Of a DNA stretch of 61,365 nucleotides, positions 1 through 61,365 are shown in pieces. Within the stretch, counting starts at the first letter, position 1, and every line of letters begins with the position of its first letter. The stretch comes from a virus (taxonomy: Duplodnaviria; Caudoviricetes). The notes under the pieces are model-generated. The model searched no databases, was not told the origin of the DNA, and was given only the letters and a program-made list of their open reading frames with translations. Location of the stretch: positions 1 through 61,365 of IMG/VR virus record IMGVR_UViG_3300008510_000002; one strand, 5' to 3'. The translations under genes were made by a program, and so were the position numbers.

Positions 1-51
1 GGGGCAGGGGCAGGGGCAGGTACGGCAGGGTCAGCGGCAGGGGCAGGGGCA
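1..51. repeat. (GGGGCA)n hexamer repeat at left end, Pro-Ala coding on minus strand
   Basis: First 17 nt GGGGCAGGGGCAGGGGC are identical to the last 17 nt of the window. Confidence 0.9.
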
Positions 52-242
52 GAACTCGACATTGGCATCGCAGGCGGCGGGGGAGGCGCAGGCGGCCTCA
101 AAAAATCGAAGACCGAATGCCTCGAATAGTTCCCGGCCCAGTTCCAGTAGCTCCCGCCCTCATCGGAAAAGAGCGTGTAGACATCACCTGTTCCGTCATC
201 CACTTGGTAAGTGTGGCCGAACTGATCTTGTGTCTGTCTCAT
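1..242 (-). CDS. 5' part of a wrap-around internal virion protein gene (continues at 61365 down to 59962)
   Basis: ATG at 242, just after the stop of 251-910; reads MRQTQDQFGHTY...PAPAPAP open to base 1; in frame with the ORF at the right end if the 17-nt terminal overlap is merged. Confidence 0.75.
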   Translation of the reverse strand, partial: MRQTQDQFGHTYQVDDGTGDVYTLFSDEGGSYWNWAGNYSRHSVFDFLRPPAPPPPPAMPMSSSAPAPAADPAVPAPAPA

Positions 243-250
243 GGTTTATC

Positions 251-910
251 TCACGGAAGTGCTGGGCGCGGGTCGGGCAACGGCGCGATGAAATTGACCG
301 TCAATACTGACGAAGCTCCCGCTGGGTAAGGAGCCACTGCAGCAAAAGCGTCAAGCTTTACGTCGGGTGCGTGGGCGTCAATGGAGGTTTTGAGTTCGAC
401 GTATTCACCAGCCGCAAGGTCGATGTCGAAGTTCCAAAGAACTTCAAAGTAGTGATTGTTTGACTGGACGGTGTTGATTCGCGTGGAATACGAAATATCG
501 GACCCCCCACGAGCGATCCACACCGCTACCTCTACCTTGCTGCCTGTGGTGGTGTAAACTTGCCCTGTATACTGGAAGTTGTACACGCCGTTGACAGACA
601 CTCCGATTTGGGAGCTACTACCCGGGCGCAGCGCCACCCCGTTGCTCAGATACGTGCTGTCGAACTCAATCGCATATGCCGTGTCGTCGGCCGCATAAAC
701 TTGGTCCTGGGTGTTGAAGAACACGCCATTCGGGCAGTCGATGTATTGCCCACCGTTGGGACCGAGCAGGTTGTCGAAAACGTTCTGGATCTGGTTGAAG
801 AACAACCGCAAAATGCTGTTGAACTTGTCGTGGTACAGCGTTGAGTAGTCCCGCGTCGCTGGAGGTAGCGCCGGGTTGGTAGGCTTGTTGAGCGGGCGGA
901 AGAAGCTCAA
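251..910 (-). CDS. Putative tail-associated virion protein (beta-rich C-terminus, possibly C1q/TNF-like)
   Basis: 219 aa; overlaps upstream tail gene; GVYNFQY-type strand pattern. Confidence 0.6.
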   Translation of the reverse strand: MSFFRPLNKPTNPALPPATRDYSTLYHDKFNSILRLFFNQIQNVFDNLLGPNGGQYIDCPNGVFFNTQDQVYAADDTAYAIEFDSTYLSNGVALRPGSSSQIGVSVNGVYNFQYTGQVYTTTGSKVEVAVWIARGGSDISYSTRINTVQSNNHYFEVLWNFDIDLAAGEYVELKTSIDAHAPDVKLDAFAAVAPYPAGASSVLTVNFIAPLPDPRPALP

Positions 911-2856
911 CTCTTTCTCCCGTCAGGTCGGAGGTCGATTCGGAACTTCCCCAACTGCCACTGGACGCCCAGCGCGTTTGAACGCGCCTTGACTGCCATC
1001 TGCCTGCCACGCACGCGGATGTACAGGTTGCCCTGGTAGGGCGTGATGGTTCCTGAAAACCGCTCGACGCCGTTGTTGGCATCGCGCTGCACGGTACGCT
1101 CGTTGTTGAGTGCCACCGACATATTGGCCGAAGGCGCCACGTTGCTGACCCCCCGCGTGTAACCAGAGCCCGAGTTCTGCAGGGGTAGGAGCGCCATGGT
1201 CAGGGACTGGTTTTCGACCGCCGTAGTAGACCCCGCAAAGGTCACATCAGGTAGCACGCGGGTAACGAAACCGAAATTGTGCCCGTCGTCGATGTCAAAC
1301 TCGGAAGAGGTGATATATGACTCGATCGCCACTGGAGGATTCACCGACCCGTCGTCACAGCCCTTCTCATGGTACAGCAGGCGATTGTTGTAGTCCGCAG
1401 CCACCGGGAGGTTCGAGAACACGCTGGCGTCCATCCAAGCAGTTCGGGCCAAGGTGCCGTAGTGCCAGACTCTGTCTGCGTAGTTGTACACCGCATAGCG
1501 GTCAACCGTGGTGGAGTTGGCGGAGCAGTAGAACCACCACACCTCACTGAACTGCTCCACGGTGGAGGCAAAGACCTGGAGGTTCTGATTGCTATTGAAG
1601 TCGTCGAAGATGAACTTGCGGATGTCGCACTGCAGCGTGCTGGTGCGCCCGTCGAACACGTAGAACTTCTCGTCGCCCATCCAATACACGACGCCTGCGG
1701 CCACCGCCCAGGCACGGTCAGAGACGATGGTGACGTTGTCCGCAAGGATCTGCGAACCCCAGACGATGGGCGGGCCGAGGTACTGCAGGGAGTAAAGCGC
1801 GGTGTCAGTCCAGACCAGGATCTCCTGGCGCGTCTGAGCCACCGCCATGATCTCTGAGCCCCGGGACAGTGTCAGACTGCCAGCCTGCGTAGTGGCGGCA
1901 GGGGTCCAGTTGGCCGCACTCTCCTGATCCGACCAGCGGATCAGCATGGGGTTCAGATCGGTGGAGCCGTAGTCCGTCGTGCCGAAGGCGAGGACGAAGC
2001 GGGAAGCGTCGGAGACGAGGCGGAAGAGCGCCTTGGAGGGCGTGTCGCTGGCCCCGGGCAGGGTGGAGATGTTCACCCCACGGGTGGTTAAACCCGCTGA
2101 CGAGTCCCAGTAGTAGATCCCGCCGCCCTTGGGGCCGTAGATCAGGTCTTCACCGAAGTTGGAGTGGTTCCACAGGCCGATCTGGGTGGGCACGAAGGGC
2201 ACCGCGCCGCCCCACACACCGCTGCCCCAGCCGCTGCCGCCCCAACCCCCGCCGATACCAGGGCCGGGGTACTGGATGTCCGTGCCGATGTTGGGCTGAT
2301 ACTGGGCCAGAACCGCTGCGCCACCCCCAGGAGAACCCGCCACGTCTGCGGCGTTCGCCAACACCGGAGCCCCCGTTGAGGGGTCTCTCGCATTGATGGT
2401 GTAGCTGTTGGCGTTGATGACCGTAGCAACCTGATATTCAAGCTCCAGCACGGTCTGGGTCATGTTCCCGCCGAGTCCAGTGACATTGTCGAACTGAACG
2501 TAGTCACCCGCAAGGCGACCGTGCGATGTGTCGGATACCGTGATAACGGCGGAGTTGAGCGTTGCAGTAAACGGGTTGGCGAGCGTGGTGGTATCTACCG
2601 GCGTGATGTCGTAATACGCGCCGTAGTAGACGTAGTATTTGAGGTTCGTGCCCAGGCCCAGGTAGATGTTCCAAGGCCATAGGGCACGGCAGACGCCCAA
2701 GAAGGTGTCATTGACTACGCGCTCCCAGCCGCCGATCTTCTCCGGTTGCCCGGAGCGAAAACGCACTTTGTCGCACTCGTACCATCCGCCTTCTGCGGAG
2801 TAGCGCGTGTTCTCACGGAAGATTCCGGGACGAAGTTGTAGCGTTTTCAGCGGCAT
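907..2856 (-). CDS. Tail nozzle/hub protein (P22 gp10 / tail tubular protein B-like)
   Basis: Start MPLKTLQLRPG at 2856; ~650 aa beta-propeller-like sequence with IRWSDQE motif; position in the tail module. Confidence 0.7.
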   Translation of the reverse strand: MPLKTLQLRPGIFRENTRYSAEGGWYECDKVRFRSGQPEKIGGWERVVNDTFLGVCRALWPWNIYLGLGTNLKYYVYYGAYYDITPVDTTTLANPFTATLNSAVITVSDTSHGRLAGDYVQFDNVTGLGGNMTQTVLELEYQVATVINANSYTINARDPSTGAPVLANAADVAGSPGGGAAVLAQYQPNIGTDIQYPGPGIGGGWGGSGWGSGVWGGAVPFVPTQIGLWNHSNFGEDLIYGPKGGGIYYWDSSAGLTTRGVNISTLPGASDTPSKALFRLVSDASRFVLAFGTTDYGSTDLNPMLIRWSDQESAANWTPAATTQAGSLTLSRGSEIMAVAQTRQEILVWTDTALYSLQYLGPPIVWGSQILADNVTIVSDRAWAVAAGVVYWMGDEKFYVFDGRTSTLQCDIRKFIFDDFNSNQNLQVFASTVEQFSEVWWFYCSANSTTVDRYAVYNYADRVWHYGTLARTAWMDASVFSNLPVAADYNNRLLYHEKGCDDGSVNPPVAIESYITSSEFDIDDGHNFGFVTRVLPDVTFAGSTTAVENQSLTMALLPLQNSGSGYTRGVSNVAPSANMSVALNNERTVQRDANNGVERFSGTITPYQGNLYIRVRGRQMAVKARSNALGVQWQLGKFRIDLRPDGRKS

Positions 2857-2866
2857 GGCAGCAGCC

Positions 2867-3037
2867 TTACCCCCGCTTGCGCTTGTCCACAACCGACCAG
2901 CCCAGGCCAGCCAGAGTAGCGATAGCGCCGACGATGCCTTCCCAGGTGGCACCATCAATGCCCCAAGAGACAGCGAGACCACCGCCCACGGCGGTGAGGA
3001 CATGCCGGATGACGGCAGCGACAATGGTCGGGTTCAT
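2867..3037 (-). CDS. Putative holin (56 aa, two hydrophobic segments, basic C-terminus)
   Basis: MNPTIVAAVIRHVLTAVGG...WSVVDKRKRG; close to the endolysin gene. Confidence 0.65.
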   Translation of the reverse strand: MNPTIVAAVIRHVLTAVGGGLAVSWGIDGATWEGIVGAIATLAGLGWSVVDKRKRG

Positions 3038-3327
3038 AGGATCTCCGGTTTGCGAAACGCTCGTGCCGGGATCACGGATGTGCTCCCGTCGAGCCATGCA
3101 ATTTGAACAGAGTCTCCGGCCAGAAGCCAGCACCCCGGCACGCGAATCTTGTCTTGGAGGTACAACGCCCAGCGGGCTTCGCCTACGCACGGGCCGGGTT
3201 CTCGGTGGAGTTCAACCCGGGCATCCCCCGCTCGGACTTCTGCGACGGGCCCTAGGCTCTCGCCCATGACGCTGCCAGAAACACTGCCCACCAAAAGGGC
3301 ACCGAACAGGGCAGCGGAGGGGTTCAT
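3034..3327 (-). CDS. Hypothetical protein in lysis cassette (hydrophobic N-terminus)
   Basis: 97 aa; abuts the endolysin and holin genes. Confidence 0.6.
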   Translation of the reverse strand: MNPSAALFGALLVGSVSGSVMGESLGPVAEVRAGDARVELHREPGPCVGEARWALYLQDKIRVPGCWLLAGDSVQIAWLDGSTSVIPARAFRKPEIL

Positions 3328-3328
3328 A

Positions 3329-3805
3329 TCACATCTCCATGATGTCGCAGCAGCGGCGGGTCCAGCCGCGCCCGAAGGCGCCGAAGGTGTTGAGGTTGGT
3401 CAGGAAGCGCAGGCGCTGAGAGATGAGCCGCGCCCGCAGGGCGTCAGGATTGGCCGCGTTGGCAGCCGCCAGTGTGCGGGGGCCCAGAATGCCGTCATCC
3501 GCCACGCCAAGGGCCCGCTGGAGCCACAGGATGGACTGCCACACCCCAGAGTTCACCGCAGCGTCGAAGACCGCGTAGCGCACCGTAGGGGGCAGTTCAT
3601 CGGCCCGGACAGGCTTCCAGTACTCTTCGAGGTAGATCCTCTTGGCGAGGTCCACCGGGAGGTCTTGCATGGCGCCCTTGTAGCCGACGCGACGAGCGAC
3701 CGCCTCGGTGATGCCCATGTTGGTGGCCGCGCCCGGATCGAGGGGGTGATGGACGTACCCGCCCTCGTGCTTGAGTACGTGTTGGAATGCGCTGTCGAAG
3801 TTCAT
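3329..3805 (-). CDS. Endolysin, glycoside hydrolase family 108 with peptidoglycan-binding domain
   Basis: HEGGYVHHPLDPG-ATNMGIT motif; FDAAVNSG; LQRALGV-ADGILGPRT; FGRGW. Confidence 0.92.
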   Translation of the reverse strand: MNFDSAFQHVLKHEGGYVHHPLDPGAATNMGITEAVARRVGYKGAMQDLPVDLAKRIYLEEYWKPVRADELPPTVRYAVFDAAVNSGVWQSILWLQRALGVADDGILGPRTLAAANAANPDALRARLISQRLRFLTNLNTFGAFGRGWTRRCCDIMEM

Positions 3806-5370
3806 TTCACCTCCAATGCGGCAACCTTGGCTTCAAGGGCTTCGATCCGCCGCATTGCCTCTTGCAGGGCCCCGATAGCGGCGTGGTACATGTCGTTGGA
3901 GAACACCGCTTTCAGGGGGGTTCCGTCTTTTGGCGTTTCGCCAAACCCACGGTTGTCCACCAACTCCGGCGCAACCCGCTCAACCTGTTGCGCGATGACA
4001 CCAATGGTGTCCCCGCTGTGGTCCTGGTCCTTGTATTTGAACGTGACGATCTCAATCGCCTTAATCAAGTTCCAGTAAGACGGTGCAGGTTTGATGTCGG
4101 TTTTGACCCGGGCGTCTGAGAGATTGACGTTGTTGCCGGAGTAGTTGGCAACACCACCGTCCGACTGAACGTAGAAACGAAAGCCGTTGTTGATCGCGTT
4201 TTCGTTGTAATAGTGGAAAGAGTTGTAAGTCGTGGCTTGGTTGATCACCACCCCCCACTGTCCGCCTACGGCGAACTTATAGCCCACCCCAGAACTTAGG
4301 GATCCATCCGTAGTTCCAAGCAACAAATCACCACTGCTGGTGATGCGGGCGCGTTCAATAGCGCCACCAGACTGCCAAATCTGGATCGGTCCCGCTCCGT
4401 CTTGACGAGCACCCATACTTGGGAGAGCAGCGTCATTAACATAAGAGAAAATTTTTGCGTTTGTGGTTGTGCTGGTGCCAACCGCAAGGTTGCCGGAGGC
4501 ATCCAGCGTCATCGCCTGGGTGAAGCTGATCGCGTTGCCAGCGGTGCCAGAGGGGGCGGTGAACCAGCGGTGCTGGCCCAGCACTTGCGAGTAGTAAGAC
4601 GCAGCGGCAGTTGTTTTATAAATCCAATTTGTGTTGTCGTTGTAAGTGTTGGCGGCAATGACCGGATATAGCCCCGCAACGACACTTGCACCGCTGCTGT
4701 ACTGAAGCTCTAGTGCTCGGAAGTTTGCCCCCCAAGCACTCGGCGTCACCCCGAGGCCGAGGTTGCCGGAGGCGTCCAGCGTCATCGCCACGGCGGCGTT
4801 GGTAACAAAAAACAACGAGGACGCTGCCTCGGTCCCCATGACCATGCTTCCGGTCTGGGCCATCACCGAATTGCCGCCTCGGGGGGCGTTTGCGCCCGAA
4901 CCGATCAGGATGTAGTTGGACGCACTGGCGCTGTCTTGGATTCTGGTCTGCCCCGCGACATGCAGGTCCACAACCGCCCCGAGCGTGACGAAGTCCGACC
5001 CGTTCCACGCCACCACCGCCATGCGCCCTGCGGGCACCACCACGCCCGTCGTCGGGCCCACGCCGACGATCTTGACCCCGAAGCCCCCAGTGGTGCCGTT
5101 GATGACCACGTAGACCTTGCTGGACGCCGGAGCCGTGATGGTGCGCTGCGCGGCCCGGGAGCCCGTGCAGTTGAGGATCATCTGCCTCGCCTGATCCGCC
5201 ATCCCGTTGGCTGTCGTCAGGATGACATCGGTATCTGCGCTGAGAGTCGTCGTCCCTGCAATCGCCGGATCGACCAAGTCGATCATCCCGTTGCTGACGG
5301 TGGAGCCCCAGCCGGTATCGCCCAGGCCGGGGTTGGAGAGGCGGAGGTTGGTGGTGAAGCTGGTTGGCAT
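3802..5370 (-). CDS. Tail fiber with C-terminal intramolecular chaperone (peptidase S74-like)
   Basis: SDARVKTDI autocleavage-type motif, GVIAQQVE, terminal coiled coil; repeated MTLDASGNL units. Confidence 0.88.
   Translation of the reverse strand: MPTSFTTNLRLSNPGLGDTGWGSTVSNGMIDLVDPAIAGTTTLSADTDVILTTANGMADQARQMILNCTGSRAAQRTITAPASSKVYVVINGTTGGFGVKIVGVGPTTGVVVPAGRMAVVAWNGSDFVTLGAVVDLHVAGQTRIQDSASASNYILIGSGANAPRGGNSVMAQTGSMVMGTEAASSLFFVTNAAVAMTLDASGNLGLGVTPSAWGANFRALELQYSSGASVVAGLYPVIAANTYNDNTNWIYKTTAAASYYSQVLGQHRWFTAPSGTAGNAISFTQAMTLDASGNLAVGTSTTTNAKIFSYVNDAALPSMGARQDGAGPIQIWQSGGAIERARITSSGDLLLGTTDGSLSSGVGYKFAVGGQWGVVINQATTYNSFHYYNENAINNGFRFYVQSDGGVANYSGNNVNLSDARVKTDIKPAPSYWNLIKAIEIVTFKYKDQDHSGDTIGVIAQQVERVAPELVDNRGFGETPKDGTPLKAVFSNDMYHAAIGALQEAMRRIEALEAKVAALEVK
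4487..4789. repeat. 30-bp direct repeat pair in the tail fiber gene (4487-4516, 4760-4789)
   Basis: AGGTTGCCGGAGGC(A/G)TCCAGCGTCATCGCC, one mismatch; encodes AMTLDASGNL. Confidence 0.85.
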
Positions 5371-5379
5371 AGGTACCTC

Positions 5380-7725
5380 TCAAGTCTGGATCTCGCCCCA
5401 GCCGGGGCCTTGGGCGTTGGGGATGTCGGCCCACGCCGGGAGTTGCGGGTTCTGGACGTTTTGCCAGTTGGGGCTCTGCGCGGCCTGTACCGGGTTCCAG
5501 GCGGGGTTCTGGGCGTTGTGGATATTCTGCCAGTTCGGGCTCTGGCTGTCATCAACCGGATTCCACAGGTACCCGCCGACCAAAAGGTCCGAGGCCGCGC
5601 TCGTATCACTGATCGCGGCCTGGAGAACAACCGTCGCCCCGTCCGCGTCGGCGCCCTCGACGGTCTCGATGACTTCGGCGTTGAAAACTACCGTCGTGCT
5701 TGCCGCATCAGTGCTCGTGAGGGCCTCGCTAATAACCGCCTGGAATGTTGAAAGTGCAAGAACTAGCGCTTCTCCTGCCGCGCTTTCACTTACGTTTGAT
5801 TGGGCAAGTGTGCTTGCAGTAACGGTCATCGCCCCCGTGGCGGCTTCGGCTAAACTCACCTGAAACTGTACTTGCGCCACAAACGTGTCCGCGCCGGTCG
5901 CCGTGGCTGAAATAGACGACAAAAATGTTCCCAGCGCGTTTAGCGTATCCGCAGCGACAGCGGTATTACTTACAGCACGGGGAACAATAAGGTATCCAAC
6001 ACCTGCGTCGGCAACCGTAGCGCTGTTGCTGACACTTGCCCCGAGCGTACTAATGGCAGAAGCCGCGTCGGCAGCGGTAGCCGTTTCGTTGAGCGCGGAC
6101 AAGAACAAAAGCACAGAAGAAACTGCATCTGTCGCTACCCCGGTCTCTGACACGGAACTAGTAAAAGTCGACAGGGCACCGAGTGTATCCGTCGCTCTTG
6201 CTATTTCTACTACTTGGGTGGCAAAAGTGACTAATGCAGCAGTGGCATCAACTACCGTAGCCGTCTCATTTAGCTTGGTCGTAAACGTAAGTGTTGCAGA
6301 AAACGCGTCGGTAGCATCTACGGTCTCAGCCACAGCCGCTTGTATCGTGAAAACCGACTGAACGCCGTCAGAACCGGTGGCGGTTTCACTTACATTAGCT
6401 GTAAACGACAGCACTGCTGACAAAGATTCTGAGGCGGTTCCTGTCTCCGAGATTTTGCTGGCAAAGTTTACAAGTGTGGAAGCCGCGTCGCTTGCGTTGG
6501 CAGTTTCACTCACCGCCGAAGCAAAAGTAATTAGCGCAGAAGCGGACTCGCTCATATGTGCCATTTCACTAAGCGATGCGGGAAACGTAGTTAGCGCTGA
6601 GTAGCTGTCTAAACCATTGACTGTTTCTGCAACGTTTGCGGAAAACACAAGCAGTGAACTTGCGGCATCAGAAACTTTGCTTGTTTCAGACACCGCGGCG
6701 TTAACCGACGTAGCCGCGCTTACGGTATCGACCGCACTGGCATTGTCGTTCACTGCCGACAAAAACGTCACCAGCGCAGACGCAACTTCACTGGGTCTCA
6801 CGGTTTCACTAAGGAAAGATGCAAAGGTGACTAACGAGCTTGCGGTATCTGCGCCAGTGGCGGTATCTGAAACTGCTGCACCGAAAATAACGGCGGCAAA
6901 AAGGTTATTACCCCCGCCCCATTCGTTTTCTCCCCAACCGCCAAAACCCCACCCGGTTTTATCCGAAGCAACTGCGGTTTCAGAGATGTTTTGTTGGTAG
7001 ACAGGCGTTGATACAACCGCGTCAGCGACGGTTGCAAAATCAGAAGTTGCAACAGAAATCCGATTCGAGCCAACAATAGTATCAGCAGCGGTGGCAGTCT
7101 CCGATACCGCAGCCCCCGTTGTGCTTAGTGCGCCAACACCGTCACTTGGCCGCGCCGTGTCACTGAGCGTAGACGTAAATGTTACCCCTGCGGCTACGGC
7201 GTCGCTGGGTCGCGCAGTATCTGAAACCGCACTGGCAAAAGTAACGCTTGCGTTTTGGATGTCGCTTGCTCTTGCGGTCTCACTAATTGACGCAATAGAG
7301 TTTGTTAGTCGCGCAGCAATTACCTCGCTAGTGCGGGCTGTCTCTGACAGGGTCGAACCCAACGTTACCGAGGCGGCAGCGGCCTCCGAGGCTCTTGCTG
7401 TTTCACTGACCGATGAGGCTGCGGTAACACCCGCCGCCACCGCATCACTTGGTCGTGCCGTTTCACTGGCGGCTGAACCTACCGTAATGCCTGCGGCTAC
7501 GGCCTCGCTGGGTCGCGCTGTTTCACTGACGGCGGAGCCAAAAGTGGCTAGCGCATTTACGGCATCACTGCCCCTAGCGGTTTCGCTGACTGCGGTAACG
7601 ACCGTCTTCAGCAGAGCGGCTACAGCATCACTACTTCTGGCGGTGTCAGACGTAGCGCCTGAGAAGACGGAGGCGCCCCAGGCGGCTTCCCCCCATCCCC
7701 CAGAGCCCCAACCGCCGTCGTACAC
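5380..7725 (-). CDS. Long repeat-rich virion fibre protein (~20-aa SETA repeats)
   Basis: GTG start; about 30 imperfect SETAxxSDAVAA units; GWG motifs; C-terminal 11-aa QxPxW repeats. Confidence 0.8.
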   Translation of the reverse strand: MYDGGWGSGGWGEAAWGASVFSGATSDTARSSDAVAALLKTVVTAVSETARGSDAVNALATFGSAVSETARPSEAVAAGITVGSAASETARPSDAVAAGVTAASSVSETARASEAAAASVTLGSTLSETARTSEVIAARLTNSIASISETARASDIQNASVTFASAVSDTARPSDAVAAGVTFTSTLSDTARPSDGVGALSTTGAAVSETATAADTIVGSNRISVATSDFATVADAVVSTPVYQQNISETAVASDKTGWGFGGWGENEWGGGNNLFAAVIFGAAVSDTATGADTASSLVTFASFLSETVRPSEVASALVTFLSAVNDNASAVDTVSAATSVNAAVSETSKVSDAASSLLVFSANVAETVNGLDSYSALTTFPASLSEMAHMSESASALITFASAVSETANASDAASTLVNFASKISETGTASESLSAVLSFTANVSETATGSDGVQSVFTIQAAVAETVDATDAFSATLTFTTKLNETATVVDATAALVTFATQVVEIARATDTLGALSTFTSSVSETGVATDAVSSVLLFLSALNETATAADAASAISTLGASVSNSATVADAGVGYLIVPRAVSNTAVAADTLNALGTFLSSISATATGADTFVAQVQFQVSLAEAATGAMTVTASTLAQSNVSESAAGEALVLALSTFQAVISEALTSTDAASTTVVFNAEVIETVEGADADGATVVLQAAISDTSAASDLLVGGYLWNPVDDSQSPNWQNIHNAQNPAWNPVQAAQSPNWQNVQNPQLPAWADIPNAQGPGWGEIQT

Positions 7726-7726
7726 A

Positions 7727-7903
7727 TCAAGCCTCGATCAACTGGTCTTCTCGGAACCAGCGCTCCTTGGTCTCGCCCGCCTCTTCCCAGGACAGCAAGT
7801 ACCAAAACACGCCGTCTTCGTCCATGCGCAGCTTCTGCACTGGACCTTTGGGGACGACGCTGATCACTTGCACTTCTTGCCCTTTGATAAACTTGGTAGC
7901 CAT
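7727..7903 (-). CDS. Small hypothetical protein (58 aa)
   Basis: MATKFIKGQEVQV...ERWFREDQLIEA read from sequence; AAGGAG RBS; not in ORF track. Confidence 0.8.
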   Translation of the reverse strand: MATKFIKGQEVQVISVVPKGPVQKLRMDEDGVFWYLLSWEEAGETKERWFREDQLIEA

Positions 7904-7913
7904 GTGGCGCTCC

Positions 7914-8492
7914 TTAGACCGCGTCGAGGTTGAAGGTATAGGTGACCTGAATCACATCGCCGCTGACGACCGAGCGCGAGCCCGGGGACGAGAAGTTGGC
8001 CTCGGAAAAGAGGATCCCGGTAGTACCGCTCTTGGTGCTGTTGCTGATGAGGAACGCGCCAGCGACGGTCACCGTGCCATTGATATTGAACGACGCGGGC
8101 GAAGCCGTGTTGCTGATTACAGACGGATCTGCCGTGGTGGAGGTGCCGAACGTGCAGGTTGGGCGCGTGGCGTTGCTGTACGCCGCCGTTTCAACCCAGC
8201 CCGCATGAGCCGCAGCGGTGTCGCCCGCTGCGTAACTCGGCGTCGGGCTGGCATTGATGAGCCCCAGAAACCACGTAGCCGTGTACGAAGAGCCGGTGAA
8301 GTACTTCTCGTTCATGTCCTTCAGGCCCACGTTCACCACCAGATTGGGCGCGTCGGCCTCCCACTTCAGATTGCCATCGGCATCGAAGCACTTGAAGTGG
8401 AATACGCCATGGGCGCGAGCGTGGTCCATCGGTTCTGCGGCAGAAACGACGGAAACGGCAACCATGTCAGTGGCCTTAGACTCGGTCAACAT
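7914..8492 (-). CDS. Virion structural protein
   Basis: Likely start MLTESK at 8492 with AGGAG RBS; NLVVNVG motif; S/T-rich. Confidence 0.7.
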   Translation of the reverse strand: MLTESKATDMVAVSVVSAAEPMDHARAHGVFHFKCFDADGNLKWEADAPNLVVNVGLKDMNEKYFTGSSYTATWFLGLINASPTPSYAAGDTAAAHAGWVETAAYSNATRPTCTFGTSTTADPSVISNTASPASFNINGTVTVAGAFLISNSTKSGTTGILFSEANFSSPGSRSVVSGDVIQVTYTFNLDAV

Positions 8493-8502
8493 GAGAAAAC
8501 TC

Positions 8503-8919
8503 CTATGCGAAGCGCAGAAGCGCGGTTGTGGCGGTTGACGCCGGAAGTTGAATGGTGAAGTTGCCCGAGGCGGTTTTGTCCGCTCCGAAGTCGAGCACGG
8601 CAATGGCGCGGTCGGCCTTGCTGGTGTTGTAGATCAGCCCGCCTCGGCAGACAAACGAAGCACCGGTCCACATAGGGTTGTTGAACGTGACGTAGGCCGT
8701 GGTGCCGGAGAGCAGGACTTGGACCCCGGTGAGGATCTCACCGCCAGCGGTGTACCCTGTGCCAGACACCTCACCCGTAAGGGTGTACGCCGTCGTAGCC
8801 TGACTGAGGTTCGCGGTGGCCGTGTAGAGCGCGAGCTTCAGGACATCGGTGTCCAGATCGTGGATGCCCAGCCAGGACTCCTGCTTGAAGGAGGAACAGA
8901 GACCTTGAAGGATGGGCAT
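8503..8919 (-). CDS. Virion structural protein
   Basis: 138 aa; KLALYT, EVSGTGYTAGG, DFGADK motifs typical of small tail proteins. Confidence 0.7.
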   Translation of the reverse strand: MPILQGLCSSFKQESWLGIHDLDTDVLKLALYTATANLSQATTAYTLTGEVSGTGYTAGGEILTGVQVLLSGTTAYVTFNNPMWTGASFVCRGGLIYNTSKADRAIAVLDFGADKTASGNFTIQLPASTATTALLRFA

Positions 8920-9570
8920 TTACTTCACCGGGTTCCTGACTTGCCCGCTGCGGTAGGCGTCCATGCGGTTCTTGCCGTCGCCCAGGTTCTTCAGCAGCAG
9001 GATGGAGTCGTTGAACTGCCCGACGTACAACTGAACGATGTCCTGTTCAGCCTTCATGAACCGAGCGGCTTCTACCAAGACAGCGTTGAACAAGGCACTG
9101 TCGAAGTTGTCACCAAGCCAGGACGTACCCGCCGTGACGATGCTTTCGGGGTAGTAGAAGTAGTGCAGTTCTGCCGAATACCCGGCCCCAGGCGTTGGGC
9201 CGAGGATGAACGTCAATTCTGTTGGCAGGTTGTACACGGGACCAAACAGCGCGTAGTACCTCGGCTGTCCTTGAGCGGCGGGGTCAGGATAGCTCTCCCG
9301 GATGAAGTTGACATCCTTGTTCAGGAGATAGCTGTACTTCCCTGTAGCGTCGATGACCGCCAAGCTGAAGACCGACAAGAAATCACCGGGCGTGGTCAGG
9401 TATTGATTTCCTTGACTCAACGTGCCCGTGACGTTCTTGCGCAGCGCTGGAAACTGTACCGTGTTGTAGATCTTCTGCTCCGCCAAATCCGTCATCGTGG
9501 CGAAGTCACCCGCCGAGAACGTATTCTCGACGGTGTTTTCAACAGCGGTCTTCAGTTCGGTGTAGTTCAC
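8920..9570 (-). CDS. Head-tail adaptor-like protein
   Basis: MNYTELKTAV start; G-PRYYA and LGPTP motifs; position in the late module. Confidence 0.65.
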   Translation of the reverse strand: MNYTELKTAVENTVENTFSAGDFATMTDLAEQKIYNTVQFPALRKNVTGTLSQGNQYLTTPGDFLSVFSLAVIDATGKYSYLLNKDVNFIRESYPDPAAQGQPRYYALFGPVYNLPTELTFILGPTPGAGYSAELHYFYYPESIVTAGTSWLGDNFDSALFNAVLVEAARFMKAEQDIVQLYVGQFNDSILLLKNLGDGKNRMDAYRSGQVRNPVK

Positions 9571-9743
9571 GCCATCGGCCCCCGGGCCATCGTGCCCTTG
9601 GTCGCTGCACCAGCGCCGCGCATCTTGATGCCGGTCGTCTTCGGGCCAGGAGCCGGGGAAGTGGCGATGCTGCCCACCACCATGCGTGGCATGGGCGCGG
9701 GAGCGTTGATCACCGGGGTGGGCACGGGCTTGGCCTTCAGCAT
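9567..9743 (-). CDS. Small basic protein with RGAGAATKG C-terminus
   Basis: 58 aa; overlaps next gene; GGAAG upstream. Confidence 0.75.
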   Translation of the reverse strand: MLKAKPVPTPVINAPAPMPRMVVGSIATSPAPGPKTTGIKMRGAGAATKGTMARGPMA

Positions 9744-9744
9744 G

Positions 9745-9918
9745 TCACTTCCCCTTGCGCCCAACGGCGCCTTGGTTGCCGACGCGGGCCATGTTGCGGC
9801 CAGACTGCATCAGCATCTGGTTGGTGACCCCGCCCTTGGCGAGCTTGGTCTTGGGCTTGCCCGGGTGCATCGCGGCCTCATGCTTGTGGACCGCTTGCTT
9901 GGGGGACATGCTCTTCAT
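9745..9918 (-). CDS. Small basic protein (57 aa) with LAKGGV motif
   Basis: MKSMSPKQAVHKHEAAMHPGKPKTKLAKGGVTNQ...; AAGGAG RBS; not in ORF track. Confidence 0.8.
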   Translation of the reverse strand: MKSMSPKQAVHKHEAAMHPGKPKTKLAKGGVTNQMLMQSGRNMARVGNQGAVGRKGK

Positions 9919-9969
9919 GGTTCACTCCTTCGGGCTGCGCCCGTGTAGATGATACCGCCGATGGGCGGT

Positions 9970-10395
9970 TTAGGAAATGGTCACTTGCCCGACTTCGCCC
10001 CGACCGACCAAAGTGTTGGGGGTCAGGGGGTCTACGAAGCCTTGCGCACCGCCGATGGGGTTCCAACCCCACTGGATGATCAGCATGCCTTCGCCAGGGA
10101 AGCCGTCTTGGAGCGGCCCGGTGCCAGGGGTCGGATCGACCTGCAGTCCGTTGGCGCCCGACTGGTACCAAGTGTTCGTGTCAGGACGCGGATCGCGGAT
10201 GGCCTGGGGGTCGCTAATCGGGTACATCCCCAACTGCAACTGTGGGTGATCGGGACTCCAACAAGCCGGGCACGAACGTATAGCCGTTTGTTTGGTCTTA
10301 ATGACCTCGTTTTTCAGCTTCTTTAGGTCGAAACGGAAACCACAACGATCACAGAAGCCAAAACTTTTACGTCCGTTTGCGAAGCGGTTTGCCAT
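9970..10395 (-). CDS. Hypothetical protein with two CxxC motifs
   Basis: CDRC...CPAC; DHPQLQLG; RDPRPD. Confidence 0.8.
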   Translation of the reverse strand: MANRFANGRKSFGFCDRCGFRFDLKKLKNEVIKTKQTAIRSCPACWSPDHPQLQLGMYPISDPQAIRDPRPDTNTWYQSGANGLQVDPTPGTGPLQDGFPGEGMLIIQWGWNPIGGAQGFVDPLTPNTLVGRGEVGQVTIS

Positions 10396-10401
10396 GACGT
10401 T

Positions 10402-11097
10402 TTAGGCGATGAATTGCTGGCGCGGAACGAAGCGGATGGCACTCTTGTCACGGTCTTCGCTGGAAGCGCGGTCCCAGTCCTCGTCATACTGGGCCTTCAG
10501 CGTCTGCAGTCTCTCCATGCCACCCGGCACTTTCAGTGCCAAGTAATAGGCCAGACCGGAGACAAGACACGGCAGGAACCTGAACGGCACATCCTGGGTG
10601 TACTCACCGCCAGCACCGGCATCTTGGATCCGGCGAAGGTACCAGTAGACGAACTGATACACGCCCGTCTGATCAGGCGTAGGCCACACAGTGATCTGAG
10701 GCGTCGGGGCTTGGCGATTGACCCACACTTGGATGGGCCGTGCCTGCTGCAGCTTGTTGGGGATGGACGAGTAGGTCGAGACGGAGATACGCGTGATGGT
10801 CAGATCGACCTGGGTCGAGACGTTCCCTGCGCCGGTTCTGATCACATGCTCGATGAGGTCTACCGTGTTTTGCGGCAGGTTGTAGGTGTTCGTGCCCTGC
10901 ACCAAGGGGATCGTGTCCTGGGCTACAGTCCAGAGGTTAATTCCGCGGTTCGCCCAATCTGCCAAAAGTAGATTCAGAGACCGCCGCGCTGTACGTAGGT
11001 CGTAGCCCGTGCGAAGCTCCGCAGAATTTCTCTCGAAGGCTTCCTCGACAATTTCGTTCAAGTCGAGGTTGAACGCGGCGGTCCCGGAAGTGGTCAT
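10402..11097 (-). CDS. Head-tail adaptor / tail tubular protein A-like
   Basis: 231 aa; ARRSLNLLLADWANRGINLW, WPTPD, GLAYYLA motifs. Confidence 0.7.
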   Translation of the reverse strand: MTTSGTAAFNLDLNEIVEEAFERNSAELRTGYDLRTARRSLNLLLADWANRGINLWTVAQDTIPLVQGTNTYNLPQNTVDLIEHVIRTGAGNVSTQVDLTITRISVSTYSSIPNKLQQARPIQVWVNRQAPTPQITVWPTPDQTGVYQFVYWYLRRIQDAGAGGEYTQDVPFRFLPCLVSGLAYYLALKVPGGMERLQTLKAQYDEDWDRASSEDRDKSAIRFVPRQQFIA

Positions 11098-11098
11098 G

Positions 11099-11278
11099 TC
11101 ACTTTCCCAGCTTCTTCAGCGTCTGCGCCAGACGAGCGCGTTGACCCATCTTACCCGGCGCCTTAGCTGCCTTAGCAAGTTTCCCCGCTGGGATCTTCTC
11201 ACCCTTTTTGACACCCAAAGACTCCCTGAGTGCCCCAGGCTTCTTGATAGCCCCAGCGATCCAATTCTTTGCCATCAT
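11099..11278 (-). CDS. Small Lys-rich protein (59 aa)
   Basis: MMAKNWIAGAIKKPGALRESLGVKKGEKIP...RARLAQTLKKLGK; AAGGAG RBS; not in ORF track. Confidence 0.8.
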   Translation of the reverse strand: MMAKNWIAGAIKKPGALRESLGVKKGEKIPAGKLAKAAKAPGKMGQRARLAQTLKKLGK

Positions 11279-11286
11279 GTGCTCCT

Positions 11287-11532
11287 TTACTTACCGGTAT
11301 TGCCGCGTTTCTTTCCCGAAGGACTCACCGGCCATGCCTGCCTAGCAGGCCCTGTCTTGCGCTCCACCATCGCCGCCCGCTGGGCAGCGGAGAGTTTGCT
11401 CGCAGCTTTGGCGGGGCGGCAAGCAGGGTAAGCACGCGAGGACTTCTCCTCTCCTGACCGGCCACACGCCTTCCCGGTCTTCACATCGACCCACTTCTCA
11501 CCGAACCACTTGCCGAGCCCGCCCTTAGCCAC
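11287..11532 (-). CDS. Small basic hypothetical protein
   Basis: KWFGEKWVDVKTGKACGR...YPACRP; overlaps upstream gene. Confidence 0.75.
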   Translation of the reverse strand: MAKGGLGKWFGEKWVDVKTGKACGRSGEEKSSRAYPACRPAKAASKLSAAQRAAMVERKTGPARQAWPVSPSGKKRGNTGK

Positions 11533-11800
11533 GCTTCACCCGGTTGTCTGCACCGGCCCACGTACCACCACGAGACTTGTACTCCTTCGCTGCCCATGCG
11601 TTAGCGTAGGCACTGGGGTACACATCAAACTTGGCCTTGGCTTCTGCCTTGACCTTCGACCACAGGGATGGGTTCTGGGGACGCGAGCGCGTCTCACCGC
11701 CTTCGGCGTAGAGGTCAACCTTGTCACCGTCCTTGCGGCGGATGACTTTGGGACGTTTTAGCTCCGGGCGGATGGCGCCCATGCCCCTGCTGACCTTCAT
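11525..11800 (-). CDS. Small basic hypothetical protein
   Basis: Start MKVSRGMGAI at 11800; YAEGG motif; YPSAYANAW. Confidence 0.75.
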   Translation of the reverse strand: MKVSRGMGAIRPELKRPKVIRRKDGDKVDLYAEGGETRSRPQNPSLWSKVKAEAKAKFDVYPSAYANAWAAKEYKSRGGTWAGADNRVKRG

Positions 11801-11801
11801 C

Positions 11802-12446
11802 TCAGTACACCTTGCACTGCTTGACGCCGCGCTGCGCGATACCGGCACCACGAACTGATCCGCCGCTCTTGTAGGCTTTCACCTTGCCGCCGCGCTTGAA
11901 CTTCGGCTCTGCCGCCATTTCTTCGACAGCTTCTTCCCGAGCACGACGCAACGGCGCTTCACTGGCCCTGAACTTGCCGCTACCCGGGGCGCGGCCCGTG
12001 GCAAGCATCGGCTCGATCCGCGAGGCGAGACGTTCAGCCTCAGCAGCCCGCTTGGCAGCTTGATGGCGCATCAGCGCCCGGGCACCCAGGCCCGCACCAG
12101 CACCCGCACCAAGGGCTCCGAGCGTGTTCAGGACATTCCGGGTCGTGTCGGACATGCTGCCTTCGCCGGTCGAAGCAGGGCCCCGCGCCGCACCACTCGT
12201 GGGGATCTCAGCACGGCCCACAGTCACATCCCGATCAGCAGCCGTCCTGCCAGCGGACGGCCCGCGCCCAGAGCCTGCAGCGGCCTTGGCGGCGATCTCT
12301 CGGCTCTGCTCTTCAGCAGTCTTGGTGGTGTAGGTCTTGCCCTTGAATTCAAAGGTCTTGTCACCCGCTAGGCGAGCTTCCCTGAAGGCATCCCCGAAGG
12401 TCTGCGGGCGCATGCGTCCACCTTGGGCAGCGGTACGGTTGTCCAT
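11802..12446 (-). CDS. Basic hypothetical late protein
   Basis: 214 aa; FGDAFREAR...FEFKGKTYTT; C-terminal FKRGGKV-YKSGGSV-RGAGIAQRG. Confidence 0.75.
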   Translation of the reverse strand: MDNRTAAQGGRMRPQTFGDAFREARLAGDKTFEFKGKTYTTKTAEEQSREIAAKAAAGSGRGPSAGRTAADRDVTVGRAEIPTSGAARGPASTGEGSMSDTTRNVLNTLGALGAGAGAGLGARALMRHQAAKRAAEAERLASRIEPMLATGRAPGSGKFRASEAPLRRAREEAVEEMAAEPKFKRGGKVKAYKSGGSVRGAGIAQRGVKQCKVY

Positions 12447-12447
12447 C

Positions 12448-12768
12448 TCACACTATCCTTCCCTTGGTAAGCCCGTGCTCCGCACACCCGTCAGCGGCTC
12501 TGACGTAGCCGCCACTGCGGTACGCCTTGACCTTGCCACCCTTGGCGTAGCCTGCTTGGTTGTACGCCTCACCCTCGCGGGCAGCAGGCGAAACCGATTG
12601 GCGCAGCTTCTTGGCTGCGCGTTGCTCGTCCCGGGCAGACTTCGCCATCGTGGTAGAGATCTTGGACATGAAGTCCTTCTCGCCTTCGATGCCCTTCTGC
12701 ATCATGGAGCGGGACTTTTCCAGCTTGACAGATTCCTCTGCCGTGGGGGTGCGGTAGTGCCTTGGCAT
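12448..12768 (-). CDS. Basic hypothetical late protein
   Basis: 106 aa; AAGGAG RBS; C-terminal YAKGGKV-YRSGGYV. Confidence 0.78.
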   Translation of the reverse strand: MPRHYRTPTAEESVKLEKSRSMMQKGIEGEKDFMSKISTTMAKSARDEQRAAKKLRQSVSPAAREGEAYNQAGYAKGGKVKAYRSGGYVRAADGCAEHGLTKGRIV

Positions 12769-12778
12769 CCCGTTCTCC

Positions 12779-12985
12779 TTACTTGCAGCTTCCGCCGCCC
12801 ATCATCTTCACCATCTTGCCCCGGGTCTTTCCCTTGGACTCGACACCGCCGCCCTTGGCGAACGGCTTGCCCTTGGCTTCGGCCATCTCGTGCTTGATCA
12901 TGGACTTCGGAGCGCCCTTCTTCTTCATGAAGGCCACCTCCTTCTTGGCCATCGCGGGGGACTCGGACTTCGCCTTGTGCTTCAT
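12779..12985 (-). CDS. Small Lys/Met-rich protein
   Basis: 68 aa; AAGGAG RBS; FAKGGGV motif. Confidence 0.78.
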   Translation of the reverse strand: MKHKAKSESPAMAKKEVAFMKKKGAPKSMIKHEMAEAKGKPFAKGGGVESKGKTRGKMVKMMGGGSCK

Positions 12986-13113
12986 TTCGGGCTCCTTCGG
13001 GCCTTGGGCCCAGTGGTGGGTTTGGTGCTTCGGGCCTTGGGCCCAGTGGTGGGTTTGGTGCTTCGGGTGACGGCCCGCATGAGGCGGGTCTGGGAGTCAC
13101 TCTTGTACGGCAT
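12982..13113 (-). CDS. Small basic protein (43 aa) with duplicated 11-aa unit
   Basis: MPYKSDSQTRLMRAVT(RSTKPTTGPKA)x2RRSPK; ATGA overlap with next gene. Confidence 0.65.
   Translation of the reverse strand: MPYKSDSQTRLMRAVTRSTKPTTGPKARSTKPTTGPKARRSPK
12995..13067. repeat. 33-bp perfect tandem repeat, ~2.2 copies
   Basis: CTTCGGGCCTTGGGCCCAGTGGTGGGTTTGGTG x2 plus CTTCGGG. Confidence 0.95.
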
Positions 13114-13297
13114 CTTTGGCTTTCCCGCGCCCGGTCCAGCCGCGCACAGTTTCAGTTTCCCAGATGCGCAGGGCGGTCCAGATGATGGTGAACAACGCCG
13201 CGAGGGCGGGAAGGGCTTGGAGTAGTGTACCTAGCACGGTGACGACGGACAAGGCGTCCACAACGGTTTTTGTCTGCTCGGTCAGTTCTGGTTTCAT
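13097..13297 (-). CDS. Small membrane protein (holin/antiholin-like)
   Basis: 66 aa with long hydrophobic stretch followed by LRIWE. Confidence 0.6.
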   Translation of the reverse strand: MKPELTEQTKTVVDALSVVTVLGTLLQALPALAALFTIIWTALRIWETETVRGWTGRGKAKDAVQE

Positions 13298-13298
13298 G

Positions 13299-13553
13299 TC
13301 AGCAGTTCCACGCCCGGAGGCTCTTGTTGATACGAGAATTGGGGTCCTTAGCCGTCTTCTCGCTCGTCAGCTTTTTCTTCATCCCTTTCATGCGGGCGCA
13401 AAAGGAATCTCGACGAGGACCACCTTCAGGTTGCGGGGCTTTCAGTCCCGGCTTACCGGGGTTTGCAGCGTTGTAGGAAGCGCGGCCTTTGGCGTTGAGG
13501 CCACCAGCCTCAGATTTGCCTTCCTTGCGTTGCCATGCGGGGGTCTTAGCCAT
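13299..13553 (-). CDS. Basic phage protein (DUF6321-like)
   Basis: Start MAKTPAWQRKEGK; GGLNAKGR, RRDSFCARM, SLRAWNC. Confidence 0.7.
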   Translation of the reverse strand: MAKTPAWQRKEGKSEAGGLNAKGRASYNAANPGKPGLKAPQPEGGPRRDSFCARMKGMKKKLTSEKTAKDPNSRINKSLRAWNC

Positions 13554-13827
13554 AGAACACCGTTGCGGTAGTTCCGGTGCCAGTAGTTGCATACACGCCC
13601 GTACGCGCCAGGATTCCCTCCCCAGGCAGCAGCATGTAAAGTGAACCTGCAGCGGCAGCAGGCGTAAACGAGAACAACGTGGGACCGCCGTTGCCATCCG
13701 CGATGGTCAAAGCACCTGCAGACGCGGTAAACGTCATAGCAATTGCCTTGATCCGGGTACGCTCATCGTAGATGGACGCGGACGCAGCCGCGCCAACCGT
13801 GCCCATCTTGACATCAGTTTGCATCAT
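13546..13827 (-). CDS. Small virion structural protein
   Basis: 93 aa, beta-rich, ends TVFYG; follows head genes. Confidence 0.7.
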   Translation of the reverse strand: MMQTDVKMGTVGAAASASIYDERTRIKAIAMTFTASAGALTIADGNGGPTLFSFTPAAAAGSLYMLLPGEGILARTGVYATTGTGTTATVFYG

Positions 13828-13875
13828 GCTCTTGGCCTCTTAGATAGAGGAAGCCCCGCTGCAGCGGGGCTGGGA

Positions 13876-14352
13876 TCAGTTCTGGAACGTCGTCGGGTTC
13901 TGCGAACCGTCCGGGGCACGCTGGACGTAGCTCACCGTGACGATGGCCCGTCCAACACCCGCAGCAACGCCCACCGCGTAGCGCACGAAAACCGGCGTGT
14001 CCGCCGTCGTGGAGGTCTGCCACGCAAGCTGCGTGGCCGCAGTCGCAACTCCCCGGAAACGCCCGCCAGCGGTCGTCGCCACCGCCGCCATGAGTTCCGC
14101 GCCGCCCGAGGTCGAGCCCACAGACACCGTCGAGGTCGAAGAGCCGCCCGGGACCACCACCTGATCGACGGTGATGTCCACGATCTGGGCGCCTTGGGGC
14201 AGAGTGCCGAACTGCGCATCGACGTTGCCGACGCCTGCAGTGACGACGCCCGTATCGTAGGACTGGGTCAGAACTGCGAGGCCGGTGTTTTCTTGAGCGC
14301 CGTAGCGCACGGTGCCCGAGCGGATCGGGCCGGAGAAGGTCGTGAAGCCCAT
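13876..14352 (-). CDS. Capsid decoration/cement-like protein
   Basis: MGFTTFSGPIRSG start; TLPQGAQIVDI; downstream of major capsid gene. Confidence 0.65.
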   Translation of the reverse strand: MGFTTFSGPIRSGTVRYGAQENTGLAVLTQSYDTGVVTAGVGNVDAQFGTLPQGAQIVDITVDQVVVPGGSSTSTVSVGSTSGGAELMAAVATTAGGRFRGVATAATQLAWQTSTTADTPVFVRYAVGVAAGVGRAIVTVSYVQRAPDGSQNPTTFQN

Positions 14353-14369
14353 GGCTTTTCCTCAGTCTG

Positions 14370-14445
14370 CACCCGCCGTCCTTGAGGGGAGGTCTGCCGA
14401 GTCAGTCGGCGGGTGGGTCTGCGCGTAGCGCGGATCTCGGTCTAG
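14370..14445 (-). promoter_or_regulatory. Structured 5' leader of the decoration gene (candidate cis-regulatory RNA)
   Basis: 9-bp stem CACCCGCCG/CGGCGGGTG enclosing ACTGACTCGGCAGAC; small upstream hairpin. Confidence 0.45.
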
Positions 14446-14475
14446 GCGGAGCCTAGCATACCCGGGGGGGCTGGG

Positions 14476-15387
14476 TCAAGCCAAACCCGCTTTGCGGCAG
14501 GCCAGACAAGTTCCCTTCGTCAGCCTGGGGCTCAAGTGCCCATGGGTACAGGGGAGGCCCGTGAAGTACTGCTTGGCGCCCGTCTCCTTGGCCTGCTGCC
14601 GCGTCCTCGGAAGATCCTTGAACTCCTCCGGGATGACAACTGGGGTGGGCTCCTCATCAGCATAGAAGAACTGCCACCCAGCAAACTTCCCACGGACCAC
14701 AGGCTTCTTGTCGCGGCAGATGCGGACCAGCATCTGGTAGGGCGTGCCAAGCTCTTCTCCGGCCAGGGCGATGCCTTTGAACTCCCGGCGCGATCCATCA
14801 GGCAGGATGGCGATGACGGGGCGGCGCATCTTTTCCTTGGCTTCTTCAGTGTGGTTGCGGCCCTCCCAGTGGCTGTAATGCCCCGCCTCAGCCGCTGCGC
14901 GAATCTTCGCCAACCCCGCTTCTGATACCTTCCGCCCGGGCTTCTTGGGTTTTCCGCGCTGAGTGTTTGCTATCTTTTGGCGCACCTCGTCGCTGACGGT
15001 CTGGCCGTAACGATAATGGTCTTCGCCTGCATGTTTGCCTTTTCTATTCGCGCTAAGTTGAGCTTTACTTTCCTCTGACAGCGTAATTCCAAGCCGTGGC
15101 GCCGTTGCCAATGTGTTTACGTTGTAGCAGTCTGTTTTGCCGACACACTCCCGCAGCCACTTATCTTCCCAGACAAGTTGATCTTCTCCTTCAGGGATGG
15201 TTTCCACAATCTCGAAGACAAACATCTCTTCACCGTACTTGTTCCATGCGGCTTGGAGGTGCGGATTCTTGTGCTCGTTTCGGCGCAAAGCATATTTATG
15301 TTGCCACTCTCTGCGAGCAAAGCTATCGGCACTGCCGATATAAAACTTACCGTTTGCCATGTTGGTGATGCGATAGATGACAGCCAT
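14476..15387 (-). CDS. Free-standing GIY-YIG homing endonuclease with NUMOD3-like repeats and C-terminal Cys/His cluster
   Basis: VIYRITN...FYIGS...R..QH; LQAAWNKYG; YN; HTEEAKEKMR; PCTHGH...CLAC. Confidence 0.92.
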   Translation of the reverse strand: MAVIYRITNMANGKFYIGSADSFARREWQHKYALRRNEHKNPHLQAAWNKYGEEMFVFEIVETIPEGEDQLVWEDKWLRECVGKTDCYNVNTLATAPRLGITLSEESKAQLSANRKGKHAGEDHYRYGQTVSDEVRQKIANTQRGKPKKPGRKVSEAGLAKIRAAAEAGHYSHWEGRNHTEEAKEKMRRPVIAILPDGSRREFKGIALAGEELGTPYQMLVRICRDKKPVVRGKFAGWQFFYADEEPTPVVIPEEFKDLPRTRQQAKETGAKQYFTGLPCTHGHLSPRLTKGTCLACRKAGLA

Positions 15388-15415
15388 GCTGGGCCCCTTG
15401 GGTTAGTGAGGAGCG

Positions 15416-15444
15416 ATTCTAAGCTACTGAACACGGCTTGTCAA
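15416..15444 (-). promoter_or_regulatory. Sigma70-type promoter for the endonuclease gene
   Basis: TTGACA-17 nt-TAGAAT on minus strand. Confidence 0.8.
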
Positions 15445-15475
15445 CACTCCGGAGCCTTGAAACACAAAAGACATG

Positions 15476-15497
15476 AAAAAGGCCCCCGAAGGGGCCT
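15476..15497 (-). terminator. Intrinsic terminator after the major capsid gene
   Basis: GGCCCC-TTCG-GGGGCC followed by TTTTT. Confidence 0.85.
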
Positions 15498-15510
15498 AAG
15501 TGCTTGATTT
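15498..15510. promoter_or_regulatory. IHF consensus site (approximate coordinates)
   Basis: TAAGTGCTTGATT matches YAANNNNTTGATW. Confidence 0.5.
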
Positions 15511-15524
15511 ACAAGCCTTTTGTG

Positions 15525-16433
15525 TCACGCGCCGGGGCTTCCAAACGCTCCCAAACTATCGCTGACGCCGAAAGAAAATCTTTCGCGCGCCTTAAACCGC
15601 GAGTTCCCAGTGTCGAAGTCGGCGTCCATAGACGTCGCCAGCGGCACCCGAACGAAGTGCTTGAGACCGTTCGGAACGTCGGTCTTGATGAACCACGCGT
15701 TGGTGTCGGTCAACCAGTGGTTGATCGTGTACCCTTCCGGGATGCTGCCATTGTTCTTCAGCGCGTTGATGTCGTTGTCGTTGGTGCCAACACGGAGGTT
15801 GGTTTCCAGCAGACGCGTGGCGACGAACTGAAGGGCCGGAGGAACGATCAGCTTCCGAGGCTTGGCAGCGATGAGCAGACCACGCTCATCCGTCCAGCCC
15901 GCGATCTGGATCACGGCGGCTTCCAGCGAGGTCTCGTTCAGGTCAGCGCCCGTCGTGGGACGGTTGCTGTTGGTGCCACCGGACACCAGGGGGTGCGCGG
16001 TGCTGAACAGAGGCTGACCGTCGCCATACACGACACCGGCGTTGAAACCGTTGTTGAGGATGGCAGCGGCCTTGACCTGCTTGGTGTAGGCCATGGCCCG
16101 GGCGAGCGCCTTGGTGTAACGCGCCGAGAGGCTGTCGTACAGGTTGTCTTCCATCGCCTCTTCGGTGATGGAAAAGCCCATTGCGATGGTCTCGTGGTTG
16201 TAACGAGCGGTCCACGCTTCCTGTGCGTTGTCGTACTGGATTGCGGCACCTTCGTTCTTCACCGGGGCGGCGCTGAAGCCGGAGAGCTTGGTCTCCTCTT
16301 CAAACGAACGCTCGGAGGTCTCCGTTTCGTAGATCTCCTTGTGCTCTTCGCCGTAGCGCTTGTACTCCAGACCGAACAGGGCGTTCAGGCCAGGGAGCAG
16401 TTCCTTGAGTAGTTGGGCACGAGAAATTGCCAT
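15525..16433 (-). CDS. Major capsid protein (Mu gpT-like, HK97 fold)
   Basis: MAISRAQLLKELLPGLNALFG; PRKLIVPPAL; KARERFSFG; strongly biased codons; followed by terminator. Confidence 0.9.
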   Translation of the reverse strand: MAISRAQLLKELLPGLNALFGLEYKRYGEEHKEIYETETSERSFEEETKLSGFSAAPVKNEGAAIQYDNAQEAWTARYNHETIAMGFSITEEAMEDNLYDSLSARYTKALARAMAYTKQVKAAAILNNGFNAGVVYGDGQPLFSTAHPLVSGGTNSNRPTTGADLNETSLEAAVIQIAGWTDERGLLIAAKPRKLIVPPALQFVATRLLETNLRVGTNDNDINALKNNGSIPEGYTINHWLTDTNAWFIKTDVPNGLKHFVRVPLATSMDADFDTGNSRFKARERFSFGVSDSLGAFGSPGA

Positions 16434-16448
16434 GATGGATGCTCCTTA

Positions 16449-17279
16449 TCAGGCGACGTAGTAGCGGTGAGCGCTGAAGTTCAGCTTCGCCAGCACTTCC
16501 GGGCTCTGCACCAGCACGAGGTTGGGGCCAGTCACCGAGTTGGCCGGCGAGTTCGTCACCGTCAGCGTCGTGTTGCCCGTGGTGGTCACCGTTGCGGCGG
16601 CGGTCAGGGAGGCCCCAGTGAACTGAAGCTGACCCGTGGCGGGCACCAGTTGGAAGATGTCCGTGCCGATGGGGATGACCTGACCGACCGTCAGACCGGA
16701 GACCACCACCGAGGTGCTGCCGCTGCCGGAGACGTACGTCGCCGGGGTGCGGACTTGGCTCTCAGGGACCAGTTGCAGGATGCGGAAGCCGGCGCTCGCG
16801 GTGTTGGCCGCAGCACCGACGACACCCAGCGTGCTGTTGCCGGTGGAGGCAGAGCCCGTCGTGGTCGAACCAGCAGCGTTGGCGCCCACCACAAGCTGCG
16901 ACATCGAGCCGATGGTCGTCACACCAGCAGCCGTCACCACAGCGATGCGGAAGACCGTGTCCGGGTCGTCGCACACCACAGCGGCGATGTCACCCGCGAG
17001 GGTGTTGGCCGGGTAGTACTGGCTGAAGCGCTTCTGCTTCGTCACCGGGTCGGTGTACGAGCAGCCCAGGAAGATGCCCACCGTGGTGTTGGTGGTGTTC
17101 ACCGGGACCGTGGCGATGTTGATGAAGCCGTTCGTGAGAACGACCGGATCGCCGTAGAAGATCGCCGTACCGTAGTTGTAGGCGATGGGGTACTCACGGG
17201 TGGAACCCGAGAACACCTGACCACCGATCAGATTGACCGGCTTGTACCCGTACGGGCCGTCGAGAATGGGGTAAGCCAT
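16449..17279 (-). CDS. Head structural/stabilisation protein
   Basis: 276 aa immediately upstream of capsid gene; PYGYKP, IFYGDPV, DDPD motifs; AAGGAG RBS. Confidence 0.7.
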   Translation of the reverse strand: MAYPILDGPYGYKPVNLIGGQVFSGSTREYPIAYNYGTAIFYGDPVVLTNGFINIATVPVNTTNTTVGIFLGCSYTDPVTKQKRFSQYYPANTLAGDIAAVVCDDPDTVFRIAVVTAAGVTTIGSMSQLVVGANAAGSTTTGSASTGNSTLGVVGAAANTASAGFRILQLVPESQVRTPATYVSGSGSTSVVVSGLTVGQVIPIGTDIFQLVPATGQLQFTGASLTAAATVTTTGNTTLTVTNSPANSVTGPNLVLVQSPEVLAKLNFSAHRYYVA

Positions 17280-17293
17280 TTAAGACTCCTTGG

Positions 17294-17746
17294 TTACTGT
17301 CCGCGTCCGAAGGACACCTCAGAACGCCGGTTCTTGAAGAGCGGCATCCGGGGGTCGTTCTCGCGCATGAAGGTGTTGTCCACAGACTCCATCTGGCCAG
17401 ACGCCTGACCCTGGTAGAAGGCATTCCGTTGATCAACGAGTTCTTTGGGGGTTCGGCAGAGGATGAGGCCACCGATCTCCAGGGAGCCCGGAATCCGCGA
17501 CTGCGGATCGCACAGGTGCTGAAGCTCAGGATGGTCTGCAACCTTGACAGGTTCCCAACCTTCGCGGAACTTGGAGGTGATGTTCCTGGGGTCGGCGGTC
17601 CCCATGGTGCTGACGCGAATCCACCGGTACACATACCCAGGAGCCGGGGTCGGGTCCGGGAGCAGTTCGGCAGGCTTCCAGGTCATGGGGCGCTCTGCCT
17701 TGGCGCGAGTCTCAAAGTCTCGCGGGATCCGGGGCGTTTCAGGCAT
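17294..17746 (-). CDS. Hypothetical head-module protein
   Basis: GYVYRWIR, REGWEPV, IGGLILC motifs. Confidence 0.75.
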   Translation of the reverse strand: MPETPRIPRDFETRAKAERPMTWKPAELLPDPTPAPGYVYRWIRVSTMGTADPRNITSKFREGWEPVKVADHPELQHLCDPQSRIPGSLEIGGLILCRTPKELVDQRNAFYQGQASGQMESVDNTFMRENDPRMPLFKNRRSEVSFGRGQ

Positions 17747-18695
17747 TTTCTCTCCTCATCTGTTCCGCAACCGCTTTCGCGTACTGCTCGGGGGTGAGGC
17801 CGAGCTTTCGTGCAAGGGCGACTTGGCTTTGCGTCAGCACAACTTTCTTGGCCGACGTTGCCCTGCTTGATGGCGCTACAACCGTAGCGGGTTTCTTGGC
17901 GGGCGCGGGCTCCGCCTCGAATCTGTCCGGGAAGACTTGGCGCATCCGTTTGTCGATGGTCGAGTAGTACTCGTCCGAACCGACCGCTGTGCCACCCTTG
18001 GCGAGCTTGTTGTGCAGGCCGAGCGCCAAGCTCGTCATCTCATCGTCTTCACCGAACCACGGGTTCTTCTGTCTCCAAGCGAGGTACTTGGGGTCAGGTT
18101 GCTGAACCGGTGCCGTAGGCGCAGCCTGTTGTGCCGACACGTTATCAGGTTCCGCCGCCTTTTGCAAGGGGGGCTTGAACGCTTTCACGCGCTGCTGGTT
18201 GAAGATCGCTTCGTTGAGCTTGGCTTGAGCTTCCACGAAGGCTTCGGTGTCCCCCGCCTCATGCGCGGTCTTGAGCGCGGCCTTGGCCTTCTCGACCTCG
18301 ACTTCCGCCAGTTTCTGCGCCTGGGAGATGAACCCCGTCTGCCCTTGGGTCAACTGATCCTTGAGCTTCTTGTTCTCTTCGACCAGCACCTGTGCGGCCC
18401 TGATGGCTTCATTGTGCTGCCGCTCCAGCGCTTCCTTGGCGCGTCGTTCGTCGTGACGGGCGTGGGTCAGTTCCTTGATGCGCGAACGCACCTTCTCGCT
18501 GTAGTCCTGAAGCTCGTCGTCAGTGGGGTCAGTGACTGGGCGATCAAGCGGTTTGCGGCCCTTGTCCTGCTCGGGGGTGTCATCCACCACCTCGATTTCC
18601 GTGCCGCTGTCGCCTTCGACCTCGAAGTCAACCTTCTCTTCCTTGGTGTTCACCGGGACTTCGTCCGGGAACTTGAACTCTTGTTTGTCAAGCAC
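17739..18695 (-). CDS. Capsid scaffolding protein
   Basis: Probable GTG start at 18695; acidic N-terminus, coiled coil, NPWFG, LTQSQVALARKLGL C-terminus. Confidence 0.7.
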   Translation of the reverse strand: MLDKQEFKFPDEVPVNTKEEKVDFEVEGDSGTEIEVVDDTPEQDKGRKPLDRPVTDPTDDELQDYSEKVRSRIKELTHARHDERRAKEALERQHNEAIRAAQVLVEENKKLKDQLTQGQTGFISQAQKLAEVEVEKAKAALKTAHEAGDTEAFVEAQAKLNEAIFNQQRVKAFKPPLQKAAEPDNVSAQQAAPTAPVQQPDPKYLAWRQKNPWFGEDDEMTSLALGLHNKLAKGGTAVGSDEYYSTIDKRMRQVFPDRFEAEPAPAKKPATVVAPSSRATSAKKVVLTQSQVALARKLGLTPEQYAKAVAEQMRRENA

Positions 18696-19086
18696 GTTGG
18701 ACCCCCCTCGGATCTTGGATGACAGCTTCGACGCTGTCATCGTTGATGATGCGGAACTCTCGCCCATGGATCTTGATCCTGGTGCCGGTATTCGGGCGAA
18801 CCAAGACGAAGTCGCCTTCCTTGCAGGAGGGGCCGGAGGGGAAGCGGATGGGGTCTTTGTAGCAGTCCGGGCCCAACTTGACCACGAACAGCACAGGCGA
18901 CAGCACCTCCTCGAAGTGCATGGTCTGGCCTGCCTTCAGAAGCCCACTCTCATAGGACTCTTCGGCCTCCGGCAGCATGCAGAGGATGTGGTACGTCTTC
19001 GGATCGGGCAGTTGTTTTGCCTTCTCTTCGGGCGTTTCAGGGAGGACCGACGTTGACACGCCGTCCGACAGGACAAGTTCACTCAT
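18688..19086 (-). CDS. GroES-like co-chaperonin
   Basis: SGLL mobile-loop-like segment, VVKLGP, KEGDFV, RIINDDSVEAVI resemble Cpn10. Confidence 0.8.
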   Translation of the reverse strand: MSELVLSDGVSTSVLPETPEEKAKQLPDPKTYHILCMLPEAEESYESGLLKAGQTMHFEEVLSPVLFVVKLGPDCYKDPIRFPSGPSCKEGDFVLVRPNTGTRIKIHGREFRIINDDSVEAVIQDPRGVQRA

Positions 19087-19282
19087 CTTCAGATTGCTCC
19101 ATAGCGGACTGTAAGTCTAGGATTTCACGCTCTGCGACAGCCAGTCCGTGTATCTGTCCGCAGAGATTCCGGTAGTCACCGAAATCCTTAGCGCCTCCAC
19201 CAGCTACGGTATCGGCGAGGTCATTCATACGCTCGCGCAACTTCTTGCGCAAGACTGAGAGAGGTTTGTTGTCTTCCATCAC
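19079..19282 (-). CDS. Small hypothetical protein
   Basis: 67 aa overlapping the portal gene end; YRNLCGQIHGL. Confidence 0.8.
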   Translation of the reverse strand: MMEDNKPLSVLRKKLRERMNDLADTVAGGGAKDFGDYRNLCGQIHGLAVAEREILDLQSAMEQSEDE

Positions 19283-21759
19283 TGTGCCCCAGGCTTAGGT
19301 TGAGCGCGTTGCGCGGCCTTCAGGGCTGCCGACTGCGCCTGCTGTCGAAGCTTCTGCTGGTGCGCCTGCTCCTTGTGCGTCAACTCTTGCTGCGCCAACG
19401 CGGCCTTCAGCCGGGGGTCTTCCCCACCCTTGCTGGCGTCGATGAGAGTCTTGACCCTGTCAAGCTCCAGACGAGCCTTCCCAAGCTCGAAGTCGTACTG
19501 GTCGTTCTGCGCCTTGCGCTGGCTGTCGCGCTCCTTGAGCGCAAGCTCGGCCTGCTTGAGTTGGATCTCCGGGTTCTGCGCCTGGGCCTGGGCTTGCTGC
19601 TGTGCGGCCTGGGCTTGGTTCTGCATCATCGTGCGCTGCGCCGCAGCGGCCACCAGCGGGGCCAGGGCCTTCTCATCGGTCGGATGGATCGGCACATCGT
19701 CGTCCTCGTCCAGGGCGGGCAGGGGCACGCCCAAGTTCATCTCCACCTGAGCCCGGTACGCGAACGCCGTGTGCTCCGCGATGTGCGCCATGAGGGCAGC
19801 CATCATCTGCTGCGCGGCGGGGTTCTGGCCCACTGCAGCGGCGACCCTCGGGTCCTGCATGAACGACTGGTGCGCGGCGATGTGCGCCTCGTGGTCCTGG
19901 TACGCGAACGCCTTGAGCGGGCGCATGCGCAGCACATCCATGTTCTCCGTGATCGGATCGGTCGGCTTGCGGTCCTCGGGTAGCTCGATGATCTTGTCCG
20001 CGTTCTTGATGCCCAGCACCTCCAGCATCTGGCGGTGGAGCCGGGGGATGTTGTACACCTGGGGCGCAGACTGCGACATCTGGAACGCCGCTTGGTACTG
20101 CACCAGCCGCTGGCTCATCGTGGCCGCGTTGGGATCCGACACCGGGATGATCTCGGTGTAGCGGTAGTCGCTGCGCTTGGCGCGGGCGCCCTCCGGCGCC
20201 TCGGCCTCGTAGCTGTAGTCCTCGTCGGTGTAGTCCCTGATGATCGCGGCCAGGAGCTTCAACTCCTGCTTCATGGCGAAGTGCATGCGAGCCTGGACAG
20301 CCGACATGATCTTCAACTGCCGCTCCAGCAACGCGAGCGTCGTACCCACCGGGGCCTGGGCACTCATGTCGCTGATCTTCATGTCCGCCGTGGCGGCGAA
20401 CCGACGCGCCTCTTCCACGATGCCGTTGAGCAGGGCCAGCAGCGTCTGGCTGGGCTCCTTGTACGGCAGGGGCATGATGTTGTCACGCACCGTGCCCGAG
20501 GGCACATCCACATCCCTGAACTCGCCCGGGGCGATGGGAGTGTCGTCGCCCTTGATCCGCAGGCCACGGGCCTTCAGGCCCCCAGGGAGGTTGCTCAGCG
20601 TGCCCGCATCGACCAACTGCCGGGTCAGGGACGTAGCGCTCTTGGCCGCGCCACCGATGAGGTGGATCAGGCCGAACCCGTAGCTGCCGAAGCCGGGGAC
20701 GTACTGGTAGTGCACGAAGTGCTGACGCGCCTGCCGCGTCTGATCGTCCTCCAGATAGTTCCTACGGATGGACAGAACCTCTTGAGTGTCCTTGAGAATG
20801 GTAACGACGTAAGGCAGGGCAATCCCCGTGGGCTTACCATCGTCCTCATCTTCAAACCCCGGGAGGTCAATCTCCGCATGGATCTCAAGGATCTGATACC
20901 GGTCGTCGTAGGACGCAGAGAACCCCGTCTCGTTGTCCTTGCTTTTCTGGATGTCAGAGATGTCCTTGGACGGCTCATTGAGCGACAGTTCACGGTAAAA
21001 ACCTGCTGCCTGCAGCTTGACGATCTCGTTCTTGGTCTTCCGCATCCGGTGGGTGATGCGTGGGCAGGACGAAAGCTCCGTGGCCCCGTAGGGCAGAATG
21101 ACATCCTCAGCCGGGACGAACGTCGAGATCTGCCGCTGCAGGTTCGGGTCGAAGTACACCTTCTTGAACGCAGAGCCGGCGATGGGCAGGTTCCACAGAA
21201 GCTTCTCGTGCTCCGGGCGGTACTCGGTCATGACCTCCGTCAACTGGTAGTTCATGTCATCCTTGACACGCGCCGCTGCGTCTTCCTTCTCTCGGGTCTT
21301 CTTCCCGATGATGTTGGTCTTCACCGGCCCCTGTGCTGGGAACATCTCGGTGATGGACTCGCTCTGGAACCGCACGACAGCTTCGGTCAGGATGGGCGAG
21401 AACACCCCACAGGCACCGGACCACGGCTCGGTGCGCTCTTCGGCCTTCAGGCCCAGCAGCTTCAGCCCTTCGGAGTAGGTGCTCTCCCAGTCCTTGCGGC
21501 TCTGGATGTCCTCGTCCACATCGCTGATCAACTGGCTGGCGAGCGACTGCAGGGCGCCCTCATCCATGAACTCCGCGAGGTTCGCATCGAAGTCCTCCGG
21601 GCCTTCGGCACCGGGCTCAAGGACGACCTCCAAGCCGTCGATGCCGACCGTGACGGAGTCAGGGTTCTCGATCTCGATCTCGATGGCGGGCTCGGTGGGG
21701 GCTGCAAGGCCCATGGGCGTGGGGGTGGTGTACAGCGCTTTGTCGATGTTGGTCGCCAT
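19279..21759 (-). CDS. Portal protein (P22-like, with Gln-rich C-terminal coiled coil)
   Basis: 826 aa directly after terminase; SRKDW, GSAFKKVY, YGFGL, PGEFRDVD motifs. Confidence 0.85.
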   Translation of the reverse strand: MATNIDKALYTTPTPMGLAAPTEPAIEIEIENPDSVTVGIDGLEVVLEPGAEGPEDFDANLAEFMDEGALQSLASQLISDVDEDIQSRKDWESTYSEGLKLLGLKAEERTEPWSGACGVFSPILTEAVVRFQSESITEMFPAQGPVKTNIIGKKTREKEDAAARVKDDMNYQLTEVMTEYRPEHEKLLWNLPIAGSAFKKVYFDPNLQRQISTFVPAEDVILPYGATELSSCPRITHRMRKTKNEIVKLQAAGFYRELSLNEPSKDISDIQKSKDNETGFSASYDDRYQILEIHAEIDLPGFEDEDDGKPTGIALPYVVTILKDTQEVLSIRRNYLEDDQTRQARQHFVHYQYVPGFGSYGFGLIHLIGGAAKSATSLTRQLVDAGTLSNLPGGLKARGLRIKGDDTPIAPGEFRDVDVPSGTVRDNIMPLPYKEPSQTLLALLNGIVEEARRFAATADMKISDMSAQAPVGTTLALLERQLKIMSAVQARMHFAMKQELKLLAAIIRDYTDEDYSYEAEAPEGARAKRSDYRYTEIIPVSDPNAATMSQRLVQYQAAFQMSQSAPQVYNIPRLHRQMLEVLGIKNADKIIELPEDRKPTDPITENMDVLRMRPLKAFAYQDHEAHIAAHQSFMQDPRVAAAVGQNPAAQQMMAALMAHIAEHTAFAYRAQVEMNLGVPLPALDEDDDVPIHPTDEKALAPLVAAAAQRTMMQNQAQAAQQQAQAQAQNPEIQLKQAELALKERDSQRKAQNDQYDFELGKARLELDRVKTLIDASKGGEDPRLKAALAQQELTHKEQAHQQKLRQQAQSAALKAAQRAQPKPGAQ

Positions 21760-21782
21760 GGGGGCTCCAAAGAATTTAAGGG

Positions 21783-23315
21783 TCAGTAGTACGCCGCACG
21801 CCGTGCAGCGGTGGGAGTGTAGTCGCGGTAGTCACTTGGCAGGCCGATGAATCCGCCTTGGCGGAAGCGGGCGAGGGCTATGCCTAAACAATCCACCTGG
21901 TCGTCGTGCGATCCAAACGGAAACGCAACAGTCTCTTCAATCACATCCTCGGCCCACCTACGGCCCTCGGGGTACCACACCATGCCTGAACGGATGATGT
22001 CGGCCACAGCGTTGATACGGGCCACCTTGTCCCCGGTGCCCCTGTGGGGCGTGAACTCCTGCACGGGGATCCCCAAGCGACGCAGTTCCTGGTACAGCGG
22101 CGTGCCGCTGGATTTCTTCTCAACGATGAACGCGTCGGGCTCCCAATCCCGCCACTCACGTATGGCAAGATCCTTCAATTCAGGGAACTCCACTCGTACC
22201 TTGATGGCGTTCAGCAGGATGATGTGCGGCTCGCCCTTGGTCAGCTCATCGTCGGAGAAGACTCCGAATGTCAGGAGTGCGGTGTAGTCAGCACGGTTGT
22301 TCTTCTCTGCCGCAGCGTCCAGCGCCATGATGACGTACTCGCACTGGGGTGCAGATTCGCGTTTCCACGGCTTCCACCAGTCCCGCTGGATGATTGCACC
22401 CTGCTCCCCCGTGGGGTTCTGCATGAACTGGGCGTTCCACTGGTAGGCAGGCATCGACGCCTTGGTCCGCTCCAGGGCGTCCAGGTCAAACTTCTCGGGC
22501 CAGAGCGCCTTGAGCCCGCTGGAGGTCTCCAGCATGGCGGGGAACTCGAAGACTTCGTACTGGTCGGCCTTGGGGTTGTTGGCACCGTCCTTGATGAGAT
22601 GCCCAATGAGGTCATCCTGGTGCCAGCGGGTGTGAATGACTGCTATCCTGCCGCCAGACATGAGGCGAGTACGTGCGCCGAACGTGAACCATTGGTAGGC
22701 TTTCTCAAGTTCCTCGAAATTACCCGCCAAAAGGTCTTGTTCTGAGTGCGGATCGTCAACCAAGAGTAAGTCAGCACCCCGTCCAGCCAGAGCAGCGCCG
22801 ACGCCGCAGGCATAATACTCGCCCCCACGGTTGGTGGACCACCTTCCGGCGGATTTTGAATCCTGAGCGAGGCTGATTCCAGGAAAAATGGACGTATATT
22901 TGGGGTCAGCGATGATATTTCGCACCTTCCGACCAAAATCCACGGCCAAATCGCCCGTGTGGGACACCATCAGCACCTTTTTATCGGGGAATTTGCCCAA
23001 AAACCACGCTGGAAAGAGGGTGGAGACTAGGTGTGACTTACCGTGCCGGGGTGGAATGGACACTGCGATGCGATCTTTGTGCCCGTAAGCGATCTGTGTC
23101 AGCAGTTCCGCCAGTTTTTTATGGTGGGTAGCGACGATGTAGCTGGGATCCATATGCTGGCAGAAGGCCAGCAGGTCATCTCGGCACGCTTTGGCGTGTT
23201 TTCGCCGCTCCAACTCCTCCACAACGGCCATCAACTGCTCCTGCTCGGCAGGGGTCAGCTTCCCGATGTTCGCCATCAGGGCCTGGACCTCGACAGCGGT
23301 GAGGGTTGTGCTCAC
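21783..23315 (-). CDS. terL: Terminase large subunit
   Basis: Walker A PPRHGKS, Walker B LLVDDP, TRWH, QFMQNP, nuclease LDAA and HDDQVD. Confidence 0.95.
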   Translation of the reverse strand: MSTTLTAVEVQALMANIGKLTPAEQEQLMAVVEELERRKHAKACRDDLLAFCQHMDPSYIVATHHKKLAELLTQIAYGHKDRIAVSIPPRHGKSHLVSTLFPAWFLGKFPDKKVLMVSHTGDLAVDFGRKVRNIIADPKYTSIFPGISLAQDSKSAGRWSTNRGGEYYACGVGAALAGRGADLLLVDDPHSEQDLLAGNFEELEKAYQWFTFGARTRLMSGGRIAVIHTRWHQDDLIGHLIKDGANNPKADQYEVFEFPAMLETSSGLKALWPEKFDLDALERTKASMPAYQWNAQFMQNPTGEQGAIIQRDWWKPWKRESAPQCEYVIMALDAAAEKNNRADYTALLTFGVFSDDELTKGEPHIILLNAIKVRVEFPELKDLAIREWRDWEPDAFIVEKKSSGTPLYQELRRLGIPVQEFTPHRGTGDKVARINAVADIIRSGMVWYPEGRRWAEDVIEETVAFPFGSHDDQVDCLGIALARFRQGGFIGLPSDYRDYTPTAARRAAYY

Positions 23316-23914
23316 TCCAGCCCTTCCAGGGCGGTGTCAACGTCGATGGGGGCACTGGCCGTGACCGGCGGAGCCAGGATCACGGCCTCTTCGGCGGTGT
23401 CTGTGCCCATCAGGCGGCGCAGCTTGTCCCGCAGGGTGTTCTCAAGCTCGACCGTGGAGCGGTTGTTGACGGTGATCTCGGTGCGTTCGGTGAACAGCCC
23501 AACGTCGGAGACCTTCCCAAGCAGTTCCAGGGCCCGCATGCGCGTCTTGGCGTCGGGGTTGTCGGTCTCCAGGATCAGCCGATTGGTGACGTAGTTGCGC
23601 AGCCGCTTGGCGTCGCGCACCACTTCCATGTCGTACTGCGTCAGCAGGCGGTCGATGTAGAGGGCACCCTCTGGGGTAGCCATGATCTGCGTGGGAGACG
23701 CTTGGCCTGCGTTGATGTGCTTGAGCACGCTGGTCGCTTGGGCCCGCAGGGTCTCCGGCTCAGGGGGTTCGTACTCGTAGCCCTCGTCAAGCAGGACAGA
23801 GGCAGTGTTGCACGCAGCTTGCGCCTTGGCCCGCAGGGCGGCGTACTCGACGGTGTTCAGAGCTTTGGCACCGGTCGGTAGAGGGACAAAGTCGTCAAGC
23901 TGAGCTTCGATCAT
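23312..23914 (-). CDS. Putative terminase small subunit
   Basis: Directly upstream of and overlapping terL; RALELLGK...GLFTER motif. Confidence 0.6.
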   Translation of the reverse strand: MIEAQLDDFVPLPTGAKALNTVEYAALRAKAQAACNTASVLLDEGYEYEPPEPETLRAQATSVLKHINAGQASPTQIMATPEGALYIDRLLTQYDMEVVRDAKRLRNYVTNRLILETDNPDAKTRMRALELLGKVSDVGLFTERTEITVNNRSTVELENTLRDKLRRLMGTDTAEEAVILAPPVTASAPIDVDTALEGLE

Positions 23915-24256
23915 GATGGTGGCTTCCCGCGCCGCACCTTGGCGTGGCCTGATCGTACCCCACTACGGAGTCCCGCGTCAACGCCGGTTCTTTGGGTCCC
24001 ATTAAGGGGGTGGGTTCTCTGGGTCCCCTTTGGGGGTGGGTGCGCTATTTGGAGGGGGGATGCTTAGGCCCACTTTTATTTGGAGTGGGCTTAGGGATTT
24101 AGTACTAATAGCGGATTGGGGGTGTTCAACGGAAGTGGTCGTCGTTTGTCTGGAATACAGCGTAGCGAGCGGCGCGGGACTCCAAACGCTACGCGGGGGG
24201 TGGGGCTAGGGTGGGGGAGATTACCGGTAAACACACTCGCGGGAATCTGTAAGAGT

Positions 24257-24270
24257 GCTATAGTGCAACT
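24257..24270 (+). promoter_or_regulatory. Possible extended -10 early promoter (approximate coordinates)
   Basis: TGCTATAGT (TGn-TATAGT) upstream of the first plus-strand gene. Confidence 0.4.
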
Positions 24271-24332
24271 CATGGCGACGTCGTTGCCGTCGGGCCTAGA
24301 CGCACTAGGGGTAGCCACTAAAGGGGAACACC

Positions 24333-24896
24333 ATGGCTACACGTAAGATCGAGACCCCGGAGAGTCTCATTGCCGCGGCTATTGCCGCGGCACAAGCGGC
24401 AATTGCCGCTACCACCCGCGCGCGCGGGTTCTCCAAGACCTTTTGCGCGAAGGTACTCACTCTCGGCGCGCTCGGCGCCGCAGATGCCGCGCAAGCGGCC
24501 GAGACCCTTGCCAAGGGGCTAGAAGCCCTTGGCACGGGCGGGAAGGGGTACGCTTCGAATGCGAAGCGTATCCTCTCGGCAGGGCAGGTTGCCTGTCAAA
24601 AGGCGCTTGACTTCTGCACTGACCCCGCCAACGGCGGGTTCATGGCCCCGGGGAATTTGTTTAAGAAATTCCCCGATGATTTTCCGGCACTGTCCGACTC
24701 CGGTCGGACAAAGAAAACCACGGCCGGGGCCGTGGCGGAGGGAGTTGATCTCGGTCAACCTTCGGGTTGGCTGATTGCACTTGAGACCATCCGGGCGCGG
24801 GTTCCGGGCCGGAAAGACTGGCCATCCGGGGACATCATCGCGATGCAAGAATCGGCATCAGTGATGCTGGCGCTAATCAAGCGCAACAAGACCTAA
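24333..24896 (+). CDS. Hypothetical early protein
   Basis: 187 aa; AAGGGG RBS; followed by hairpin. Confidence 0.8.
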   Translation: MATRKIETPESLIAAAIAAAQAAIAATTRARGFSKTFCAKVLTLGALGAADAAQAAETLAKGLEALGTGGKGYASNAKRILSAGQVACQKALDFCTDPANGGFMAPGNLFKKFPDDFPALSDSGRTKKTTAGAVAEGVDLGQPSGWLIALETIRARVPGRKDWPSGDIIAMQESASVMLALIKRNKT

Positions 24897-24944
24897 CCAA
24901 CCTGCCCCCCGAAAGGGGGGCATTCAACCCGAAAGAGGAACACC

Positions 24945-25280
24945 ATGAACGTCAACATCCGCGCTGCCCTCGCCCTTGAGGCTTCGTGCCTCAAGACCCT
25001 CCGGGCCACGGAGGCATGGGATCCCGTGCCCCTTCTTAGGGGCATTGCTCGCGAAGTGACCCTCGCGGAGGACTTCGCGGGCGACTACAAGGATGCGATC
25101 GCGTCCTTGTCGGCACAGTTGGCCGACAAGATTTGGGGATACGAAGTCTTCGCGCGGACTTCGGCTGAACGTCGGGCGTATGCTCGGGTAAAGGAAGAGG
25201 CTTCCCGTAGGGGTCTCTTCAATGGGCACGATTGCCCGAGAGCCACATCGACAGCGTGGCAAGCATTGTTTGGGGGCTAA
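24945..25280 (+). CDS. Hypothetical early protein
   Basis: 111 aa; GAGGA RBS; followed by terminators. Confidence 0.75.
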   Translation: MNVNIRAALALEASCLKTLRATEAWDPVPLLRGIAREVTLAEDFAGDYKDAIASLSAQLADKIWGYEVFARTSAERRAYARVKEEASRRGLFNGHDCPRATSTAWQALFGG

Positions 25281-25302
25281 GCCCTCGAACGAAGCCCTAA
25301 CC

Positions 25303-25364
25303 AGCCCCGGCGAGTGCCGGGGCTTTTTTATTGCCCCCAGGGTTCGCGCCCTGGGGGCTTTTTT
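25303..25364 (+). terminator. Tandem intrinsic terminators
   Basis: AGCCCCGGC..GCCGGGGCT with T-tract, then GCCCCCAGGG..CCCTGGGGGC with T6. Confidence 0.88.
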
Positions 25365-25390
25365 GTGCCCGTTGGGACCGGGTGTCAGAA

Positions 25391-25460
25391 GCACGCAAGC
25401 GGCACGCGGGCACGCGGGCACGCGGGCACGCAAGCACGGCGCCCAATGGCGGCACGCAAG
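25391..25460. repeat. GCACGC(GG/AA) 8-bp tandem repeats
   Basis: GCACGCGG x3 from 25402, plus GCACGCAA at 25391, 25426 and 25452. Confidence 0.85.
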
Positions 25461-25644
25461 CACACGCAGGCTGCGCCCACACGGCCCGTCGCGGCACCAG
25501 ACGCTACGTTTACCAGTAAACACCGCCACCGGGCGGGCATTGCCCAGGGCGGACACCCGGTCCCCCACAGCACGCGAGCACGGCGCAGAGGCGGGGCGGC
25601 TCGATTTACTAGTAAATGCAGGGGCGAAAGCGGCCCGAGAGCAT

Positions 25645-25970
25645 TGTTCCTGATGTTCTGCGATGTTCCGGCGGAAGCGAGCACGCAAGTGCTTGATTTG
25701 GAAAGCGAAGTTCGTTTTGTTCGGATGTTCTATTATTTTTGAAAAAATGAAAAGGTAAGTAGGTAGGGGAAACTCTACTTTTACTTCACTCAAGCAGGAA
25801 ACCCTATAGGGGGATTAGGCACCTTGTCGATAATGACAGCGGTTTTCCGCCGCCAACCTTTTCATTCTTTTCCAAAAATACAGAACTTCCGGAACAGACC
25901 CCAAATTCCCTAGTCCTATCAACCACTTAGCCGTTCGACGCCGACCGAACATCGCCGAACATTCGGAACA
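25645..25970. other. Symmetric origin-like element
   Basis: 26-bp inverted repeats (25645-25670, 25945-25970), inverted IHF consensus sites (25686-25698, 25917-25929), AT-rich core, central CCCTATAGGG. Confidence 0.6.
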
Positions 25971-26103
25971 CAAGGACTTAGCAACCCCCCTGTCCACAAA
26001 GTCTGACCCGTCCCGCACCCAAAGCCCCCACCACCTGCTCAGGTACCCGCCGCTAGAGCCCCAAAGTCTACTACACTGCACATCACCTAACCCTGGAGCC
26101 CCC

Positions 26104-27048
26104 ATGAAACCTCTCGACATCGACTCAGTTCTTCAGCTCGTCACCCTGCGCGAAGACGGGCGCTGGCTCTTCAGCCAAGCTGCCCCTGAACGCCTGCGCG
26201 GCCTGCCCGTACCCAGCGCCGCAAACCCTCAAGGTACAGTGGTCTACTTCTTTCACGGCACCTATTACGCCGTTGGAGACCACTACGACCCCCTGCTCAA
26301 AGCCTACGCCGCCTTGGCCCCCGAAGCCCGCCAAGGGATCGGCAGTCTGGACCCTGGGGCGGTCGGCAGTGCCCACAGCACTATAAACATCGTGGACAAG
26401 TTGTCCCCTCTGGACACTTGGACTGCCTTTCGAGACCGTGCCATGCAGAACGCCGTCCGCCGCCTGATGAAGCGCACAGGTGCTGAGCAGTTCCAGGTGA
26501 TCCCTGCCGTAGCTAGCCTCTTCGACGTAGCCCCCCGGGTTGTGAAGAAGGCCATGGGCGGCCTGATCCACGAAGGGGGCTCAGAGCCGGACCACAAGAA
26601 AGACCACCGCTGGCGCTCAGTGGTTGCCGAAGCCCACCGCTCCAAGAGCAGTGCCTATGGCCGGGACACCATCAGAGCAGCCGGAACTGCTCCCCGCTAC
26701 GGCAGGTTCAGTGCTGAAGACCTGCTTATCAAACACCGTGGCGAACTGCTGTTCCCCGAGCGCTGCCCCGTGCTGGGCCTGCCGCTGATCTATGACAGAC
26801 ATAGTTACCCGAAAGACCTCCGGCTGATCTCCATAGCCCGAAGGGATCCCACCAAGCCCATGGCACCGGACAACGTGCATTTGGTGTCGCGCCGTGCCTA
26901 TAAACTCCTTGAGACCCGTTCCAAGCCGGAGACCCCCGAGGAGGCGGACGCTGTACAGCGTTGGCGAGCGGGGCTGTCGCCGGTGCCTAACGGCACCCTA
27001 ACACCAGTGCCTAACGGCACGACACTGGACGCTAAAGACTTGACATAA
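26104..27048 (+). CDS. Hypothetical protein with degenerate HNH-like endonuclease domain
   Basis: GGAG RBS; C-terminal CPVLGLPL...SIARRDPTKP...NVHLVS resembles CPxLG...SLDRID..KGY..GNV..IS. Confidence 0.65.
   Translation: MKPLDIDSVLQLVTLREDGRWLFSQAAPERLRGLPVPSAANPQGTVVYFFHGTYYAVGDHYDPLLKAYAALAPEARQGIGSLDPGAVGSAHSTINIVDKLSPLDTWTAFRDRAMQNAVRRLMKRTGAEQFQVIPAVASLFDVAPRVVKKAMGGLIHEGGSEPDHKKDHRWRSVVAEAHRSKSSAYGRDTIRAAGTAPRYGRFSAEDLLIKHRGELLFPERCPVLGLPLIYDRHSYPKDLRLISIARRDPTKPMAPDNVHLVSRRAYKLLETRSKPETPEEADAVQRWRAGLSPVPNGTLTPVPNGTTLDAKDLT
26983..27020. repeat. Two GTGCC-TAAC-GGCAC hyphenated palindromes, 24 bp apart
   Basis: Copies at 26983-26996 and 27007-27020, just upstream of the -35 box at 27040. 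Confidence 0.8.
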
Positions 27049-27068
27049 GGGTCTGTTTGTGTTACAAT
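27040..27068 (+). promoter_or_regulatory. Strong sigma70-type promoter
   Basis: TTGACA-17 nt-TACAAT with TG extension. Confidence 0.85.
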
Positions 27069-27074
27069 ATATGT

Positions 27075-27615
27075 ATTGGGTCGGAGATCAACGTCAACGA
27101 CCTGCCGCTCTTTAACAACCTGCACCGGCGTCGGCGTTTACCAGTAAACGCTATTGGCCGGGGTTTTGCATGCTTACCTATAAGCATGCTGACAAGATCA
27201 CTGAACCAACGGACGGTCCCCCGTCCATGCAAAACGTACACAAACGCACAGCCCCATGCTGGAAGGCAGTTACAACTATGGTTGACTCTGCCCGGTAGGA
27301 CATAGGGTGTGCGACAGAAGACGGGCTCGTGTTCAGTCCCTCGACGTGATCGGCGGTAAGAGACCGTTGACGCGTAGGCCACAGGGGAAAGACCCTGTGC
27401 AGGTGCAGGTGCCAACCTGAATGGCACCGACTGACCCACGGCAGCAAACCGTGGACCCGCAGGGGGTGGAAACACTCGCCCCCTGCTCAAAGTGCTTCGC
27501 TCCGCTTCGCGGATTTCGTCCGCCCCCTGGACCCCTAGGCCCCCTGCCGGGCACCGGCTCGGGCTGAGCCCCACAAACACCGTGCAGAGCACTTTGAGCA
27601 GCATGTGCTGCGAGA
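27075..27615 (+). ncRNA. Large structured non-coding RNA or leader of unknown family
   Basis: No credible ORF; more than 12 stems visible, including long-range 27118-27126/27402-27410 and 27485-27496/27588-27599. Confidence 0.65.
27106..27118 (+). promoter_or_regulatory. boxA antitermination element
   Basis: CGCTCTTTAACAA matches rrn/lambdoid boxA consensus; preceded by a GGTCG/CGACC hairpin. Confidence 0.75.
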
Positions 27616-27629
27616 ACCGGAGAGTTCAC

Positions 27630-27794
27630 ATGAACGCACTGTATTACGCGATGCGCTTCCGTGCGCAGGGTGGCACCCTGGAGCGGGATCTCGAGGCCGA
27701 CATGCGTCGGCTGGCGAAAGAACAGCTTCGTGCTGATTGTGAGGACGAGGTGGTGCCGTACGAGCCCACCCCGCTGGATGAGTATGACTTCTGA
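27630..27794 (+). CDS. Small hypothetical protein with acidic tail
   Basis: 54 aa; GGAGAGTTCACATG start cassette. Confidence 0.75.
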   Translation: MNALYYAMRFRAQGGTLERDLEADMRRLAKEQLRADCEDEVVPYEPTPLDEYDF

Positions 27795-27807
27795 AGGGAG
27801 AGTTCAC

Positions 27808-28083
27808 ATGGAGTATCAACAAGCCAAGGCCCTCGCGTGGGCCCTCGCCGCGCCGTCGATGACGGCCACTACCATCCCCCGCTATGCGGGTGGGCGGTAC
27901 AACACCCTCGGCGCGTACAGCGCCGCTTTGGCGCAAGTGTGCGCCGAGCACGGGGTCGAGTACGGGCCCGGGCAACCGACCGGAGACACGACGGACTACG
28001 TCCGTCAGCCGGTGTGCTGGTTCTTCGAGGACCAGACCGTGCCGGTGAGCATGGGCCATGGGGCCCTGATCATGCCGGCGTGA
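27808..28083 (+). CDS. Hypothetical protein
   Basis: 91 aa; same GGAGAGTTCACATG start cassette. Confidence 0.75.
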   Translation: MEYQQAKALAWALAAPSMTATTIPRYAGGRYNTLGAYSAALAQVCAEHGVEYGPGQPTGDTTDYVRQPVCWFFEDQTVPVSMGHGALIMPA

Positions 28084-28109
28084 GCATGTGAGTTAACTAG
28101 GAGAAAGAC

Positions 28110-28397
28110 ATGATCTATGTAGGTAACGCGTTCTCCCTGGGCATGGTGCCCAGGGACTTGCTGGGGCGGGTTCGTCTGACCCCGTGCGAGGCCCCCGCTA
28201 CGGCGGGGATGACTTCCTGTGTCGGCCATGCCGACACGGCGGCGGTGCTGGGCGTGCCGATGGCACGCATCAGTGTCGTGCTCAACGAGGGCGACGTGCT
28301 GTACGTCGCCCAGCTTCGCGGGGGTCGCCTTCCTGAAGGCACCACCACCCTGCCCGAGGGGTTCGGGTTCGATTGGGTCCGTGTGGAGGTAGTATGA
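28110..28397 (+). CDS. acrIII-1: AcrIII-1 / DUF1874 (STIV B116-like) viral ring nuclease
   Basis: NAFSLGM, VGHADTA, R-I-x-V-x-L-x-x-GD and RLPEG motifs in family order; AGGAG RBS. Confidence 0.82.
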   Translation: MIYVGNAFSLGMVPRDLLGRVRLTPCEAPATAGMTSCVGHADTAAVLGVPMARISVVLNEGDVLYVAQLRGGRLPEGTTTLPEGFGFDWVRVEVV

Positions 28398-28711
28398 ACA
28401 TCACCACCAACCGCATCCCCCGCCCCCTCCAGTGCCTGTCGGATCTCCCCAAGGGTGCCGCAAGGGGCTTCGACTACCTCGGCGAAGCCGAGGCCTACGA
28501 GGCACGCCTCGTGCAGTACAAGGGCGTCTGGTATGACGTGTATGACAGCATGCGCTGCCCCGGTGCCGAAGCGCCCGAGGCGACGCGCAACGCCTTCTCC
28601 GGCTGGGACGGCTACATCAGCGACAGTTTTTTCTCCGGCGTCCTGTTCCGCTTCGCGGGGGAGTCCGCCGCAGGCGGCGACCACGTCGTGGTGGGGCGTT
28701 ACTACTGCTGA
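28394..28711 (+). CDS. Hypothetical phage protein
   Basis: GGAGG RBS; ATGA overlap; WDGYISDSFFSG. Confidence 0.78.
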   Translation: MNITTNRIPRPLQCLSDLPKGAARGFDYLGEAEAYEARLVQYKGVWYDVYDSMRCPGAEAPEATRNAFSGWDGYISDSFFSGVLFRFAGESAAGGDHVVVGRYYC

Positions 28712-28730
28712 CCCAACAGAAAGTGTGATT

Positions 28731-29105
28731 ATGGGAGCTTTTGACGGACTACGCATCCCATACGCTCGCCCGTGGCCCCATCGTGAGGAGCCGTGCGGTA
28801 TCGAAAGCGGTAGTAGCGTTGCGTGGCGCGAACCGGAACCAGCGTATCTGTATCCGTGGGGGCGTAAAGAACGTAACCCCTTTTTCATTGGCCCGTATCC
28901 GAAGGAGAACCTCGTGAACAACTTGAGACAGTACGAAAAAGACGAGAGCAAGAATCTGCGCCGCATCATTGACGAGATGAATAACCTACATGCGCGTATG
29001 GGAGGTCGCGACAATCGCCCGGAGCGTATAGCGCTGACGCGTGCGATGAGTATCCTGCAAAAAGAGATTGACCGCTCCCTGGCGTGTGACGAAAGGCAAT
29101 CATGA
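28731..29105 (+). CDS. Hypothetical protein
   Basis: 124 aa; lower GC; overlaps next gene. Confidence 0.6.
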   Translation: MGAFDGLRIPYARPWPHREEPCGIESGSSVAWREPEPAYLYPWGRKERNPFFIGPYPKENLVNNLRQYEKDESKNLRRIIDEMNNLHARMGGRDNRPERIALTRAMSILQKEIDRSLACDERQS

Positions 29106-29326
29106 AAACCCACCCAAGAATCTCCGTCGCCGCATCAGCGGTGTGTGATTACATCGCCAACGGCGGATGGATCGGGGCATCCATGCCCTGGTACATCAAG
29201 GAGTGCCGACGCCTTCGTCCGGGCGAGTACCGCGCCGCGTGGAAGATCGCCAATGCCCGCTTCGGCGGGTACCTGGATGCGCTGAACAAGCGCAACTTCG
29301 CCAACGACAACGGCGAGACGTTCTAA
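29102..29326 (+). CDS. Hypothetical protein
   Basis: 74 aa; GAAAGG RBS. Confidence 0.7.
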   Translation: MKTHPRISVAASAVCDYIANGGWIGASMPWYIKECRRLRPGEYRAAWKIANARFGGYLDALNKRNFANDNGETF

Positions 29327-29385
29327 CCCAACCCGCCCCGCACGGGGCATAACCGGCACCACAGGTGCCTGAAAGGCGACAGACC

Positions 29386-29661
29386 ATGACCCGACAATCC
29401 ACAGCGGAAGCCTTCGTCCAAGGCGTACCGGGCGCGTGCCACAACGCGCACACCGATGGGCAGACGTACTACCTTCACGGGCATCCAATTGCAGTCCGGG
29501 AGGGTAAGAGCGTGGTGTTCTATTGGCACGGGTTCTATACCCGCACGACTGCCGCACACATGAACAAGGTGCTGAAGGCCCTCGGTGTGCGGTTCGCACA
29601 CATGTCCTGCGCCGCTGCCCGCGACGCCAAGGCGACGCACTGGGTGCTGGAACACATCTGA
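29386..29661 (+). CDS. Hypothetical phage protein
   Basis: LHGHPIA...TRTT..HMN; GAAAGGCGACAGACC start cassette. Confidence 0.75.
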   Translation: MTRQSTAEAFVQGVPGACHNAHTDGQTYYLHGHPIAVREGKSVVFYWHGFYTRTTAAHMNKVLKALGVRFAHMSCAAARDAKATHWVLEHI

Positions 29662-29684
29662 CCCCAACCCACGAAAGGAACACC

Positions 29685-29888
29685 GTGAACTGCCCCCGCT
29701 GCCAAGACCCCATCGACCCGCGCCGAGTCGCCCTTGGGCGCAGGCTGTGCCTGCCTTGTGGAGAGGAAGCCGCCCGCGAGGAGCGCACCGCCTGGACCAT
29801 CGTCCCGATGCACAAATCCAATTACGTCCTGCTCACTGACCGGCGTGACCTGCCGGGGATTGGGAACAAGGGCGGACTTTACCGTTAA
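29685..29888 (+). CDS. DksA/TraR-type C4 zinc-finger protein
   Basis: GTG start; CPRCQDPIDPRRVALG..LCLPC matches CxxC-x-x-x-I-x-x-x-R...CxxC spacing. Confidence 0.65.
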   Translation: MNCPRCQDPIDPRRVALGRRLCLPCGEEAAREERTAWTIVPMHKSNYVLLTDRRDLPGIGNKGGLYR

Positions 29889-29949
29889 ACACGTTTAACC
29901 GGGCTACGGCCCACCAACGGGCTACGGCCCACATGAAAGGCGACAGACC

Positions 29950-30552
29950 ATGAAATTCAACGAACTCTCCGACGACGCTAAGGACAAGGCCCGTGAATGG
30001 TGGCGTACTGACCTGCCGTTCGATACGGAGTACATCATCGACGACGCGGCGGACATCGCCGCCCTGTTCGGGCTGGACATAAGGCAGACGCCCAAGCACA
30101 ACACTGCCGGAGGTATCAACTGGGTGCCTACCGTCTACTGGTCAGGCTTCTGGAACCAGGGCGACGGTGCATCGTTCGATGGCAAATACAAGTACAAGGC
30201 CGGGGGGTTGAAGGCTGTCAAAGCCCACGCCCCGAAGGACGAGACACTGCACCGCATCGTGCAGCGGCTACAGGACGTTCAGCGTCGGTACTCCTACAAC
30301 CTCAGAGCCGATGTCAAACAGAACGGCAGGTACTGCCACGAGATGACGATGGGGATAGACGTTACACACTACCGTGACCGTGAGGTGGAGCGCGATGACG
30401 AGGAGGAAATCATTGACTGCCTGCGTGACTTCGCCCGGTGGATCTACCGCCAGCTTGAAGCTGAGTGGGAGTACCAGAACAGCGACGAGGCGGTGGACGA
30501 AGCGCTCATCGCCAACGAGTACGAGTTCGACGAAGACGGTAAGCGGATCTAA
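29950..30552 (+). CDS. Acidic conserved phage/mobile-element protein
   Basis: FNELSDDAKDKAREW, SGFWNQGDGA, IYRQLEAEWEY..SDE, NEYEFDEDG. Confidence 0.8.
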   Translation: MKFNELSDDAKDKAREWWRTDLPFDTEYIIDDAADIAALFGLDIRQTPKHNTAGGINWVPTVYWSGFWNQGDGASFDGKYKYKAGGLKAVKAHAPKDETLHRIVQRLQDVQRRYSYNLRADVKQNGRYCHEMTMGIDVTHYRDREVERDDEEEIIDCLRDFARWIYRQLEAEWEYQNSDEAVDEALIANEYEFDEDGKRI

Positions 30553-30590
30553 CCACAACCACGCCCCCTGCCGGGGCCTGAAAGGACGGT

Positions 30591-30788
30591 ATGAAAGTCG
30601 GAGATCACTACCCAACGTGGTTTAGTGGTAAAGACAACGGGTACTCAACGGTACTGGCGGTCTTGCCCTACACCGGGCGCTACCCACAATGGTTCAACTG
30701 CGTTCTTCGTCTAACCGCACCTAACACAGGGCGCGGATGGTTAGAAATGGCTGTCCAACTGGAGCCCACAACCCGGAGCCAACCATGA
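30591..30788 (+). CDS. Hypothetical protein
   Basis: 65 aa; GAAAGGA RBS. Confidence 0.7.
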   Translation: MKVGDHYPTWFSGKDNGYSTVLAVLPYTGRYPQWFNCVLRLTAPNTGRGWLEMAVQLEPTTRSQP

Positions 30789-30940
30789 AACTCGAAGCTA
30801 CCCACCTTCGTGGGAACCTATGGGCTGTCAAGCCAGAGAATCAACTGGGCACCTGCGGGTGGTACCCCCGCCCATGGACGGTGCAGTACATCAGAGCACA
30901 TTCCGCCGAAGAGGCGGTGAGAAAGGCGAAGCAACCATGA
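30785..30940 (+). CDS. Hypothetical protein
   Basis: 51 aa; ATGA overlaps at both ends. Confidence 0.65.
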   Translation: MKLEATHLRGNLWAVKPENQLGTCGWYPRPWTVQYIRAHSAEEAVRKAKQP

Positions 30941-31173
30941 AACTCAACATCGAAGTCACCGACACATTCGGACACGAGCCCAACTACGCATGGGTGCGCA
31001 GAGCCACGCTGGAAGTCCCCGACCTGCTGAGCAGGTATGCCCGCGTCCGCAGAGCCAAGGCCGCTGTCGGCTGGACAGGCAAGCGCTGCGTCACCGTGGA
31101 CTACGGTGACATGATCGAACTCCGCCCGCACGGGGAATGCCTCGTGTGTTTTATTACCTTCGAGCATCCCTGA
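30937..31173 (+). CDS. Hypothetical phage protein
   Basis: EVTDTFGHEPNYAWVRR; ATGA overlap. Confidence 0.72.
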   Translation: MKLNIEVTDTFGHEPNYAWVRRATLEVPDLLSRYARVRRAKAAVGWTGKRCVTVDYGDMIELRPHGECLVCFITFEHP

Positions 31174-31233
31174 CCCCGGGCCACGGTGCCCACAACCCCC
31201 AGGGCCACCGGCCCCAACCCGAAAGAGGATCAC

Positions 31234-32181
31234 ATGAACATCTCGAACACAGTTGGTATTGCCTCCGCTGCCATGATCGGAAGCCTGAACATATCTGTGT
31301 GGGAAGCACGGAAGCTTGATCGCAATACTCAGGCGGAAGTGTTGGCAACCAAGGGTGCCAAGTCCCGCCGTGCGGCAACGGTCAGCAAGCACTTGTTCTC
31401 GGAGTGCCCCGCACTGGAAGCCATCAAGACCTTGCGCGGGGAGGCCCGCGTCTGGTTCAACAACGCTACCCTGCCCTGGGACGACAACGGCGGCAGGCTG
31501 ATCACCACGGCGCAGTACGTGCGGGTGATGGACCAAGCGACCCGCTATGAACAACGCTTCTCCTCCCTGGTGGAGACGTTTTTGTCGGTCTACCAAACCG
31601 AGATCAGCAAGCAGGCCTTCGAGATGGGCTCCCTGTTCGACCGCTCCGAGTACCCTCCGCCGAACGAAGTCCGGGGCAAGTTCCGCTTCGGGCTGTCCGT
31701 CAGCCCGGTGCCTCTGGCCGGGGACTTCCGTGTGGACATCGGCAACGAAGCTGCCGCCCAACTCAAGGCGCAGTACGAGAAGGCCATGGAGCAGCGCGTG
31801 GCCGGTGCCGTGTCCGACACATGGCAGCGCATCAAGCAGCAGGTCGAGTGGGTGCACGAGCGGATGACCGCCGTGCTGGAGCATGACCCGGACGCGGTTG
31901 AACAACTTCCCACCGTCGATGAGAACGGGGTTGTCGTTCGAGTGGACATCAAGAAGAAGCGTCGCCCCAAGCTGTACGACTCGATGCTGGAGCAGGGGCT
32001 CGAACTGTGCGAACTCCTGAAGGACCTCAACGTCACCAACGATCCACGACTCGAAGCCGCACGGCAGGACCTCGAAGCTGCCCTCACCCGGGTGGACCTG
32101 GACTCACTCAAGGAGAGCACCGAACTCCAACGTGCGACCAAGTCCGCCATGCAGGACATTCTCGACAAGTTCGCCCTCTGA
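31234..32181 (+). CDS. DUF3150-like helical protein
   Basis: 315 aa; TLPWDDNGGRLI, EYP....RGKF, LNVTNDPRL; upstream of the AAA/vWA pair. Confidence 0.6.
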   Translation: MNISNTVGIASAAMIGSLNISVWEARKLDRNTQAEVLATKGAKSRRAATVSKHLFSECPALEAIKTLRGEARVWFNNATLPWDDNGGRLITTAQYVRVMDQATRYEQRFSSLVETFLSVYQTEISKQAFEMGSLFDRSEYPPPNEVRGKFRFGLSVSPVPLAGDFRVDIGNEAAAQLKAQYEKAMEQRVAGAVSDTWQRIKQQVEWVHERMTAVLEHDPDAVEQLPTVDENGVVVRVDIKKKRRPKLYDSMLEQGLELCELLKDLNVTNDPRLEAARQDLEAALTRVDLDSLKESTELQRATKSAMQDILDKFAL

Positions 32182-32239
32182 TTTACTGTTAAACGTGTTT
32201 AACCCAGCCCCCTACGGGGGGCATCTCTAGGAGCACACC

Positions 32240-32437
32240 ATGCCCTTACGACAAGACGAAAGTATCCCCGTGTGGATCCTGTACCACAGATCAGACTACG
32301 GTCTGGAGATGGAAGGTATATTCACGCACAAGGTGCAGGCCGAGGCTGCACTGCGTGAGTACAAAAAAGAAGTGCGCGATCCGAGTAGGTGGTATCTACA
32401 AGAGAAGTACACTTTCGCTCACGACAACAACTGCTAA
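32240..32437 (+). CDS. Hypothetical protein
   Basis: 65 aa; CTAGGAG RBS; lower GC. Confidence 0.7.
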   Translation: MPLRQDESIPVWILYHRSDYGLEMEGIFTHKVQAEAALREYKKEVRDPSRWYLQEKYTFAHDNNC

Positions 32438-32462
32438 CCCACAGCCCAACTAGGAGAAAGAC

Positions 32463-33515
32463 ATGATCAAGCTCAGCATCAACCAGTGCGCCAACATCAT
32501 CGGCGCGGTCGGCTCCCATACCTCGGTCCTCGTCGAGGGCCCCTCGGGTTCCGGCAAGTCCTCCATGCTCAAGCCCCTGGGCGAGCGCTTCCCCGAGCAC
32601 CGCCCGGTCTACATCGACTGCACCCAGATCGACGTAGGTGACATCCAACTCCCCGCCGTGGACCATGCCACGGGGACCAGCACCTTCTACCCCAACGCCG
32701 TGTTCGGGGTCCACAACGATCAGCCGGTGATCCTGTGCCTGGACGAGTTCGGCAAGGCCCCGAGGTCGGTGCAGAACGCACTGCTGCCGGTCATCCTGGA
32801 TCGTCGTGTCGGGCATCGCCCGCTGCCTGCTGGCAGCATCGTCTTCGGGACAACCAACCTCAGCGCCGAGGGTGTGGGCGACAGCCTGCAGATGCACGTA
32901 CGGAATCGTATGTCGGTAGTCACCATGCGCAAGCCCACCGCCGAGGAGTGGGTGCAGTGGGGCATCGAGAACGGTGTGCACCACGCCGTGCTGGCCTGGG
33001 TATCGGAGACGCCCGCTGTGCTGGCTGACGACGACACGGTGGACAACCCCGACCAGAACCCGCACATCTGGCACCGCAAGGAACCCGGGCGCAAGGCGTT
33101 CTGCACCCCCCGCAGTCTCGCCGCTGCGGGCCGTGTGCTCAGTGCAGAGATGCAGGATGACGACGCCGTGCGGGCTACGCTGGCTGGGCTGATCGGTCCT
33201 CGGTCGGCGGCTGACCTCCAAGTCTGGGTGAACCTGGGCAACAAGCTGCCTGCGTGGCAGGCCATCGTGAACAACCCGGGCGCGGCGCCGCTGCCTGACA
33301 ACCCTGCGGCCATGATGATGGTGGTGCACCGTGCGATCACGCGGACCACGGCGGACATCCTCGACCCCGTGCTGGTCTACATCAAGCGCCTGCCCATGGA
33401 GCTTCAAGCGGTGTTCGTCAATCAGCTTTTGCGCATCAAGAGCAAGAGCACGTTCGCTGCGTTGAACGATGGCTTCACGCGGTGGGTTATCGACAATAAC
33501 TGGATATTCAGGTAA
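32463..33515 (+). CDS. MoxR/dynein-related AAA+ ATPase
   Basis: Walker A GPSGSGKS, Walker B LCLDEF, VQNALL, TTN, NRM, TPRS. Confidence 0.88.
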   Translation: MIKLSINQCANIIGAVGSHTSVLVEGPSGSGKSSMLKPLGERFPEHRPVYIDCTQIDVGDIQLPAVDHATGTSTFYPNAVFGVHNDQPVILCLDEFGKAPRSVQNALLPVILDRRVGHRPLPAGSIVFGTTNLSAEGVGDSLQMHVRNRMSVVTMRKPTAEEWVQWGIENGVHHAVLAWVSETPAVLADDDTVDNPDQNPHIWHRKEPGRKAFCTPRSLAAAGRVLSAEMQDDDAVRATLAGLIGPRSAADLQVWVNLGNKLPAWQAIVNNPGAAPLPDNPAAMMMVVHRAITRTTADILDPVLVYIKRLPMELQAVFVNQLLRIKSKSTFAALNDGFTRWVIDNNWIFR

Positions 33516-33584
33516 CCTGAAGCCCCGCTTCGGCGGGGCTGAACTCTCTAACCCCAAGGGCTTCGGCCCTACGAAAGGCAGGGT

Positions 33585-34781
33585 ATGAACATAACCGCTG
33601 AACAACGCATCACGAAGGCGCGTAGCGCCATCATGCGCAACGAATCCTTCACTGCGATCAGCCCGATCCTGATGATCGGTTCATGGTCTGTGGTGGACGA
33701 TATGCCAACGGCAGCAACCAACGGCAGGGATGTCCTGTACGGTCGCAAGTTCGTGGACGAGTGCGACGACAAGCTGCTACGCTTCGTGGTCCTGCACGAG
33801 TACTACCATGTGATGTTGCAGCACATGACGACCTGGGCAAAGATCACGAAGGAGGATTCCCAACTGAGCAACATCGCTCAGGACATGGTGATCAACCTCA
33901 TGCTGAAGGACGCCGACCCGACCGGGCAGTTCCTGACGGTGTGGGAGCATGCGTACTGCGATCCGCAGTACAAGGGCATGGACACTGGCGAGGTGTACAG
34001 GAGACTGAAGTCTCAGGCCCAATCCCAACCCCAGGGGCAGCAGTTCGACGAACACCGACCGGGGGGAGACGGCGAAGCCGGGGAAGGCGAAGCCGGGGAC
34101 GGCGAAGCCGAGGGCGGCATGAAGCCGCTGAGCGCAGCCGAGGCCGAGGCGGTGACCAAAGCTGTGGACACAGCCCTGCGTCAGGGCGCGTTGATCGCTG
34201 GCAAGCTGGGCCATGGCATGGCCCGTGACGTTGAGGCGCTGCTGGAGCCCGTGGTGCCCTGGCAGGATGTCCTGCGTGACTGGTTGAAGACGACCGCCAA
34301 GGGTGAGGACCTGAGCACATGGCGCCGCCCCGCACGGCGCTGGCTCGGGCAAGACCTCTACCTTCCCAGCAGGTACACCGAGAGCGTGGAGCGCATCGTC
34401 ATTGGCATCGACACCTCAGGGTCCATCGGAGAGGATGCCCTGCGTCGAGCGCTCAGTGAGGTGGCTGGGGCCTGTGAGTCGGTGTCGCCGCAGATGGTGG
34501 ACGTGATCTACTGGGACGCAGAGGTGGCAGCACACGAGGTGTACGAAGGTGAGCGGGTCAAGGACATCGCCAACGTGACCAAGCCCAAGGGCGGGGGAGG
34601 CACCGACGCCCGTGCGATGTTCGACTTCATGGACAAGCGCGGCATCAAGGCAGATGCTGTGATCATGTTCACCGATGGGTTCACGCCCTGGCCCCGGACG
34701 CTGCCGTGCCCCGTGCTGTGGTGCATCAGCACCAAAGGCCTGCGTGCACCTGTGGGGGAGACGCTGTATGTCCCAACCTGA
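33585..34781 (+). CDS. Metallopeptidase-like plus vWA domain protein (DUF2201-type)
   Basis: TAATNG, HEYYH (HExxH), MIDAS DTSGS, GGGGTD, FTDG. Confidence 0.88.
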   Translation: MNITAEQRITKARSAIMRNESFTAISPILMIGSWSVVDDMPTAATNGRDVLYGRKFVDECDDKLLRFVVLHEYYHVMLQHMTTWAKITKEDSQLSNIAQDMVINLMLKDADPTGQFLTVWEHAYCDPQYKGMDTGEVYRRLKSQAQSQPQGQQFDEHRPGGDGEAGEGEAGDGEAEGGMKPLSAAEAEAVTKAVDTALRQGALIAGKLGHGMARDVEALLEPVVPWQDVLRDWLKTTAKGEDLSTWRRPARRWLGQDLYLPSRYTESVERIVIGIDTSGSIGEDALRRALSEVAGACESVSPQMVDVIYWDAEVAAHEVYEGERVKDIANVTKPKGGGGTDARAMFDFMDKRGIKADAVIMFTDGFTPWPRTLPCPVLWCISTKGLRAPVGETLYVPT

Positions 34782-35043
34782 TACCCCCCTCCCTCAGCCT
34801 CTCGGCCCGGGGCGCGAATGGGTCACTGTGTACCATGCGGTTCATGGAATGGGCTTTGCCCTGCGCGATAAAGATGATGCGATTATCTGCACCCTGCTTC
34901 ACTGGTACAAGACGACCGGGCTGTGGTCCGTTTGGATAAACGACAGGCCCGCATGGATAACCGGACGCACCATCATCGACCTCGGCCCCCATGACAACCC
35001 ACCCTTTGAACTTGCGGAGGCGGTAGCAGATGCAGCCCAATGA
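34768..35043 (+). CDS. Hypothetical protein (PPFELAEA family copy 1)
   Basis: GGGGAG RBS; ends PPFELAEAVADAAQ. Confidence 0.7.
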   Translation: MSQPDTPLPQPLGPGREWVTVYHAVHGMGFALRDKDDAIICTLLHWYKTTGLWSVWINDRPAWITGRTIIDLGPHDNPPFELAEAVADAAQ

Positions 35044-35272
35044 CTCTCCCCCACTGCGCCCTGGGTGGAATCCATCCTCAGGCGGTTATTACCACTGGTG
35101 CGCCGACTCAGAGGAGGATGACTCCCCCGACGCTTATATCGAAAGATCAGGTGAAGAGTGGGAGATAGAGTATTGGGTGAAAGGATCTGCGAATTGGATT
35201 CGGGTGCGTGTCCCCCTCACCCCCGACCCACCCTTTGAACTTGCGGAGGCGCTTTATTATGCGGCGCAGTGA
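35030..35272 (+). CDS. Hypothetical protein (PPFELAEA family copy 2)
   Basis: GGAGG RBS; ends PPFELAEALYYAAQ. Confidence 0.7.
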   Translation: MQPNDSPPLRPGWNPSSGGYYHWCADSEEDDSPDAYIERSGEEWEIEYWVKGSANWIRVRVPLTPDPPFELAEALYYAAQ

Positions 35273-35280
35273 GCCGCTCA

Positions 35281-35313
35281 GGCTCCGCCAAAGCTCCGCC
35301 AAGGCTCCGCCCA
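35281..35313. repeat. 11-bp tandem repeat x3
   Basis: (G/A)GCTCCGCC(A/C)A x3 followed by hairpin GGTCCCG-TT-CGGGACC. Confidence 0.8.
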
Positions 35314-35359
35314 GGGGTCCCGTTCGGGACCGGATGTCAATCAACAATCACCAATCATC

Positions 35360-35647
35360 ATGACCAAACAAGCGTTCGACCTCATTCGCCTCAACATCTG
35401 TGGCAACTCGTTCATCGTGCCGCGTGACGCTGGCATGGCAGTGTTCAACCTCTTCGCCAACCATGATGTGTACCGTCAGCAGTATGAATGGGCCTCTGGC
35501 GGAGACGGTTACCAGTACGCAGCGCTCGTCGAAGAAGGCGCCGTCAAGCTGGAGTCCATCGGTCCGGTGGAGTTCGTGAAGCTCCGTGCGGAAGCTGAGC
35601 GCAAAGTCAAGGAGGCCGCTGAGAAGCGGGCCAAGGAGAAGGCATGA
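35360..35647 (+). CDS. Hypothetical protein
   Basis: 95 aa; codon usage typical of this genome. Confidence 0.75.
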   Translation: MTKQAFDLIRLNICGNSFIVPRDAGMAVFNLFANHDVYRQQYEWASGGDGYQYAALVEEGAVKLESIGPVEFVKLRAEAERKVKEAAEKRAKEKA

Positions 35648-36015
35648 TCGACGCGAAGCGAAACCTGAACACTACCTACCGGCTAGACCGCCGGCTCGAC
35701 GGGGTCTATATCAGAACCTTCCCCCCTGCCCCGGAAGCAGTAGCGGAAGCGTGGTACAGGACAGACCAGATACCGCAGTGGCTGCTCGAAGCCATGGCTC
35801 TGCTCGACGCGGCTGCACCCGCAAACGTCTCTGACATTGGGCACCGCGTGGGGGAGATGGTGTACTGGATAGAGCCCCCGCTCCGGGATACGGCGGGGCA
35901 TAGGATAGCGGCGATGTTAAGCCCGCTAGACCACAACCGAGGCGAAGCCCTGCTGGGCAAATGGACCGACGAGTCGCATGAAGCGGTGAGGGTGCGGTAT
36001 GAAAAAACCCCCTGA
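35644..36015 (+). CDS. Hypothetical protein
   Basis: 123 aa; AAGGAG RBS; ATGA overlap. Confidence 0.7.
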   Translation: MIDAKRNLNTTYRLDRRLDGVYIRTFPPAPEAVAEAWYRTDQIPQWLLEAMALLDAAAPANVSDIGHRVGEMVYWIEPPLRDTAGHRIAAMLSPLDHNRGEALLGKWTDESHEAVRVRYEKTP

Positions 36016-36031
36016 CGCCCTTCAATGGCTG

Positions 36032-36060
36032 TTGACAGCCCCTTGGTGCCCTGCTACATT
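36032..36060 (+). promoter_or_regulatory. Sigma70-type promoter
   Basis: TTGACA-17 nt-TACATT with TG extension. Confidence 0.75.
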
Positions 36061-36190
36061 GGAGCTTCAATCAACGGAGTGGCCGTTCCCAGTCAGCATC
36101 GAAGCCTCAGGCTCGGTGCTGGTAGTCTCGCCGCCTGCCACTCGGGCTGCGCCTCTGCCGGATGAACCGGCGCTGTTCTGAAAGACCAAG

Positions 36191-36433
36191 ATGACTTTCG
36201 AGATCCAATCTGGCATTGACCTTCCCCGTCCCGCTCGTGGCCGCAAGGCTACCGAGTTCCCGCTGCTGGACATGCATGTGGGGCAGTCGTTCCTCATCCC
36301 CTTCGACACCAGCGAAGCGAAGCTGGTGGACTCGTGGCGCCGCAAGGTCGCTGCGGCCAAGAAGAAGGTGGAAGATGCGGAGTACCGCACGGCGACGATG
36401 TCTGATGGTCTGCGCGTCTGGCGCACTGCCTGA
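36191..36433 (+). CDS. Small putative DNA-binding protein
   Basis: FPLLDMHVGQSFLIP...GLRVWR pattern; has its own promoter and terminators. Confidence 0.7.
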   Translation: MTFEIQSGIDLPRPARGRKATEFPLLDMHVGQSFLIPFDTSEAKLVDSWRRKVAAAKKKVEDAEYRTATMSDGLRVWRTA

Positions 36434-36458
36434 CGACAGAGGCTCTGCCGACCACTCA

Positions 36459-36530
36459 ACGCTCCGCAAATGCGGGGCGTTTTTCATGGTCAAACGCTCA
36501 ACACCCCGCAGGGGCAGGGCGTTTTTCATG
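36459..36530 (+). terminator. Duplicated terminator-like hairpins
   Basis: CTCAAC..CCGCA..GGGCGTTTTTCATGG occurs twice in tandem. Confidence 0.7.
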
Positions 36531-36567
36531 GCCGCGCAAAACGCGGCGCAACCTAGGAGAGAGCAAA

Positions 36568-36762
36568 ATGAATGCACACAAGATCCTCGCGGGCCTGTTC
36601 CGGCCTGCGCCGGCCCAAGTGCTGGCAGCACGGGAACTGGACGACGCCCGCCGGCAATTGCTGGCCGCACAATCCGCCGAGGAGTACGCGCACTCCATGG
36701 CCGTCTATCACCAGCGCAGGATTGCCCGCTTGGAGCGGTATTTGAGGGGAGAGCAGGAATGA
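36568..36762 (+). CDS. Hypothetical protein
   Basis: 64 aa; CTAGGAG RBS. Confidence 0.75.
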   Translation: MNAHKILAGLFRPAPAQVLAARELDDARRQLLAAQSAEEYAHSMAVYHQRRIARLERYLRGEQE

Positions 36763-37016
36763 CCACCGAAGACGAAATCCGCAAGGTTCTGCACCCCGAG
36801 GCTTACGAGCCCATGCCGTTCAACCCACGCCCGCGCATCCCGCTCGGCTGCGACCAGCAGGGCCGCTACCCCCAAGCCGCTGAGCCCTGCATCGACCTCG
36901 ATGAACTGGGCGTGAAGGTTCCGCCGCCCCCAGAGCCGTGGTGGCCGTACATCCTGGGCGCAGTGGTGGGCCTGCTGGCCCTGGTGCTGGTGTTTGTGCC
37001 GCCGGGGGTGAAATGA
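36759..37016 (+). CDS. Hypothetical protein with C-terminal membrane anchor
   Basis: GCDQQGRYPQAAE; WWPYILGAVVGLLALVLVFV. Confidence 0.7.
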   Translation: MTTEDEIRKVLHPEAYEPMPFNPRPRIPLGCDQQGRYPQAAEPCIDLDELGVKVPPPPEPWWPYILGAVVGLLALVLVFVPPGVK

Positions 37017-37240
37017 CCACAACCCCCTACGTCGCCATCGGCCACGAGGAGCTTGGAGAGCCGACAGAGGCGATTCACTGCCCCCACTGCGACCAAGAGC
37101 ATCCCATCGAGTACGGAACCAGCAAAACGCTGCTACCTGACAACACATGGTCCGAGCCGGTGCCGAGCAAGCTGCTTGGGTACTACAAGTGCCAGGGCAA
37201 GTTGTACCTCGGAACAATCCAAGGAAGGAAGTGGAAATGA
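37013..37240 (+). CDS. Hypothetical CxxC protein
   Basis: 75 aa; ATGA overlaps. Confidence 0.7.
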   Translation: MTTTPYVAIGHEELGEPTEAIHCPHCDQEHPIEYGTSKTLLPDNTWSEPVPSKLLGYYKCQGKLYLGTIQGRKWK

Positions 37241-38013
37241 CCACCCTACGCAAAGCCGCCCAGCAGGCGCTGGAGGCGTTGGAAAAGTACCGGCAAATGA
37301 TGTTCGCGGAAGCTGGGTGCCGTTGGGACGGTGGTGATGCCGCAATCACCGCCCTTGAGGCCGCCCTGGCGCAGGAGCAGGCAGTCACCGACGACATGCG
37401 CTCCGCTGTGCGCTGGGCGCCCAGCAGCGCCTATTGGTCCGATCGGCTTCGCGAGTTCTTTGGCCCCGACGCCCGAGAGGGCATCGACGCGCTGGAACGC
37501 AGGCTCGCGGAGCCCGATCTCTCCCGCTGCCCACAGTGCAACGGCCCCGCCGACAACGGCCACGATCGCAGCATCCCGCCGAGCCCGTACCTATGCACGA
37601 AGTGCATGGCCGAACCGACGCAGGAGCAGGCCGAGCCGAAGTCGCTACCCTGCCCGACACCGAAGACCTGCCGAGAGCACTGCTGCGGCGGCTGGTGCGG
37701 TCCTCGTGCCGAGCCGGCGCAGGAGCAGGCCGAGCCGACGCAGGAGCCGGTGGCGTGGCTGCAGCCCAAGACCGTAGACGGGTATTCGCGCCCAGACCTC
37801 GGCTATGAGACGTGCTCAAAGACGGACTACGGGGCTTTCGCGGTTCACACCGCCCCGCCCCGGCGCACGATGATGCCGCTGACGGCACAGCAACTAGACG
37901 GAGTCATTGAACGCCACGTTGGAGGGTCTGAGATCACTGATGATGTGTATGCGTCGATGGAACAATTCGCCCGCGCCATCGAGAAAGCCTCATGGGAGAA
38001 GAATCATGGATAA
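37237..38013 (+). CDS. Mosaic hypothetical protein
   Basis: LRKAAQQALEALE start; repeated AEPxQEQ linkers; QEPVAW. Confidence 0.75.
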   Translation: MTTLRKAAQQALEALEKYRQMMFAEAGCRWDGGDAAITALEAALAQEQAVTDDMRSAVRWAPSSAYWSDRLREFFGPDAREGIDALERRLAEPDLSRCPQCNGPADNGHDRSIPPSPYLCTKCMAEPTQEQAEPKSLPCPTPKTCREHCCGGWCGPRAEPAQEQAEPTQEPVAWLQPKTVDGYSRPDLGYETCSKTDYGAFAVHTAPPRRTMMPLTAQQLDGVIERHVGGSEITDDVYASMEQFARAIEKASWEKNHG

Positions 38014-38377
38014 GCCTGAAGCACTATTCTTGGCCGATGAACTTGAAGCCCCGCTAGGCACCGTCATCGGTGCTGAGTTGGATCGACGCGCCGCCGCCGA
38101 ACTGCGCCGACTTCATGCGGAGAACGAGCGGCTGAGTGCTACGGTCAAGGCTCGGGAGGATGAAATCCTGACGCACAGCGAGGCGTTCTACGAGGCCACG
38201 AGACTGCTTTCCGAAGAACGAGAGAAGAACGAGCGCCTGCACGCCCAGCGCGATGCGCTGCTGGAGGCGTTGAAGGAAATTGTGGGCGCTGCTGACGGTA
38301 AAGGTTGGGAGCAGCTTGACCCGTCATTCAAGAAAGCACGCGCCGCCATCAAGGCAGTGGAAGGAGAAAAGAGATGA
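38006..38377 (+). CDS. Hypothetical coiled-coil protein
   Basis: KPEALFLADEL...AAAELRRLH...QRDALLEAL. Confidence 0.75.
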   Translation: MDKPEALFLADELEAPLGTVIGAELDRRAAAELRRLHAENERLSATVKAREDEILTHSEAFYEATRLLSEEREKNERLHAQRDALLEALKEIVGAADGKGWEQLDPSFKKARAAIKAVEGEKR

Positions 38378-38724
38378 AGCCTGAAGCACTGCGGTTGGCT
38401 GATGCGTTGGATGCCTATTGGGCTGGCGCAAACGGCCACGATAGAGAACGCCAAGCCGCCGCCGAACTGCGCCGGTTGCACGACGAAAACAAAATACTGC
38501 ACCAGTGGCACCACGATGCCAACTTGGCGTACACGCGGGTTCTGGTCCAGCGCGATGCGCTGCTGGCCGAACACCAGCAGACCCTGGCCCTGCAGCAGCG
38601 CAGCTACGAGCGCGAGATTCAGCTTGAGGTGGAGGCTGAGAGGGAGGCGTGTGCCAAGGTGTGCGGTAAACATGAGTTCGCTTTGAGTGCCGCTGACGAA
38701 ATCCGAGCAAGGGGGAACAAATGA
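38374..38724 (+). CDS. Hypothetical coiled-coil protein, partial paralog of previous gene
   Basis: KPEALRLADAL...AAAELRRLH...QRDALL...AEREACAK. Confidence 0.75.
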   Translation: MKPEALRLADALDAYWAGANGHDRERQAAAELRRLHDENKILHQWHHDANLAYTRVLVQRDALLAEHQQTLALQQRSYEREIQLEVEAEREACAKVCGKHEFALSAADEIRARGNK

Positions 38725-38969
38725 ACCGCGAAGTCTGTGGCATCTGTTGGTGCCCCTACGACGAAAAAGGAGGCTGCGGATGCACGTCCCTCGACGCAGC
38801 CATGCAGCAGCCCCGCGCCATGGCACAGGCATACGAGAACGGCTACAAGGCAGGGGCTGTTGCGGAACGCGAACGCATCATCAAGTTCCTACAGGAAATG
38901 CAGCGGCAGGTTGGCGACGCGCACAATCATTACGGCGTCGCTGCTGTGCGGATCAAGGAGGGCGTATGA
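38721..38969 (+). CDS. Hypothetical protein
   Basis: 82 aa; AERERI motif; ATGA overlap. Confidence 0.7.
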   Translation: MNREVCGICWCPYDEKGGCGCTSLDAAMQQPRAMAQAYENGYKAGAVAERERIIKFLQEMQRQVGDAHNHYGVAAVRIKEGV

Positions 38970-39286
38970 CCGACAGAGAACTGCTGGAGCTTGCTGCGAA
39001 AGCAGTGGGCAAAACGAAAGCTAGGTACGTTGAAATCTGGGGCGCTATGGCGGACCCAGCAGAAGACGGATTCGACTACCGGACTTACTGGAACCCCATC
39101 GCCAACGACGGCGATGCGCTGCGGCTGGCGGTGAAGTTGGGGCTGGTAGTGGATTGCAGCCGCCCGTCTGCTGGTGAACCGTGGAAACAACATGCAATCT
39201 GGCTGGATGAAACCATGAGCAATGCAGAACTCACCCGCCGCGCCATCGTCCGCGCTGCGGCAGAGATTGGGAGGCAGATGCCATGA
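38966..39286 (+). CDS. Hypothetical phage protein
   Basis: DRELLELAAKA...WNP..DGDALRLAVKL...RRAIVRAAAEIG. Confidence 0.8.
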   Translation: MTDRELLELAAKAVGKTKARYVEIWGAMADPAEDGFDYRTYWNPIANDGDALRLAVKLGLVVDCSRPSAGEPWKQHAIWLDETMSNAELTRRAIVRAAAEIGRQMP

Positions 39287-39429
39287 CCCGCGAACAGTAC
39301 CTCAACATCCTCATCCTGCTCAGCACCTTGGAGTCGCTGATGTTGGCGAACAAGGTGCCGATCCCGGAAGGGCTTTTTGACGACTTGGAGTGGGCAACGG
39401 GGCAACTCCGTAAGGAGATTCTGAAATGA
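39283..39429 (+). CDS. Small hypothetical protein (48 aa)
   Basis: MTREQYLNILILLSTLES...; GGAGG RBS; ATGA overlaps. Confidence 0.65.
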   Translation: MTREQYLNILILLSTLESLMLANKVPIPEGLFDDLEWATGQLRKEILK

Positions 39430-39587
39430 AACAACGCACCAGAATCAAACGCATCAAAGACCGTATGTACCCGGGCTACATCCAACTCGCTCGCATGAGG
39501 CGAGCGTGGGCCAAGGTTCGGCAGGTAGGGCGCAGCATCAGCGAAGCCATGCGTGATGCTTACGCGAAAGCGAGGGCGGAGACATGA
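39426..39587 (+). CDS. Small basic hypothetical protein (53 aa)
   Basis: AAGGAG RBS; ATGA overlaps at both ends. Confidence 0.6.
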   Translation: MKQRTRIKRIKDRMYPGYIQLARMRRAWAKVRQVGRSISEAMRDAYAKARAET

Positions 39588-39838
39588 CCGTACAGACCAA
39601 AAGCCCCGGCTACCGGAACCAAAACACAGCGGAACTGGTAGCGCTGCTGGTGAAGAAGCCACGCACTGTTGAAGAACTCATGCCCTTGGTTGGCATTACA
39701 GAGCGTACACTGCGTGCATGGCTGCGTGCATTCATCGACGAGGGCTTGCTTCGAGTGGACCGGCCCCGCGACGGCAAACCCGGCGTTTCGCCTGGGGTCT
39801 ATCACTGGGATCCGATTTGGGAAAGGAAAGAGAAATGA
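39584..39838 (+). CDS. Winged helix-turn-helix protein
   Basis: PRTVEELMPLVGITERTLRAWLRAFIDEGLL. Confidence 0.7.
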   Translation: MTVQTKSPGYRNQNTAELVALLVKKPRTVEELMPLVGITERTLRAWLRAFIDEGLLRVDRPRDGKPGVSPGVYHWDPIWERKEK

Positions 39839-40047
39839 CAAAACTACCACCGCCCGCCGGTATGATGACGGTCACCTACGAGCTTGATCGAAGGGTCAAG
39901 GTGCCCATGTGGGATGAGGCTGCGCTGAGAGGCTACGCTGCCGCAGCAGTGCAAGCAGAGCGCCAACGGTGTCTTGACCTCCTCGACGAACACGCCCGTG
40001 CCGTAGACGTGTGGCACGTGAGAACGCTGATCAAGGGGGAAGCATGA
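39835..40047 (+). CDS. Hypothetical protein
   Basis: 70 aa; AERQRC motif; ATGA overlaps. Confidence 0.65.
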   Translation: MTKLPPPAGMMTVTYELDRRVKVPMWDEAALRGYAAAAVQAERQRCLDLLDEHARAVDVWHVRTLIKGEA

Positions 40048-40265
40048 GCGCCAACAACACCGGACCAAACCATTACAAGGATAAGCCCCTTCAGCCCTGG
40101 GACTTCATCATCTCCAACAACCTCGGCTACTTGGAAGGGAACGTCATCAAGTACATCTCCCGGTGGCGGCAGAAAGGCGGGGTCGAAGATCTCCGCAAGG
40201 CCAAGCACTACATCGAGAAGCTGATTGAAACGGCCCTGGACGAGCCCACCAAGGGGACCAAATGA
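40044..40265 (+). CDS. DUF3310 (SaV-like) protein
   Basis: HYK..LQPWDFI...GNVIKYISRW..KGG.EDLRKA.HY. Confidence 0.88.
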   Translation: MSANNTGPNHYKDKPLQPWDFIISNNLGYLEGNVIKYISRWRQKGGVEDLRKAKHYIEKLIETALDEPTKGTK

Positions 40266-40570
40266 GAACCCCGGAAAACGCAGTAAAAGCCAAGTGCGTC
40301 GAGATCATCAAGAAGTACAAGGCGTACCACTTCTTCCCAGCACAGAACGGCTACGGGCGTGCAGGTATCCCCGACATCATTGTCTGCTTTCGCGGCCTAT
40401 TCTTGGGCATCGAATGCAAAGCCGGATTCAACAAGCCCACTGCCCTTCAAGAGCGTGAGATGGCAGAGATCCACAAGGCCGGGGGCAGCGCCATGGTGGT
40501 GCGGGAAGACACGATTGAACTACTGGAACAGTGGTTTATGACGACAACCCAACTGCTGGCGAGGGACTGA
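40262..40570 (+). CDS. VRR-NUC domain nuclease
   Basis: E..VK, GIPDII, GIECKA, PTALQ, AGG. Confidence 0.88.
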   Translation: MRTPENAVKAKCVEIIKKYKAYHFFPAQNGYGRAGIPDIIVCFRGLFLGIECKAGFNKPTALQEREMAEIHKAGGSAMVVREDTIELLEQWFMTTTQLLARD

Positions 40571-42426
40571 TGGAAGTCCTAACAGCGGATATAGAGACCT
40601 ACTACGACAAGGAGTACAGCCTAACGAAGCTCACGACAGAGGAGTACGTCCGCGACCCACGTTTTGAAGTCATCATGGTCGGCTTGCGCTGGCCGGATGG
40701 CCGCACCGAGATCATCGACGGCACCCACCTGGAGATCAAACACCGGTTCGACGAGATCGAGTGGGGCCGCTACGCGGTCCTGTGCCACAACACCATGTTC
40801 GACGCTGCCATCCTGGCGTGGCGCTTCGGTGTGAACCCCGCTGCGTGGCTGGATACCCTGTCCATGGGCCGCGCCATGTTCGGGGCGAGGAACAACTCCC
40901 TGGCGTCGCTCGCCAAGCGCTACAACCTGGAGGACAAGGGCACCACGGTGCAGAACATGATGGGCAGGCGCAGGGCGACCCTGAGCCCTGCCGAGTTCCA
41001 ACAGTACGCCGAGTACTGCCTGCTGGACGTAGAGCTATGCCACCAGCTATGGCAACTCATGTCTACCGGATGGTACAACCTGGGCGAAGTTGACAACCGT
41101 GGGCCGTTCCCCCTACAGGAACTAAAGCTCATCGACCTGCACATCCGCATGTTCACGGAGCCCATGCTGCGGTTGAACCTGCCCAAGCTCGAAGCGCACT
41201 TGGAAGAGGTACTGGCGCACAAGGCTGCGCTGATGCAGCGGGTCACGGTGGACAAGACTGAGTTGATGTCGAACGCTCGGTTCGCCGTCCTCCTTGAGGA
41301 CCTGGGCGTGGAGGTGCCCACCAAGATCAGCCCGACCACGGGGAAGCAGACCTTCGCCTTCGCCAAGACCGACCCCGGCATGAAGGCGCTGCTGGAGCAC
41401 GAATCGCCCGAGGTGCAGGCACTGGCCGCTGCCCGCCTGGGTGTGAAGAGCACCCTGGAGGAGACGAGAACTCAGCGGTTCATTGACATTGCCAAACGGG
41501 ATCCACGGTTCCCCGTGCCGTTGAAGTACGCTTATGCGCGTACGAAGCGCTCGTCGGGGGGCGATGGGATCAACCTCCAGAACTTACCTTCTCGCGGCAA
41601 CGTCGGGCTCAAGGAGTGCATCGAGGCCCCGCCCGGGTGGGTGATCATCAACTGCGACTCGTCCAACATCGAAGCCCGCATGCTGGCGTGGTGGGCTGGG
41701 CAGGATGACCTCGTGCAAGATTTCGCCAACGGCGTCGATGTGTACTGCAAACAAGGGACCTCAATCTTTGGAAGAACCATCACTAAAGCGGATACTAAAG
41801 AACGCTTCACATCAAAAACCGTCGTACTTGGTTGCGGATATTCCACGGGGGCGGCAAAATTACAGGTAACTCTTAAGGCGGCTAAGCCTTCAGTTGATCT
41901 ACCTATTGAAGAATGCGAGCGGATTATCAGGGTGTATCGTGATAGCGTACCGAAGATCGTGAACCTGTGGTCCGAGGGTGAAAAAGCCATCCGCGCCATG
42001 TACGATGAAAACAGCATGTGGTTCGGTCGGGAAGGAGTGGTAAGGATTGAAGGCAAGCGTGGGGTACTTTTACCCAGCGGCCTATACATCAGCTACCCGC
42101 AACTTCACCGCGTGTTCGACTCCGGCAGGCACCGTTGGCAGTACAAGGACGACACAGGTCTGGTGGACCTTTATGGTGGTAAGCTGGTGGAGAACGTCTG
42201 TCAAGCCCTTGCTCGGATCATCGTCATGTACCAGATGTTGCGCATTGCGCGTAAACTCCCGACGAAGCTCACCGTGCACGACAGCGTCGTTGCCCTGGCC
42301 CGGGAAGAAGAGGTCGATGCTGCTCGGGCCTACGTCGAGGAGTGCATGCGGTGGGTGCCCGCCTGGGCCAAGGGCTGTCCGATCAATTGCGAATCCGGCG
42401 TGGGCCGGAACTACGGGGAAGCATGA
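40570..42426 (+). CDS. Family A DNA polymerase with 3'-5' exonuclease domain
   Basis: Exo I DIET, Exo II HNTMFD, Exo III YCLLD; NLQN; motif A DSSNIEAR; motif B R...K...LG..Y; motif C VHD. Confidence 0.93.
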   Translation: MEVLTADIETYYDKEYSLTKLTTEEYVRDPRFEVIMVGLRWPDGRTEIIDGTHLEIKHRFDEIEWGRYAVLCHNTMFDAAILAWRFGVNPAAWLDTLSMGRAMFGARNNSLASLAKRYNLEDKGTTVQNMMGRRRATLSPAEFQQYAEYCLLDVELCHQLWQLMSTGWYNLGEVDNRGPFPLQELKLIDLHIRMFTEPMLRLNLPKLEAHLEEVLAHKAALMQRVTVDKTELMSNARFAVLLEDLGVEVPTKISPTTGKQTFAFAKTDPGMKALLEHESPEVQALAAARLGVKSTLEETRTQRFIDIAKRDPRFPVPLKYAYARTKRSSGGDGINLQNLPSRGNVGLKECIEAPPGWVIINCDSSNIEARMLAWWAGQDDLVQDFANGVDVYCKQGTSIFGRTITKADTKERFTSKTVVLGCGYSTGAAKLQVTLKAAKPSVDLPIEECERIIRVYRDSVPKIVNLWSEGEKAIRAMYDENSMWFGREGVVRIEGKRGVLLPSGLYISYPQLHRVFDSGRHRWQYKDDTGLVDLYGGKLVENVCQALARIIVMYQMLRIARKLPTKLTVHDSVVALAREEEVDAARAYVEECMRWVPAWAKGCPINCESGVGRNYGEA

Positions 42427-42623
42427 ACGAGAATCTCAACGACTACGCGATGCCGCTCATGACCATCGAGCGATTCGCCAAGCAGATCCATGACCTGTGC
42501 CTGGAGCACCGGTACGCCGAGGCAGGGGAGATGGCCTTGCATCTTGGCGTGGAAGTGCGTATCCTTCAGGGCGTGCTAGCCATCATGGAGAACGGGCCCT
42601 CGGCCCGTCCGCGCTCGTCATGA
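42423..42623 (+). CDS. Hypothetical protein
   Basis: 66 aa from MNENLNDYA; ATGA overlaps. Confidence 0.65.
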   Translation: MNENLNDYAMPLMTIERFAKQIHDLCLEHRYAEAGEMALHLGVEVRILQGVLAIMENGPSARPRSS

Positions 42624-43303
42624 CACTGCCCGGACCCTGGTCCTACTCGTCGCTCAAGGCGTTCAAGACTTGCCCCAAAAAGTTCTTCGAGATACGTGTC
42701 GCCAAGAACTACAAGGAGCCTGAGCACACTGAGGCGACCCTGTACGGCAAGAACTTCCATACCGCTGCCGAGCACTTCATGAGGGACGGGGTCGAGCTAC
42801 CCCCGGAGTTCAGCTTCACCAAGCCTCATCTGAGCGCTCTTCGTTCGCTGCCTGGGACGAAGTACTGCGAGTACGAGATGGGCCTGACGAAGGAACTCAA
42901 GCCCTGTGGGTTCAAGGACAGCACGGTGTGGTGCCGGGGTGTGGCGGACCTGCTCATCATCAACGAGGAGAAGGGCATCGCCCGGGTGGTGGACTACAAG
43001 ACCAGCAAGTCTTCCAAGTACGCCGACACTGCACAGCTTGAGTTGATGGCGCTGATGGTGTTCAAGCACTTCCCGTTCATCCGCAAGGTCAAGGCGGGAC
43101 TGCTGTTCGTGGTTGCCAACAATTTCAAGCCTGCGGACTACGAAGTGTCCCAGGAGAAGATCTACTGGCGCCAGTGGATGGAAGATGTGCACAGACTTGA
43201 GGTCGCGCACAATCTGGGCGTGTGGAATCCCAGCCCTTCGGGCCTTTGTAAGCGACACTGCATTGTGCTGTCTTGCCCTCACAATGGGATGAATGGAGGT
43301 TAG
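42620..43303 (+). CDS. PD-(D/E)XK exonuclease (Cas4/RecB-like)
   Basis: SYSSL...CP, G..FH, E, RGVADL, VDYKT, QLELMA, terminal C..C..C cluster. Confidence 0.88.
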   Translation: MTLPGPWSYSSLKAFKTCPKKFFEIRVAKNYKEPEHTEATLYGKNFHTAAEHFMRDGVELPPEFSFTKPHLSALRSLPGTKYCEYEMGLTKELKPCGFKDSTVWCRGVADLLIINEEKGIARVVDYKTSKSSKYADTAQLELMALMVFKHFPFIRKVKAGLLFVVANNFKPADYEVSQEKIYWRQWMEDVHRLEVAHNLGVWNPSPSGLCKRHCIVLSCPHNGMNGG

Positions 43304-43304
43304 A

Positions 43305-43571
43305 ATGCCGTACAAAGACCCAAAAGATCGTAATTTTAAGAAAGAATACGCTGACTTCCTCGCCAATGGTGGCAGGGCCAAGCAGTCTGAACGGCAGCGG
43401 GCACGGCGTGCATGGGACAAAGAAAACGGCAGGGAGTCACGCAGGGGTAAGGCCCTGGACCATGTGACCCCTATCAAGGACGGTGGCAAGAGCAAGCCCG
43501 GGAACGTGCGGCTCAAGTCGTTCAGCGCGAACAGCGCTCGGAATTTCAAAGGCCCGAACTCGGGCAAGTGA
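43305..43571 (+). CDS. Small HNH-type endonuclease
   Basis: DHVTPIKDGG....NVR.....N..RN. Confidence 0.7.
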   Translation: MPYKDPKDRNFKKEYADFLANGGRAKQSERQRARRAWDKENGRESRRGKALDHVTPIKDGGKSKPGNVRLKSFSANSARNFKGPNSGK

Positions 43572-43668
43572 CCCCCCGGGGCTTCGACCCCGGTTCAGCC
43601 CTTCGGGGCATGTGTGCTCAACGGACTTTGTCCCTTGAGCGGTTTGTGTTTTGGAGCGGAGAATGGAA

Positions 43669-44196
43669 ATGAACCACGTAATGATCGACATCGAGACTCT
43701 GGGCACCCGCCCGGGGGACATCATCCTCAGCATCGGTGCTGTGAAATTCAGCCAGGACAAAGGTCTTGGCGAAGAGTTCTACGTCACCATCGACCCGGAG
43801 TCCTGCAAGGCAGTCGGCCTGCGTGCGCAGAAGAGTACCCTGGAGTGGTGGGGCAAGCAGTCGGAGGAAGCCCGCAAGGCAGCGTTCAAGGGGGAGTTCA
43901 GCCTGGAGATCGCCCTGACCAAGCTCACGATGTGGATGCCCCCGCTGGACACCGCATTCGTCTGGGGTAATGGTGCCAATTTCGACAACGCACTGGTGGC
44001 CGCTGCGTACCGGGCTGTGAAGCACGATGTGCCCTGGCACTACTGGAACGACCGCTGCTACCGCACCATCGCCGCGATGTTCATGAAGTACAAGGTCGAG
44101 CGGGTAGGCACCGGACACGTTGCGCTTGACGACGCCAAGACACAGGCACTGCGCCTGCTGCGCATGGCAGAGGATCACAAGTTCCAAATCAAGTAG
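43669..44196 (+). CDS. DEDD 3'-5' exonuclease (Rv2179c-like)
   Basis: MIDIETL, ILSIGAV, WGNGANFD, RCYRT, HVALDDA..QA. Confidence 0.88.
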   Translation: MNHVMIDIETLGTRPGDIILSIGAVKFSQDKGLGEEFYVTIDPESCKAVGLRAQKSTLEWWGKQSEEARKAAFKGEFSLEIALTKLTMWMPPLDTAFVWGNGANFDNALVAAAYRAVKHDVPWHYWNDRCYRTIAAMFMKYKVERVGTGHVALDDAKTQALRLLRMAEDHKFQIK

Positions 44197-44225
44197 CCCT
44201 ATCAAAATCCAGACCGAGTAATCCT

Positions 44226-44489
44226 ATGAAAACCTGCAATACCTGCAAACATTGGCAGACCGACCCCGATGCCTTTGTGCATGTCAAATCGTATTACGCA
44301 CCCATAGATCCAGATACTTTCCGTCCAATGCGTATGCCATTCGAGGTGCGCGAATGTATGCACCCAGCAAAGACGTTCTGCGAACGTCCGGTAGAGCCCA
44401 ACGGGTTCGGCGTGGTGGACGGTAGCACATTTATGGCTATTCTTTTGACAGGTGAAAAATTTGGGTGCGTAAGGCACGAAGACGCCTAA
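44226..44489 (+). CDS. Hypothetical Cys-rich protein, low GC
   Basis: CNTCKHW...C...T..KFGCVRH. Confidence 0.7.
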   Translation: MKTCNTCKHWQTDPDAFVHVKSYYAPIDPDTFRPMRMPFEVRECMHPAKTFCERPVEPNGFGVVDGSTFMAILLTGEKFGCVRHEDA

Positions 44490-44503
44490 TAAGTGAACAA
44501 CCA

Positions 44504-46075
44504 ATGCAGATCATCGAGAACAAGGCGCTTTTGCTCCGGCTTCGCAACCCGGAGCGGGTACTCAACACTGTGCCGAAAGCACAGGTGGTGGCGCAGCATC
44601 CCCAGGGTGCTGATGTCCTGGTCTGGTGGGGCCTCGACGAAGCGCGGGTGCTGCGCAATCTGGGTGTCAAGAACGTACCCTCACCCATCCTAGGCCGCTA
44701 CAAGTGGCCTGGGATCTTCAAGCCGTTCAATCACCAGAAGACAACTGCGGCGTTCTTGACGATGAACAAGCGCGCGTTTTGCTTCAATTCCCAAGGGACA
44801 GGAAAAACGGCAAGTATTGCGTGGGCCGCAGACTACCTAATGGAGCGCAAGATCATACGTAGAGCGCTGGTGATCTGCCCACTGTCCATCATGGTGCCAG
44901 CTTGGCAAGCTGATCTGTTCAAGACGCTCATGCACCGCAGGGTGGATGTGGCCTACGGGGACCGGAAGAAGCGGGCCAAGGTCATCGCGTCGGACGCTGA
45001 GTTTGTGGTGATCAACTTCGATGGTGTTGAGACGGTCTTGGAAGAACTCAAGGCCGGGGGCTTCGACCTCATCATCATCGACGAAGCGAACGCGGTCAAG
45101 ACCGCGACGACCAAAAGATGGAAGGCTATCAACGGACTTCTTGGCCCTGACACATGGCTTTGGATGGCGACCGGCACCCCGGCCTCGCAGGCACCCACCG
45201 ATGCCTACGGGCTTGCAAAGATGATGGACCCGAAGTCGGTGCCCAGCTACTTCTACTCGTTCCGGGACCGTGTGATGAACAAGATCACGCAGTTCAAGTG
45301 GAAAGCGAAGTCAAATGCTCAGGAGGTGGTAAACCAAGTTCTCCAGCCCGCTATCCGGTTCGCTAAGGAAGACTGCTTAGACTTGCCTGAACTGCTTTAC
45401 ACAACCCGGGAAGTGCCGCTGACACCGCAGCAGTCGAAGTACTACAAACTGTTGAAGGAGCAGTTCATCATGGCAGCGGGCGGTGAGACCGTTACATCGG
45501 TCAATGCTGCTACCAACCTCAACAAACTGCTCCAGGTATCTTGCGGTGCGGTGTATTCCGACGACGGCAACTCTGTCGAGTTCGACATCACTACCCGCTA
45601 CAACGTGTTGTTAGAAGCCATCGAGGAAAGCACTCACAAGGTGCTGGTGTTCGTCCCGTTCCGGCACACGATCAAAGTGCTCCACGAGAGGCTCAAGAAG
45701 GACGAACTCACCGTCGAGATCATCGACGGCAGCGTGCCCGTGGGGCAGCGCAACAAGATCTTCGCGGACTTCCAGACCCAGCCCGAGCCCAGGGTACTGC
45801 TCATCCAGCCTGCGGCGGCTTCGCACGGCGTGACCCTGCATGCGGCCAACACCGTCGTCTGGTGGGGGCCGGTGACATCGAACGAGACCTACCACCAAGC
45901 CAACGCTCGGGTGCACCGCTCGGGCCAGAAGAACCCCTGCCTCGTGGTCAGGCTTTGCGGGACAGAGGTGGAGCGCAAGCTCTACGATGCGTTGGACGCG
46001 AAGACCGAGGACATGAGCAGCCTGCTCGACCTCTACCGACAGGAGGTGCTTGACACGCCCAAAGTTGCCAAGTAG
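44504..46075 (+). CDS. SNF2-family (SF2) helicase
   Basis: QGTGKT, ICP, IIDEA, TGTP, HGVTL, QANARVHRSGQ. Confidence 0.92.
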   Translation: MQIIENKALLLRLRNPERVLNTVPKAQVVAQHPQGADVLVWWGLDEARVLRNLGVKNVPSPILGRYKWPGIFKPFNHQKTTAAFLTMNKRAFCFNSQGTGKTASIAWAADYLMERKIIRRALVICPLSIMVPAWQADLFKTLMHRRVDVAYGDRKKRAKVIASDAEFVVINFDGVETVLEELKAGGFDLIIIDEANAVKTATTKRWKAINGLLGPDTWLWMATGTPASQAPTDAYGLAKMMDPKSVPSYFYSFRDRVMNKITQFKWKAKSNAQEVVNQVLQPAIRFAKEDCLDLPELLYTTREVPLTPQQSKYYKLLKEQFIMAAGGETVTSVNAATNLNKLLQVSCGAVYSDDGNSVEFDITTRYNVLLEAIEESTHKVLVFVPFRHTIKVLHERLKKDELTVEIIDGSVPVGQRNKIFADFQTQPEPRVLLIQPAAASHGVTLHAANTVVWWGPVTSNETYHQANARVHRSGQKNPCLVVRLCGTEVERKLYDALDAKTEDMSSLLDLYRQEVLDTPKVAK

Positions 46076-46078
46076 ACT
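46050..46078 (+). promoter_or_regulatory. Sigma70-type promoter
   Basis: TTGACA-17 nt-TAGACT overlapping the helicase gene end. Confidence 0.7.
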
Positions 46079-46104
46079 TTGAACCCTCAACCCTAGGAGA
46101 TCCC

Positions 46105-46515
46105 ATGGAGCCCACTACCGAGGCACCTCAAGTGCCCACTGAAAAGCTCGTCAAGGCGTACATCAAGATGCGCGATGCCCGCGCCGTGCTGTCTGCCGAG
46201 TACGAAGCCAAGGACAAAGAGATCAAAGATCAGATGGAACTGATCGAACACACGCTGCTGGATGTCTGCAAGCGTGCCGGTGCTGACAGCATCAAGACCG
46301 GTGCAGGCACCATCATCCGTGGCGTCAAGACTTCTTACTGGACTTCCGACTGGGAGTCGATGCACAACTTCATCAAGGAGAACCAAGCACTCGATCTGCT
46401 CGAACGTCGTATCGCTCAACGCGCTATGGGGGAGTTCCTCAAAGCAAATCCAGACAAGATGCCCAAGGGCATGAATGTCGAAACGAAGTACAGTGTCACT
46501 GTTAGGAGAGCCTGA
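46105..46515 (+). CDS. Replication-module protein with N-terminal coiled coil
   Basis: 136 aa; SIKTGAGT, DWE, LLERRI; CTAGGAG RBS. Confidence 0.75.
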   Translation: MEPTTEAPQVPTEKLVKAYIKMRDARAVLSAEYEAKDKEIKDQMELIEHTLLDVCKRAGADSIKTGAGTIIRGVKTSYWTSDWESMHNFIKENQALDLLERRIAQRAMGEFLKANPDKMPKGMNVETKYSVTVRRA

Positions 46516-47514
46516 ATGTCTGAACTGACTCTTTTCCAGAACGGAAGCCAACTGCCCGCGCACCTGAAGCGCGGCGAACTCAGCGACTTGACGAAGTCGC
46601 TCATGGGCACCAGCAGCAAGCGCATCAGCTTGGAGGGCGGTGTGTTCCGCCTCATCGTCGGTGGGCAGGAAGTTGCCAAGAACGAGAACCGGTCGATGAA
46701 CATCGTCGTGGTCCGTGCCGCGAACGCCAACTCCCGCACCTACTACCCGGAAACCTACGTGAAGGGCCAGAAGGCTCGCCCCGTGTGCTGGTCCGACGAC
46801 GGCAAGGCCCCGCATGCCAGCGTCAAGGCGCCGCAGGCCAAGTCTTGCGACCAGTGCCCGCAGAACATCAAGGGCTCCGGCACCCGGGCGGACTCCCGCG
46901 CCTGCCGCTTCCAACGTCGTCTGGCCGTGCTGCTGGAGAACGACATGGACGGTGACATCTACGCGATGAACATCCCGGCGCAGTCGATCTTCAGCCAGGG
47001 TGAAGGTCGCAAGATGGGCCTGCAGCAATACGCCCGCTTCCTGGGTGAGCATGGCATCGAGGTCAACGCGGTGGTGACCGAGTTGCGCTTCGACACCGAG
47101 GCCGAAGGCGTCAAGGTGACGTTCAGCGCCGTGCGTCCGCTGGAGGAAGCCGAGTACCACACGGTGGTCGGTCGCAAGGACGAGCCCGCTGCCATCGACG
47201 CTGTGACCATGACGGTCGGTGAGATGGATGGTGCACCTGAGGATGGCACCTCGGCACCTGTGGCTCCCCCGGCTCCGGCCTCGATGCCTGTGTTCTCCGC
47301 CGCGCCTGCGGCCCCTGTGGCGGCTCCGAAGCCCACACCCAAGCCCACCCCTGCGCCGAGCGCGTTCAAGGTCACCAAGCCTGCTCCTGCCCCCGTGGCG
47401 GCGCCCGCGCCTGTGGTCGAAGAGCCCGCCGTGCGTGAAGCCAAGGCCCCTGCCCCTGCGGTGCCTGATGTCAGCAGCATCCTGTCGCAGTGGGGCGACG
47501 ACGCTGACGACTGA
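46516..47514 (+). CDS. Putative single-stranded DNA-binding protein
   Basis: CWS.DG, C..CP, ACR motifs; Pro/Ala linker; acidic tail WGDDADD; strongly biased codons. Confidence 0.65.
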   Translation: MSELTLFQNGSQLPAHLKRGELSDLTKSLMGTSSKRISLEGGVFRLIVGGQEVAKNENRSMNIVVVRAANANSRTYYPETYVKGQKARPVCWSDDGKAPHASVKAPQAKSCDQCPQNIKGSGTRADSRACRFQRRLAVLLENDMDGDIYAMNIPAQSIFSQGEGRKMGLQQYARFLGEHGIEVNAVVTELRFDTEAEGVKVTFSAVRPLEEAEYHTVVGRKDEPAAIDAVTMTVGEMDGAPEDGTSAPVAPPAPASMPVFSAAPAAPVAAPKPTPKPTPAPSAFKVTKPAPAPVAAPAPVVEEPAVREAKAPAPAVPDVSSILSQWGDDADD

Positions 47515-47523
47515 ACGAGTTTC

Positions 47524-47611
47524 GGGGCGGCGGCAAGCGCCGTGAGCGTGGTGTCCTCCCTGAGGTCTCCTGCCCCTACGCAATAGTCCCGGGTTGCGCC
47601 GGGACCGCCCC
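47524..47611 (+). ncRNA. Candidate multi-stem small RNA with anti-Shine-Dalgarno loop
   Basis: Closing stem GGGGCG/CGCCCC, three internal hairpins, loop containing TCCTCCCT and TCTCCT. Confidence 0.5.
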
Positions 47612-47621
47612 ACCTCCTACC

Positions 47622-47855
47622 ATGCCCTACACCACGAAGATCGTTCGGCTCAACGCCGACGCAGACCCCAACCTGCTTGGCGTGCAACTCGGGCGGCTGT
47701 GCATCTACCGGCAGGTCCCGGTGGCTGATGTAGCCCAAGCCCTGAACGTCACGAAGGCGGCGGTCTACCGCTGGTTCTCTGGTCAGCGAGATGTGTCCAA
47801 GCACTTGCGCGAGCGGGTGCTGGCGTACTATCGTTCGACCCTGCCCCCGGCGTGA
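47622..47855 (+). CDS. Cro/XRE-like helix-turn-helix regulator
   Basis: VADVAQALNVTKAAVYRWFSG. Confidence 0.8.
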   Translation: MPYTTKIVRLNADADPNLLGVQLGRLCIYRQVPVADVAQALNVTKAAVYRWFSGQRDVSKHLRERVLAYYRSTLPPA

Positions 47856-47912
47856 ACCCCATCCAGCTAGCTCCCCCGGTGCGTGATGCACCCGGGCTAC
47901 TCCCGTGCCCCC

Positions 47913-50720
47913 ATGGCCTTCACAGACTTCTTCAGAAGCATACTCCCACAAGGCACGCGCTATGCACTACGGCTGATCCACAAACCCACAGACAAACGTC
48001 GTAATATCTTCTCCTCCTCATTCGAGGAGATGGGGGAACAAGCGGAAGAGCTATCCCGATCTGGGCTTGACCTGTATTACGCAACCGCTGGATTTGGGGC
48101 ACAACAAAAGGCGAACGCCGAGAACGCTGTAGCAAAGCGCGAACTGTACATAGACGTAGATTGCGGAGAGGGAAAACCGTACCAAGACAAAGCAGAAGGA
48201 CTCAATGCCCTGCGCCAGTTCTGCACGACCGTGGGCTTGCCCCGGCCCACCCTGATCGACTCAGGTAACGGCATCCACGTTCACTGGTTTTTCACGGACA
48301 GCGTGGCCCTGCATGAATGGCATGCGGTAGCCAACGCGCTAAAAGACCGGTGCAAAGCCGAAGGATTTATAGTTGACGGTGGATGCACCGCCGACTACGT
48401 CCGGGTACTGAGGATCCCCGGGACGATCAATACCAAGAATGGTGCGACGGTCACGCTGCTGACCCCGGTCAAGCACCACAACTTCAATACCCTGCGCGAC
48501 ATCATCGGCGTCTCTGTGTCCGAAGCGGACATGTTCGCCAAGGCGCGTGCACTGTCCAAGGGGTCCATGGAGGAGACCAAGAAGCTCTTCGTTGACCCCA
48601 ACAAGACCAACAAGTTTCACACGATCTGGATGAAGTCTGTGGGCGGTTTCGGCTGCTCGCAGATCGACTACGCTGCCCGGAACCAAGAGACGCTGCCCGA
48701 GCCCCTGTGGCGGGGCGTGCTGTCCATCGCGCAGTTCTGCGAAGACCGGGACTGGGGCATTCATGAGATCTCCAAGGACCACCCCAACTACAGCCCGGAA
48801 GAGACCGAAGCCAAGGCTGCGCTGACGAAGGGCCCCTACACCTGTGAGACGTTCCGGGGCCTGGATGAAGGCGCCCTGTGCGAGAAGTGCCCGCACTACG
48901 GGAAGATCACATCCCCCATCCAGCTTGGCTCAGAGATCAAAGCCTCTACCGAGCCGGTGAAGGTCAAGATCGAAGACCGAGAAGAGACGCTCCCGTCCTA
49001 CCCGCATCCGTTTTTCCGGGGGGCTACTGGTGGTGTCTACATGCATGTTGTGCATTCAGAAGGCAGCAAGTCATTCCATGTCAGTGCCTACGACATCTAC
49101 ATCTACAAGCGGATGCGGGACAGCACCGGTGGGGGCGACACACTCTGGGTCAGGCACCACCTCCCGCACAACGACATACGTGAGTTCACGATCCAGCAAA
49201 GCGAGGTTGCGTCGAAGGACAAATTCCGGGAGTGCATCAACCGTGAAGGTGTCATTGCCTTCGAGGACCGCCAGATAGGCGCCTTGCAACTGCTGTTCAG
49301 CAAGATGATTGAGGATCTACAGAAGGCTGAAAAGGCTGACAACATGAAAGTCAAGTTCGGCTGGACGCCAGACAACACCTTCGTTATCGGGAACCGCGAA
49401 TACACCCGCAACGGCGTGGTGCACAGCCCAACGTCGAAGCCCTTGGAGAACTACGTCAACTGGTTCACGCCGAAGGGCGACATCGAAGAGTGGAAGAGCG
49501 TCATCGCGCTGTACAACACCCCGGATATGGACCTGCATGCAGCCGGTGTGCTCGCAGGGTTCGGCAGTGTCCTGATGAACCTGTCGCCTGAGAACGGCGG
49601 TGTGCTGAACTACTACTCGAAGAAATCGGGGACCGGGAAAACCACCATCCTGCGTATCGCCAGTTCGATCTTTGGGGACCCCCTGAACCTGATGAAGGAC
49701 GCACAGGATACGAAGCTGACCAAGGTCCACCGCATGGGGTTGATGAACGGCATCGTCGTCACCATCGACGAGATGACCAATGCGGACCCAATGGAGTTGT
49801 CTGATCTGCTCTACAACTCTACGCAGGGGCGGGCACGGGACCGCATGCAGTCAAACAGCAACGCAGAGCGCACCAACAATACCCGCTGGAAGCAGATCAC
49901 GCTCTGGTCAAGCAACGCCGCTGTCGAAGACCGGCTGATCTCCATCAAGTCTGACCCACAGGGGGAACTTGCACGGGTGCTGGAGATTCGTCTGGACACC
50001 CCCGTGCCTAGTGATGTGCTCGGTGCGCAGTTGATGTTCAATAAGATCCTGGACAACTACGGGCATGCTGGCGACATCTACATGCGCTACGTGATTCCGC
50101 ACCTGGATGAAGTGAAGCGGATCTGGGAGAATACCCGAGACAAGATCTACAGCATGGAGCGGTGGACGCAGACTGAACGGTACAAGCTCAACGTCGTCAT
50201 CTGCATGGTTGCGGCAGGGTTGATCACGAACAACTTGGGGCTGACTCAGTTCAACATTGCCCGCATCGCCAAGAAGCTCGTTGGCCGGGTCCGCGACCTA
50301 CGCGATGAACTGAAGACCACGGCTACCACGGCATCCAGCACGGTGTCGTCATTCATCAACAAGAACATCAGGAACATCCTGATCGTCAACAAGCGTTCCG
50401 GCACCAGCGGCATCCCGGAAGTGCCGAGGGTAGAACCTCAGGGCGAACTCATCATCAGGTACGAACCCGACACCGATGCACTGTTCATCAACAAGCGTGA
50501 GTTCACGAAGTGGTGTTCGGTCAACTTCATCAACGCCCGGGAGATCGGCGTCCTGTTCAACCAGGAAACCGGAGGCGTCGTCAACGTCACGAAGAAGCGC
50601 ATGGGCGCTGGGTGGCGCACTGACCTGGGGGCGGTTGATGTGCTGGAGTTCCCCAACGCTCGGTCCCTGCTGAACCTCGATGACCTCGATGGATCGTCGC
50701 CTCCCGCACGAACTGCCTGA
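47913..50720 (+). CDS. Primase-helicase fusion (AEP/RepB-like primase, Cys cluster, DUF927-type helicase)
   Basis: IDVD, SGNGIHVHW, RVLRIPGT.N; EPLWRG, C..F..C..C; FGW, SGTGKTT, IDE, SSN. Confidence 0.85.
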   Translation: MAFTDFFRSILPQGTRYALRLIHKPTDKRRNIFSSSFEEMGEQAEELSRSGLDLYYATAGFGAQQKANAENAVAKRELYIDVDCGEGKPYQDKAEGLNALRQFCTTVGLPRPTLIDSGNGIHVHWFFTDSVALHEWHAVANALKDRCKAEGFIVDGGCTADYVRVLRIPGTINTKNGATVTLLTPVKHHNFNTLRDIIGVSVSEADMFAKARALSKGSMEETKKLFVDPNKTNKFHTIWMKSVGGFGCSQIDYAARNQETLPEPLWRGVLSIAQFCEDRDWGIHEISKDHPNYSPEETEAKAALTKGPYTCETFRGLDEGALCEKCPHYGKITSPIQLGSEIKASTEPVKVKIEDREETLPSYPHPFFRGATGGVYMHVVHSEGSKSFHVSAYDIYIYKRMRDSTGGGDTLWVRHHLPHNDIREFTIQQSEVASKDKFRECINREGVIAFEDRQIGALQLLFSKMIEDLQKAEKADNMKVKFGWTPDNTFVIGNREYTRNGVVHSPTSKPLENYVNWFTPKGDIEEWKSVIALYNTPDMDLHAAGVLAGFGSVLMNLSPENGGVLNYYSKKSGTGKTTILRIASSIFGDPLNLMKDAQDTKLTKVHRMGLMNGIVVTIDEMTNADPMELSDLLYNSTQGRARDRMQSNSNAERTNNTRWKQITLWSSNAAVEDRLISIKSDPQGELARVLEIRLDTPVPSDVLGAQLMFNKILDNYGHAGDIYMRYVIPHLDEVKRIWENTRDKIYSMERWTQTERYKLNVVICMVAAGLITNNLGLTQFNIARIAKKLVGRVRDLRDELKTTATTASSTVSSFINKNIRNILIVNKRSGTSGIPEVPRVEPQGELIIRYEPDTDALFINKREFTKWCSVNFINAREIGVLFNQETGGVVNVTKKRMGAGWRTDLGAVDVLEFPNARSLLNLDDLDGSSPPARTA

Positions 50721-50919
50721 GGTCGTCACCATCCGGGGCGTTCAGTACCGCTTGCCGCAGTGGCTGGAGCCCGGGCAGTCCTTCTTCGTGCCGTGCCTGG
50801 ACGCACGCTCCATGGGGTCGGTGATGTCAGGGCGCTACAGCCGCATGGGCTGGAAGACCGCATGGGCTGAGAGGATCGAGAGCGGCTTGCTTGGCATCCG
50901 CGTCTGGCGTGAGGTATAG
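50689..50919 (+). CDS. Small putative DNA-binding protein, resembles 36191-36433
   Basis: GQSFFVP...GIRVWR pattern. Confidence 0.65.
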   Translation: MDRRLPHELPEVVTIRGVQYRLPQWLEPGQSFFVPCLDARSMGSVMSGRYSRMGWKTAWAERIESGLLGIRVWREV

Positions 50920-50926
50920 TCCACCC

Positions 50927-51001
50927 GCTGGCCGCATGTTGGGCCGGTGTCTCCCTCCTAGTTGGCCCCCGGGTTGAGCTTGCTCCTCGGGGGCATTTTT
51001 T
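50927..51001 (+). ncRNA. Candidate trans-acting antisense sRNA
   Basis: TTGGCA-18 nt-TATAGT upstream (50891-50920); 5' hairpin, unpaired TGTCTCCCTCCTAGTT seed, terminator. Confidence 0.55.
50965..51001 (+). terminator. Intrinsic terminator at the convergence of early and late units
   Basis: GCCCCCGGG...CTCGGGGGC then ATTTTTT. Confidence 0.75.
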
Positions 51002-54000
51002 CACCGGAGGTCGATCTCCGCTTGGTTGATCTGCGCCTGCCGGCGCAGGGCGTAGCTGATCTGCGCAAGCTCGTTCTGCTGCGCACGCAAGGTGTTCATG
51101 ATCTGGCGGCGCTCGTCAGGCGGGATGTCCTTCGCACGGTCAACAACCTGCGCTTCGCGGTTCAAGTCCCGGATGCTCTCCATCACCGCCTTGGTGGCTT
51201 CGTAAACGCTGTATCTACCGTAGTTCTCAAGCAGGTATGCGTCGGCCTTTTCCGGTGCAGTCTGCACCAGTCGGTTGTAGGTGTTGTACGCCTGAGTAAC
51301 TTTGTCCTCGAAGTCGTACATGTCATCCAGGAACCGAGTACCCACAGGATCCTTCATGAAGGCACTGGCACCGGTAAGCTGAGCAGCCAAGTGCTGGTGC
51401 AGTGGACGATCTGTCCGCGTCGGGTTGACCATCACATCAGCCACAGACAGCGCCACCCCCGCCGACATGCCCAGCACACCCCGGATCGCGTTCTCGATCT
51501 TGATGGGGGAAAGCTCAATGCCAAGCTGGGCCAGAGCTTCCGCCGATGCTTTGACGGCTTCCGAGGTGCCGGTGCCGAAGCGCTGCGAGGGGTCCAGCCG
51601 CAGTTGGGATTGCGACTCCAGAGGCCGGCCCAGGAAGAACGAGTGGTTCATCATGTTCTCAAGGAACGGCTTCACAAGCTGAGGCGTCAGGTTCGGCGCC
51701 CAGAAGATGTCCACGCCCGACAGCATCAACTCCCGCGCCACCCTGAGGGCATCGCGCTCTTCGGGGGTCCCCTGGAGCTTGTAGTACTGCACCACCCGTT
51801 CAGGGATAGCCTTGAAGAAGAACGACAGTTCAGGCGGCACAGGGATGACCGGTGTGAAGCCAAGCTCCTTGCCGTAGGGCAGGACCCAGTTGCGGTCCCG
51901 CACATGGTCAGGCAGGTTCTGGTACTCCTCATCGTCGGACATCAGCAGGGCGTAGCTGAGCCCCATGGCGGTCAGGATGCCCATCCGCTTGAAGAACAGG
52001 TTGCGAGCGTAACCCGTGGCAACGCCGACCGTCTTACCGCCAGCAGCGGCCAGGAGAAGCTTGTCCATCGACCGGGCGTAGGCGTTGAAGAAGGGGATCG
52101 TGCGGATGAAGAAGTCCGCCGTAGTGGAGGCGCCCCGCCGTGAGAAGTTGATGATCTCCCGTGCGCGGGACTCGGCCAGCGCCACGTCGCCGGTCTCCTT
52201 CATGGTCTGGTCGTAGATGGCTTGGCGTACGGACACATCCGATGCCTTGGCACCCGCCTCCAGGATGCGCAGGATGGCGCGGCCCAGGGACCGCTTGCTG
52301 ATGCCTGTCTCCTCGAAGATGTTGCGGACGTTGCCACCTTCCACGGTGTCATAGGCTGGTACAACCCCATGCTGCGCAAGTTTTGCCACCCCCGGACTGC
52401 GCGTACCTTTGATCTCGTTCCACCAGTTGCGCGGCATGTTAGAGAGGATGCGAGGAATCAACGCCATGGGGTTCTTCACCCCCGAATGGACGTAACCACG
52501 GGTAATGTCGTCAGAAATCTGCTTGACTGCGAAGGCCGGTGTAATGGTGACGCCGATACGGAGGACCTGGGACAGTTTCTGCGCCGCACGCATGAAGCTG
52601 CCAATCTGCATGGACTTGGCCCCCGCAAAAGCAGCCAGATTCGCCGGGTCAGGGACGTAGTAGAACTTCTGCTGGCCTTTCTGCCAAGACGATACCACTG
52701 CACCCTTCTGACTTTGGGGCATTTGGTCTCGACCGCGAGGCAAATACTTGGCTGCACCCACAAGCTCCAGATCGCGCAGGGCTCGGCCTACGGCCTCGGC
52801 TTTCATCCCTTCCCGTGTCATCCACTCCATGAGACCGACGAAGTTCTTGATCGGGTTCTCGGTCTGTCGTTCGGAAGAGCCTTTGAACTCCTTCATCTGC
52901 TTGAAGGCGGCGAGCTTGAAGTTGGTGGACACACCCCCTTGCCCCTGTGAAACATAGAACTTGTCCAGTTCTTCAATGCGTTTGAAAGGGGTATAGGCCG
53001 TGGCTTCTTTCCACTCTTTTGCCTTGTCCTTGGTGATGCGCCCTGTAGCTACCAAGAAGTCAAGTCCAGCAAAACGAATGGCGTCCATCTTTTCGCTCAC
53101 ATCTTTGATGAAAGCGTCATTGCTGAACTTCTCGTTGGCTGCTTCAGCTTCCTCAGGCGTGAGGTAAAACTCCAGTTTCACTTCCCGAGCATCGTTGTCC
53201 TTCATGAGTTCGTACTCACGACGGCCCGCCAAGACTTCACCGATCTCCTTGACAAACTGCCCAGGTGCCTGCCCTCGGCGTTGGGCTTCTGCCGCTATGT
53301 CGCGCAGGACACCCTCAAAGGAAATCTTTTGCCCGTTGTAGTCAAGTTCTGTAATGCGCGAAAGTCCGCTGGGGTCTACTACGATGGTGCCTACCCGAAG
53401 CATCTCTTGGGCGAAGCGCGGAGCATCCAGCGCCTGGGACAGCAGAACGACGGGGTTCATGTTCCCCGAGTTGTCGCGGATGCTGTTGCTGTAGAGGTAG
53501 CCCATCTCAGCCTCGACCCCGGCCAAGGAGTCAGTGGCTTGTGCACGCAGCCCGATGGTCTTGCGCTCGCCCAGCGTCCGCCCGATGGCATCACCAGCAG
53601 TGGCTTCGGTGCGTTCACCGACAAGCGCGTCAGAAAGAGTCATCCCCGCAGCAGATTCTGCTTGCCTAAAATACGAGGTAAGAGGTTCATCGAACACGCC
53701 TTCGGAGATTGTCATCAACTCTGCAAGTGCGGAACCTTCCCTTTTGTTCAGTTTGAGAATTTGGGATATTAGGTCGAAGAACCTGCCGAGGAAAGTGCCC
53801 CCAGTAGGACTAGGTGTAGACGCAAGCCAGTTTTGGAAGTCAGCATTCACGAGCCCATAGGTTATAAGCTCATAGGGGTCTTTGAGTGCGCGTTTGAATA
53901 GTTGCTCTTGGAAGTCGCTAAGCTCACCAGCTTTATTCTGTTCTCTAAATATGGGGACGAGATCTCTGTGTAGCAGCTTCAGCTTCATAGCCGCACTGCT

Positions 54001-56640
54001 CTGCGGCGCAAACCTAATTTGCGCGACGGTGACCGCGTGGATCAGTTCATGAACTAGCGTTTCCTGCCTAAGCGTGTTTCGTGCAGACCCCGTGTACCCG
54101 TTTACCGTTACGCTTACATCTAATGTCCTACTGAACTCAGCTTTTCCCCGCGCAGCGGGTAACGACTGCCCAGGTGGTGTTAGTGCGAATGAAAATTTCA
54201 CCTCCGCGTCCGCCATTTCTTCGGCGCGACGTTTTACCTTAACCAGCACAGCGCGGTCAAGATCATCACGAGCGTTCAGGATTGCGTAGTCAATAGCCTC
54301 CATAAACGACTTCCCACGAAGGGCGTCGTCCATTTCCCGGGAATTGGGGAGGCTTGAAAGCTCAAACCGTGTTTGCGGGAATTTTGGTCCCGGCGTAGGA
54401 GTGGACGCAACAGGAGCGCGAGCAGCGGTGGGGGGCGGAGCGGGGACCTCCAGGGTAGCGGCAGCAGGAAGCGCGGCGGGAACCTCCGGAGTAGCAGGGG
54501 CAGCAGGGGCAGCAGGGGCAGCAGGGGCAGCAGAAACTTTCGGGCTAACAGAGGGCTCAGCGCCATACTTCCTGAGTAGCTCCCGCGCAGCATTGATGTG
54601 CTTCGCACCGGGTTTGATCCTATTCCCGGTCTCGTCAACATGCTCTTCGACGTAGGCGTCGTATTCCTCCTGGGACATGCGTCCAGAGATACGCTCAACC
54701 TCCTCAGCGAGATCCCCGCGTTGCTCAGGTGTGAGGTCAGTAGGTGCCGGGGCTGGGGCCTCGGTCACTGCAGCGGGCTGCTCTCCTTCTCCTGCAGCAG
54801 GGCGTCCAGCATCCTCGACAGGAGGAACCACTCGTACTGGCTCAGCGGCTCCAACTCCTTCGGCGGGGCTGACGGCAGCGGGTCCGCCAGCCACTGAAAC
54901 GCCTGCTCCAATTCGCTCTGGTTCAGTTGGAATACTGGGCGCACTTGGGGTCTCCGTGATTGGTGCCGGGGCAGCTTCTGGTGCTGAGGCAGCTTCTGGT
55001 GCTGAGGCAGCAGTCTCAGCCTCCACCGTGGGCGTGATGGGTTCAGGCAAACGCGCAACGAAGGCGTCAATCTTAGCCGCTGTTTTGGAGCTGGTTGTGC
55101 GCTCCTTCGCGTCCTCAAGAATGGTGCGAATCTCAGGGTCGGTGATGGACTTGCCGACCAAGGCGTCATGGATCCTGCCCCTGGTGAAACCGATGGTCCT
55201 GATAGTGGCACTGTCCAGCACATCCGGCAGGGGTGCGGGCCCTCGTACGGTCGGCTCTTCCACCGTAGGCGTTGTGGGTTCCGTGGCCGTGGGCGGCGGC
55301 AGAGTGGGCGTCCAGCGCCCACCACCGATCTCAACCAGACGAGCGTCAAGCTCATCGAAGCGACGACGCGCCGGGGTCTTGGGGGCTGGGGGCTTACCCT
55401 TGACGAGCAAGCCTTCTCGTTGCGCCCGCAGGCGGGCGATCTCCTCGCGCCGTGCCTCAGTGGGGTCGAACTCTTCCCGGGGCGTCACGCCCTGTGCAGC
55501 GGCTTCCTCAGCCGTCAGGAACCCTTCAGCCACCTTCTTCCCGGCGCGGGCACGCTCGGTGTCTTCCCGTTGCCTGCGGGCGCGTTCTGCCTCAAGCTCA
55601 CGGATCGCCGCGTTGCGCTCCTTGGACTCCGGCCGCTGCTTGAGGGTCTCGATCTCCTGTGTCAGTCTCGGGTAAGCCTCGGTGATGGGCTGCGCCAAGG
55701 TCTCGTCAATGACGGTCTGGGCACGGTTGATAGGTTCGCGCTTGGCTTCCGCTTTGGCAGCGATCTCGGCTGCCTGCTCACGACGCAGTCGCTCGACCGG
55801 CAGTTCCCCGGGTGGGCCTTCGGGTACACCTTCAGCCGGCGCAGCGCCAGCACCCGCTCCGCGTGCTCGACGCCCAAGCGCAAGGTCCATCAGCCCCTGA
55901 ACGATTGCACCGGTGGCGCCGCCGTAGGCAGCCTGCTCGCCAAGGCCCTCGATGAGTTCCTGCTCCGGTTTGTACACCCCACGGGCGATCATGTTCTGGG
56001 CAAGGCCCGATGCGGCTTCCTGTGCGGCTTCCTCGCCGGCTGCCTGGAGCACTCGCTTGACCTTGGCCGCTGCGGTCAGCACCTCCCCTTCGGGGATGCG
56101 AGACAGGATCCTGAACGGCGCGAAGACTTCCAAGGCGCCAGGGATGGTGCCCAGAGCGGTTGCAGTGCCCCGCTGCTCCTCAGTAGCGCCCTCAGCCTCC
56201 GCCCGGGTTCGCGCTTCGCCTGCGCCGGCTCCAACGCCCAGACCCACAGCCGCTGCGCGGCCAGCCAAACCAAGAGGCCCCGCCAACAGGAAGGGGATCG
56301 TGGAGCCTACGGCCTCCGTGACTTTTCTCGGGATGCTCTCTTCGTACCCCGGCGCCGGGGCGAAGGGCGCCTTGGCGGCGCCAGCAACCCTGGCAATCGC
56401 TTCCCGAGCGGCACGCTCTTGCTCCTCCGGCAGGAGGGCGGATGCACCGATGGCAGCGCTCTCGACCAGACCGACAGCACCAGGGATCAGGCCCTTGAAG
56501 GCTTCGCCTACTTGCCCGAAGAACGTGGTCTCGGGGGCAACTCCCAACACCTTTTTTACAGTGGCTTGGATGACCCGCGGATCGGTTCCGTCAGGAAACT
56601 CCAAGATCCGTCCATCGTGCAGTTGGGCTTGAACCGGCAT
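51001..56640 (-). CDS. Large polyvalent ejection protein (HExxH peptidase-like domain, C-terminal LPD38-like domain)
   Basis: 1879 aa; LEFPDGT N-terminus; LVHELIH; NFSRRG, IPFFNA, YQNLP...NW, IPVPPEL. Confidence 0.8.
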   Translation of the reverse strand: MPVQAQLHDGRILEFPDGTDPRVIQATVKKVLGVAPETTFFGQVGEAFKGLIPGAVGLVESAAIGASALLPEEQERAAREAIARVAGAAKAPFAPAPGYEESIPRKVTEAVGSTIPFLLAGPLGLAGRAAAVGLGVGAGAGEARTRAEAEGATEEQRGTATALGTIPGALEVFAPFRILSRIPEGEVLTAAAKVKRVLQAAGEEAAQEAASGLAQNMIARGVYKPEQELIEGLGEQAAYGGATGAIVQGLMDLALGRRARGAGAGAAPAEGVPEGPPGELPVERLRREQAAEIAAKAEAKREPINRAQTVIDETLAQPITEAYPRLTQEIETLKQRPESKERNAAIRELEAERARRQREDTERARAGKKVAEGFLTAEEAAAQGVTPREEFDPTEARREEIARLRAQREGLLVKGKPPAPKTPARRRFDELDARLVEIGGGRWTPTLPPPTATEPTTPTVEEPTVRGPAPLPDVLDSATIRTIGFTRGRIHDALVGKSITDPEIRTILEDAKERTTSSKTAAKIDAFVARLPEPITPTVEAETAASAPEAASAPEAAPAPITETPSAPSIPTEPERIGAGVSVAGGPAAVSPAEGVGAAEPVRVVPPVEDAGRPAAGEGEQPAAVTEAPAPAPTDLTPEQRGDLAEEVERISGRMSQEEYDAYVEEHVDETGNRIKPGAKHINAARELLRKYGAEPSVSPKVSAAPAAPAAPAAPATPEVPAALPAAATLEVPAPPPTAARAPVASTPTPGPKFPQTRFELSSLPNSREMDDALRGKSFMEAIDYAILNARDDLDRAVLVKVKRRAEEMADAEVKFSFALTPPGQSLPAARGKAEFSRTLDVSVTVNGYTGSARNTLRQETLVHELIHAVTVAQIRFAPQSSAAMKLKLLHRDLVPIFREQNKAGELSDFQEQLFKRALKDPYELITYGLVNADFQNWLASTPSPTGGTFLGRFFDLISQILKLNKREGSALAELMTISEGVFDEPLTSYFRQAESAAGMTLSDALVGERTEATAGDAIGRTLGERKTIGLRAQATDSLAGVEAEMGYLYSNSIRDNSGNMNPVVLLSQALDAPRFAQEMLRVGTIVVDPSGLSRITELDYNGQKISFEGVLRDIAAEAQRRGQAPGQFVKEIGEVLAGRREYELMKDNDAREVKLEFYLTPEEAEAANEKFSNDAFIKDVSEKMDAIRFAGLDFLVATGRITKDKAKEWKEATAYTPFKRIEELDKFYVSQGQGGVSTNFKLAAFKQMKEFKGSSERQTENPIKNFVGLMEWMTREGMKAEAVGRALRDLELVGAAKYLPRGRDQMPQSQKGAVVSSWQKGQQKFYYVPDPANLAAFAGAKSMQIGSFMRAAQKLSQVLRIGVTITPAFAVKQISDDITRGYVHSGVKNPMALIPRILSNMPRNWWNEIKGTRSPGVAKLAQHGVVPAYDTVEGGNVRNIFEETGISKRSLGRAILRILEAGAKASDVSVRQAIYDQTMKETGDVALAESRAREIINFSRRGASTTADFFIRTIPFFNAYARSMDKLLLAAAGGKTVGVATGYARNLFFKRMGILTAMGLSYALLMSDDEEYQNLPDHVRDRNWVLPYGKELGFTPVIPVPPELSFFFKAIPERVVQYYKLQGTPEERDALRVARELMLSGVDIFWAPNLTPQLVKPFLENMMNHSFFLGRPLESQSQLRLDPSQRFGTGTSEAVKASAEALAQLGIELSPIKIENAIRGVLGMSAGVALSVADVMVNPTRTDRPLHQHLAAQLTGASAFMKDPVGTRFLDDMYDFEDKVTQAYNTYNRLVQTAPEKADAYLLENYGRYSVYEATKAVMESIRDLNREAQVVDRAKDIPPDERRQIMNTLRAQQNELAQISYALRRQAQINQAEIDLR

Positions 56641-56648
56641 GTGTCAAC

Positions 56649-58205
56649 TCACCGAATGGGGTTCCCTTGGGCGTCAAAGCGAAGCACCTGCGTACCTGCA
56701 GGGGCCGCGACTCCAGCGACCCCAAAGTATTGCATGACCTGCTCACGAGATACGCCAAACGGGGCCAACTGTTGAGTTGCCTCAGCGATCTGCTGATCAA
56801 TGAGTCGCTGCCGCGCAGCGCCGGTAAGCGCAGAGGGGACTGGGATCCTCTTCTGCACATCCGCAATCACATCGCGGATCTGTTTATCGCGTTGAGCGTC
56901 AGCCCTAGTCCCAGCGAATTCGCCCCGTTGTTGCGCAGCGGCTTCCGCCGCCCTGGCTTGCCGTTCCTGCGCCCCAACCTGCCTGGACCGGAGACCGAAG
57001 TCGATGACCTTCTCCCGCAAAGCCACCCGAGCATTCGCCACCGCCACATCCGCGTCTTCCTTGGCTTTCCGATCACTCGAAGCATACGCCAGACGCTGTT
57101 GTGCCAGGGCGGTGTTGAGCCTGCGGTTGGCAATGTCGATCTCGCGGTTGGCTTTCTTGACCTCTTCCGCCTTGGCTTCCCGGGCGCCCGTGACACCAGC
57201 AGCCTTTTCAGCGAGGCTCTGCACCCATCGACCCTTGGTCGGGTCGAACGAAGCCAGTTGGAGCATCTCCCGGCCCGTCAGCCCGCGAGGTTGCTGGTAC
57301 TCCATGGGGGAGAGGCGTTCAGCCTCCTGTGCAGCCAGCAGGGCCTTGCGGAGTTCAAGCTCTTCAGCGCTGGGGACACCACGCCCCATCATGCTCCCAA
57401 TCGCGGACTCAGCGGCTGTGGTGTACTGAGCGATGTCATCGGGGGTAGCAGCCGCAGGGGGCGGAGTACCAGTACGGCCAGCACCAGGGCGAGCAGTACC
57501 GGGGCGAGCAGTACTTGCAGCGGAAGCGGGACGCGGAGCAGGAACGACCCCACGCTGTTCATATGGCGGACGTTCAAAGGCGGTGGCAGGTCTAGGTGGA
57601 GCGTCTCGTCTTTCAACTGCTACAGGCGATTCCCTCCGCAGCCATTCTTCCCGACGTGCTTCTTCTTCCCGCTGCTTCCGTTCCCTAGCTTCACGGATGA
57701 TCCTAGAAAGGAAAAATTCACTCGTCTCTACCGGCTCACTTAACCCAAACTCCGGGCTCACCCCAAACGCCATCTGGTCACTCAGGCCAACAGCTTCGAT
57801 GTTCCCCATCGTCAGGGGCGGCTCCTCCGCCGTCATCCCACCGTCCGCGAATGCCACCAAGCCACCACCAGCGAACTCGTACGGTTGAGACCCGATCCCT
57901 GCAGCCAGGATCTCTTGCGCCACCGTACCCGGCTGTTGCGCGACGGCCTGCTGTGCGGCCATGCCCTGCGCGGCTTGAGACATCCGCATGCGCTCTTGTG
58001 CCTTCTGGATCGCTGACAGAACAGCAAACTTGGGCGTCGTGGAGTTTGGATTGAGAAGCTCCGCCATCAACTGCGGGATCGGCAGTTGGGACAGCATTGG
58101 CGTCATGGGATTGATCCCCGTGGGCGCTGCTCCTTGCGAAGACTGCTGCGCGATGAGGTTCCCGAGACCACCGGGTTCAGCTTGTCCAGGATTCAGCATG
58201 ATCAA
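56649..58205 (-). CDS. Internal virion/ejection protein
   Basis: 518 aa, Ala/Gln-rich helical; FAGGGLVAFADGG; ends FDAQGNPI. Confidence 0.7.
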   Translation of the reverse strand: MIMLNPGQAEPGGLGNLIAQQSSQGAAPTGINPMTPMLSQLPIPQLMAELLNPNSTTPKFAVLSAIQKAQERMRMSQAAQGMAAQQAVAQQPGTVAQEILAAGIGSQPYEFAGGGLVAFADGGMTAEEPPLTMGNIEAVGLSDQMAFGVSPEFGLSEPVETSEFFLSRIIREARERKQREEEARREEWLRRESPVAVERRDAPPRPATAFERPPYEQRGVVPAPRPASAASTARPGTARPGAGRTGTPPPAAATPDDIAQYTTAAESAIGSMMGRGVPSAEELELRKALLAAQEAERLSPMEYQQPRGLTGREMLQLASFDPTKGRWVQSLAEKAAGVTGAREAKAEEVKKANREIDIANRRLNTALAQQRLAYASSDRKAKEDADVAVANARVALREKVIDFGLRSRQVGAQERQARAAEAAAQQRGEFAGTRADAQRDKQIRDVIADVQKRIPVPSALTGAARQRLIDQQIAEATQQLAPFGVSREQVMQYFGVAGVAAPAGTQVLRFDAQGNPIR

Positions 58206-59965
58206 TCTTTCTTCCCAAAGAGGAGGTCGTAGAGACCACCGCCAAGCAGACCACCAGAGATGATCCGAGCCACATCAGATGCACCGGTCTCGTACTTCGG
58301 CGCTTCAAGCGGAAGGCCTTGGAGGAGGCTCTGCATGAACGTAGCCTGTTGGTAGGGGTACTTCATGGACTCTTGGAACTGCTGATAGCCGAAGTCTAGC
58401 GGCTGCTGCGCGATACCTCGCTGAACTTCTCCCGCCCTCAGAACATCCGCCAGATTCTGCCTCTCAGTGGAAGCGATCTGCGGTGCCAGCGCCCCCAGGC
58501 CCTGCGCGGCGGCAAGCTGCTGCCTAAGCGCGTCCAAGCCGTACTGAGCGCCGAACTGGCGAGAGGCTTCCGTCTGTTGAGCCCCGGCAAGGCCGTAGCG
58601 TGCGAACTCCTGCGCCTGCTGCAGCGCCTGCTGGGCAGCGAACTGCCTGGACAACTCCGTGGCCTTCTGCGCGTCCATGCCGAACTGCGCTTGAAGCTGC
58701 GCCGCAGAGAGCGTCTGCCCTGCGTTGAACTGGCGTGCAGCTTCTTGTGCCTGCTGAGAGGATAGCCCGTATTGGGCCTGCAGTTGGGCGGCGGTCATGC
58801 CCTGCTGCGCAGCGAACTGTTGAGACTGCTCCTGCGCTCTACGCGCCTCCAGCAGTTGCCCAAGCCCTTGCTGGCCGAACTGCGCCCCGAACTGCCGCGA
58901 CAGTTCTCCAGCCTTTTGTGCCTCCATGCCAAACTGCGCCCCGCGTTCCGCGCCAAACTGGCGTGCGCGTTCCGTGGCTTCCTGAGCCGTCATGCCAAGC
59001 TGCGCTTCCTGAGCGCGTTGCTGAAGCGCCCGGTCGTACGCCCCTTGCAGGCCCCGGGCCCTGATGTCCCCGATCTGCGTGGCGAGATTGCGCTGGGCTT
59101 CCGCCTCCTCGATGGCCTGCCGTGCGCCGCCGAAGGCCCCTGCCTGAGCGAAGCGAGCGCCGCGCCCCTGACGAGCGATGTCGGCCTGACGAGTGGCTTC
59201 CCGGGCTTCGATGTCCGAGACCGCCGACTGGTACGGACTCATGTAGTCTTGCACCGAGCCTACGGGACCAAGACCCGTGGTGATCTGCCTCGGCTGATAG
59301 CTGAACCCCGGCGTGAACTGCGCACCTTGGTACTGCCCTTGCCCAATACCTGCCGTGAAGTCCGTAGAGGGCCGGTATCCTTGCGGTGCTTGGAACTGGT
59401 TACCAAACTGCGTAGCAGGGCCGGCTTGGTAGCCGAACCCCGCGTTGAAAGCCCCCGGTTGGTAGGCACCGATGCCTTGGAAGAAGTTGCCGAAGGTCGA
59501 GGGCATGTAGCCCATACCAGCGGCCCGCATGCCTGCATCCGCCATCATGTTGCTGGCAATACCGAACTGCTGCGGCATCTGCAGATTCTGGTAGCCCGTA
59601 AAGGCTTGCTGCTGAAGGGGCGCAGTGCCCGCAAAGCGCTGCCCGGTGAACTCCTGGTAGGGCAGATTCGCAGCACCCCACCCCTTGGACAACATGTCCT
59701 GCACATAGGGGCCGAAGTTCGCGGAGAGGGTGGATTGGGAGGGGTCGATGCCGGTGGCGGCAGCGCCCGTGGTGGCGGCGCCAGTGCCGGTGCCGGTGTT
59801 GGTGTTTGTGGTGCCCGTACCCGCAGTATTGGCGACAGATACGGTGCTGTTCGGCCACCATTGCCCCCCGCTATATAACCACTGTCCATCAGTACTTACT
59901 GGCGGAGCATAGCTGCCTGGAGGGCTTGGGGGAGGGACATATGTCGGCATACTTGTAGCCATCAC
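58202..59965 (-). CDS. DNA pilot/ejection protein with Gln-rich RQF repeats
   Basis: 587 aa; YMSPYQ, GAFGGARQAI, repeated E.(S/A)RQFGAQ units, Gly-rich C-terminus. Confidence 0.72.
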   Translation of the reverse strand: MMATSMPTYVPPPSPPGSYAPPVSTDGQWLYSGGQWWPNSTVSVANTAGTGTTNTNTGTGTGAATTGAAATGIDPSQSTLSANFGPYVQDMLSKGWGAANLPYQEFTGQRFAGTAPLQQQAFTGYQNLQMPQQFGIASNMMADAGMRAAGMGYMPSTFGNFFQGIGAYQPGAFNAGFGYQAGPATQFGNQFQAPQGYRPSTDFTAGIGQGQYQGAQFTPGFSYQPRQITTGLGPVGSVQDYMSPYQSAVSDIEAREATRQADIARQGRGARFAQAGAFGGARQAIEEAEAQRNLATQIGDIRARGLQGAYDRALQQRAQEAQLGMTAQEATERARQFGAERGAQFGMEAQKAGELSRQFGAQFGQQGLGQLLEARRAQEQSQQFAAQQGMTAAQLQAQYGLSSQQAQEAARQFNAGQTLSAAQLQAQFGMDAQKATELSRQFAAQQALQQAQEFARYGLAGAQQTEASRQFGAQYGLDALRQQLAAAQGLGALAPQIASTERQNLADVLRAGEVQRGIAQQPLDFGYQQFQESMKYPYQQATFMQSLLQGLPLEAPKYETGASDVARIISGGLLGGGLYDLLFGKKD

Positions 59966-61365
59966 GCTCTCCTCTGGAGCTTGTTCATCAGGGCGTAGAG
60001 CGCCGGGGCTCCGCCCGCTTGCTTGACCTGGGCACGGGGCACGTACATCTCACCATTGGAGACCCTGGCCGGGGTGCTCCCTTCGATTGTCGCAGGGATG
60101 TCGTCGCTTGTGCCAGTTCCCGGGCCCCGGATCAGCTTGGATTGGGGGAGAAGTTGGGCGATTCCACGCGGGCCTCCCGCACCGTCCACAGCCTTCTTGG
60201 TCATCACGAAACCGCCGTCCTCCATCTGCATCGGACGCTGATGGGTACCCGTGACGACACCACCTTGGGCGTAGGCTTGCATGAGCCCGCCGTTGGCTGC
60301 GTACCGAGCGATGGGGCCGTAGGCACCCTGCACCATGGTGCGGGTGGTAGGTCTTGGCGCCGCCGCGACGCCTGTGTAGCCACCCCCACGAGGAGGCTGT
60401 TTGTCGAAGTAGGACAGCAGAGCGCCGAGCCCCGCAAGGCCCGCACGGGACGAGAGAACGTCTTTGCCAATACCGATGGCCTCTTTCGCCACCCCGGGCA
60501 GCCAGCTAGGCAGTTGCGCCTTGAACATGGCCTTGTCCCATTCCGGGACGCCCGACTTTACCCCTTCTCCAAGCTCCATACCTCCGGTGCTTGCATCGCC
60601 AATGGACGACGTAGGAGGTGGCGGCATGTCGAGTACCGACTCTGGGTACACTGTTGTCGGTGGTAACCCGCCAGGAGAAAGAATCTCACTTGTGAATGGA
60701 TCAATTGCATTACCGCCAAAATCAAAAATTGGCGCCGCAGCCGACGCGGGCAAGGTTTCAGAGAGAATCAATTCTTGAATTCCCGGCGACAACGGTGGTG
60801 GCAGACTGCCCATTGCGGGCGCCGCAGGTGCTGCCATCGGGCCAGCGCCCCCCAGCGAACTTGTCAAGCCTTCCAGGCGAGGTCCGAGGAAATTTACCGT
60901 GCCGTACGCTGCGACTGCCGGCAGGACGAATTCCTTGAAGAAATCCCCAAAGCCGCTGACTTCGACCGGCGTTTGGTTGACCACCTCACCGGTTGGCGTC
61001 CTTAGCCCGATGGTCTGCCGATCTCTGTCGATCTGTTCGCCTTTGGTAACGAAATCGTAGCCTTCGGCTTTCTTTTGCTCAATGAACTGCAGGAATTCAG
61101 GCGCGGGAACTACATCGTAGCCGCCTTCATGGGTGGCGTAAACTTGCGTCTCAAACGGCCCTTGATAGCCAAGCTGACGGGCGACGCTTTGCCAGTTACC
61201 GACATCCTTAAGGCCGGCAATCGTGCTGCCGTAGGGATTCTCTGCGCCAAATTCGCCCGCTTGAGTAAACTGCGACCAATACGGATCAGACGGTGCTATC
61301 CACTCCGATCTTGGGATGGGGGCGAAAGGGTCAGCGGCAGGGGCGGCAGGGGCAGGGGCAGGGGC
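59962..61365 (-). CDS. 3' part of the wrap-around internal virion protein gene
   Basis: Frame is open from 61365 (APAPAPAAPAADPF...) into VVNQTP; C-terminal GPGTGTSDDIPA...SNGE domain. Confidence 0.78.
   Translation of the reverse strand, partial: APAPAPAAPAADPFAPIPRSEWIAPSDPYWSQFTQAGEFGAENPYGSTIAGLKDVGNWQSVARQLGYQGPFETQVYATHEGGYDVVPAPEFLQFIEQKKAEGYDFVTKGEQIDRDRQTIGLRTPTGEVVNQTPVEVSGFGDFFKEFVLPAVAAYGTVNFLGPRLEGLTSSLGGAGPMAAPAAPAMGSLPPPLSPGIQELILSETLPASAAAPIFDFGGNAIDPFTSEILSPGGLPPTTVYPESVLDMPPPPTSSIGDASTGGMELGEGVKSGVPEWDKAMFKAQLPSWLPGVAKEAIGIGKDVLSSRAGLAGLGALLSYFDKQPPRGGGYTGVAAAPRPTTRTMVQGAYGPIARYAANGGLMQAYAQGGVVTGTHQRPMQMEDGGFVMTKKAVDGAGGPRGIAQLLPQSKLIRGPGTGTSDDIPATIEGSTPARVSNGEMYVPRAQVKQAGGAPALYALMNKLQRRA

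Follow-up and report, generated by a model that had tools for sequence, protein, structure and literature searches.

The rightward operon of the viral genome analysed here is headed by what is probably a Nus/boxA-type leader, to which a large new RNA is attached. This RNA represents a new modular family without a match in Rfam, which is carried by a clade of uncultured phages with genomes near 60 kb in size. Throughout, the window refers to the whole stretch of DNA that was analysed, a viral record of 61,365 bp with an estimated completeness of 97%. A sequence-only reading of the same DNA had proposed that a consensus promoter and boxA are followed by a large, densely paired non-coding RNA of a new kind, and the strong covariation and negative Rfam searches support this and show that the RNA is conserved. 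The likeness that it drew to free-standing RNAs such as GOLLD and ROOL does not hold, since the RNA runs into a ribosome-binding site without a terminator; because no terminator precedes that site, the molecule is a 5' leader, at least as first made.

Genes at 1-23.9 kb of the window lie on the minus strand and are structural (terminase, portal, and tail fibre), and those at 24.3-50.7 kb lie on the plus strand and comprise small unannotated ORFs together with a MoxR-type ATPase, a DUF2201 protein, a DNA polymerase (33-36% identical to Rhizobium and Pseudomonas phage polymerases), a helicase, and a primase. ARAGORN detected neither tRNA nor tmRNA genes. The leader is located near the beginning of the rightward arm, between a 314-aa ORF, whose stop codon falls within the -35 hexamer of the leader promoter, and a 54-aa ORF, and about 23 kb of rightward operon (27.6-50.7 kb) extends downstream of it. 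The 314-aa protein gave only sub-threshold HNH and HTH leads (Atlas), and neither RuvC nor any other family was found in it. A HEARO/IscB-like RNA tied to this HNH-like ORF was considered and rejected, as there was no Rfam match, the RNA has its own promoter, and it lies downstream of the ORF. The ORFs downstream of the leader carry no functional annotation in PHROGs or Pfam, and the designation 'anti-defence operon' given to them earlier is not supported. Terminator-like hairpins occur downstream of the leader in 10 of the 14 members examined, the window copy being at 31127-31148.

The leader is built as a chain that runs from P1 through boxA, P2 (with P2a), P3, P4 (with domain B), P5, P6, P7, variable hairpins, P8, P9 (with a variable insert), and P10 to the ribosome-binding site. 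Its elements and the flanking ORFs are as follows, with positions in the window.

26104-27048, plus strand: upstream 314-aa ORF with a weak HNH-like match
27040-27068, plus strand: sigma-70 promoter, with -35 TTGACA at 27040-45, a 17-nt spacer with TG, and -10 TACAAT at 27063-68
27079-27102, plus strand: P1, hairpin at or near the 5' end, GGTCG/CGACC (27079-83/27098-102), with the conserved loop start GGAGATC
27107-27118, plus strand: boxA, exact GCTCTTTAACAA, about 32 nt past the inferred start
27125-27161, plus strand: P2 (CCGGC/GCCGG) enclosing P2a (27133-41/27144-51), the top of which is the palindrome TTTACCAGTAAA
27168-27189, plus strand: P3, hairpin GCATGCTTA/TAAGCATGC with loop CCTA
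27190-27198, plus strand: J3/4, single strand TGACAAGAT, invariant or nearly so in alignment A5
27200-27337, plus strand: P4, ACTGAAC (27200-06) with GTTCAGT (27331-37), closing the optional domain B
27338-27375, plus strand: J4/5 (CCCTCG), then P5, 12 bp (27344-48 and 27350-56 with 27364-70 and 27371-75) with one bulged A
27376-27399, plus strand: J5/6 (AGGC), then P6, CACAGGG/CCCTGTG (hairpin 27380-27399), with the invariant loop GAAAGA
27400-27428, plus strand: J6/7 (beginning GCAGGT), then P7, GGTGCCA/TGGCACC, with loop ACCTGAA
27458-27486, plus strand: P8, GC-rich hairpin CGCAGGGGG/CCCCCTGC, capped by GTG-GAAA-CAC
27485-27599, plus strand: P9, long-range helix of 12-13 bp (27485-97/27587-99) around a variable multi-hairpin insert
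27598-27611, plus strand: P10, nearly invariant hairpin GCAGCATGTGCTGC, directly preceding the ribosome-binding region
27612-27632, plus strand: ribosome-binding region and start codon, GAGAACC-GGAGAG, with the ribosome-binding site at 27619-24 and ATG at 27630
27630-27794, plus strand: 54-aa ORF, the first gene after the leader, with its ATG at 27630 behind GGAGAG

The promoter TTGACA-17-TACAAT, which the earlier reading had recognized, agrees with the consensus at 11 of 12 positions and has the TG in addition, and it is the best promoter-like site within 23-31 kb. The pattern TTGACA-17-TAnnnT is kept in all 22 leaders whose 5' end is intact. The inferred transcription start lies near 27075, about 555 nt from the ATG at 27630. 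The hairpin described upstream of boxA is present at 27079-83/27098-102; one to three hairpins precede boxA in all 20 members folded, and the P1 stem changes from GUCG/CGAC to GUUG/CAAC in L039 and L040. The boxA named in that reading is confirmed as an exact GCTCTTTAACAA at 27107-27118, and a boxA is found in 24 of 24 leaders, at 26-81 nt past the inferred start. Compared with GYTCTTTAANA, the published gamma-proteobacterial boxA consensus (PMC5725501), which may not be that of the host, 17 of the 24 are exact, six have one mismatch, and one has two. The number of boxA sites across the window is at chance level (two sites with at most two mismatches against 2.14 expected), and the weight given to boxA thus derives from its conservation in all 24 family members rather than from its count in the window. 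It is predicted to be mostly single-stranded on emergence (median unpaired probability 0.74, n = 20), and the 15 nt that follow it read CCTGCACCGGCGTCG in the window and TTCATCACCGGGAGG or a similar sequence in relatives.

Relatives were found via the neighbouring DUF2201 protein and then by pattern scans of viral and metagenome contigs with the most conserved stretch. After removal of duplicates, 24 distinct leaders were available, namely that of the window and 23 others (L005-8, L010, L015, L016, L020, L025-29, L031, L032, and L034-41); three of the 24 are cut by contig ends, and 22 have an intact 5' end. Members measure 406-598 nt between the inferred start and the 3' side of the last hairpin. 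The phrog_5162 relatives L002-L004 have no leader. In GenBank phages, neither the DNA of 26900-27800 nor the protein of the upstream ORF had a match. A search of viral contigs with an exact 21-mer from the boxA region was equally negative, and the core pattern was absent from 185,579 bacterial and archaeal genomes, so that no prophage or host copy was found. In distant relatives, nucleotide matches within 25400-29000 occur only inside the leader. The upstream protein is only 25-57% identical, and the first downstream gene often differs between members while the leader and its ribosome-binding context stay, GAACACCGGAGAG being kept in most members even where the first gene is a different one. 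Because it provides the only nucleotide match between genomes whose neighbouring genes diverge or differ, the leader with its ribosome-binding context is regarded as a portable, strongly constrained module.

Within this module, the degree of conservation varies from element to element. The stem sequence of P2a differs between members, and P3 has a conserved top and a covarying base. At least six sequence versions of P4 exist, among them AUCGGAC/GUUCGAU, AGUAGAC/GUUUACU, ACUAAGC/GCUUAGU, and ACCGG/CCGGU. Domain B, which P4 closes, forms a long stem of irregular pairing, in which an internal loop that sets GGAA against CGGTAG is conserved; the domain is missing in L016 and short in L005-7, L015, L026, and L031. 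The most widely kept element is P5, with GGTAAGARWCC in 24 of 24 members. Its 7-nt loop, TAAGAGA at 27357-63 in the window, has the invariant family form UAAGARW, which we take to fit the T-loop pattern in general terms, with U at position 1, a purine at position 4, A at position 5, and a G-C pair closing the loop. A kissing interaction of this loop with the P3 top or with the TTTACC palindromes was considered, for which complementarity exists in TTTACC-type phages; it was rejected because, in L041-type phages, the P3 loop and the palindromes differ and the P5 loop is unchanged. P6 is missing in L010, L036, L039, and L040, and P7 is missing in the distant members L036, L039, and L040 and not kept in L037 and L041. 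In the window, the AGGT of J6/7 could pair with the ACCT of the P7 loop.

Covariation provides evidence that P3, P4, P5, P6, P7, and P9 are formed in the RNA. In the core comprising P5-P7, 17 of 26 pairs are compensatory in a model-fitted alignment of 17 sequences, 94.5% of cells are paired compared with 32-46% when the partners are slid by 1-3 columns, and none of 500 shuffles reaches the observed covariation score; P6 and P7 each have compensatory changes at five of seven pairs. This model-fitted alignment is biased towards its own structure, a bias from which the tests based on plain MAFFT alignments are free. In the latter, six of nine pairs of P3 (15 sequences; 5'-domain alignment without L015 and L035, which have large insertions) and eight of 11 pairs of P9 (15 sequences; 3'-domain alignment without L035) are compensatory. 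For domain B with P4, the figure is 22 of 46 pairs predicted by RNAalifold from 11 sequences. The pairs of P2, P8, and P10 never vary, and these helices are therefore covariation-neutral, neither supported nor contradicted. G-U and U-G pairs are common, one P5 pair being U-G in 17 of 17 sequences; since such pairs would be mismatches on the opposite strand, the folded RNA is that of the plus strand.

These alignments also decide which of the helices drawn from the window alone belong to the family. The promoter, hairpin, boxA, absence of an ORF, and folding that had been described stand, and several of the helices do not stand as conserved structure. The hairpin with a GAAA-type cap is real and covaries (P6, 27380-27399), as does the 12-bp stem closing a second multi-hairpin domain, which is P9 with its 12-13 bp. 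The 9-bp stem 27118-26/27402-10 can form in the window, where only two of 500 shuffles match it, but it is not conserved in the family; in its place, relatives show a weaker, shifted 8-bp pairing that is rich in A-U and G-U, overlaps P7, and is weak in L005, L035, and L010. In many members, the segment after P6 can pair over 8 bp, chiefly A-U and G-U, with the 3' half of boxA, the boxA side of the pairing being without variation. The junction helix GTTTTGCA/TGCAAAAC is likewise present in the window but not in the family, where its 3' half pairs inside domain B with covariation. ACTGAAC and GTTCAGT do pair and covary, not as a pseudoknot but as the nested helix P4, and the pairing of GATCAC with GTGATC needs a C that is present only in the window among the 17 sequences of alignment A2.

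No credible ORF exists in the ~510 nt past boxA, in agreement with the first description: plus-strand ORFs are 37-82 aa long, and none is kept in relatives. A 180-aa ORF on the minus strand (27062-27604) is not kept either, the longest stop-free stretch there ranging from 68 to 187 aa and falling below 100 aa in 11 of 24 members. The dense pairing that had been noted is borne out by the comparison with shuffles, in which 561 nt from 27070 gave z-scores of -5.42 (plus strand) and -4.31 (minus strand) and none of 100 shuffles folded as well. In a sliding scan, windows of the leader reach z -2.6 to -5.2 against -0.3 to -1.1 in the upstream gene. Some coding windows nearby reach z -5 to -9, and the folding z-score alone is thus not specific; the ORF at 24333-24896 folds with z of about -9, yet encodes a conserved protein. 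At the RNA level, an rRNA-depleted metatranscriptome run contained one 151-nt contig that is identical over 27304-27421, and a second run, the RNA nature of which is a guess, contained contigs over parts of 27105-27626. The contigs (runs X20 and X19) cover parts of the leader only and almost nothing in the flanks. They are those of relatives on the most conserved DNA and are only a hint of expression; such sparse coverage, confounded as it is with conservation, does not suffice to demonstrate expression or to place transcript ends.

At Rfam 15 gathering thresholds, no match was obtained in the whole window or in the loci of six relatives, so that the check for known families which had been called for came out negative. 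Even at E up to 10, the region 26900-27800 gave only three chance-level matches (E 1.4-9.9), all on the minus strand. The classes without a match include GOLLD, ROOL, OLE, HEARO, riboswitches, ribozymes, tmRNA, RNase P, and introns. Our literature search yielded no report of a phage leader that is structured, begins with boxA, and reaches such a size. The IMG/VR survey of Fremin et al. 2023 reports 8,495 RNA candidates of 29-151 nt (PMC10690425), and fragments of the leader may be listed among them.

Regarding function, the favoured explanation, to which about an even chance is assigned, is a cis-acting, Nus-dependent antitermination leader of the main early operon that confers Rho-resistant elongation via boxA. 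As described in PMC12360218, boxA in nascent RNA recruits NusB/NusE and, with other Nus factors, gives rise to Rho-resistant complexes in rrn operons and in lambda. In the phage leader, boxA would recruit host NusB/NusE and other Nus factors to RNA polymerase soon after initiation, in an rrn-like manner, and the polymerase would then escape Rho-dependent termination over ~500 nt of untranslated RNA and the ~23-kb operon. A further host or phage factor, or the polymerase itself, may dock on the invariant loops of P5 and P6 (UAAGARW and GAAAGA), and P8-P9-P10 may form a module for processing and stabilization, after whose action the mRNA would begin with a hairpin. Antitermination is favoured because of the rrn-like order of hairpins, single-stranded boxA, and long untranslated structured RNA, together with the 23-kb operon; transcription of a long untranslated leader would otherwise be ended by Rho, which fits the need for antitermination. 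Such a mechanism needs boxA and little else, and it consequently leaves ~400 nt of conserved structure unexplained, for which reason three rivals are retained: an RNA that is processed and acts in trans, a sensor, and a boxA with a negative role as in suhB. It is also conceivable, albeit improbable, that the leader is a self-sufficient RNA device, in which boxA loads the Nus factors and the invariant P5/P6 core replaces an N-type protein or forms part of a decoy released at P9. The core would then dock with RNA polymerase, a ribosomal protein, or a Nus protein, or alternatively would divert a host RNA-binding factor as a decoy acting in trans.

A related proposal, considered unlikely to a similar degree, is that the leader mainly gives rise to a stable RNA acting in trans: a cut within or close to P9 would free P1-P8, the loops of which would bind, sequester, or redirect a host protein or RNA, and boxA would serve only to shield the untranslated precursor from Rho. 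This would account for a conserved core with invariant loops that far exceeds what a nut-type site needs, for the independence of the module from the identity of the downstream gene, and for the 5'-terminal hairpin and the perfect 12-20-bp helix adjoining the mRNA, as expected at a processing site. The RNA-library contigs, which match the leader and not the flanking genes, point weakly in the same direction, the leader being also the most conserved DNA. However, the leader has no terminator at its end, its ribosome-binding context is conserved as part of the module, and no target was found, the match of the P5 loop to the recurring palindromes failing in L041-type phages. The highly conserved junctions and loops amid covarying stems are also typical of aptamers, and a sensor (a riboswitch or protein-binding attenuator), whose core would bind a metabolite, ion, or protein and thereby switch early transcription or translation, could use the one alternative pairing available, in which the 5' arm of P7 joins the 3' half of boxA. 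That pairing lacks covariation support, an Rfam search relaxed to E 10 gave no riboswitch, the leaders show neither a conserved terminator nor a conserved anti-ribosome-binding-site element, and whole modules (domain B, P6, and P7) are dispensable in some members, all of which makes a sensor quite improbable. In the suhB leader, boxA is described as also able to promote Rho termination or repress translation (PMC12360218), and boxA-dependent repression is documented in PMC5725501 as well. Nus binding might accordingly lower translation of the first gene or promote Rho termination, limiting early expression, and the minimum-free-energy fold of the window leader does pair boxA with the Shine-Dalgarno region. 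Here, however, boxA lies ~500 nt from the ribosome-binding site, whereas suhB-type sites were searched within 50 nt of the start codon (PMC5725501), and high expression is suggested by the strong consensus promoter in front of a long operon, so that a negative role is rated very unlikely. An element acting at the DNA level, such as an operator cluster, replication origin, or packaging site whose hairpins are palindromic protein-binding sites, might be suspected from the 12-nt palindrome TTTACYNGTAAA, which occurs at seven intergenic sites against 0.24 expected, one of them within the leader (27137-48). The stems below the conserved palindrome covary, most helices are not palindromes shared between sites, and many G-U pairs would turn into A-C mismatches if the opposite strand were the folded one; because the covariation is strand-specific, a purely DNA-level element is given hardly any credence. 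The palindrome TTTACYNGTAAA may nevertheless be a separate protein site embedded in the RNA.

Like rrn leaders, the phage leader has a hairpin near the promoter and then a boxA, predicted to be single-stranded and in agreement with the gamma-proteobacterial GYTCTTTAANA (which may not be the consensus of the host), heads a long untranslated structured RNA, and carries a long-range helix near its end. The consensus boxC of rrn leaders is GU-rich and lies downstream of boxA; the phage leader has no such element past boxA, and unlike an rrn leader it is a 5' UTR ending in a ribosome-binding site. We know of no counterpart of the P5/P6 core in rrn leaders. The rrn-type complex has been described as acting against Rho, and the hairpins downstream of the phage leader are intrinsic-terminator-like. 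With the pL/N leader of lambda, which contains nutL and a processing hairpin before the N start, it shares the succession of early promoter, boxA, structured RNA, and first early gene, as well as, presumably, the phage use of host Nus factors. It is more than twice as long as the lambda leader and, unlike lambda nut, has no boxB-type hairpin (with an A-rich, GNRA-like pentaloop) beside boxA, the loops of P2a and P3 being different; the only A-rich loop in the leader is the GAAAGA hexaloop of P6, ~270 nt downstream of boxA. A further difference is that there is a single site per genome, with one core-model match in the window. An N-like arginine-rich protein was not found in a crude screen, in which none of the 20 early ORFs scanned matched an antiterminator family and arginine-rich windows were found mostly in overlapping, probably spurious frames.

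Other systems resemble the leader in part. HK022 put and Bacillus EAR are RNA-only processive antiterminators of ~70-120 nt without boxA, and put is a two-hairpin RNA acting on the polymerase without protein factors. The phage leader is likewise a cis-acting structured RNA just past a promoter and could modify the polymerase without a dedicated phage protein. GOLLD, ROOL, OLE, HEARO, and raiA are similar in their size of 400-600 nt, many conserved helices, optional modular domains, and phage or metagenome origin; in contrast to them, the leader is fused to an mRNA, carries boxA, has no Rfam model match, and is mostly a string of hairpins rather than a set of large multi-way junctions. The T7 early leader combines strong host promoters, a non-coding leader, and an RNase III site before gene 0.3. 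In both leaders, one or more host-type early promoters are separated from the first early gene by a long non-coding stretch, and just before that gene comes a double-stranded processing site, for which P9 is the candidate here. To our knowledge, the T7 leader is not a conserved multi-hairpin fold with invariant loops.

The leader family would add a large structured RNA from uncultured phages to a very short list, and the alignment and structure suffice for a family model with which such phages can be annotated, whatever the function. Its sigma-70 promoter and gamma-proteobacterial boxA make the leader transferable to a laboratory host for read-through testing. Processive antitermination in phages is known in three forms, namely protein-dependent nut sites, small put RNAs, and Q-type DNA sites. 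If the antitermination reading is true, a covarying leader of 400-600 nt that joins an rrn-type boxA with invariant loops would be a further solution to antitermination, and if the leader is a self-sufficient RNA device, a large phage RNA would be reprogramming host transcription with no phage protein involved.

The structured leader RNA, which extends from an inferred start near 27075 to the ATG at 27630 and heads the early operon, lies downstream of an arrangement that recurs among related viral and metagenome contigs, comprising the following elements:

25303-24, intrinsic terminator followed by a T run
25333-58, second, tandem intrinsic terminator, likewise followed by a T run
26104-27048, gene for a 314-aa protein, syntenic and upstream of every leader

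The terminator pair is constantly placed 0.7-1.7 kb 5' of the leader in the relatives, and together with about 60 nt on its 3' side (25302-25425) it retains 82-88% identity in nearly all of them. The stretch of approximately 740 nt that separates the terminators from the 314-aa gene (25360-26103) lacks a credible ORF and contains GCACGCGG repeats and an A+T-rich part; within this stretch, 120 nt at 25645-25768 are 80-82% identical in L005, L007, and L035. The 314-aa protein, whose identity among relatives is just 25-57%, has an HNH-like C-terminal part without obvious catalytic histidines, and the stop codon of its gene falls within the -35 hexamer of the leader promoter.

In the minimum-free-energy fold of the leader, the 5' half of boxA (27107-13) pairs with the Shine-Dalgarno region (27619-25), a predicted interaction that would close the whole leader. 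Because each of these segments is constrained for other reasons, covariation is uninformative on their pairing. The ORF at 24333-24896 also folds strongly (z of about -9 against shuffles), owing to its many perfect short hairpins; it encodes a conserved protein, to which the counterparts in L015, L022, L025, and L029 are about 51% identical at the amino-acid level.

On the minus strand, a 1879-aa virion protein (51001-56640) weakly matches phrog_2206, the N4-type virion RNA polymerase family, over residues 856-1003 (E 3.6e-10).

The 12-nt palindrome TTTACYNGTAAA occurs at seven sites within 24220-32193 with at most one mismatch, compared with 0.24 expected, and all seven copies are intergenic and located in the early region:

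24220, 25509, 25605, 27137, 29878, 30621, 32182, TTTACYNGTAAA palindrome sites

Downstream of two of these copies lie another palindrome, GTTAAAC-NN-GTTTAAC, and a GC hairpin that precede a ribosome-binding site. In L041/L042, GTTAAAC..GTTTAAC is itself the recurring palindrome, with five copies. The 5' part of the leader always holds one copy of the recurring palindrome, at a position that varies from phage to phage. The recurring palindrome looks like a phage-specific site at which a protein would bind, or like a promoter or operator motif of the phage.

What the first reader, a model, noticed from the sequence alone, without database searches (positions are those of the whole stretch)
47524..47611. 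Second, related cloverleaf RNA with anti-SD loop between the SSB-like and HTH genes
Seen: a four-stem fold (GGGGCG/CGCCCC; CGGC/GCCG; GCGTGG/CTACGC; GTCCCGG/CCGGGAC) with a pyrimidine-rich loop. It shares GGTGTC(C)TCCCT and CCCGGGTTG with the 50927 element, suggesting paralogy. GUGGUGUCCUCC pairs 11/12 (G-U allowed) with GGAGCACACCAU at the 32240 start, and less well with the GGAACACC starts at 24333, 24945 and 29685. Inference: a processed antisense RNA, by analogy to P1 C4 or P4 CI RNAs, aimed at a second RBS class.
Basis: partly seen in the sequence, partly recalled or inferred. Interest (0 to 1): 0.75.

Follow-up and report, generated by a model that had tools for sequence, protein, structure and literature searches.

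The report
Conserved tRNA-like RNA in phage operon
A 91-base stretch between two replication-module genes of an uncultured phage folds into a conserved tRNA-shaped RNA that is neither a tRNA nor any catalogued RNA family, and it probably marks a cutting point in the operon message and yields a small stable RNA of unknown role.

Summary
Window 47524-47614 (+) folds as a four-helix cloverleaf followed by ACC. The single-sequence fold energy is unremarkable (z -1.1). Comparative evidence is strong: across 24 distinct homologues, 98.2% of cells pair, 14 of 24 pairs show compensatory changes and 0 of 500 shuffles reach this. G-U pairs fix the + strand.

It is not a tRNA (ARAGORN 0 genes) and matches no Rfam 15 family at E<=10. 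The Rfam C4 model does find P1 c4 as a positive control. The element has no promoter or terminator of its own. It starts 9 nt after the stop of an SSB-like gene and its ACC tail ends 7 nt before an SD-less HTH gene.

Best reading (0.5): a tRNA-like processing element, cut by RNase P at the 5' side and trimmed to ACC at the 3' side. That would split the operon message and release a ~91-nt RNA.

The proposed seed is not conserved and lies partly in stems. The target gene is missing from 0 of 5 relatives searched. 11/12 matches occur at chance level.

The 50927 element is a separate promoter-terminator sRNA, not a cloverleaf. This is a new RNA family and a new variant of a known kind.

The parts
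47524..47530 (+). 5' strand of the closing (acceptor-like) helix, GGGGCGG. G47524 is the predicted 5' end of the mature RNA.
   Evidence: Pairs with 47605/6-47611. 3 of its 7 pairs show compensatory changes, for example GAGCGAC/GTCGCTC in L070 copy B and GGGGUGG/CCACCCC in L116.
47531..47542 (+). D-like arm: CGGC stem, AAGC loop, GCCG.
   Evidence: 100% of cells pair and 3 of 4 pairs are compensatory. U-G occurs in 13 sequences at the innermost pair, which fixes the strand.
47543..47545 (+). UGA connector, part of a near-invariant GUGA.
   Evidence: T20 and G21 are invariant in alignment A2.
47546..47581 (+). Anticodon-like arm. It has a 6-bp outer stem GCGUGG/CUACGC and a 24-nt loop (47552-47575). 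The loop holds an inner hairpin CCUC/GAGG (47555-47565) and the motif GUCUCC (47565-47570).
   Evidence: 6 of 6 outer pairs are compensatory. The arm differs in length and sequence among homologues. By my reading of A2 plus L116, GUCUCC is kept in 21 of 24 distinct sequences and is absent from L070 copy B, L059 and L116.
47582..47585 (+). AAUA spacer, part of a conserved (A/G)AUAG.
   Evidence: A60, A62 and G63 are invariant in A2.
47586..47605 (+). T-like arm: 7-bp stem GUCCCGG/CCGGGAC with a 6-nt loop GUUGCG.
   Evidence: The core CCGGGUUGCGCCGG is identical in all 18 loci found through the primase protein, without reference to the element. 2 outer pairs are compensatory: U-A, C-G, and U-A again in L070 copy A.
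47606..47611 (+). 3' strand of the closing helix, CGCCCC.
47612..47614 (+). Single-stranded ACC tail. It sits where the discriminator base, C74 and C75 of a tRNA sit.
   Evidence: Invariant in all 17 sequences of A1, which were not selected for it. It is present in both L070 copies and reads ACCA in L116; L059 has CAC instead.
47515..47523 (+). 9-nt spacer between the stop codon of the SSB-like gene (47512-47514) and the element.
   Evidence: The spacer is 5-9 nt in homologues.
47615..47624 (+). 7-nt C/A-rich leader without a Shine-Dalgarno sequence, plus the ATG (47622) of the 77-aa HTH gene.
   Evidence: (A/C)ACCATG is conserved across homologues.

Best explanation
The element is a structured RNA with the outline of a tRNA: a closing helix stacked on a T-like arm, a short D-like arm, a long variable anticodon-like arm and a 3' ACC tail. 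It is transcribed as an internal part of the + strand replication-gene operon. I propose that the host's tRNA-end machinery recognises it. RNase P would cut 5' of G47524, and 3' cleavage and trimming would leave ...CCCC-ACC(A). This would separate the SSB-like gene message from the HTH-primase message and release a compact, stable RNA of about 91 nt. Shown: the structure, its strand, its conservation, the lack of an own promoter or terminator, its spread to unrelated phage contexts, and one tandem pair. Inferred: the cleavages, the stability of the product, and any activity of the released RNA. Its variable, pyrimidine-rich arm would be the natural working part.
For: (1) All four helices covary, and G-U pairs make the fold specific to the + strand.
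(2) Lengths of 80, 88, 89, 91, 92, 93 and 97 nt rule out coding.
(3) In the distant clade the element is more conserved than its coding flanks: 84-87% against 67-75% identity.
(4) No sigma-70-like promoter lies between 46078 and 50891, and no terminator-like site lies next to the element.
(5) The features that the review PMC11143913 (passages read) names as RNase P determinants can be read off the alignments. These are the G+1/C+72 pair, a purine discriminator plus C74 C75 (here an invariant ACC), and an acceptor/T-stem stack ending in a hairpin.
(6) P1 C4 RNA is listed as a known RNase P substrate (reference lists seen; sentence in PMC5499578). It is annotated with exactly this logic: its 5' end is the first base of its closing stem, its 3' end is ...CC-ACC, and it sits inside an operon.
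(7) In a Paucibacter MAG contig, two copies lie head to tail 9 nt apart, as tRNA genes do. They have different closing helices and different arms but the same T-like arm and ACC. That arrangement fits excised products better than a cis translational device.
(8) In a more distant relative with the same gene order, this spot holds a terminator-like hairpin instead (L108), so a transcript boundary here is plausible.
Against: No cleavage or stable product has been seen. The only expression data are assembled contigs from RNA libraries, which cannot show ends. Two of them run across both borders of the element (X7 47461-47637 and X11 47374-47772), so they could be precursor RNA or DNA.

The T-like loop is 6 nt (GUUGCG) and not a canonical T-loop. 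The D-loop lacks GG. The stacked helix is 13-14 bp rather than the 12 bp of tRNAs. The base at -1 is mostly C.

Three more distant relatives with the same synteny lack the element. L107 has the genes abutting, L108 has a hairpin and L114 has another structure. It is therefore dispensable for the operon.

The invariance of the T-like arm in the members found by DNA pattern is by construction.
Confidence: 0.5

Rival explanations
1. The RNA is cut out and then acts as an antisense (anti-Shine-Dalgarno) repressor through its pyrimidine-rich arm, like P1 C4 or P4 CI. It would block ribosome binding or cause premature termination at a set of phage genes.
For: The arm is 74% pyrimidine and carries CCUCC/UCUCC-type strings in the window, in L070 copy A (GUCUCCCUCC) and in L070 copy B (ACCUCCCUGA). 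Many + strand early genes use GGAGA-type ribosome sites. The neighbouring sRNA at 50915-51001 has the same GUCUCC string and good ribosome-site matches, so this phage does seem to use anti-RBS RNAs. The scaffold is constant while the arm varies, as expected for a swappable targeting module.
Against: No target could be found. The 32240 gene is found in 0 of 5 relatives. 11/12 matches are at chance level. GGAGAC is not enriched: 36 observed against 39.9 expected. Perfect complements of 9 nt or more occur about as often as I estimate chance would give, and not at orthologous start sites in five genomes. No flanking complementary sites of 7 nt or more recur. GUCUCC is absent from L116, L059 and L070 copy B.
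Confidence: 0.2
2. The structure works in cis without being cut out. Its closing helix brings the stop codon of the SSB-like gene (9 nt upstream) and the SD-less start of the HTH gene (ACC tail ends 7 nt before the AUG) side by side. It would then couple termination to re-initiation, act as a ribosome standby platform, or act as a 3' stabiliser of the upstream message.
For: The downstream gene lacks a Shine-Dalgarno sequence and starts 6-25 nt after the ACC in every context seen: the window clade, L116, L059 and L070. In L107 the same two genes overlap stop and start (TGAGATG), the classic arrangement for coupling. The loop carries an SD-like GAGG/AAGG/GGAGG.
Against: The HTH gene is also SD-less where the element is absent or replaced (L107, L108, L114), so the element is not needed to explain that. 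The tandem pair in L070 and the invariant ACC have no role in this model. There is no precedent I can cite for such a device in bacteria.
Confidence: 0.2
3. It is a true but aberrant tRNA gene, or a decaying tRNA pseudogene.
For: Cloverleaf outline, a 7-bp closing helix, an ACC(A) tail, and a tandem pair in one contig.
Against: ARAGORN finds 0 tRNA or tmRNA genes in the window. Rfam tRNA and tmRNA models give nothing at E<=10. The 'anticodon' loop is 10-28 nt and varies in length. There is no T-loop or D-loop consensus. Compensatory change across clades shows selection on this fold, not decay.
Confidence: 0.03
4. It is a DNA-level element: a replication origin, a single-strand initiation site, or a protein-binding palindrome set next to the primase gene.
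For: It lies beside SSB-like and primase-helicase genes.
Against: By my tally, about 31 of 562 cells are G-U pairs, which would be A-C mismatches on the other strand. The homologues in L070 and L059 sit in recombination modules without a primase. The tRNA-like ACC tail has no meaning for DNA.
Confidence: 0.04

Closest known systems
C4 antisense RNA of phages P1/P7 (Rfam RF01695)
   Same: It is a phage RNA embedded in an operon and released by processing rather than by its own terminator. It has a closing helix whose first base is the mature 5' end, and a 3' end of ...CC-ACC (P1 record annotation and Rfam alignment). It is listed as an RNase P substrate.
   Different: C4 is a three-way junction with a 17-bp closing stem and two hairpins, and it lacks a T-loop equivalent (PMC5499578 passage). 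The present RNA is a four-way cloverleaf. The C4 model scores P1 c4 at 68.8 bits and gives nothing here at E<=10. Model R1 scores P1 c4 at 0.9 bits. C4 has 7-8-nt target sites within 50 nt on either side; none were found here. C4 has promoters about 120 nt upstream, whereas the nearest promoter-like site here is 1.45 kb upstream.
CI RNA of satellite phage P4
   Same: A short RNA processed from a longer transcript that acts within its own operon (description in PMC4825925, passage read). It is listed as an RNase P substrate (PMC5499578).
   Different: CI pairs with seqA and seqC upstream and downstream of itself to cause termination; no such flanking complements were found here.
tRNA-like processing signals in long transcripts: plant mitochondrial t-elements, and mascRNA of MALAT1
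   Same: These are tRNA-shaped modules inside a longer RNA. RNase P (and RNase Z) cut them, which both ends or starts the flanking RNA and releases a small tRNA-like RNA (PMC4919922 passage).
   Different: They are eukaryotic or organellar. No bacterial or phage example of this cloverleaf type turned up in my four literature searches, which are not exhaustive.
The window's own sRNA at 50915-51001
   Same: It shares GUCUCC, UAG and CCCGGGUUG in the same order, in both phage clades. It is on the same strand and lies 3.3 kb downstream.
   Different: It has a sigma-70-like promoter (TTGGCA-18-TATAGT, 50891-50920) and a T-tailed terminator. It has one 5' hairpin and a single-stranded seed, with no closing helix and no ACC. 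R1 does not match it.

Membership tests
tRNA | Recognised by tRNA detectors (ARAGORN; Rfam tRNA model) | tested here: not met
   0 genes in the window. No tRNA hit at E<=10 on 47480-47660.
tRNA | 7-nt anticodon loop, canonical T-loop and a D-loop with GG | tested here: not met
   The loop is 24 nt here and 10 to about 28 nt in homologues. The T-like loop is GUUGCG and the D-like loop is AAGC.
C4 antisense RNA (RF01695) | Scores at or above the gathering threshold (45 bits) of the family model | tested here: not met
   No hit at E<=10. The positive control, P1 c4, scores 68.8 bits.
C4 antisense RNA (RF01695) | Closing helix followed by a 3' ACC, embedded in an operon | tested here: met
C4 antisense RNA (RF01695) | Loops complementary to short sites flanking the RNA in the same transcript (a1/b1, a2/b2) | tested here: not met
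   No recurrent perfect complement of 7 nt or more within -300/+400 nt in 17 homologues whose arm could be parsed; L070 copy A could not be parsed. Only scattered single hits were seen. Shorter or G-U-containing sites were not excluded.
C4 antisense RNA (RF01695) | 5' end made by RNase P | not testable with these tools
   Needs an enzyme assay or read ends. Only contigs were available.
P4 CI RNA | Pairs with complementary sequences upstream and downstream (seqA, seqC) to terminate transcription | tested here: not met
   The feature is as described in PMC4825925.
Bacterial RNase P substrates (functional class) | G+1/C+72 pair, purine 73, C74 and C75 able to pair with the P15 GGU; acceptor/T-stem stack ending in a hairpin | tested here: met
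   By my reading of the aligned sequences, the first stem pair is G-C in 23 of 24, the exception being L059 with its degenerate 5' strand. ACC is invariant in A1. The stack is 13-14 bp against 12 bp in tRNA. The determinants are as described in PMC11143913. This is compatibility, not proof of cleavage.
Stand-alone trans-acting sRNA (own promoter plus intrinsic terminator) | Promoter just upstream and a T-tailed hairpin at the 3' end | tested here: not met
   Neither is present near 47524-47614. Both are present for the 50915-51001 RNA.

The most novel reading that the evidence does not exclude
The cloverleaf is a reusable phage 'tRNA-scaffold cassette'. The constant part (closing helix, D-like arm, T-like arm, ACC) borrows the host's tRNA-processing enzymes to cut any operon message and to stabilise the product. 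The variable anticodon-like arm is a swappable working module: a riboregulator, or a decoy for a ribosome or tRNA-binding factor. Such cassettes can be strung in arrays (the L070 tandem) and move between unrelated phages. A bolder version holds that, sitting 6-25 nt before SD-less start codons, the tRNA mimic itself helps load ribosomes.
Probability: 0.15. Interest if true: 0.85.

Novelty: new variant of a known kind. Interest (0 to 1): 0.6.

Why it matters
Phage RNAs that are carved out of operon transcripts by host RNase P have so far been known from a few enterobacterial elements (P1/P7 C4, P4 CI, phi80 M3). Those are described as hairpin-like and lacking a T-loop equivalent (PMC5499578).

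This is a full four-arm tRNA mimic with strong covariation. It is absent from Rfam 15. It occurs in an uncultured phage lineage from water, wastewater and soil metagenomes, and in at least two unrelated phage-like contexts, one on a contig binned as Paucibacter.

If it is cut as proposed, it would be a bacterial-virus counterpart of the 'tRNA punctuation' used by mitochondria and by MALAT1. It would also offer a compact, portable processing tag. The model R1 and the alignment give a ready starting point for an Rfam-style family and for a simple RNase P assay.

Tried and rejected
(1) Rfam at gathering threshold over the whole window gave 0 hits. At E<=10 on the element it gave only a 23-nt lncRNA noise hit. 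Nothing was found for L114 or L070 either.

(2) A first genome-wide duplex scan timed out. The faster versions were dominated by G+C-rich chance duplexes and gave no recurrent target.

(3) Perfect-complement searches in five genomes and in the flanks found nothing consistent. One lead was a start site preceded by GGGGGAGAC that is shared by the window (34768), G153 and G155. It gives only 6-7 nt of pairing, lies in the coding end of the preceding gene, and was not seen in G154 or G156, so I dropped it.

(4) The 8-9-bp pairing of GGUCUCCU with the ribosome site of the 136-aa gene (46093-46100) in some clades was rejected as within chance. It is weak in the L006/L008 type.

(5) Public runs: 18 rows, all kept as contigs. 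The four I laid (X1, X2, X7, X11) hold relatives of the stretch, and contigs cannot show ends, strand or level. No conclusion on expression was drawn from them, nor from uncovered parts.

(6) 151 genomes of the family of the Paucibacter MAG: only the MAG itself matched R1, under strict filters that scored few candidates.

(7) Cultured phages: no DNA match to the element or to 46000-51100. The best DNA polymerase match is 36% identical.

(8) The 1995 P1 C4/RNase P paper (PMC41593) is not held. C4 facts come from the P1 record, Rfam and reviews.

(10) No structure or complex prediction was run; none bears on an RNA.

Full report
WHAT IS THERE

The window is a whole virus record of 61,365 bp, estimated 97% complete. 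It has a + strand block of replication and recombination genes:
- family A DNA polymerase, 40531-42426
- PD-(D/E)XK nuclease
- 3'-5' exonuclease
- SNF2 helicase
- a 136-aa gene
- a 332-aa SSB-like gene with an acidic tail, 46516-47514
- a 77-aa HTH gene, 47622-47855
- a DUF927 primase-helicase, 47883-50720

The finding lies in the 107-nt gap between the SSB-like and HTH genes. The unit is best drawn as 47524-47614, in this order:
- closing helix GGGGCG(G)/(C)CGCCCC
- D-like arm CGGC-AAGC-GCCG
- UGA connector
- anticodon-like arm GCGUGG-(24 nt)-CUACGC
- AAUA spacer
- T-like arm GUCCCGG-GUUGCG-CCGGGAC
- single-stranded ACC tail

IS IT MORE THAN CHANCE?

Not by energy. z is -1.10 on the + strand and -0.36 on the - strand, which is unremarkable for the G+C-rich stretch folded here (the element is 73% G+C; the genome 61%). 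It is more than chance by comparison.

A search with the primase protein, which takes no account of the element, gave 19 loci. 18 hold the DNA upstream of the primase, and all 18 carry the element. The 19th, L002, starts inside the primase.

Exact-pattern scans added more contigs:
- Viral contigs: 29 stretches, of which 2 were unrelated.
- Metagenome contigs: 23 stretches. 13 were clear homologues, 1 was divergent (L059) and 9 were unrelated or doubtful.
- One contig of a MAG labelled Paucibacter.
- One more lineage, L116.

On 23 distinct sequences aligned by MAFFT, 97.4% of cells form standard pairs. 11 of 24 pairs change on both sides. 0 of 500 column shuffles reach any of the five measures. 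Sliding the 3' partners by 1-3 columns drops pairing to 46-55%.

On 24 sequences aligned to the covariance model R1, the figures are 98.2% paired, 14 of 24 pairs compensatory and 0 of 500 shuffles. That alignment leans towards the structure. Every helix covaries.

Striking cases are:
- the wholly different closing helix GAGCGAC/GUCGCUC of L070 copy B
- GGGGUGG/CCACCCC in L116
- CCGC/GCGG in the D-like arm of L070 copy A
- GCUCGACC/GGUCGAGC in the arm of L059

About 31 cells are G-U pairs by my tally, for example U-G in 13 sequences in the D-like stem. The conserved fold therefore belongs to the + strand RNA.

Element lengths of 80-97 nt differ by non-multiples of three, so the stretch is not coding. 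Against the distant clade the element is 84-87% identical, while the flanking coding DNA is 67-75% identical.

WHAT IT IS NOT

ARAGORN finds no tRNA or tmRNA. No Rfam 15 family reaches its threshold in the window. A permissive scan of 47480-47660 at E<=10 gives only a 23-nt noise hit.

As a control, the same scan finds P1 c4 with the C4 model at 68.8 bits. My model R1 gives P1 c4 0.9 bits. The element is therefore a family of its own.

R1 finds one copy in the window (91.2 bits; the next best is 14.7 bits at E 0.74). The '50927 element' is thus not a second cloverleaf.

CONTEXT

No sigma-70-like promoter lies between 46050-46078 and 50891-50920, and no terminator-like site flanks the element. 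It is therefore made as part of a longer message.

The stop codon of the SSB-like gene is followed by a 9-nt spacer before the closing helix. The ACC tail is followed by 7 nt before the HTH start codon. That leader has no Shine-Dalgarno sequence and reads (A/C)ACCAUG in all homologues.

The family is not tied to this phage lineage. In the Paucibacter MAG contig, two copies lie head to tail, 9 nt apart. They sit between an RNase T-like exonuclease gene and a crAss001_48-like gene, in a module with a YqaJ recombinase, an H-NS-like gene and an HNH gene. In L059 a divergent copy lies just upstream of a gene with a weak RusA match (E 0.0012, below Pfam's cut-off). No window protein has a relative in those loci at E<=1e-4.

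Only 1 of 151 genomes of that MAG's family matched R1, under strict filters. No cultured phage matched.

Three more distant relatives with the same gene order (primase 52-54% identical) lack the cloverleaf:
- L107 has the two genes abutting (TGAGATG).
- L108 has a terminator-like hairpin.
- L114 has a different Y-shaped structure with an 8-bp closing stem followed by GCC.

HOW IT MOST LIKELY WORKS

The parts that never vary are the parts a tRNA-end processing enzyme reads, according to the review PMC11143913 (passages read):
- a G-C first pair
- a purine discriminator followed by CC, which pairs with GGU of the RNase P RNA
- a closing helix stacked on a hairpin arm

P1 C4 is listed as an RNase P substrate (reference lists and a sentence). 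In the P1 record it is annotated from the first base of its closing stem to ...CC-ACC, which is the same end logic.

I therefore favour a processing model (0.5). RNase P would cut before G47524 and the 3' side would be trimmed to ACC(A). The operon message would be split between the SSB-like gene and the HTH-primase genes, and a compact RNA of about 91 nt would be released.

Two observations fit this. The tandem pair in L070 resembles a small tRNA-like array. L108 has a terminator-like hairpin at the same spot.

Against it:
- There are no end data.
- The T- and D-like loops are non-canonical.
- The stacked helix is 13-14 bp.
- The element is dispensable in three relatives.
- RNA-library contigs span both borders, although contigs cannot show processing.

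THE ANTISENSE IDEA

Several results count against it:
- Four of its bases are in the outer stem and four in an inner hairpin.
- The stretch is not conserved.
- The 65-aa gene has no homologue in 0 of 5 relatives that keep the element.
- With G-U allowed, 11/12 matches to 493 candidate start regions number 100, against a mean of 110 (sd 40) for shuffled arms.

The GGAACACC start sites at 24333, 24945 and 29685 exist. They pair mainly with stem bases.

The only widely kept string in the arm is GUCUCC (47565-47570). It is preceded by an SD-like GAGG, AAGG or GAGUG. It is missing in L116, L059 and L070 copy B. Its complement GGAGAC is not enriched (36 observed against 39.9 expected).

Searches for conserved targets at start sites in five genomes and in the flanks found nothing consistent. 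An antisense role is not excluded, since C4 sites are only 7-8 nt, but nothing found here supports it (0.2).

A cis role in translation of the SD-less HTH gene is a further rival (0.2). It is weakened by the fact that the gene is SD-less even where the element is absent.

THE 50927 ELEMENT

This is a separate, conventional sRNA gene:
- promoter TTGGCA-18-TATAGT at 50891-50920
- a 5' hairpin that covaries
- a single-stranded seed GUCUCC(CUCC)UAGUU
- a T-tailed terminator ending at about 51001

It shares GUCUCC..UAG..CCCGGGUUG, in that order, with the cloverleaf in both clades. Common descent or a shared partner is therefore plausible. CCCGGGTTG alone occurs 6 times in the window.

VERDICT

This is a real, conserved, strand-specific tRNA-like RNA that belongs to no catalogued family. 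A processing role is likely but not shown.

Noticed in passing
window 50891-51001 (+): A conventional sRNA gene: a sigma-70-like promoter (TTGGCA-18-TATAGT), a covarying 5' hairpin, a single-stranded seed GUCUCCCUCCUAGUUGG and a T-tailed terminator. All 5 non-self CTAGGAG sites in the window (28097, 32227, 32450, 36553, 46093) lie 5-8 nt before start codons. The sixth is the seed's own complement. The match at 32446-32456 is 11 nt and lies before a 350-aa ATPase-like gene. In relative G155 the seed reads CUCCUGUG, and three ribosome sites read CACAGGAG, one of them before the 79%-identical orthologue of the 46105 gene. In the L006/L008 type, however, seed and site do not match so simply.
   Followed up: partly
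window 24333, 24945, 29685, 32240 (+): A recurrent start context, (G)GA(A/G)CACC directly before ATG or GTG. ACACCATG is also the context of the SD-less HTH gene at 47622. Single examples occur in relatives G153 and G156.
   Followed up: partly
L070 4987-5077 and 5087-5166 (contig of a MAG labelled Paucibacter): Two cloverleaf copies in tandem, 9 nt apart, with different closing helices and arms (loop ACCUCCCUGA in copy B). They lie in a phage-like recombination module with YqaJ, an RNase T-like exonuclease, and H-NS-like and HNH genes. The copy A loop UCUCCCUC is complementary to the GAGGGAGA ribosome site of the HNH gene at 6824 (8 nt, a single case).
   Followed up: partly
L108 about 2215-2260; L114 2111-2180; L107 2239-2245: At the same place between the SSB-like and HTH genes, more distant relatives differ. 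L108 carries a terminator-like hairpin. L114 carries a Y-shaped structure with an 8-bp closing stem followed by GCC and has no Rfam match. L107 carries nothing, with stop and start overlapping as TGAGATG.
   Followed up: partly
window 1-50 and 61333-61365: Both ends of the record consist of GGGGCAGG-type G-rich repeats (GGGGCAGGGGCAGGGG...), seen in the output of a duplex scan. These may be terminal repeats or a repeat-rich gene end.
   Followed up: no
window 47514-47799, as seen in run X2: One contig of a wastewater library joins 47514 to 47799 with 267 other letters in between. It is a relative in which the element and most of the HTH gene are replaced by different sequence (table 5).
   Followed up: no
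window 3213, 26534, 33272, 45402, 47588, 50968: CCCGGGTTG occurs 6 times against 0.98 expected (0 of 100 shuffles reach 6). The four sites outside the two RNAs lie in coding DNA and show no similar hairpin.
   Followed up: partly

Follow-up and report, generated by a model that had tools for sequence, protein, structure and literature searches.

The 81-nt gap between two convergent genes holds a compact module (positions 50891-51001 of the window, that is, of the whole 61,365-nt stretch of viral DNA that was analyzed) in which the letters TTGGCA-18-TATAGT are followed by a 5' hairpin, then by a CU-rich segment left unpaired, and finally by a terminator; this site probably encodes a phage regulatory RNA of ~75 nt that would pair with the sequences where translation of several early genes of the same phage begins. 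The RNA would, with slightly better than even chances, represent a new sRNA family that acts by a variation on a known mechanism.

Regarding its position, the module begins within the closing gene of the early/replication block, a 79-aa entry of the ORF list (50680-50919, + strand) whose last C-terminal codons contain the promoter letters. The -35-like hexamer TTGGCA (50891-50896, + strand) lies within the codons CTT GGC ATC, and the -10-like hexamer TATAGT (50915-50920, + strand) is composed of the final sense codon GTA, the stop TAG and a T; because it includes the stop codon of this ORF, the putative promoter lies within the coding sequence. The 79-aa protein is kept in relatives, with the motif ...ERIE.G.LGIRVWR, and it gave no Pfam or PHROG family match. 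On the other side of the gap, the stop codon of a 1879-aa gene with an LPD38 polyvalent-protein domain (51001-56640, - strand) abuts the terminator.

As for the promoter, the two hexamers match the consensus at 10 of 12 positions, with a suboptimal spacer of 18 nt, and they form the sole promoter-like site in 49500-52500, where shuffles gave 0.4 ± 0.6; over the entire window such sites were not enriched (5 vs 4.7 expected, and 5 vs 3.5 expected). TTGGCA was unchanged in every relative obtained by protein search, though it needs CTT, which accounts for just 14% of the Leu codons; the adjacent Arg codons vary freely. The -10 box occurred in relatives as CTA-TAG-T, ATA-TAG-T, TTA-TAG-T and GTA-TGA-T (= TATGAT), and TTGGCA-18-TAT(A/G)(G/A)T was retained while the final residue shifted among V, L and I, always by means of a rare NTA codon, and while the overlapping stop codon switched from TAG to TGA. 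Given that NTA makes up 1.4% of the sense codons and TAG 6 of the 126 stops, the putative promoter letters are maintained against codon bias.

The predicted RNA (50927-51001, + strand), with its start taken from the -10 box and its end from the terminator, had an MFE of -34.3 kcal/mol and a z of -2.17, and 6 of 200 shuffles folded equally well. Its fold comprises a 5' hairpin with a 7 bp stem and an 8 nt loop (50927-50948, + strand), the unpaired CU-rich seed GUCUCCCUCCUAGUUG of 16 nt (50949-50964, + strand), with its CUCCU core at 50955-50959, and an intrinsic terminator (50965-51001, + strand), formed by a G+C-rich 30-nt hairpin (50965-50994) and AUUUUUU, which is common to the upstream early operon. 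The seed is accessible, with a mean probability of being unpaired of 0.98 in the window and of 0.70-1.00 across 10 genomes; some of its CU nucleotides were paired in the MFE folds of 4 elements out of 21. Promoter letters, hairpin, unpaired segment and terminator are therefore all present at the positions where the preliminary description of this DNA had put them. A small peptide within the RNA (ATG 50936, 13 codons) was considered and discarded, as the sequence of the hairpin loop varies among relatives, and no tRNA was found in the window.

On the - strand, as read from the sequence, the terminator hairpin is not followed by a U-tract, and late transcription may therefore proceed across the sRNA gene in the antisense direction. 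The RNA-library data, consisting of assembled contigs of public runs placed on 49500-52500, included one 227-nt contig that spans the terminator (50940-51156) rather than ending there, and the sole metatranscriptome (X4) had four contig pieces, none of which lies before 50940 or covers the primase part; neither this gap in coverage nor the lack of a separate small contig weighs for or against a discrete RNA. These observations bear on a highly improbable explanation, namely that the functional strand is the minus one, with AACUAGGAGGGAGAC acting as an RBS or 3'-UTR element of the late operon, or with the convergent transcripts mutually antisense. The - strand copy does resemble a strong Shine-Dalgarno sequence, the missing U-tract agrees with this explanation, and a metatranscriptome contig connects the late gene to 50940; however, the only downstream start (ATG 50937, of a 36-aa ORF) is 13 nt off and is missing in relatives, for example in L003 and in the D lineage, and in all elements the orientation of both T-run and promoter letters is that of the + strand. 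The 36-aa ORF itself was rejected as a gene, both for its 13-nt distance from the Shine-Dalgarno-like run and for the loss of its start in relatives.

Conservation of the module was observed in all 15 of the 15 relatives, recognized by their primase protein, whose sequence extends past the primase end, and the module is also carried by G006, a 53%-identity relative that was obtained by protein rather than by pattern; in total, its occurrence covers five lineages, down to this 53% primase identity. Overall, 21 distinct elements were collected, with a single copy per genome. A covariance model, R1, scored 94.1 bits on 50927-51001, gave a single strong hit per genome in 10 genomes (79.9-94.1 bits), and recognized G006, which is outside its training set, with 41.7 bits and an E of 3e-8. 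Within the window, R1 had no other match besides the main locus and 25290-25364 (27 bits); the latter was evaluated as a second sRNA copy and rejected, since it consists of tandem terminators without the CU stretch. Public phage genomes gave no match to 50300-51500, and when bacterial genomes were scanned for the primase, only two relatives were retrieved, at 27-28% identity, both from alphaproteobacterial MAGs; for this reason, no host is inferred.

The structure covaries along with the sequence: paired cells were 93.5%, compared with 85.1% in shuffles and 41-60% in slid controls, and nine pairs had changed on both sides, a count matched by 0 of 500 shuffles. In the 5' hairpin, all five core pairs had double compensatory changes and none was broken in 17 sequences; in the same number of sequences the 10 stem pairs of the terminator were 100% paired, and RNAalifold recovered identical helices independently. 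The CUCCU core is invariant in the 21 elements and in G006, while the flanks of the seed differ by lineage; the seed types of L044 and L050 come solely from contigs of 1-3 kb. The sRNA architecture proposed in the preliminary description, with promoter letters, compensated hairpin, unpaired anti-SD stretch and terminator, is thus kept as a unit in 21 elements, and the comparative data place the predicted module beyond what chance would give.

This pattern has to be compared with an ordinary operon end, in which a stabilizing hairpin and a terminator are accompanied by promoter letters and a CU stretch without any regulatory role. Such an explanation is improbable, even if the module is located exactly in a convergent gap, where a terminator is required anyway, if promoter-like sites are unenriched in the window and no discrete transcript appears among the assembled contigs, and if R1 weakly matches the tandem terminators at 25290-25364. 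A terminator, however, needs neither a second upstream hairpin with compensatory changes nor an invariant unpaired CUCCU, nor rare codons and a rare stop that preserve TTGGCA-18-TATRRT; moreover, an operon end does not predict seed flanks that track the cognate start regions, as described below.

The complementarity from which the analysis started had been described as a match of 14/16 nt between the seed and a ribosome-binding cassette shared by two genes, and the count is exact: AACTAGGAGAAAGACA occurs without mismatches at 28095 and 32448, in + strand copies identical across 21 nt, and its reverse complement occurs at 50948-50963 with two mismatches (14/16). Allowing up to three mismatches, AACTAGGAGAAAGACA had 5 matches vs 0.19 expected, and 5 was reached by 0 of 100 shuffles. 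The realistic contiguous pairing is shorter, amounting to 11 bp (CCAACUAGGAG) at the ATPase gene and 9 bp at the 28110 gene, and the remainder of the 14/16 consists of a 2x2 internal loop and GACA:UGUC, the last U of which belongs to the G.U pair that closes hairpin 1. The shorter CTAGGAG occurs at 28097, 32227, 32450, 36553 and 46093 on the + strand and at 50955 on the - strand; all five + strand copies are 5-8 nt upstream of a called start codon, in agreement with the preliminary description, and the total count is not enriched (6 vs 4.21 expected, 6 being reached by 25 of 100 shuffles).

The first candidate target in this genome is the start region CCAACUAGGAG-AA-AGACA-UG (32446-32465, + strand) of an AAA ATPase gene (32463-33515, Pfam AAA_5). 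With the unpaired seed it forms 11 contiguous bp plus an extension, at -21.1 kcal/mol; it pairs better than any other start region and ranks third among all sites of the window when both strands are considered. When seeds were permuted among lineages, the own-lineage assignment was the best of 120 for the ATPase family; the pairing is missing in two of the three D genomes. The earlier choice of this gene as a target thus agrees with its rank and with the way its pairing follows the lineage-specific seed.

The second is a DEDD type 3'-5' exonuclease of 177 aa (43663-44196; Pfam PF16473, Rv2179c-like, 4.1e-48), whose start region GGAGCGGAGA-AUG (43653-43665, + strand) pairs with UCUCC-CUCC at -14.9 kcal/mol. 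Here the complementarity is matched to the lineage in 5 of 5 lineages, with the identity assignment again best of 120: in lineage D, UGCG-U-CUCC pairs with GGAG-CGCA, and in D2, UGUG-C-CUCC pairs with GGAG-CACA. The exonuclease, which was missing from the target list of the preliminary description, is the best-conserved candidate target. The own-lineage assignment was also best of 120 for a family of 95-aa proteins, distinct from the DUF1874-like gene discussed next, and a fourth gene family obeys the same own-seed rule as these three; proteins of 95 aa and of 91-148 aa are additional candidate targets in relatives, and the window's own 95-aa gene at 35360 has no seed pairing.

A different result was obtained for the 95-aa gene at 28110, the start region of which, AACUAGGAGAAAGACAUG (28095-28112, + strand), forms 9 contiguous bp with the seed at -16.9 kcal/mol and ranks fourth among the start regions. 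Its product is likely to resemble AcrIII-1/DUF1874 at the family level: it gave 16 bits (E 0.014) with Pfam PF08960 (DUF1874), below the gathering score of 26 bits, it aligned with PDB AFV3-109 at an E of 0.019, including the GH..TA motif, and its first Atlas matches were in PF08960 clusters (0.87, 215 shared features). The ortholog in G001, at 80% identity, did not pair with the G001 seed (-8.4 kcal/mol), and for this reason the AcrIII-1-like gene stands as a candidate in this genome only, its targeting not being conserved. The analogy with an RNA counterpart of Aca is unsupported.

The tracking of start regions by the seeds was evaluated over 17 ortholog families, using all genomes, five lineages and the 120 seed-to-lineage permutations. 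The own assignment was the best of 120 for 3 of the 17 families (ATPase, exonuclease and 95-aa protein), compared with 0/17 for hairpin pseudo-seeds and 1/17 for internal coding windows; among 534 flank-shuffled seed sets, at least three such families appeared in 1.7%, and the summed-log statistic was reached in 1.1%. When 210 start regions were pooled, the identity assignment ranked 2/120, and the sole better one swaps the two closest seeds. In bulk the outcome was negative: with the anti-SD kept and the 3' flank randomized, random seeds had equal or better energies in 0.27-0.93 of cases (6 genomes), strong start-region outliers genome-wide were not enriched for the own seed, and in the three D-lineage genomes contiguous matches favored the seeds of other lineages. 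Any CU-rich RNA is expected to pair with Shine-Dalgarno sequences; since real seeds did no better than seeds with random flanks and outliers were not enriched, the defined CTAGGAG regulon of the preliminary description is inseparable from generic Shine-Dalgarno pairing in these bulk tests. Seed/RBS covariation in relatives, also anticipated there, was recovered at the level of individual families and not in bulk, and the apparent effect is of moderate size, in a comparison of only five lineages with crude gene calls and families anchored on the + strand proteins of the window.

Lineage-matched complementarity would be equally accounted for by an element acting in cis, that is, by a 3'-UTR whose anti-SD stretch folds back onto the starts of the same polycistronic mRNA, with no separate RNA. 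A precedent exists in the icaR 3'UTR, where an anti-SD stretch folds back on the start region of its own transcript, and the ATPase and exonuclease genes are upstream on the same strand, possibly in one transcript that shares the terminator. This arrangement is nonetheless quite improbable: the candidate targets are 7-18 kb distant, with predicted terminators and promoters in between, the retention of the -35/-10 letters despite codon bias speaks for local initiation, and the first base of the hairpin coincides with the predicted start of transcription, an arrangement known from stable primary sRNAs.

As for known RNAs, the closest kinds are the CU-rich double-hairpin sRNAs of Betaproteobacteria and the c4 RNA of phage P1. 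The former correspond to Rfam RF02278, which had no match at the gathering threshold across the window: it scored 22.7 bits in the window (E 0.006), 26.3 in G006 (E 8e-4) and 16.6 in G001, vs a gathering score of 50, and it had no hit in G002, while the D lineage was devoid of any such Rfam hit. RF02278 was the top sub-threshold match in two lineages, and the others were anti-hemB (22.3 bits, gathering 49.5), ncS25 and ncS54; a pooled search of the 10 small loci returned nothing at E ≤ 1, its search space being ~100 times larger. In the RF02278 alignment, the matched parts were limited to UGUCUCC, CUCCU and the terminator, with a deletion in place of the model's first hairpin. Members of this type (ncS03, ncS05, ncS27 and ncS62), as described in PMC5688073 and PMC4603805, are ~57-92 nt long, with one hairpin followed by a second that acts as Rho-independent terminator, and with unpaired CU-rich stretches complementary to ribosome-binding sites, and their predicted interactions cluster on start regions. 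The phage RNA shares the size, the two hairpins with the terminator as the second, and a CU-rich stretch complementary to RBSs; it differs in that this stretch separates the two hairpins instead of occupying a loop and the 5' end, in being phage-encoded, in one copy and within an operon end, and in having the phage's own genes as its best matches.

This likeness suggests another explanation, that the RNA is real and mainly directed at host mRNAs, as a copy or mimic of the betaproteobacterial sRNAs, which target the RBSs of metabolic genes and make cells grow more slowly; complementarity to phage genes would then be secondary or incidental. It is unlikely, and it draws on three points: the best sub-threshold Rfam matches in three lineages are sRNAs of Burkholderia/Betaproteobacteria, nothing in the seed is invariant except the generic anti-SD core, and the CU-rich stretches of RF02278 complement RBSs, with overexpression of ncS27 attenuating growth, according to PMC5688073. 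Conversely, all the Rfam scores are far under gathering (50 and 49.5 bits) and none was obtained in the D lineage, the likeness is mostly a CU run followed by a G+C-rich terminator, the primase scan of bacterial genomes gave only the two matches at 27-28% identity, and the tracking of phage start regions by the seed flanks is left unexplained. Action on host mRNAs is compatible with pairing to phage mRNAs, the two not being exclusive.

The c4 RNA of P1/P7 is a phage sRNA that binds around the RBS of a phage mRNA and blocks its translation, with exposed complementary sequences and a specificity that differs among related phages, as set out in PMC12197685. Like c4 and the related isrK/C4 RNAs, the RNA described here is phage-encoded, on prediction, with an exposed RBS-complementary stretch and a lineage-dependent specificity; c4, though, acts on one antirepressor operon in temperate-phage immunity, whereas the RNA described here has several candidate targets, with roles in replication/recombination, and uses an anti-SD CU run as its seed. 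The Rfam C4 family (RF01695) was absent at E ≤ 10 on the region and at the gathering threshold. With MmgR/alpha-r8 (RF00519), the RNA shares the order of hairpin, CUCCCU single strand and terminator in a full-length alignment, with scores of 15.2 and 16.9 bits that are below the 41-bit gathering score; MmgR/alpha-r8 are instead alphaproteobacterial and chromosomal. The sRNA2 of PAK_P3 was evaluated as an anti-RBS precedent and set aside, because the features given for it in PMC4933390 are different, namely an 11-mer resembling a tRNA T-loop and, within genes, single matches of 11 nt.

The predicted organization of the gene has its counterpart in MicL and DapZ, as in both cases the promoter is inside the upstream CDS, the terminator is shared and the seed abuts the terminator hairpin. 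MicL/DapZ have their promoter in the 3' end of a coding gene, a terminator in common with the mRNA and a seed just before its hairpin; unlike the phage RNA, they are encoded on enterobacterial chromosomes, depend on Hfq and regulate host genes.

Returning to the preferred explanation, a phage RNA that pairs with phage early mRNAs, its synthesis would be driven by a sigma-70-type promoter that overlaps the end of the final early gene, stop codon included; alternatively, the RNA may arise by processing of the 3' end of the early operon, which is possible because RNA and operon share one terminator. Its single-stranded CU-rich stretch would pair with the Shine-Dalgarno-to-AUG region of a few early mRNAs, in this genome chiefly those that begin at 32463 (AAA ATPase) and 43663 (DEDD 3'-5' exonuclease); pairing would block 30S binding, and the target genes would fall as the RNA accumulates. 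The sequences themselves show the anatomy of the module and its conservation, the covariation of its structure, the accessibility of the seed and the complementarity matched to each lineage; we infer the existence of a discrete RNA species, its timing, and an effect that would be repression rather than activation.

A broader reading, which is possible but doubtful, combines an RNA shut-off of the phage's own DNA-metabolism genes, with co-evolving flanks, with mimicry of host sRNAs and late antisense neutralization. The anti-SD sRNA would then be an RNA counterpart of T4 RegA, with the ATPase, the DEDD exonuclease and small partners as targets; it would also mimic the CU-rich double-hairpin sRNAs of the host and damp host translation, and the unterminated convergent late transcript, running antisense, would neutralize it late in infection. 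RegA is a protein repressor that recognizes RNA motifs and occludes the starts of early mRNAs, including those of DNA-metabolism genes, so that the two are alike in outline, but the effector proposed here is an RNA that uses base pairing.

In conclusion, a compact, predicted sRNA gene is retained throughout a group of uncultured phages, and its seed appears to track the RBS regions of their own replication/recombination genes. If this is true, RNA-level temporal control would join the known modes by which phages switch off early genes, the five cognate pairs of sRNA and start region would provide a natural set for studies on the co-evolution of a regulator with its targets, and the sequence-and-structure model R1 could be used to find more such genes in viral metagenomes.

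The virus record (61,365 nt, 97% complete) carries its early/replication genes on the + strand, from ~24.3 kb to 50,919; this block encodes a DNA polymerase A, an SNF2 helicase, a DEDD exonuclease, an AAA ATPase and a DUF927 primase-helicase, and its last gene is a 79-aa ORF (50680-50919, +). The opposing minus-strand block ends with a 1879-aa LPD38-domain gene (51001-56640, stop codon at 51001), and the element occupies the 81-nt gap between the two convergent blocks. Between residues 856 and 1003, this LPD38 "large polyvalent protein" weakly resembles a virion RNA polymerase PHROG, and it is possibly an injected multi-domain protein.

The sRNA-like architecture claimed in the preliminary description was recovered in full at 50891-51001, with promoter letters, 5' hairpin, open segment and terminator: the 75-nt RNA starting from 50927 is predicted to fold into a 7-bp hairpin, 16 unpaired nt (GUCUCCCUCCUAGUUG) and a 30-nt terminator hairpin followed by AUUUUUU (z-score −2.17). 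The window has no Rfam family at threshold, and no similar sequence was found among deposited phage genomes.

That the element is real is settled by its relatives. A search with the primase protein gave 19 viral loci (62-92% identity), and the same module lies downstream of the primase in 15/15 loci reaching past that gene. Pattern scans added further loci, giving a pooled total of 23 distinct 115-nt strings, 21 of them family members; the other two, L038 and L040, lack a terminator and are chance matches. Pattern-derived members are biased towards retained promoter letters, a bias absent from the protein-derived ones and from G006, a 53%-identity relative found by protein search only. In the G006 element, TTGGCA-18-TATGAT is followed by a hairpin that differs from the others (GCUGGC/GCCAGC), then GUUUCUCCUCCUAUUCG and a terminator; the covariance model, built from 17 elements with G006 left out, detects it with 41.7 bits (E 3e-8), and finds exactly one strong copy per genome in 10 genomes. 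Two tandem intrinsic terminators (25303-25364), located after the gene at 24945-25280, match the model weakly (27 bits) and have no CU-rich single strand. Directly past the terminator T-run, the sequences of three related loci (L003, L004 and L006) and the window differ completely despite otherwise close kinship, so that the sRNA terminator marks where recombination has joined the replication module to differing late modules.

Regarding the structure, 93.5% of the cells that make up the two helices in the 17-sequence alignment are paired, versus 85.1% for column shuffles and 41-60% for slid partners, and double-sided changes occur at 9 pairs, a number reached by 0/500 shuffles. In the same alignment, all 5 pairs of the 5' hairpin core swap among GC, AU, UA and GU with none broken, and RNAalifold recovers both helices unaided. 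Folded singly, 17/21 elements have the hairpin, the open CU stretch and the terminator, while in the other four (L005, L007, L037 and L050) the minimum free energy structure pairs part of the CU stretch; given the predicted start, the CUCCU core has a probability of being unpaired of 0.70-1.00 in 10 genomes. A plain operon end, for which the terminator after the last early gene would suffice, is thus an improbable description of a locus with a covarying hairpin ahead of that terminator.

The promoter-like TTGGCA-18-TATAGT (50891-50920, +) is the sole site of its kind within 49.5-52.5 kb; since the 79-aa ORF ends on the TAG within its TATAGT, the putative promoter falls within coding sequence. 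Across the window, such sites are not more frequent than in shuffles, and the case for a promoter therefore rests on conservation. The peptide LGIRVWR is kept in the relatives with its Arg codons free to vary (CGC, AGG, CGA, CGG), and CTT-GGC-AT is fixed although CTT accounts for only 14% of Leu codons. The final sense codon is GTA, CTA, ATA or TTA, hence the residue varies and the letters TA are constant, NTA codons making up 1.4% of sense codons. Translation stops at TAG (6/126 stops), or at TGA in G006, yielding TATAGT or TATGAT. Such a pattern is to be expected of a −10 box imposed on the end of a coding sequence. Conservation of the promoter leaves room for processing of the early transcript's 3' end as a second, or even the sole, source of the RNA, as may occur since the terminator is common to both. 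A cis-acting 3'-UTR would likewise share this terminator, and is an improbable reading of an element that keeps promoter letters of its own. Elsewhere in the early block, the two best sigma-70-like promoters, TTGACA-17-TACAAT (27040-27068) and TTGACA-17-TACATT (36032-36060), both have an extended −10 TG, which suggests that the host polymerase transcribes the early genes as several units.

Evidence from public runs consisted of assembled contigs only, mapped on 49500-52500, from sources with small shares. One 227-nt contig of a close relative, from metatranscriptome run X4, covers 50940-51156, across the terminator and into the late gene, and the other three X4 pieces all fall within the late gene; the contigs are strandless. 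Because the minus strand has no U-tract after the terminator hairpin, the contig would fit late transcripts that cross the locus in antisense. A role of the minus strand itself, to which such transcripts would lend themselves, is scarcely credible.

Concerning the targets, the cassette AACTAGGAGAAAGACA occurs exactly at 28095 and 32448, and its proposed complementarity to the unpaired stretch was confirmed, with two mismatches (0/100 shuffles had as many matches). The flanks of the single strand set apart five seed types, UCUCCCUCCUAGUUGG in W (the window), AUCUCCCUCCUGUGUUGG in E, CUGUGCGUCUCCUAGUUAG in D, CUGUGCCUCCUAGAGUUAGG in D2 and GUUUCUCCUCCUAUUCG in F; the only invariant part is CUCCU, which is complementary to AGGAG. 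With CCAACUAGGAG, the start region of the ATPase can form 11 contiguous bp (−21.1 kcal/mol); it ranks first among the window's start regions and third among all sites of both strands, where the RNA's own antisense comes ahead of it. In bulk tests, random 3' flanks with the anti-Shine-Dalgarno part kept equalled or surpassed the real seed's energy in 27-93% of the trials (300 per genome), strongly pairing start regions were not more numerous for the own seed than for foreign ones, and by contiguous match the three D genomes favour the seeds of other lineages; CTAGGAG alone is not over-represented in the window. The defined CTAGGAG regulon proposed earlier is therefore not distinguishable in this way from generic Shine-Dalgarno pairing. 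In 6/6 genomes, pairing is stronger for start regions of the + strand (early) than for those of the minus strand, an advantage that could merely reflect stronger Shine-Dalgarno sequences.

The start regions of the unrelated 95-aa DUF1874-like gene (28095-28115) and the AAA ATPase (32448-32468) are identical over 21 nt (AACTAGGAGAAAGACATGATC); other cassettes recur, GGAGAGTTCACATG before 27630 and 27808, and CAACCCGAAAGAGGA.CAC.ATGAAC before 24945 and 31234. It seems that this phage employs its ribosome-binding cassettes more than once, and they may serve as joints at which gene modules recombine. In addition, the 12-nt palindrome TTTAC(C/T)AGTAAA occurs three times (25509-25520, 25605-25616 and 27137-27148) versus 0.03 expected, and the similar TTTACCAGTAAA, TTTATCAGTAAA and TTTATTGATAAA lie immediately ahead of the ATPase start region in the related genomes G005, G004 and G001; a repressor protein of the early genes may use the palindrome as its operator.

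Comparison ortholog by ortholog did yield a signal. Orthologs of the window's + strand proteins were located by tblastn in ten genomes or contigs, dropping alignments starting after residue 12 and families with fewer than four lineages; for each of the 17 families left, the summed duplex energy of the own-seed assignment was compared with the other 119 seed-to-lineage assignments. The test covers five lineages, with gene starts from a crude custom caller. The own assignment was the single best in 3/17 families, the AAA ATPase, already put forward initially as a target, a 177-aa exonuclease (Rv2179c-like/RNase T, PF16473, 4e-48) and a 95-aa protein of no family, versus 0/17 for hairpin-1 pseudo-seeds and 1/17 for real seeds against windows inside genes. 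Among 534 flank-shuffled seed sets, 1.7% had at least 3 rank-1 families and 1.1% reached the summed-log statistic; pooling 210 start regions, the identity assignment was 2nd of 120, after the swap of the near-identical D and D2 seeds. For the exonuclease, mRNA and seed are GGAG(C/U)GGAGA and UCUCC-CUCC in W, CUAGGAG-CGCA and UGCG-U-CUCCUAG in D, UCUAGGAG-CACA and UGUG-C-CUCCUAGA in D2, CACAGGAG-AGA and CUCCUGUG plus UCU in E, and AGGAG-A-AGAAAUG and CGUUUCU-C-CUCCU in F. The D2 ATPase start region, CUCUAGGAAGCACA, matches the D2 seed at 13/14 positions; ATPase pairing is absent in 2/3 D genomes, and the window's own gene of the 95-aa family does not pair. A fourth set of orthologs (91-148 aa), which the window lacks, carries CCAACUAGGAG in the W relative, whereas its D and D2 members have GGAGAGCACA(G).

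The AcrIII-1-like gene (28110-28397), also put forward initially, is a candidate target in the window, where it has rank 4 among start regions, but its 80%-identical G001 ortholog does not pair (−8.4 kcal/mol). Its 95-aa product scores 16 bits with PF08960 (STIV B116-like/DUF1874; Pfam threshold 26; E 0.014), its best PDB match is AFV3-109 (E 0.019, GH..TA motif aligned), and its nearest Atlas clusters are all PF08960 (0.87, 215 shared features). It likely resembles this family, which includes AcrIII-1, and its activity is putative.

At relaxed thresholds, CU-rich betaproteobacterial sRNAs head the Rfam matches, namely RF02278 (window 22.7 bits, G006 26.3, G001 16.6) and anti-hemB (22.3 bits in G001); MmgR reaches 15-17 bits, and the D lineage has no match. 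All are far under gathering scores, and the first hairpin of RF02278 is deleted in the alignment to that family; the element is therefore not an RF02278 member. Functionally, these betaproteobacterial RNAs are the closest: in Burkholderia double-hairpin RNAs, open CU stretches can pair with ribosome-binding sites, and overexpression of ncS27 slows growth (PMC5688073, PMC4603805). Host targeting, which this likeness would suit and which is compatible with repression of phage genes, is unlikely. The closest phage system is the c4 RNA of P1/P7, which blocks a ribosome-binding site of the ant operon (review PMC12197685); the PAK_P3 sRNAs are not anti-RBS RNAs (PMC4933390). Keyword searches of the open-access literature returned no phage sRNA with an anti-Shine-Dalgarno seed against several of the phage's own early genes, which does not prove absence.

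In conclusion, the element very probably represents a structured RNA, conserved either as a gene or as a 3' module. Its likeliest mechanism, held with a little more belief than doubt, would be that of a trans-acting anti-Shine-Dalgarno sRNA repressing a few phage early genes, with those for ATPase and exonuclease as the main ones; the element constitutes a new family, and a new form of a regulator of a kind already known.
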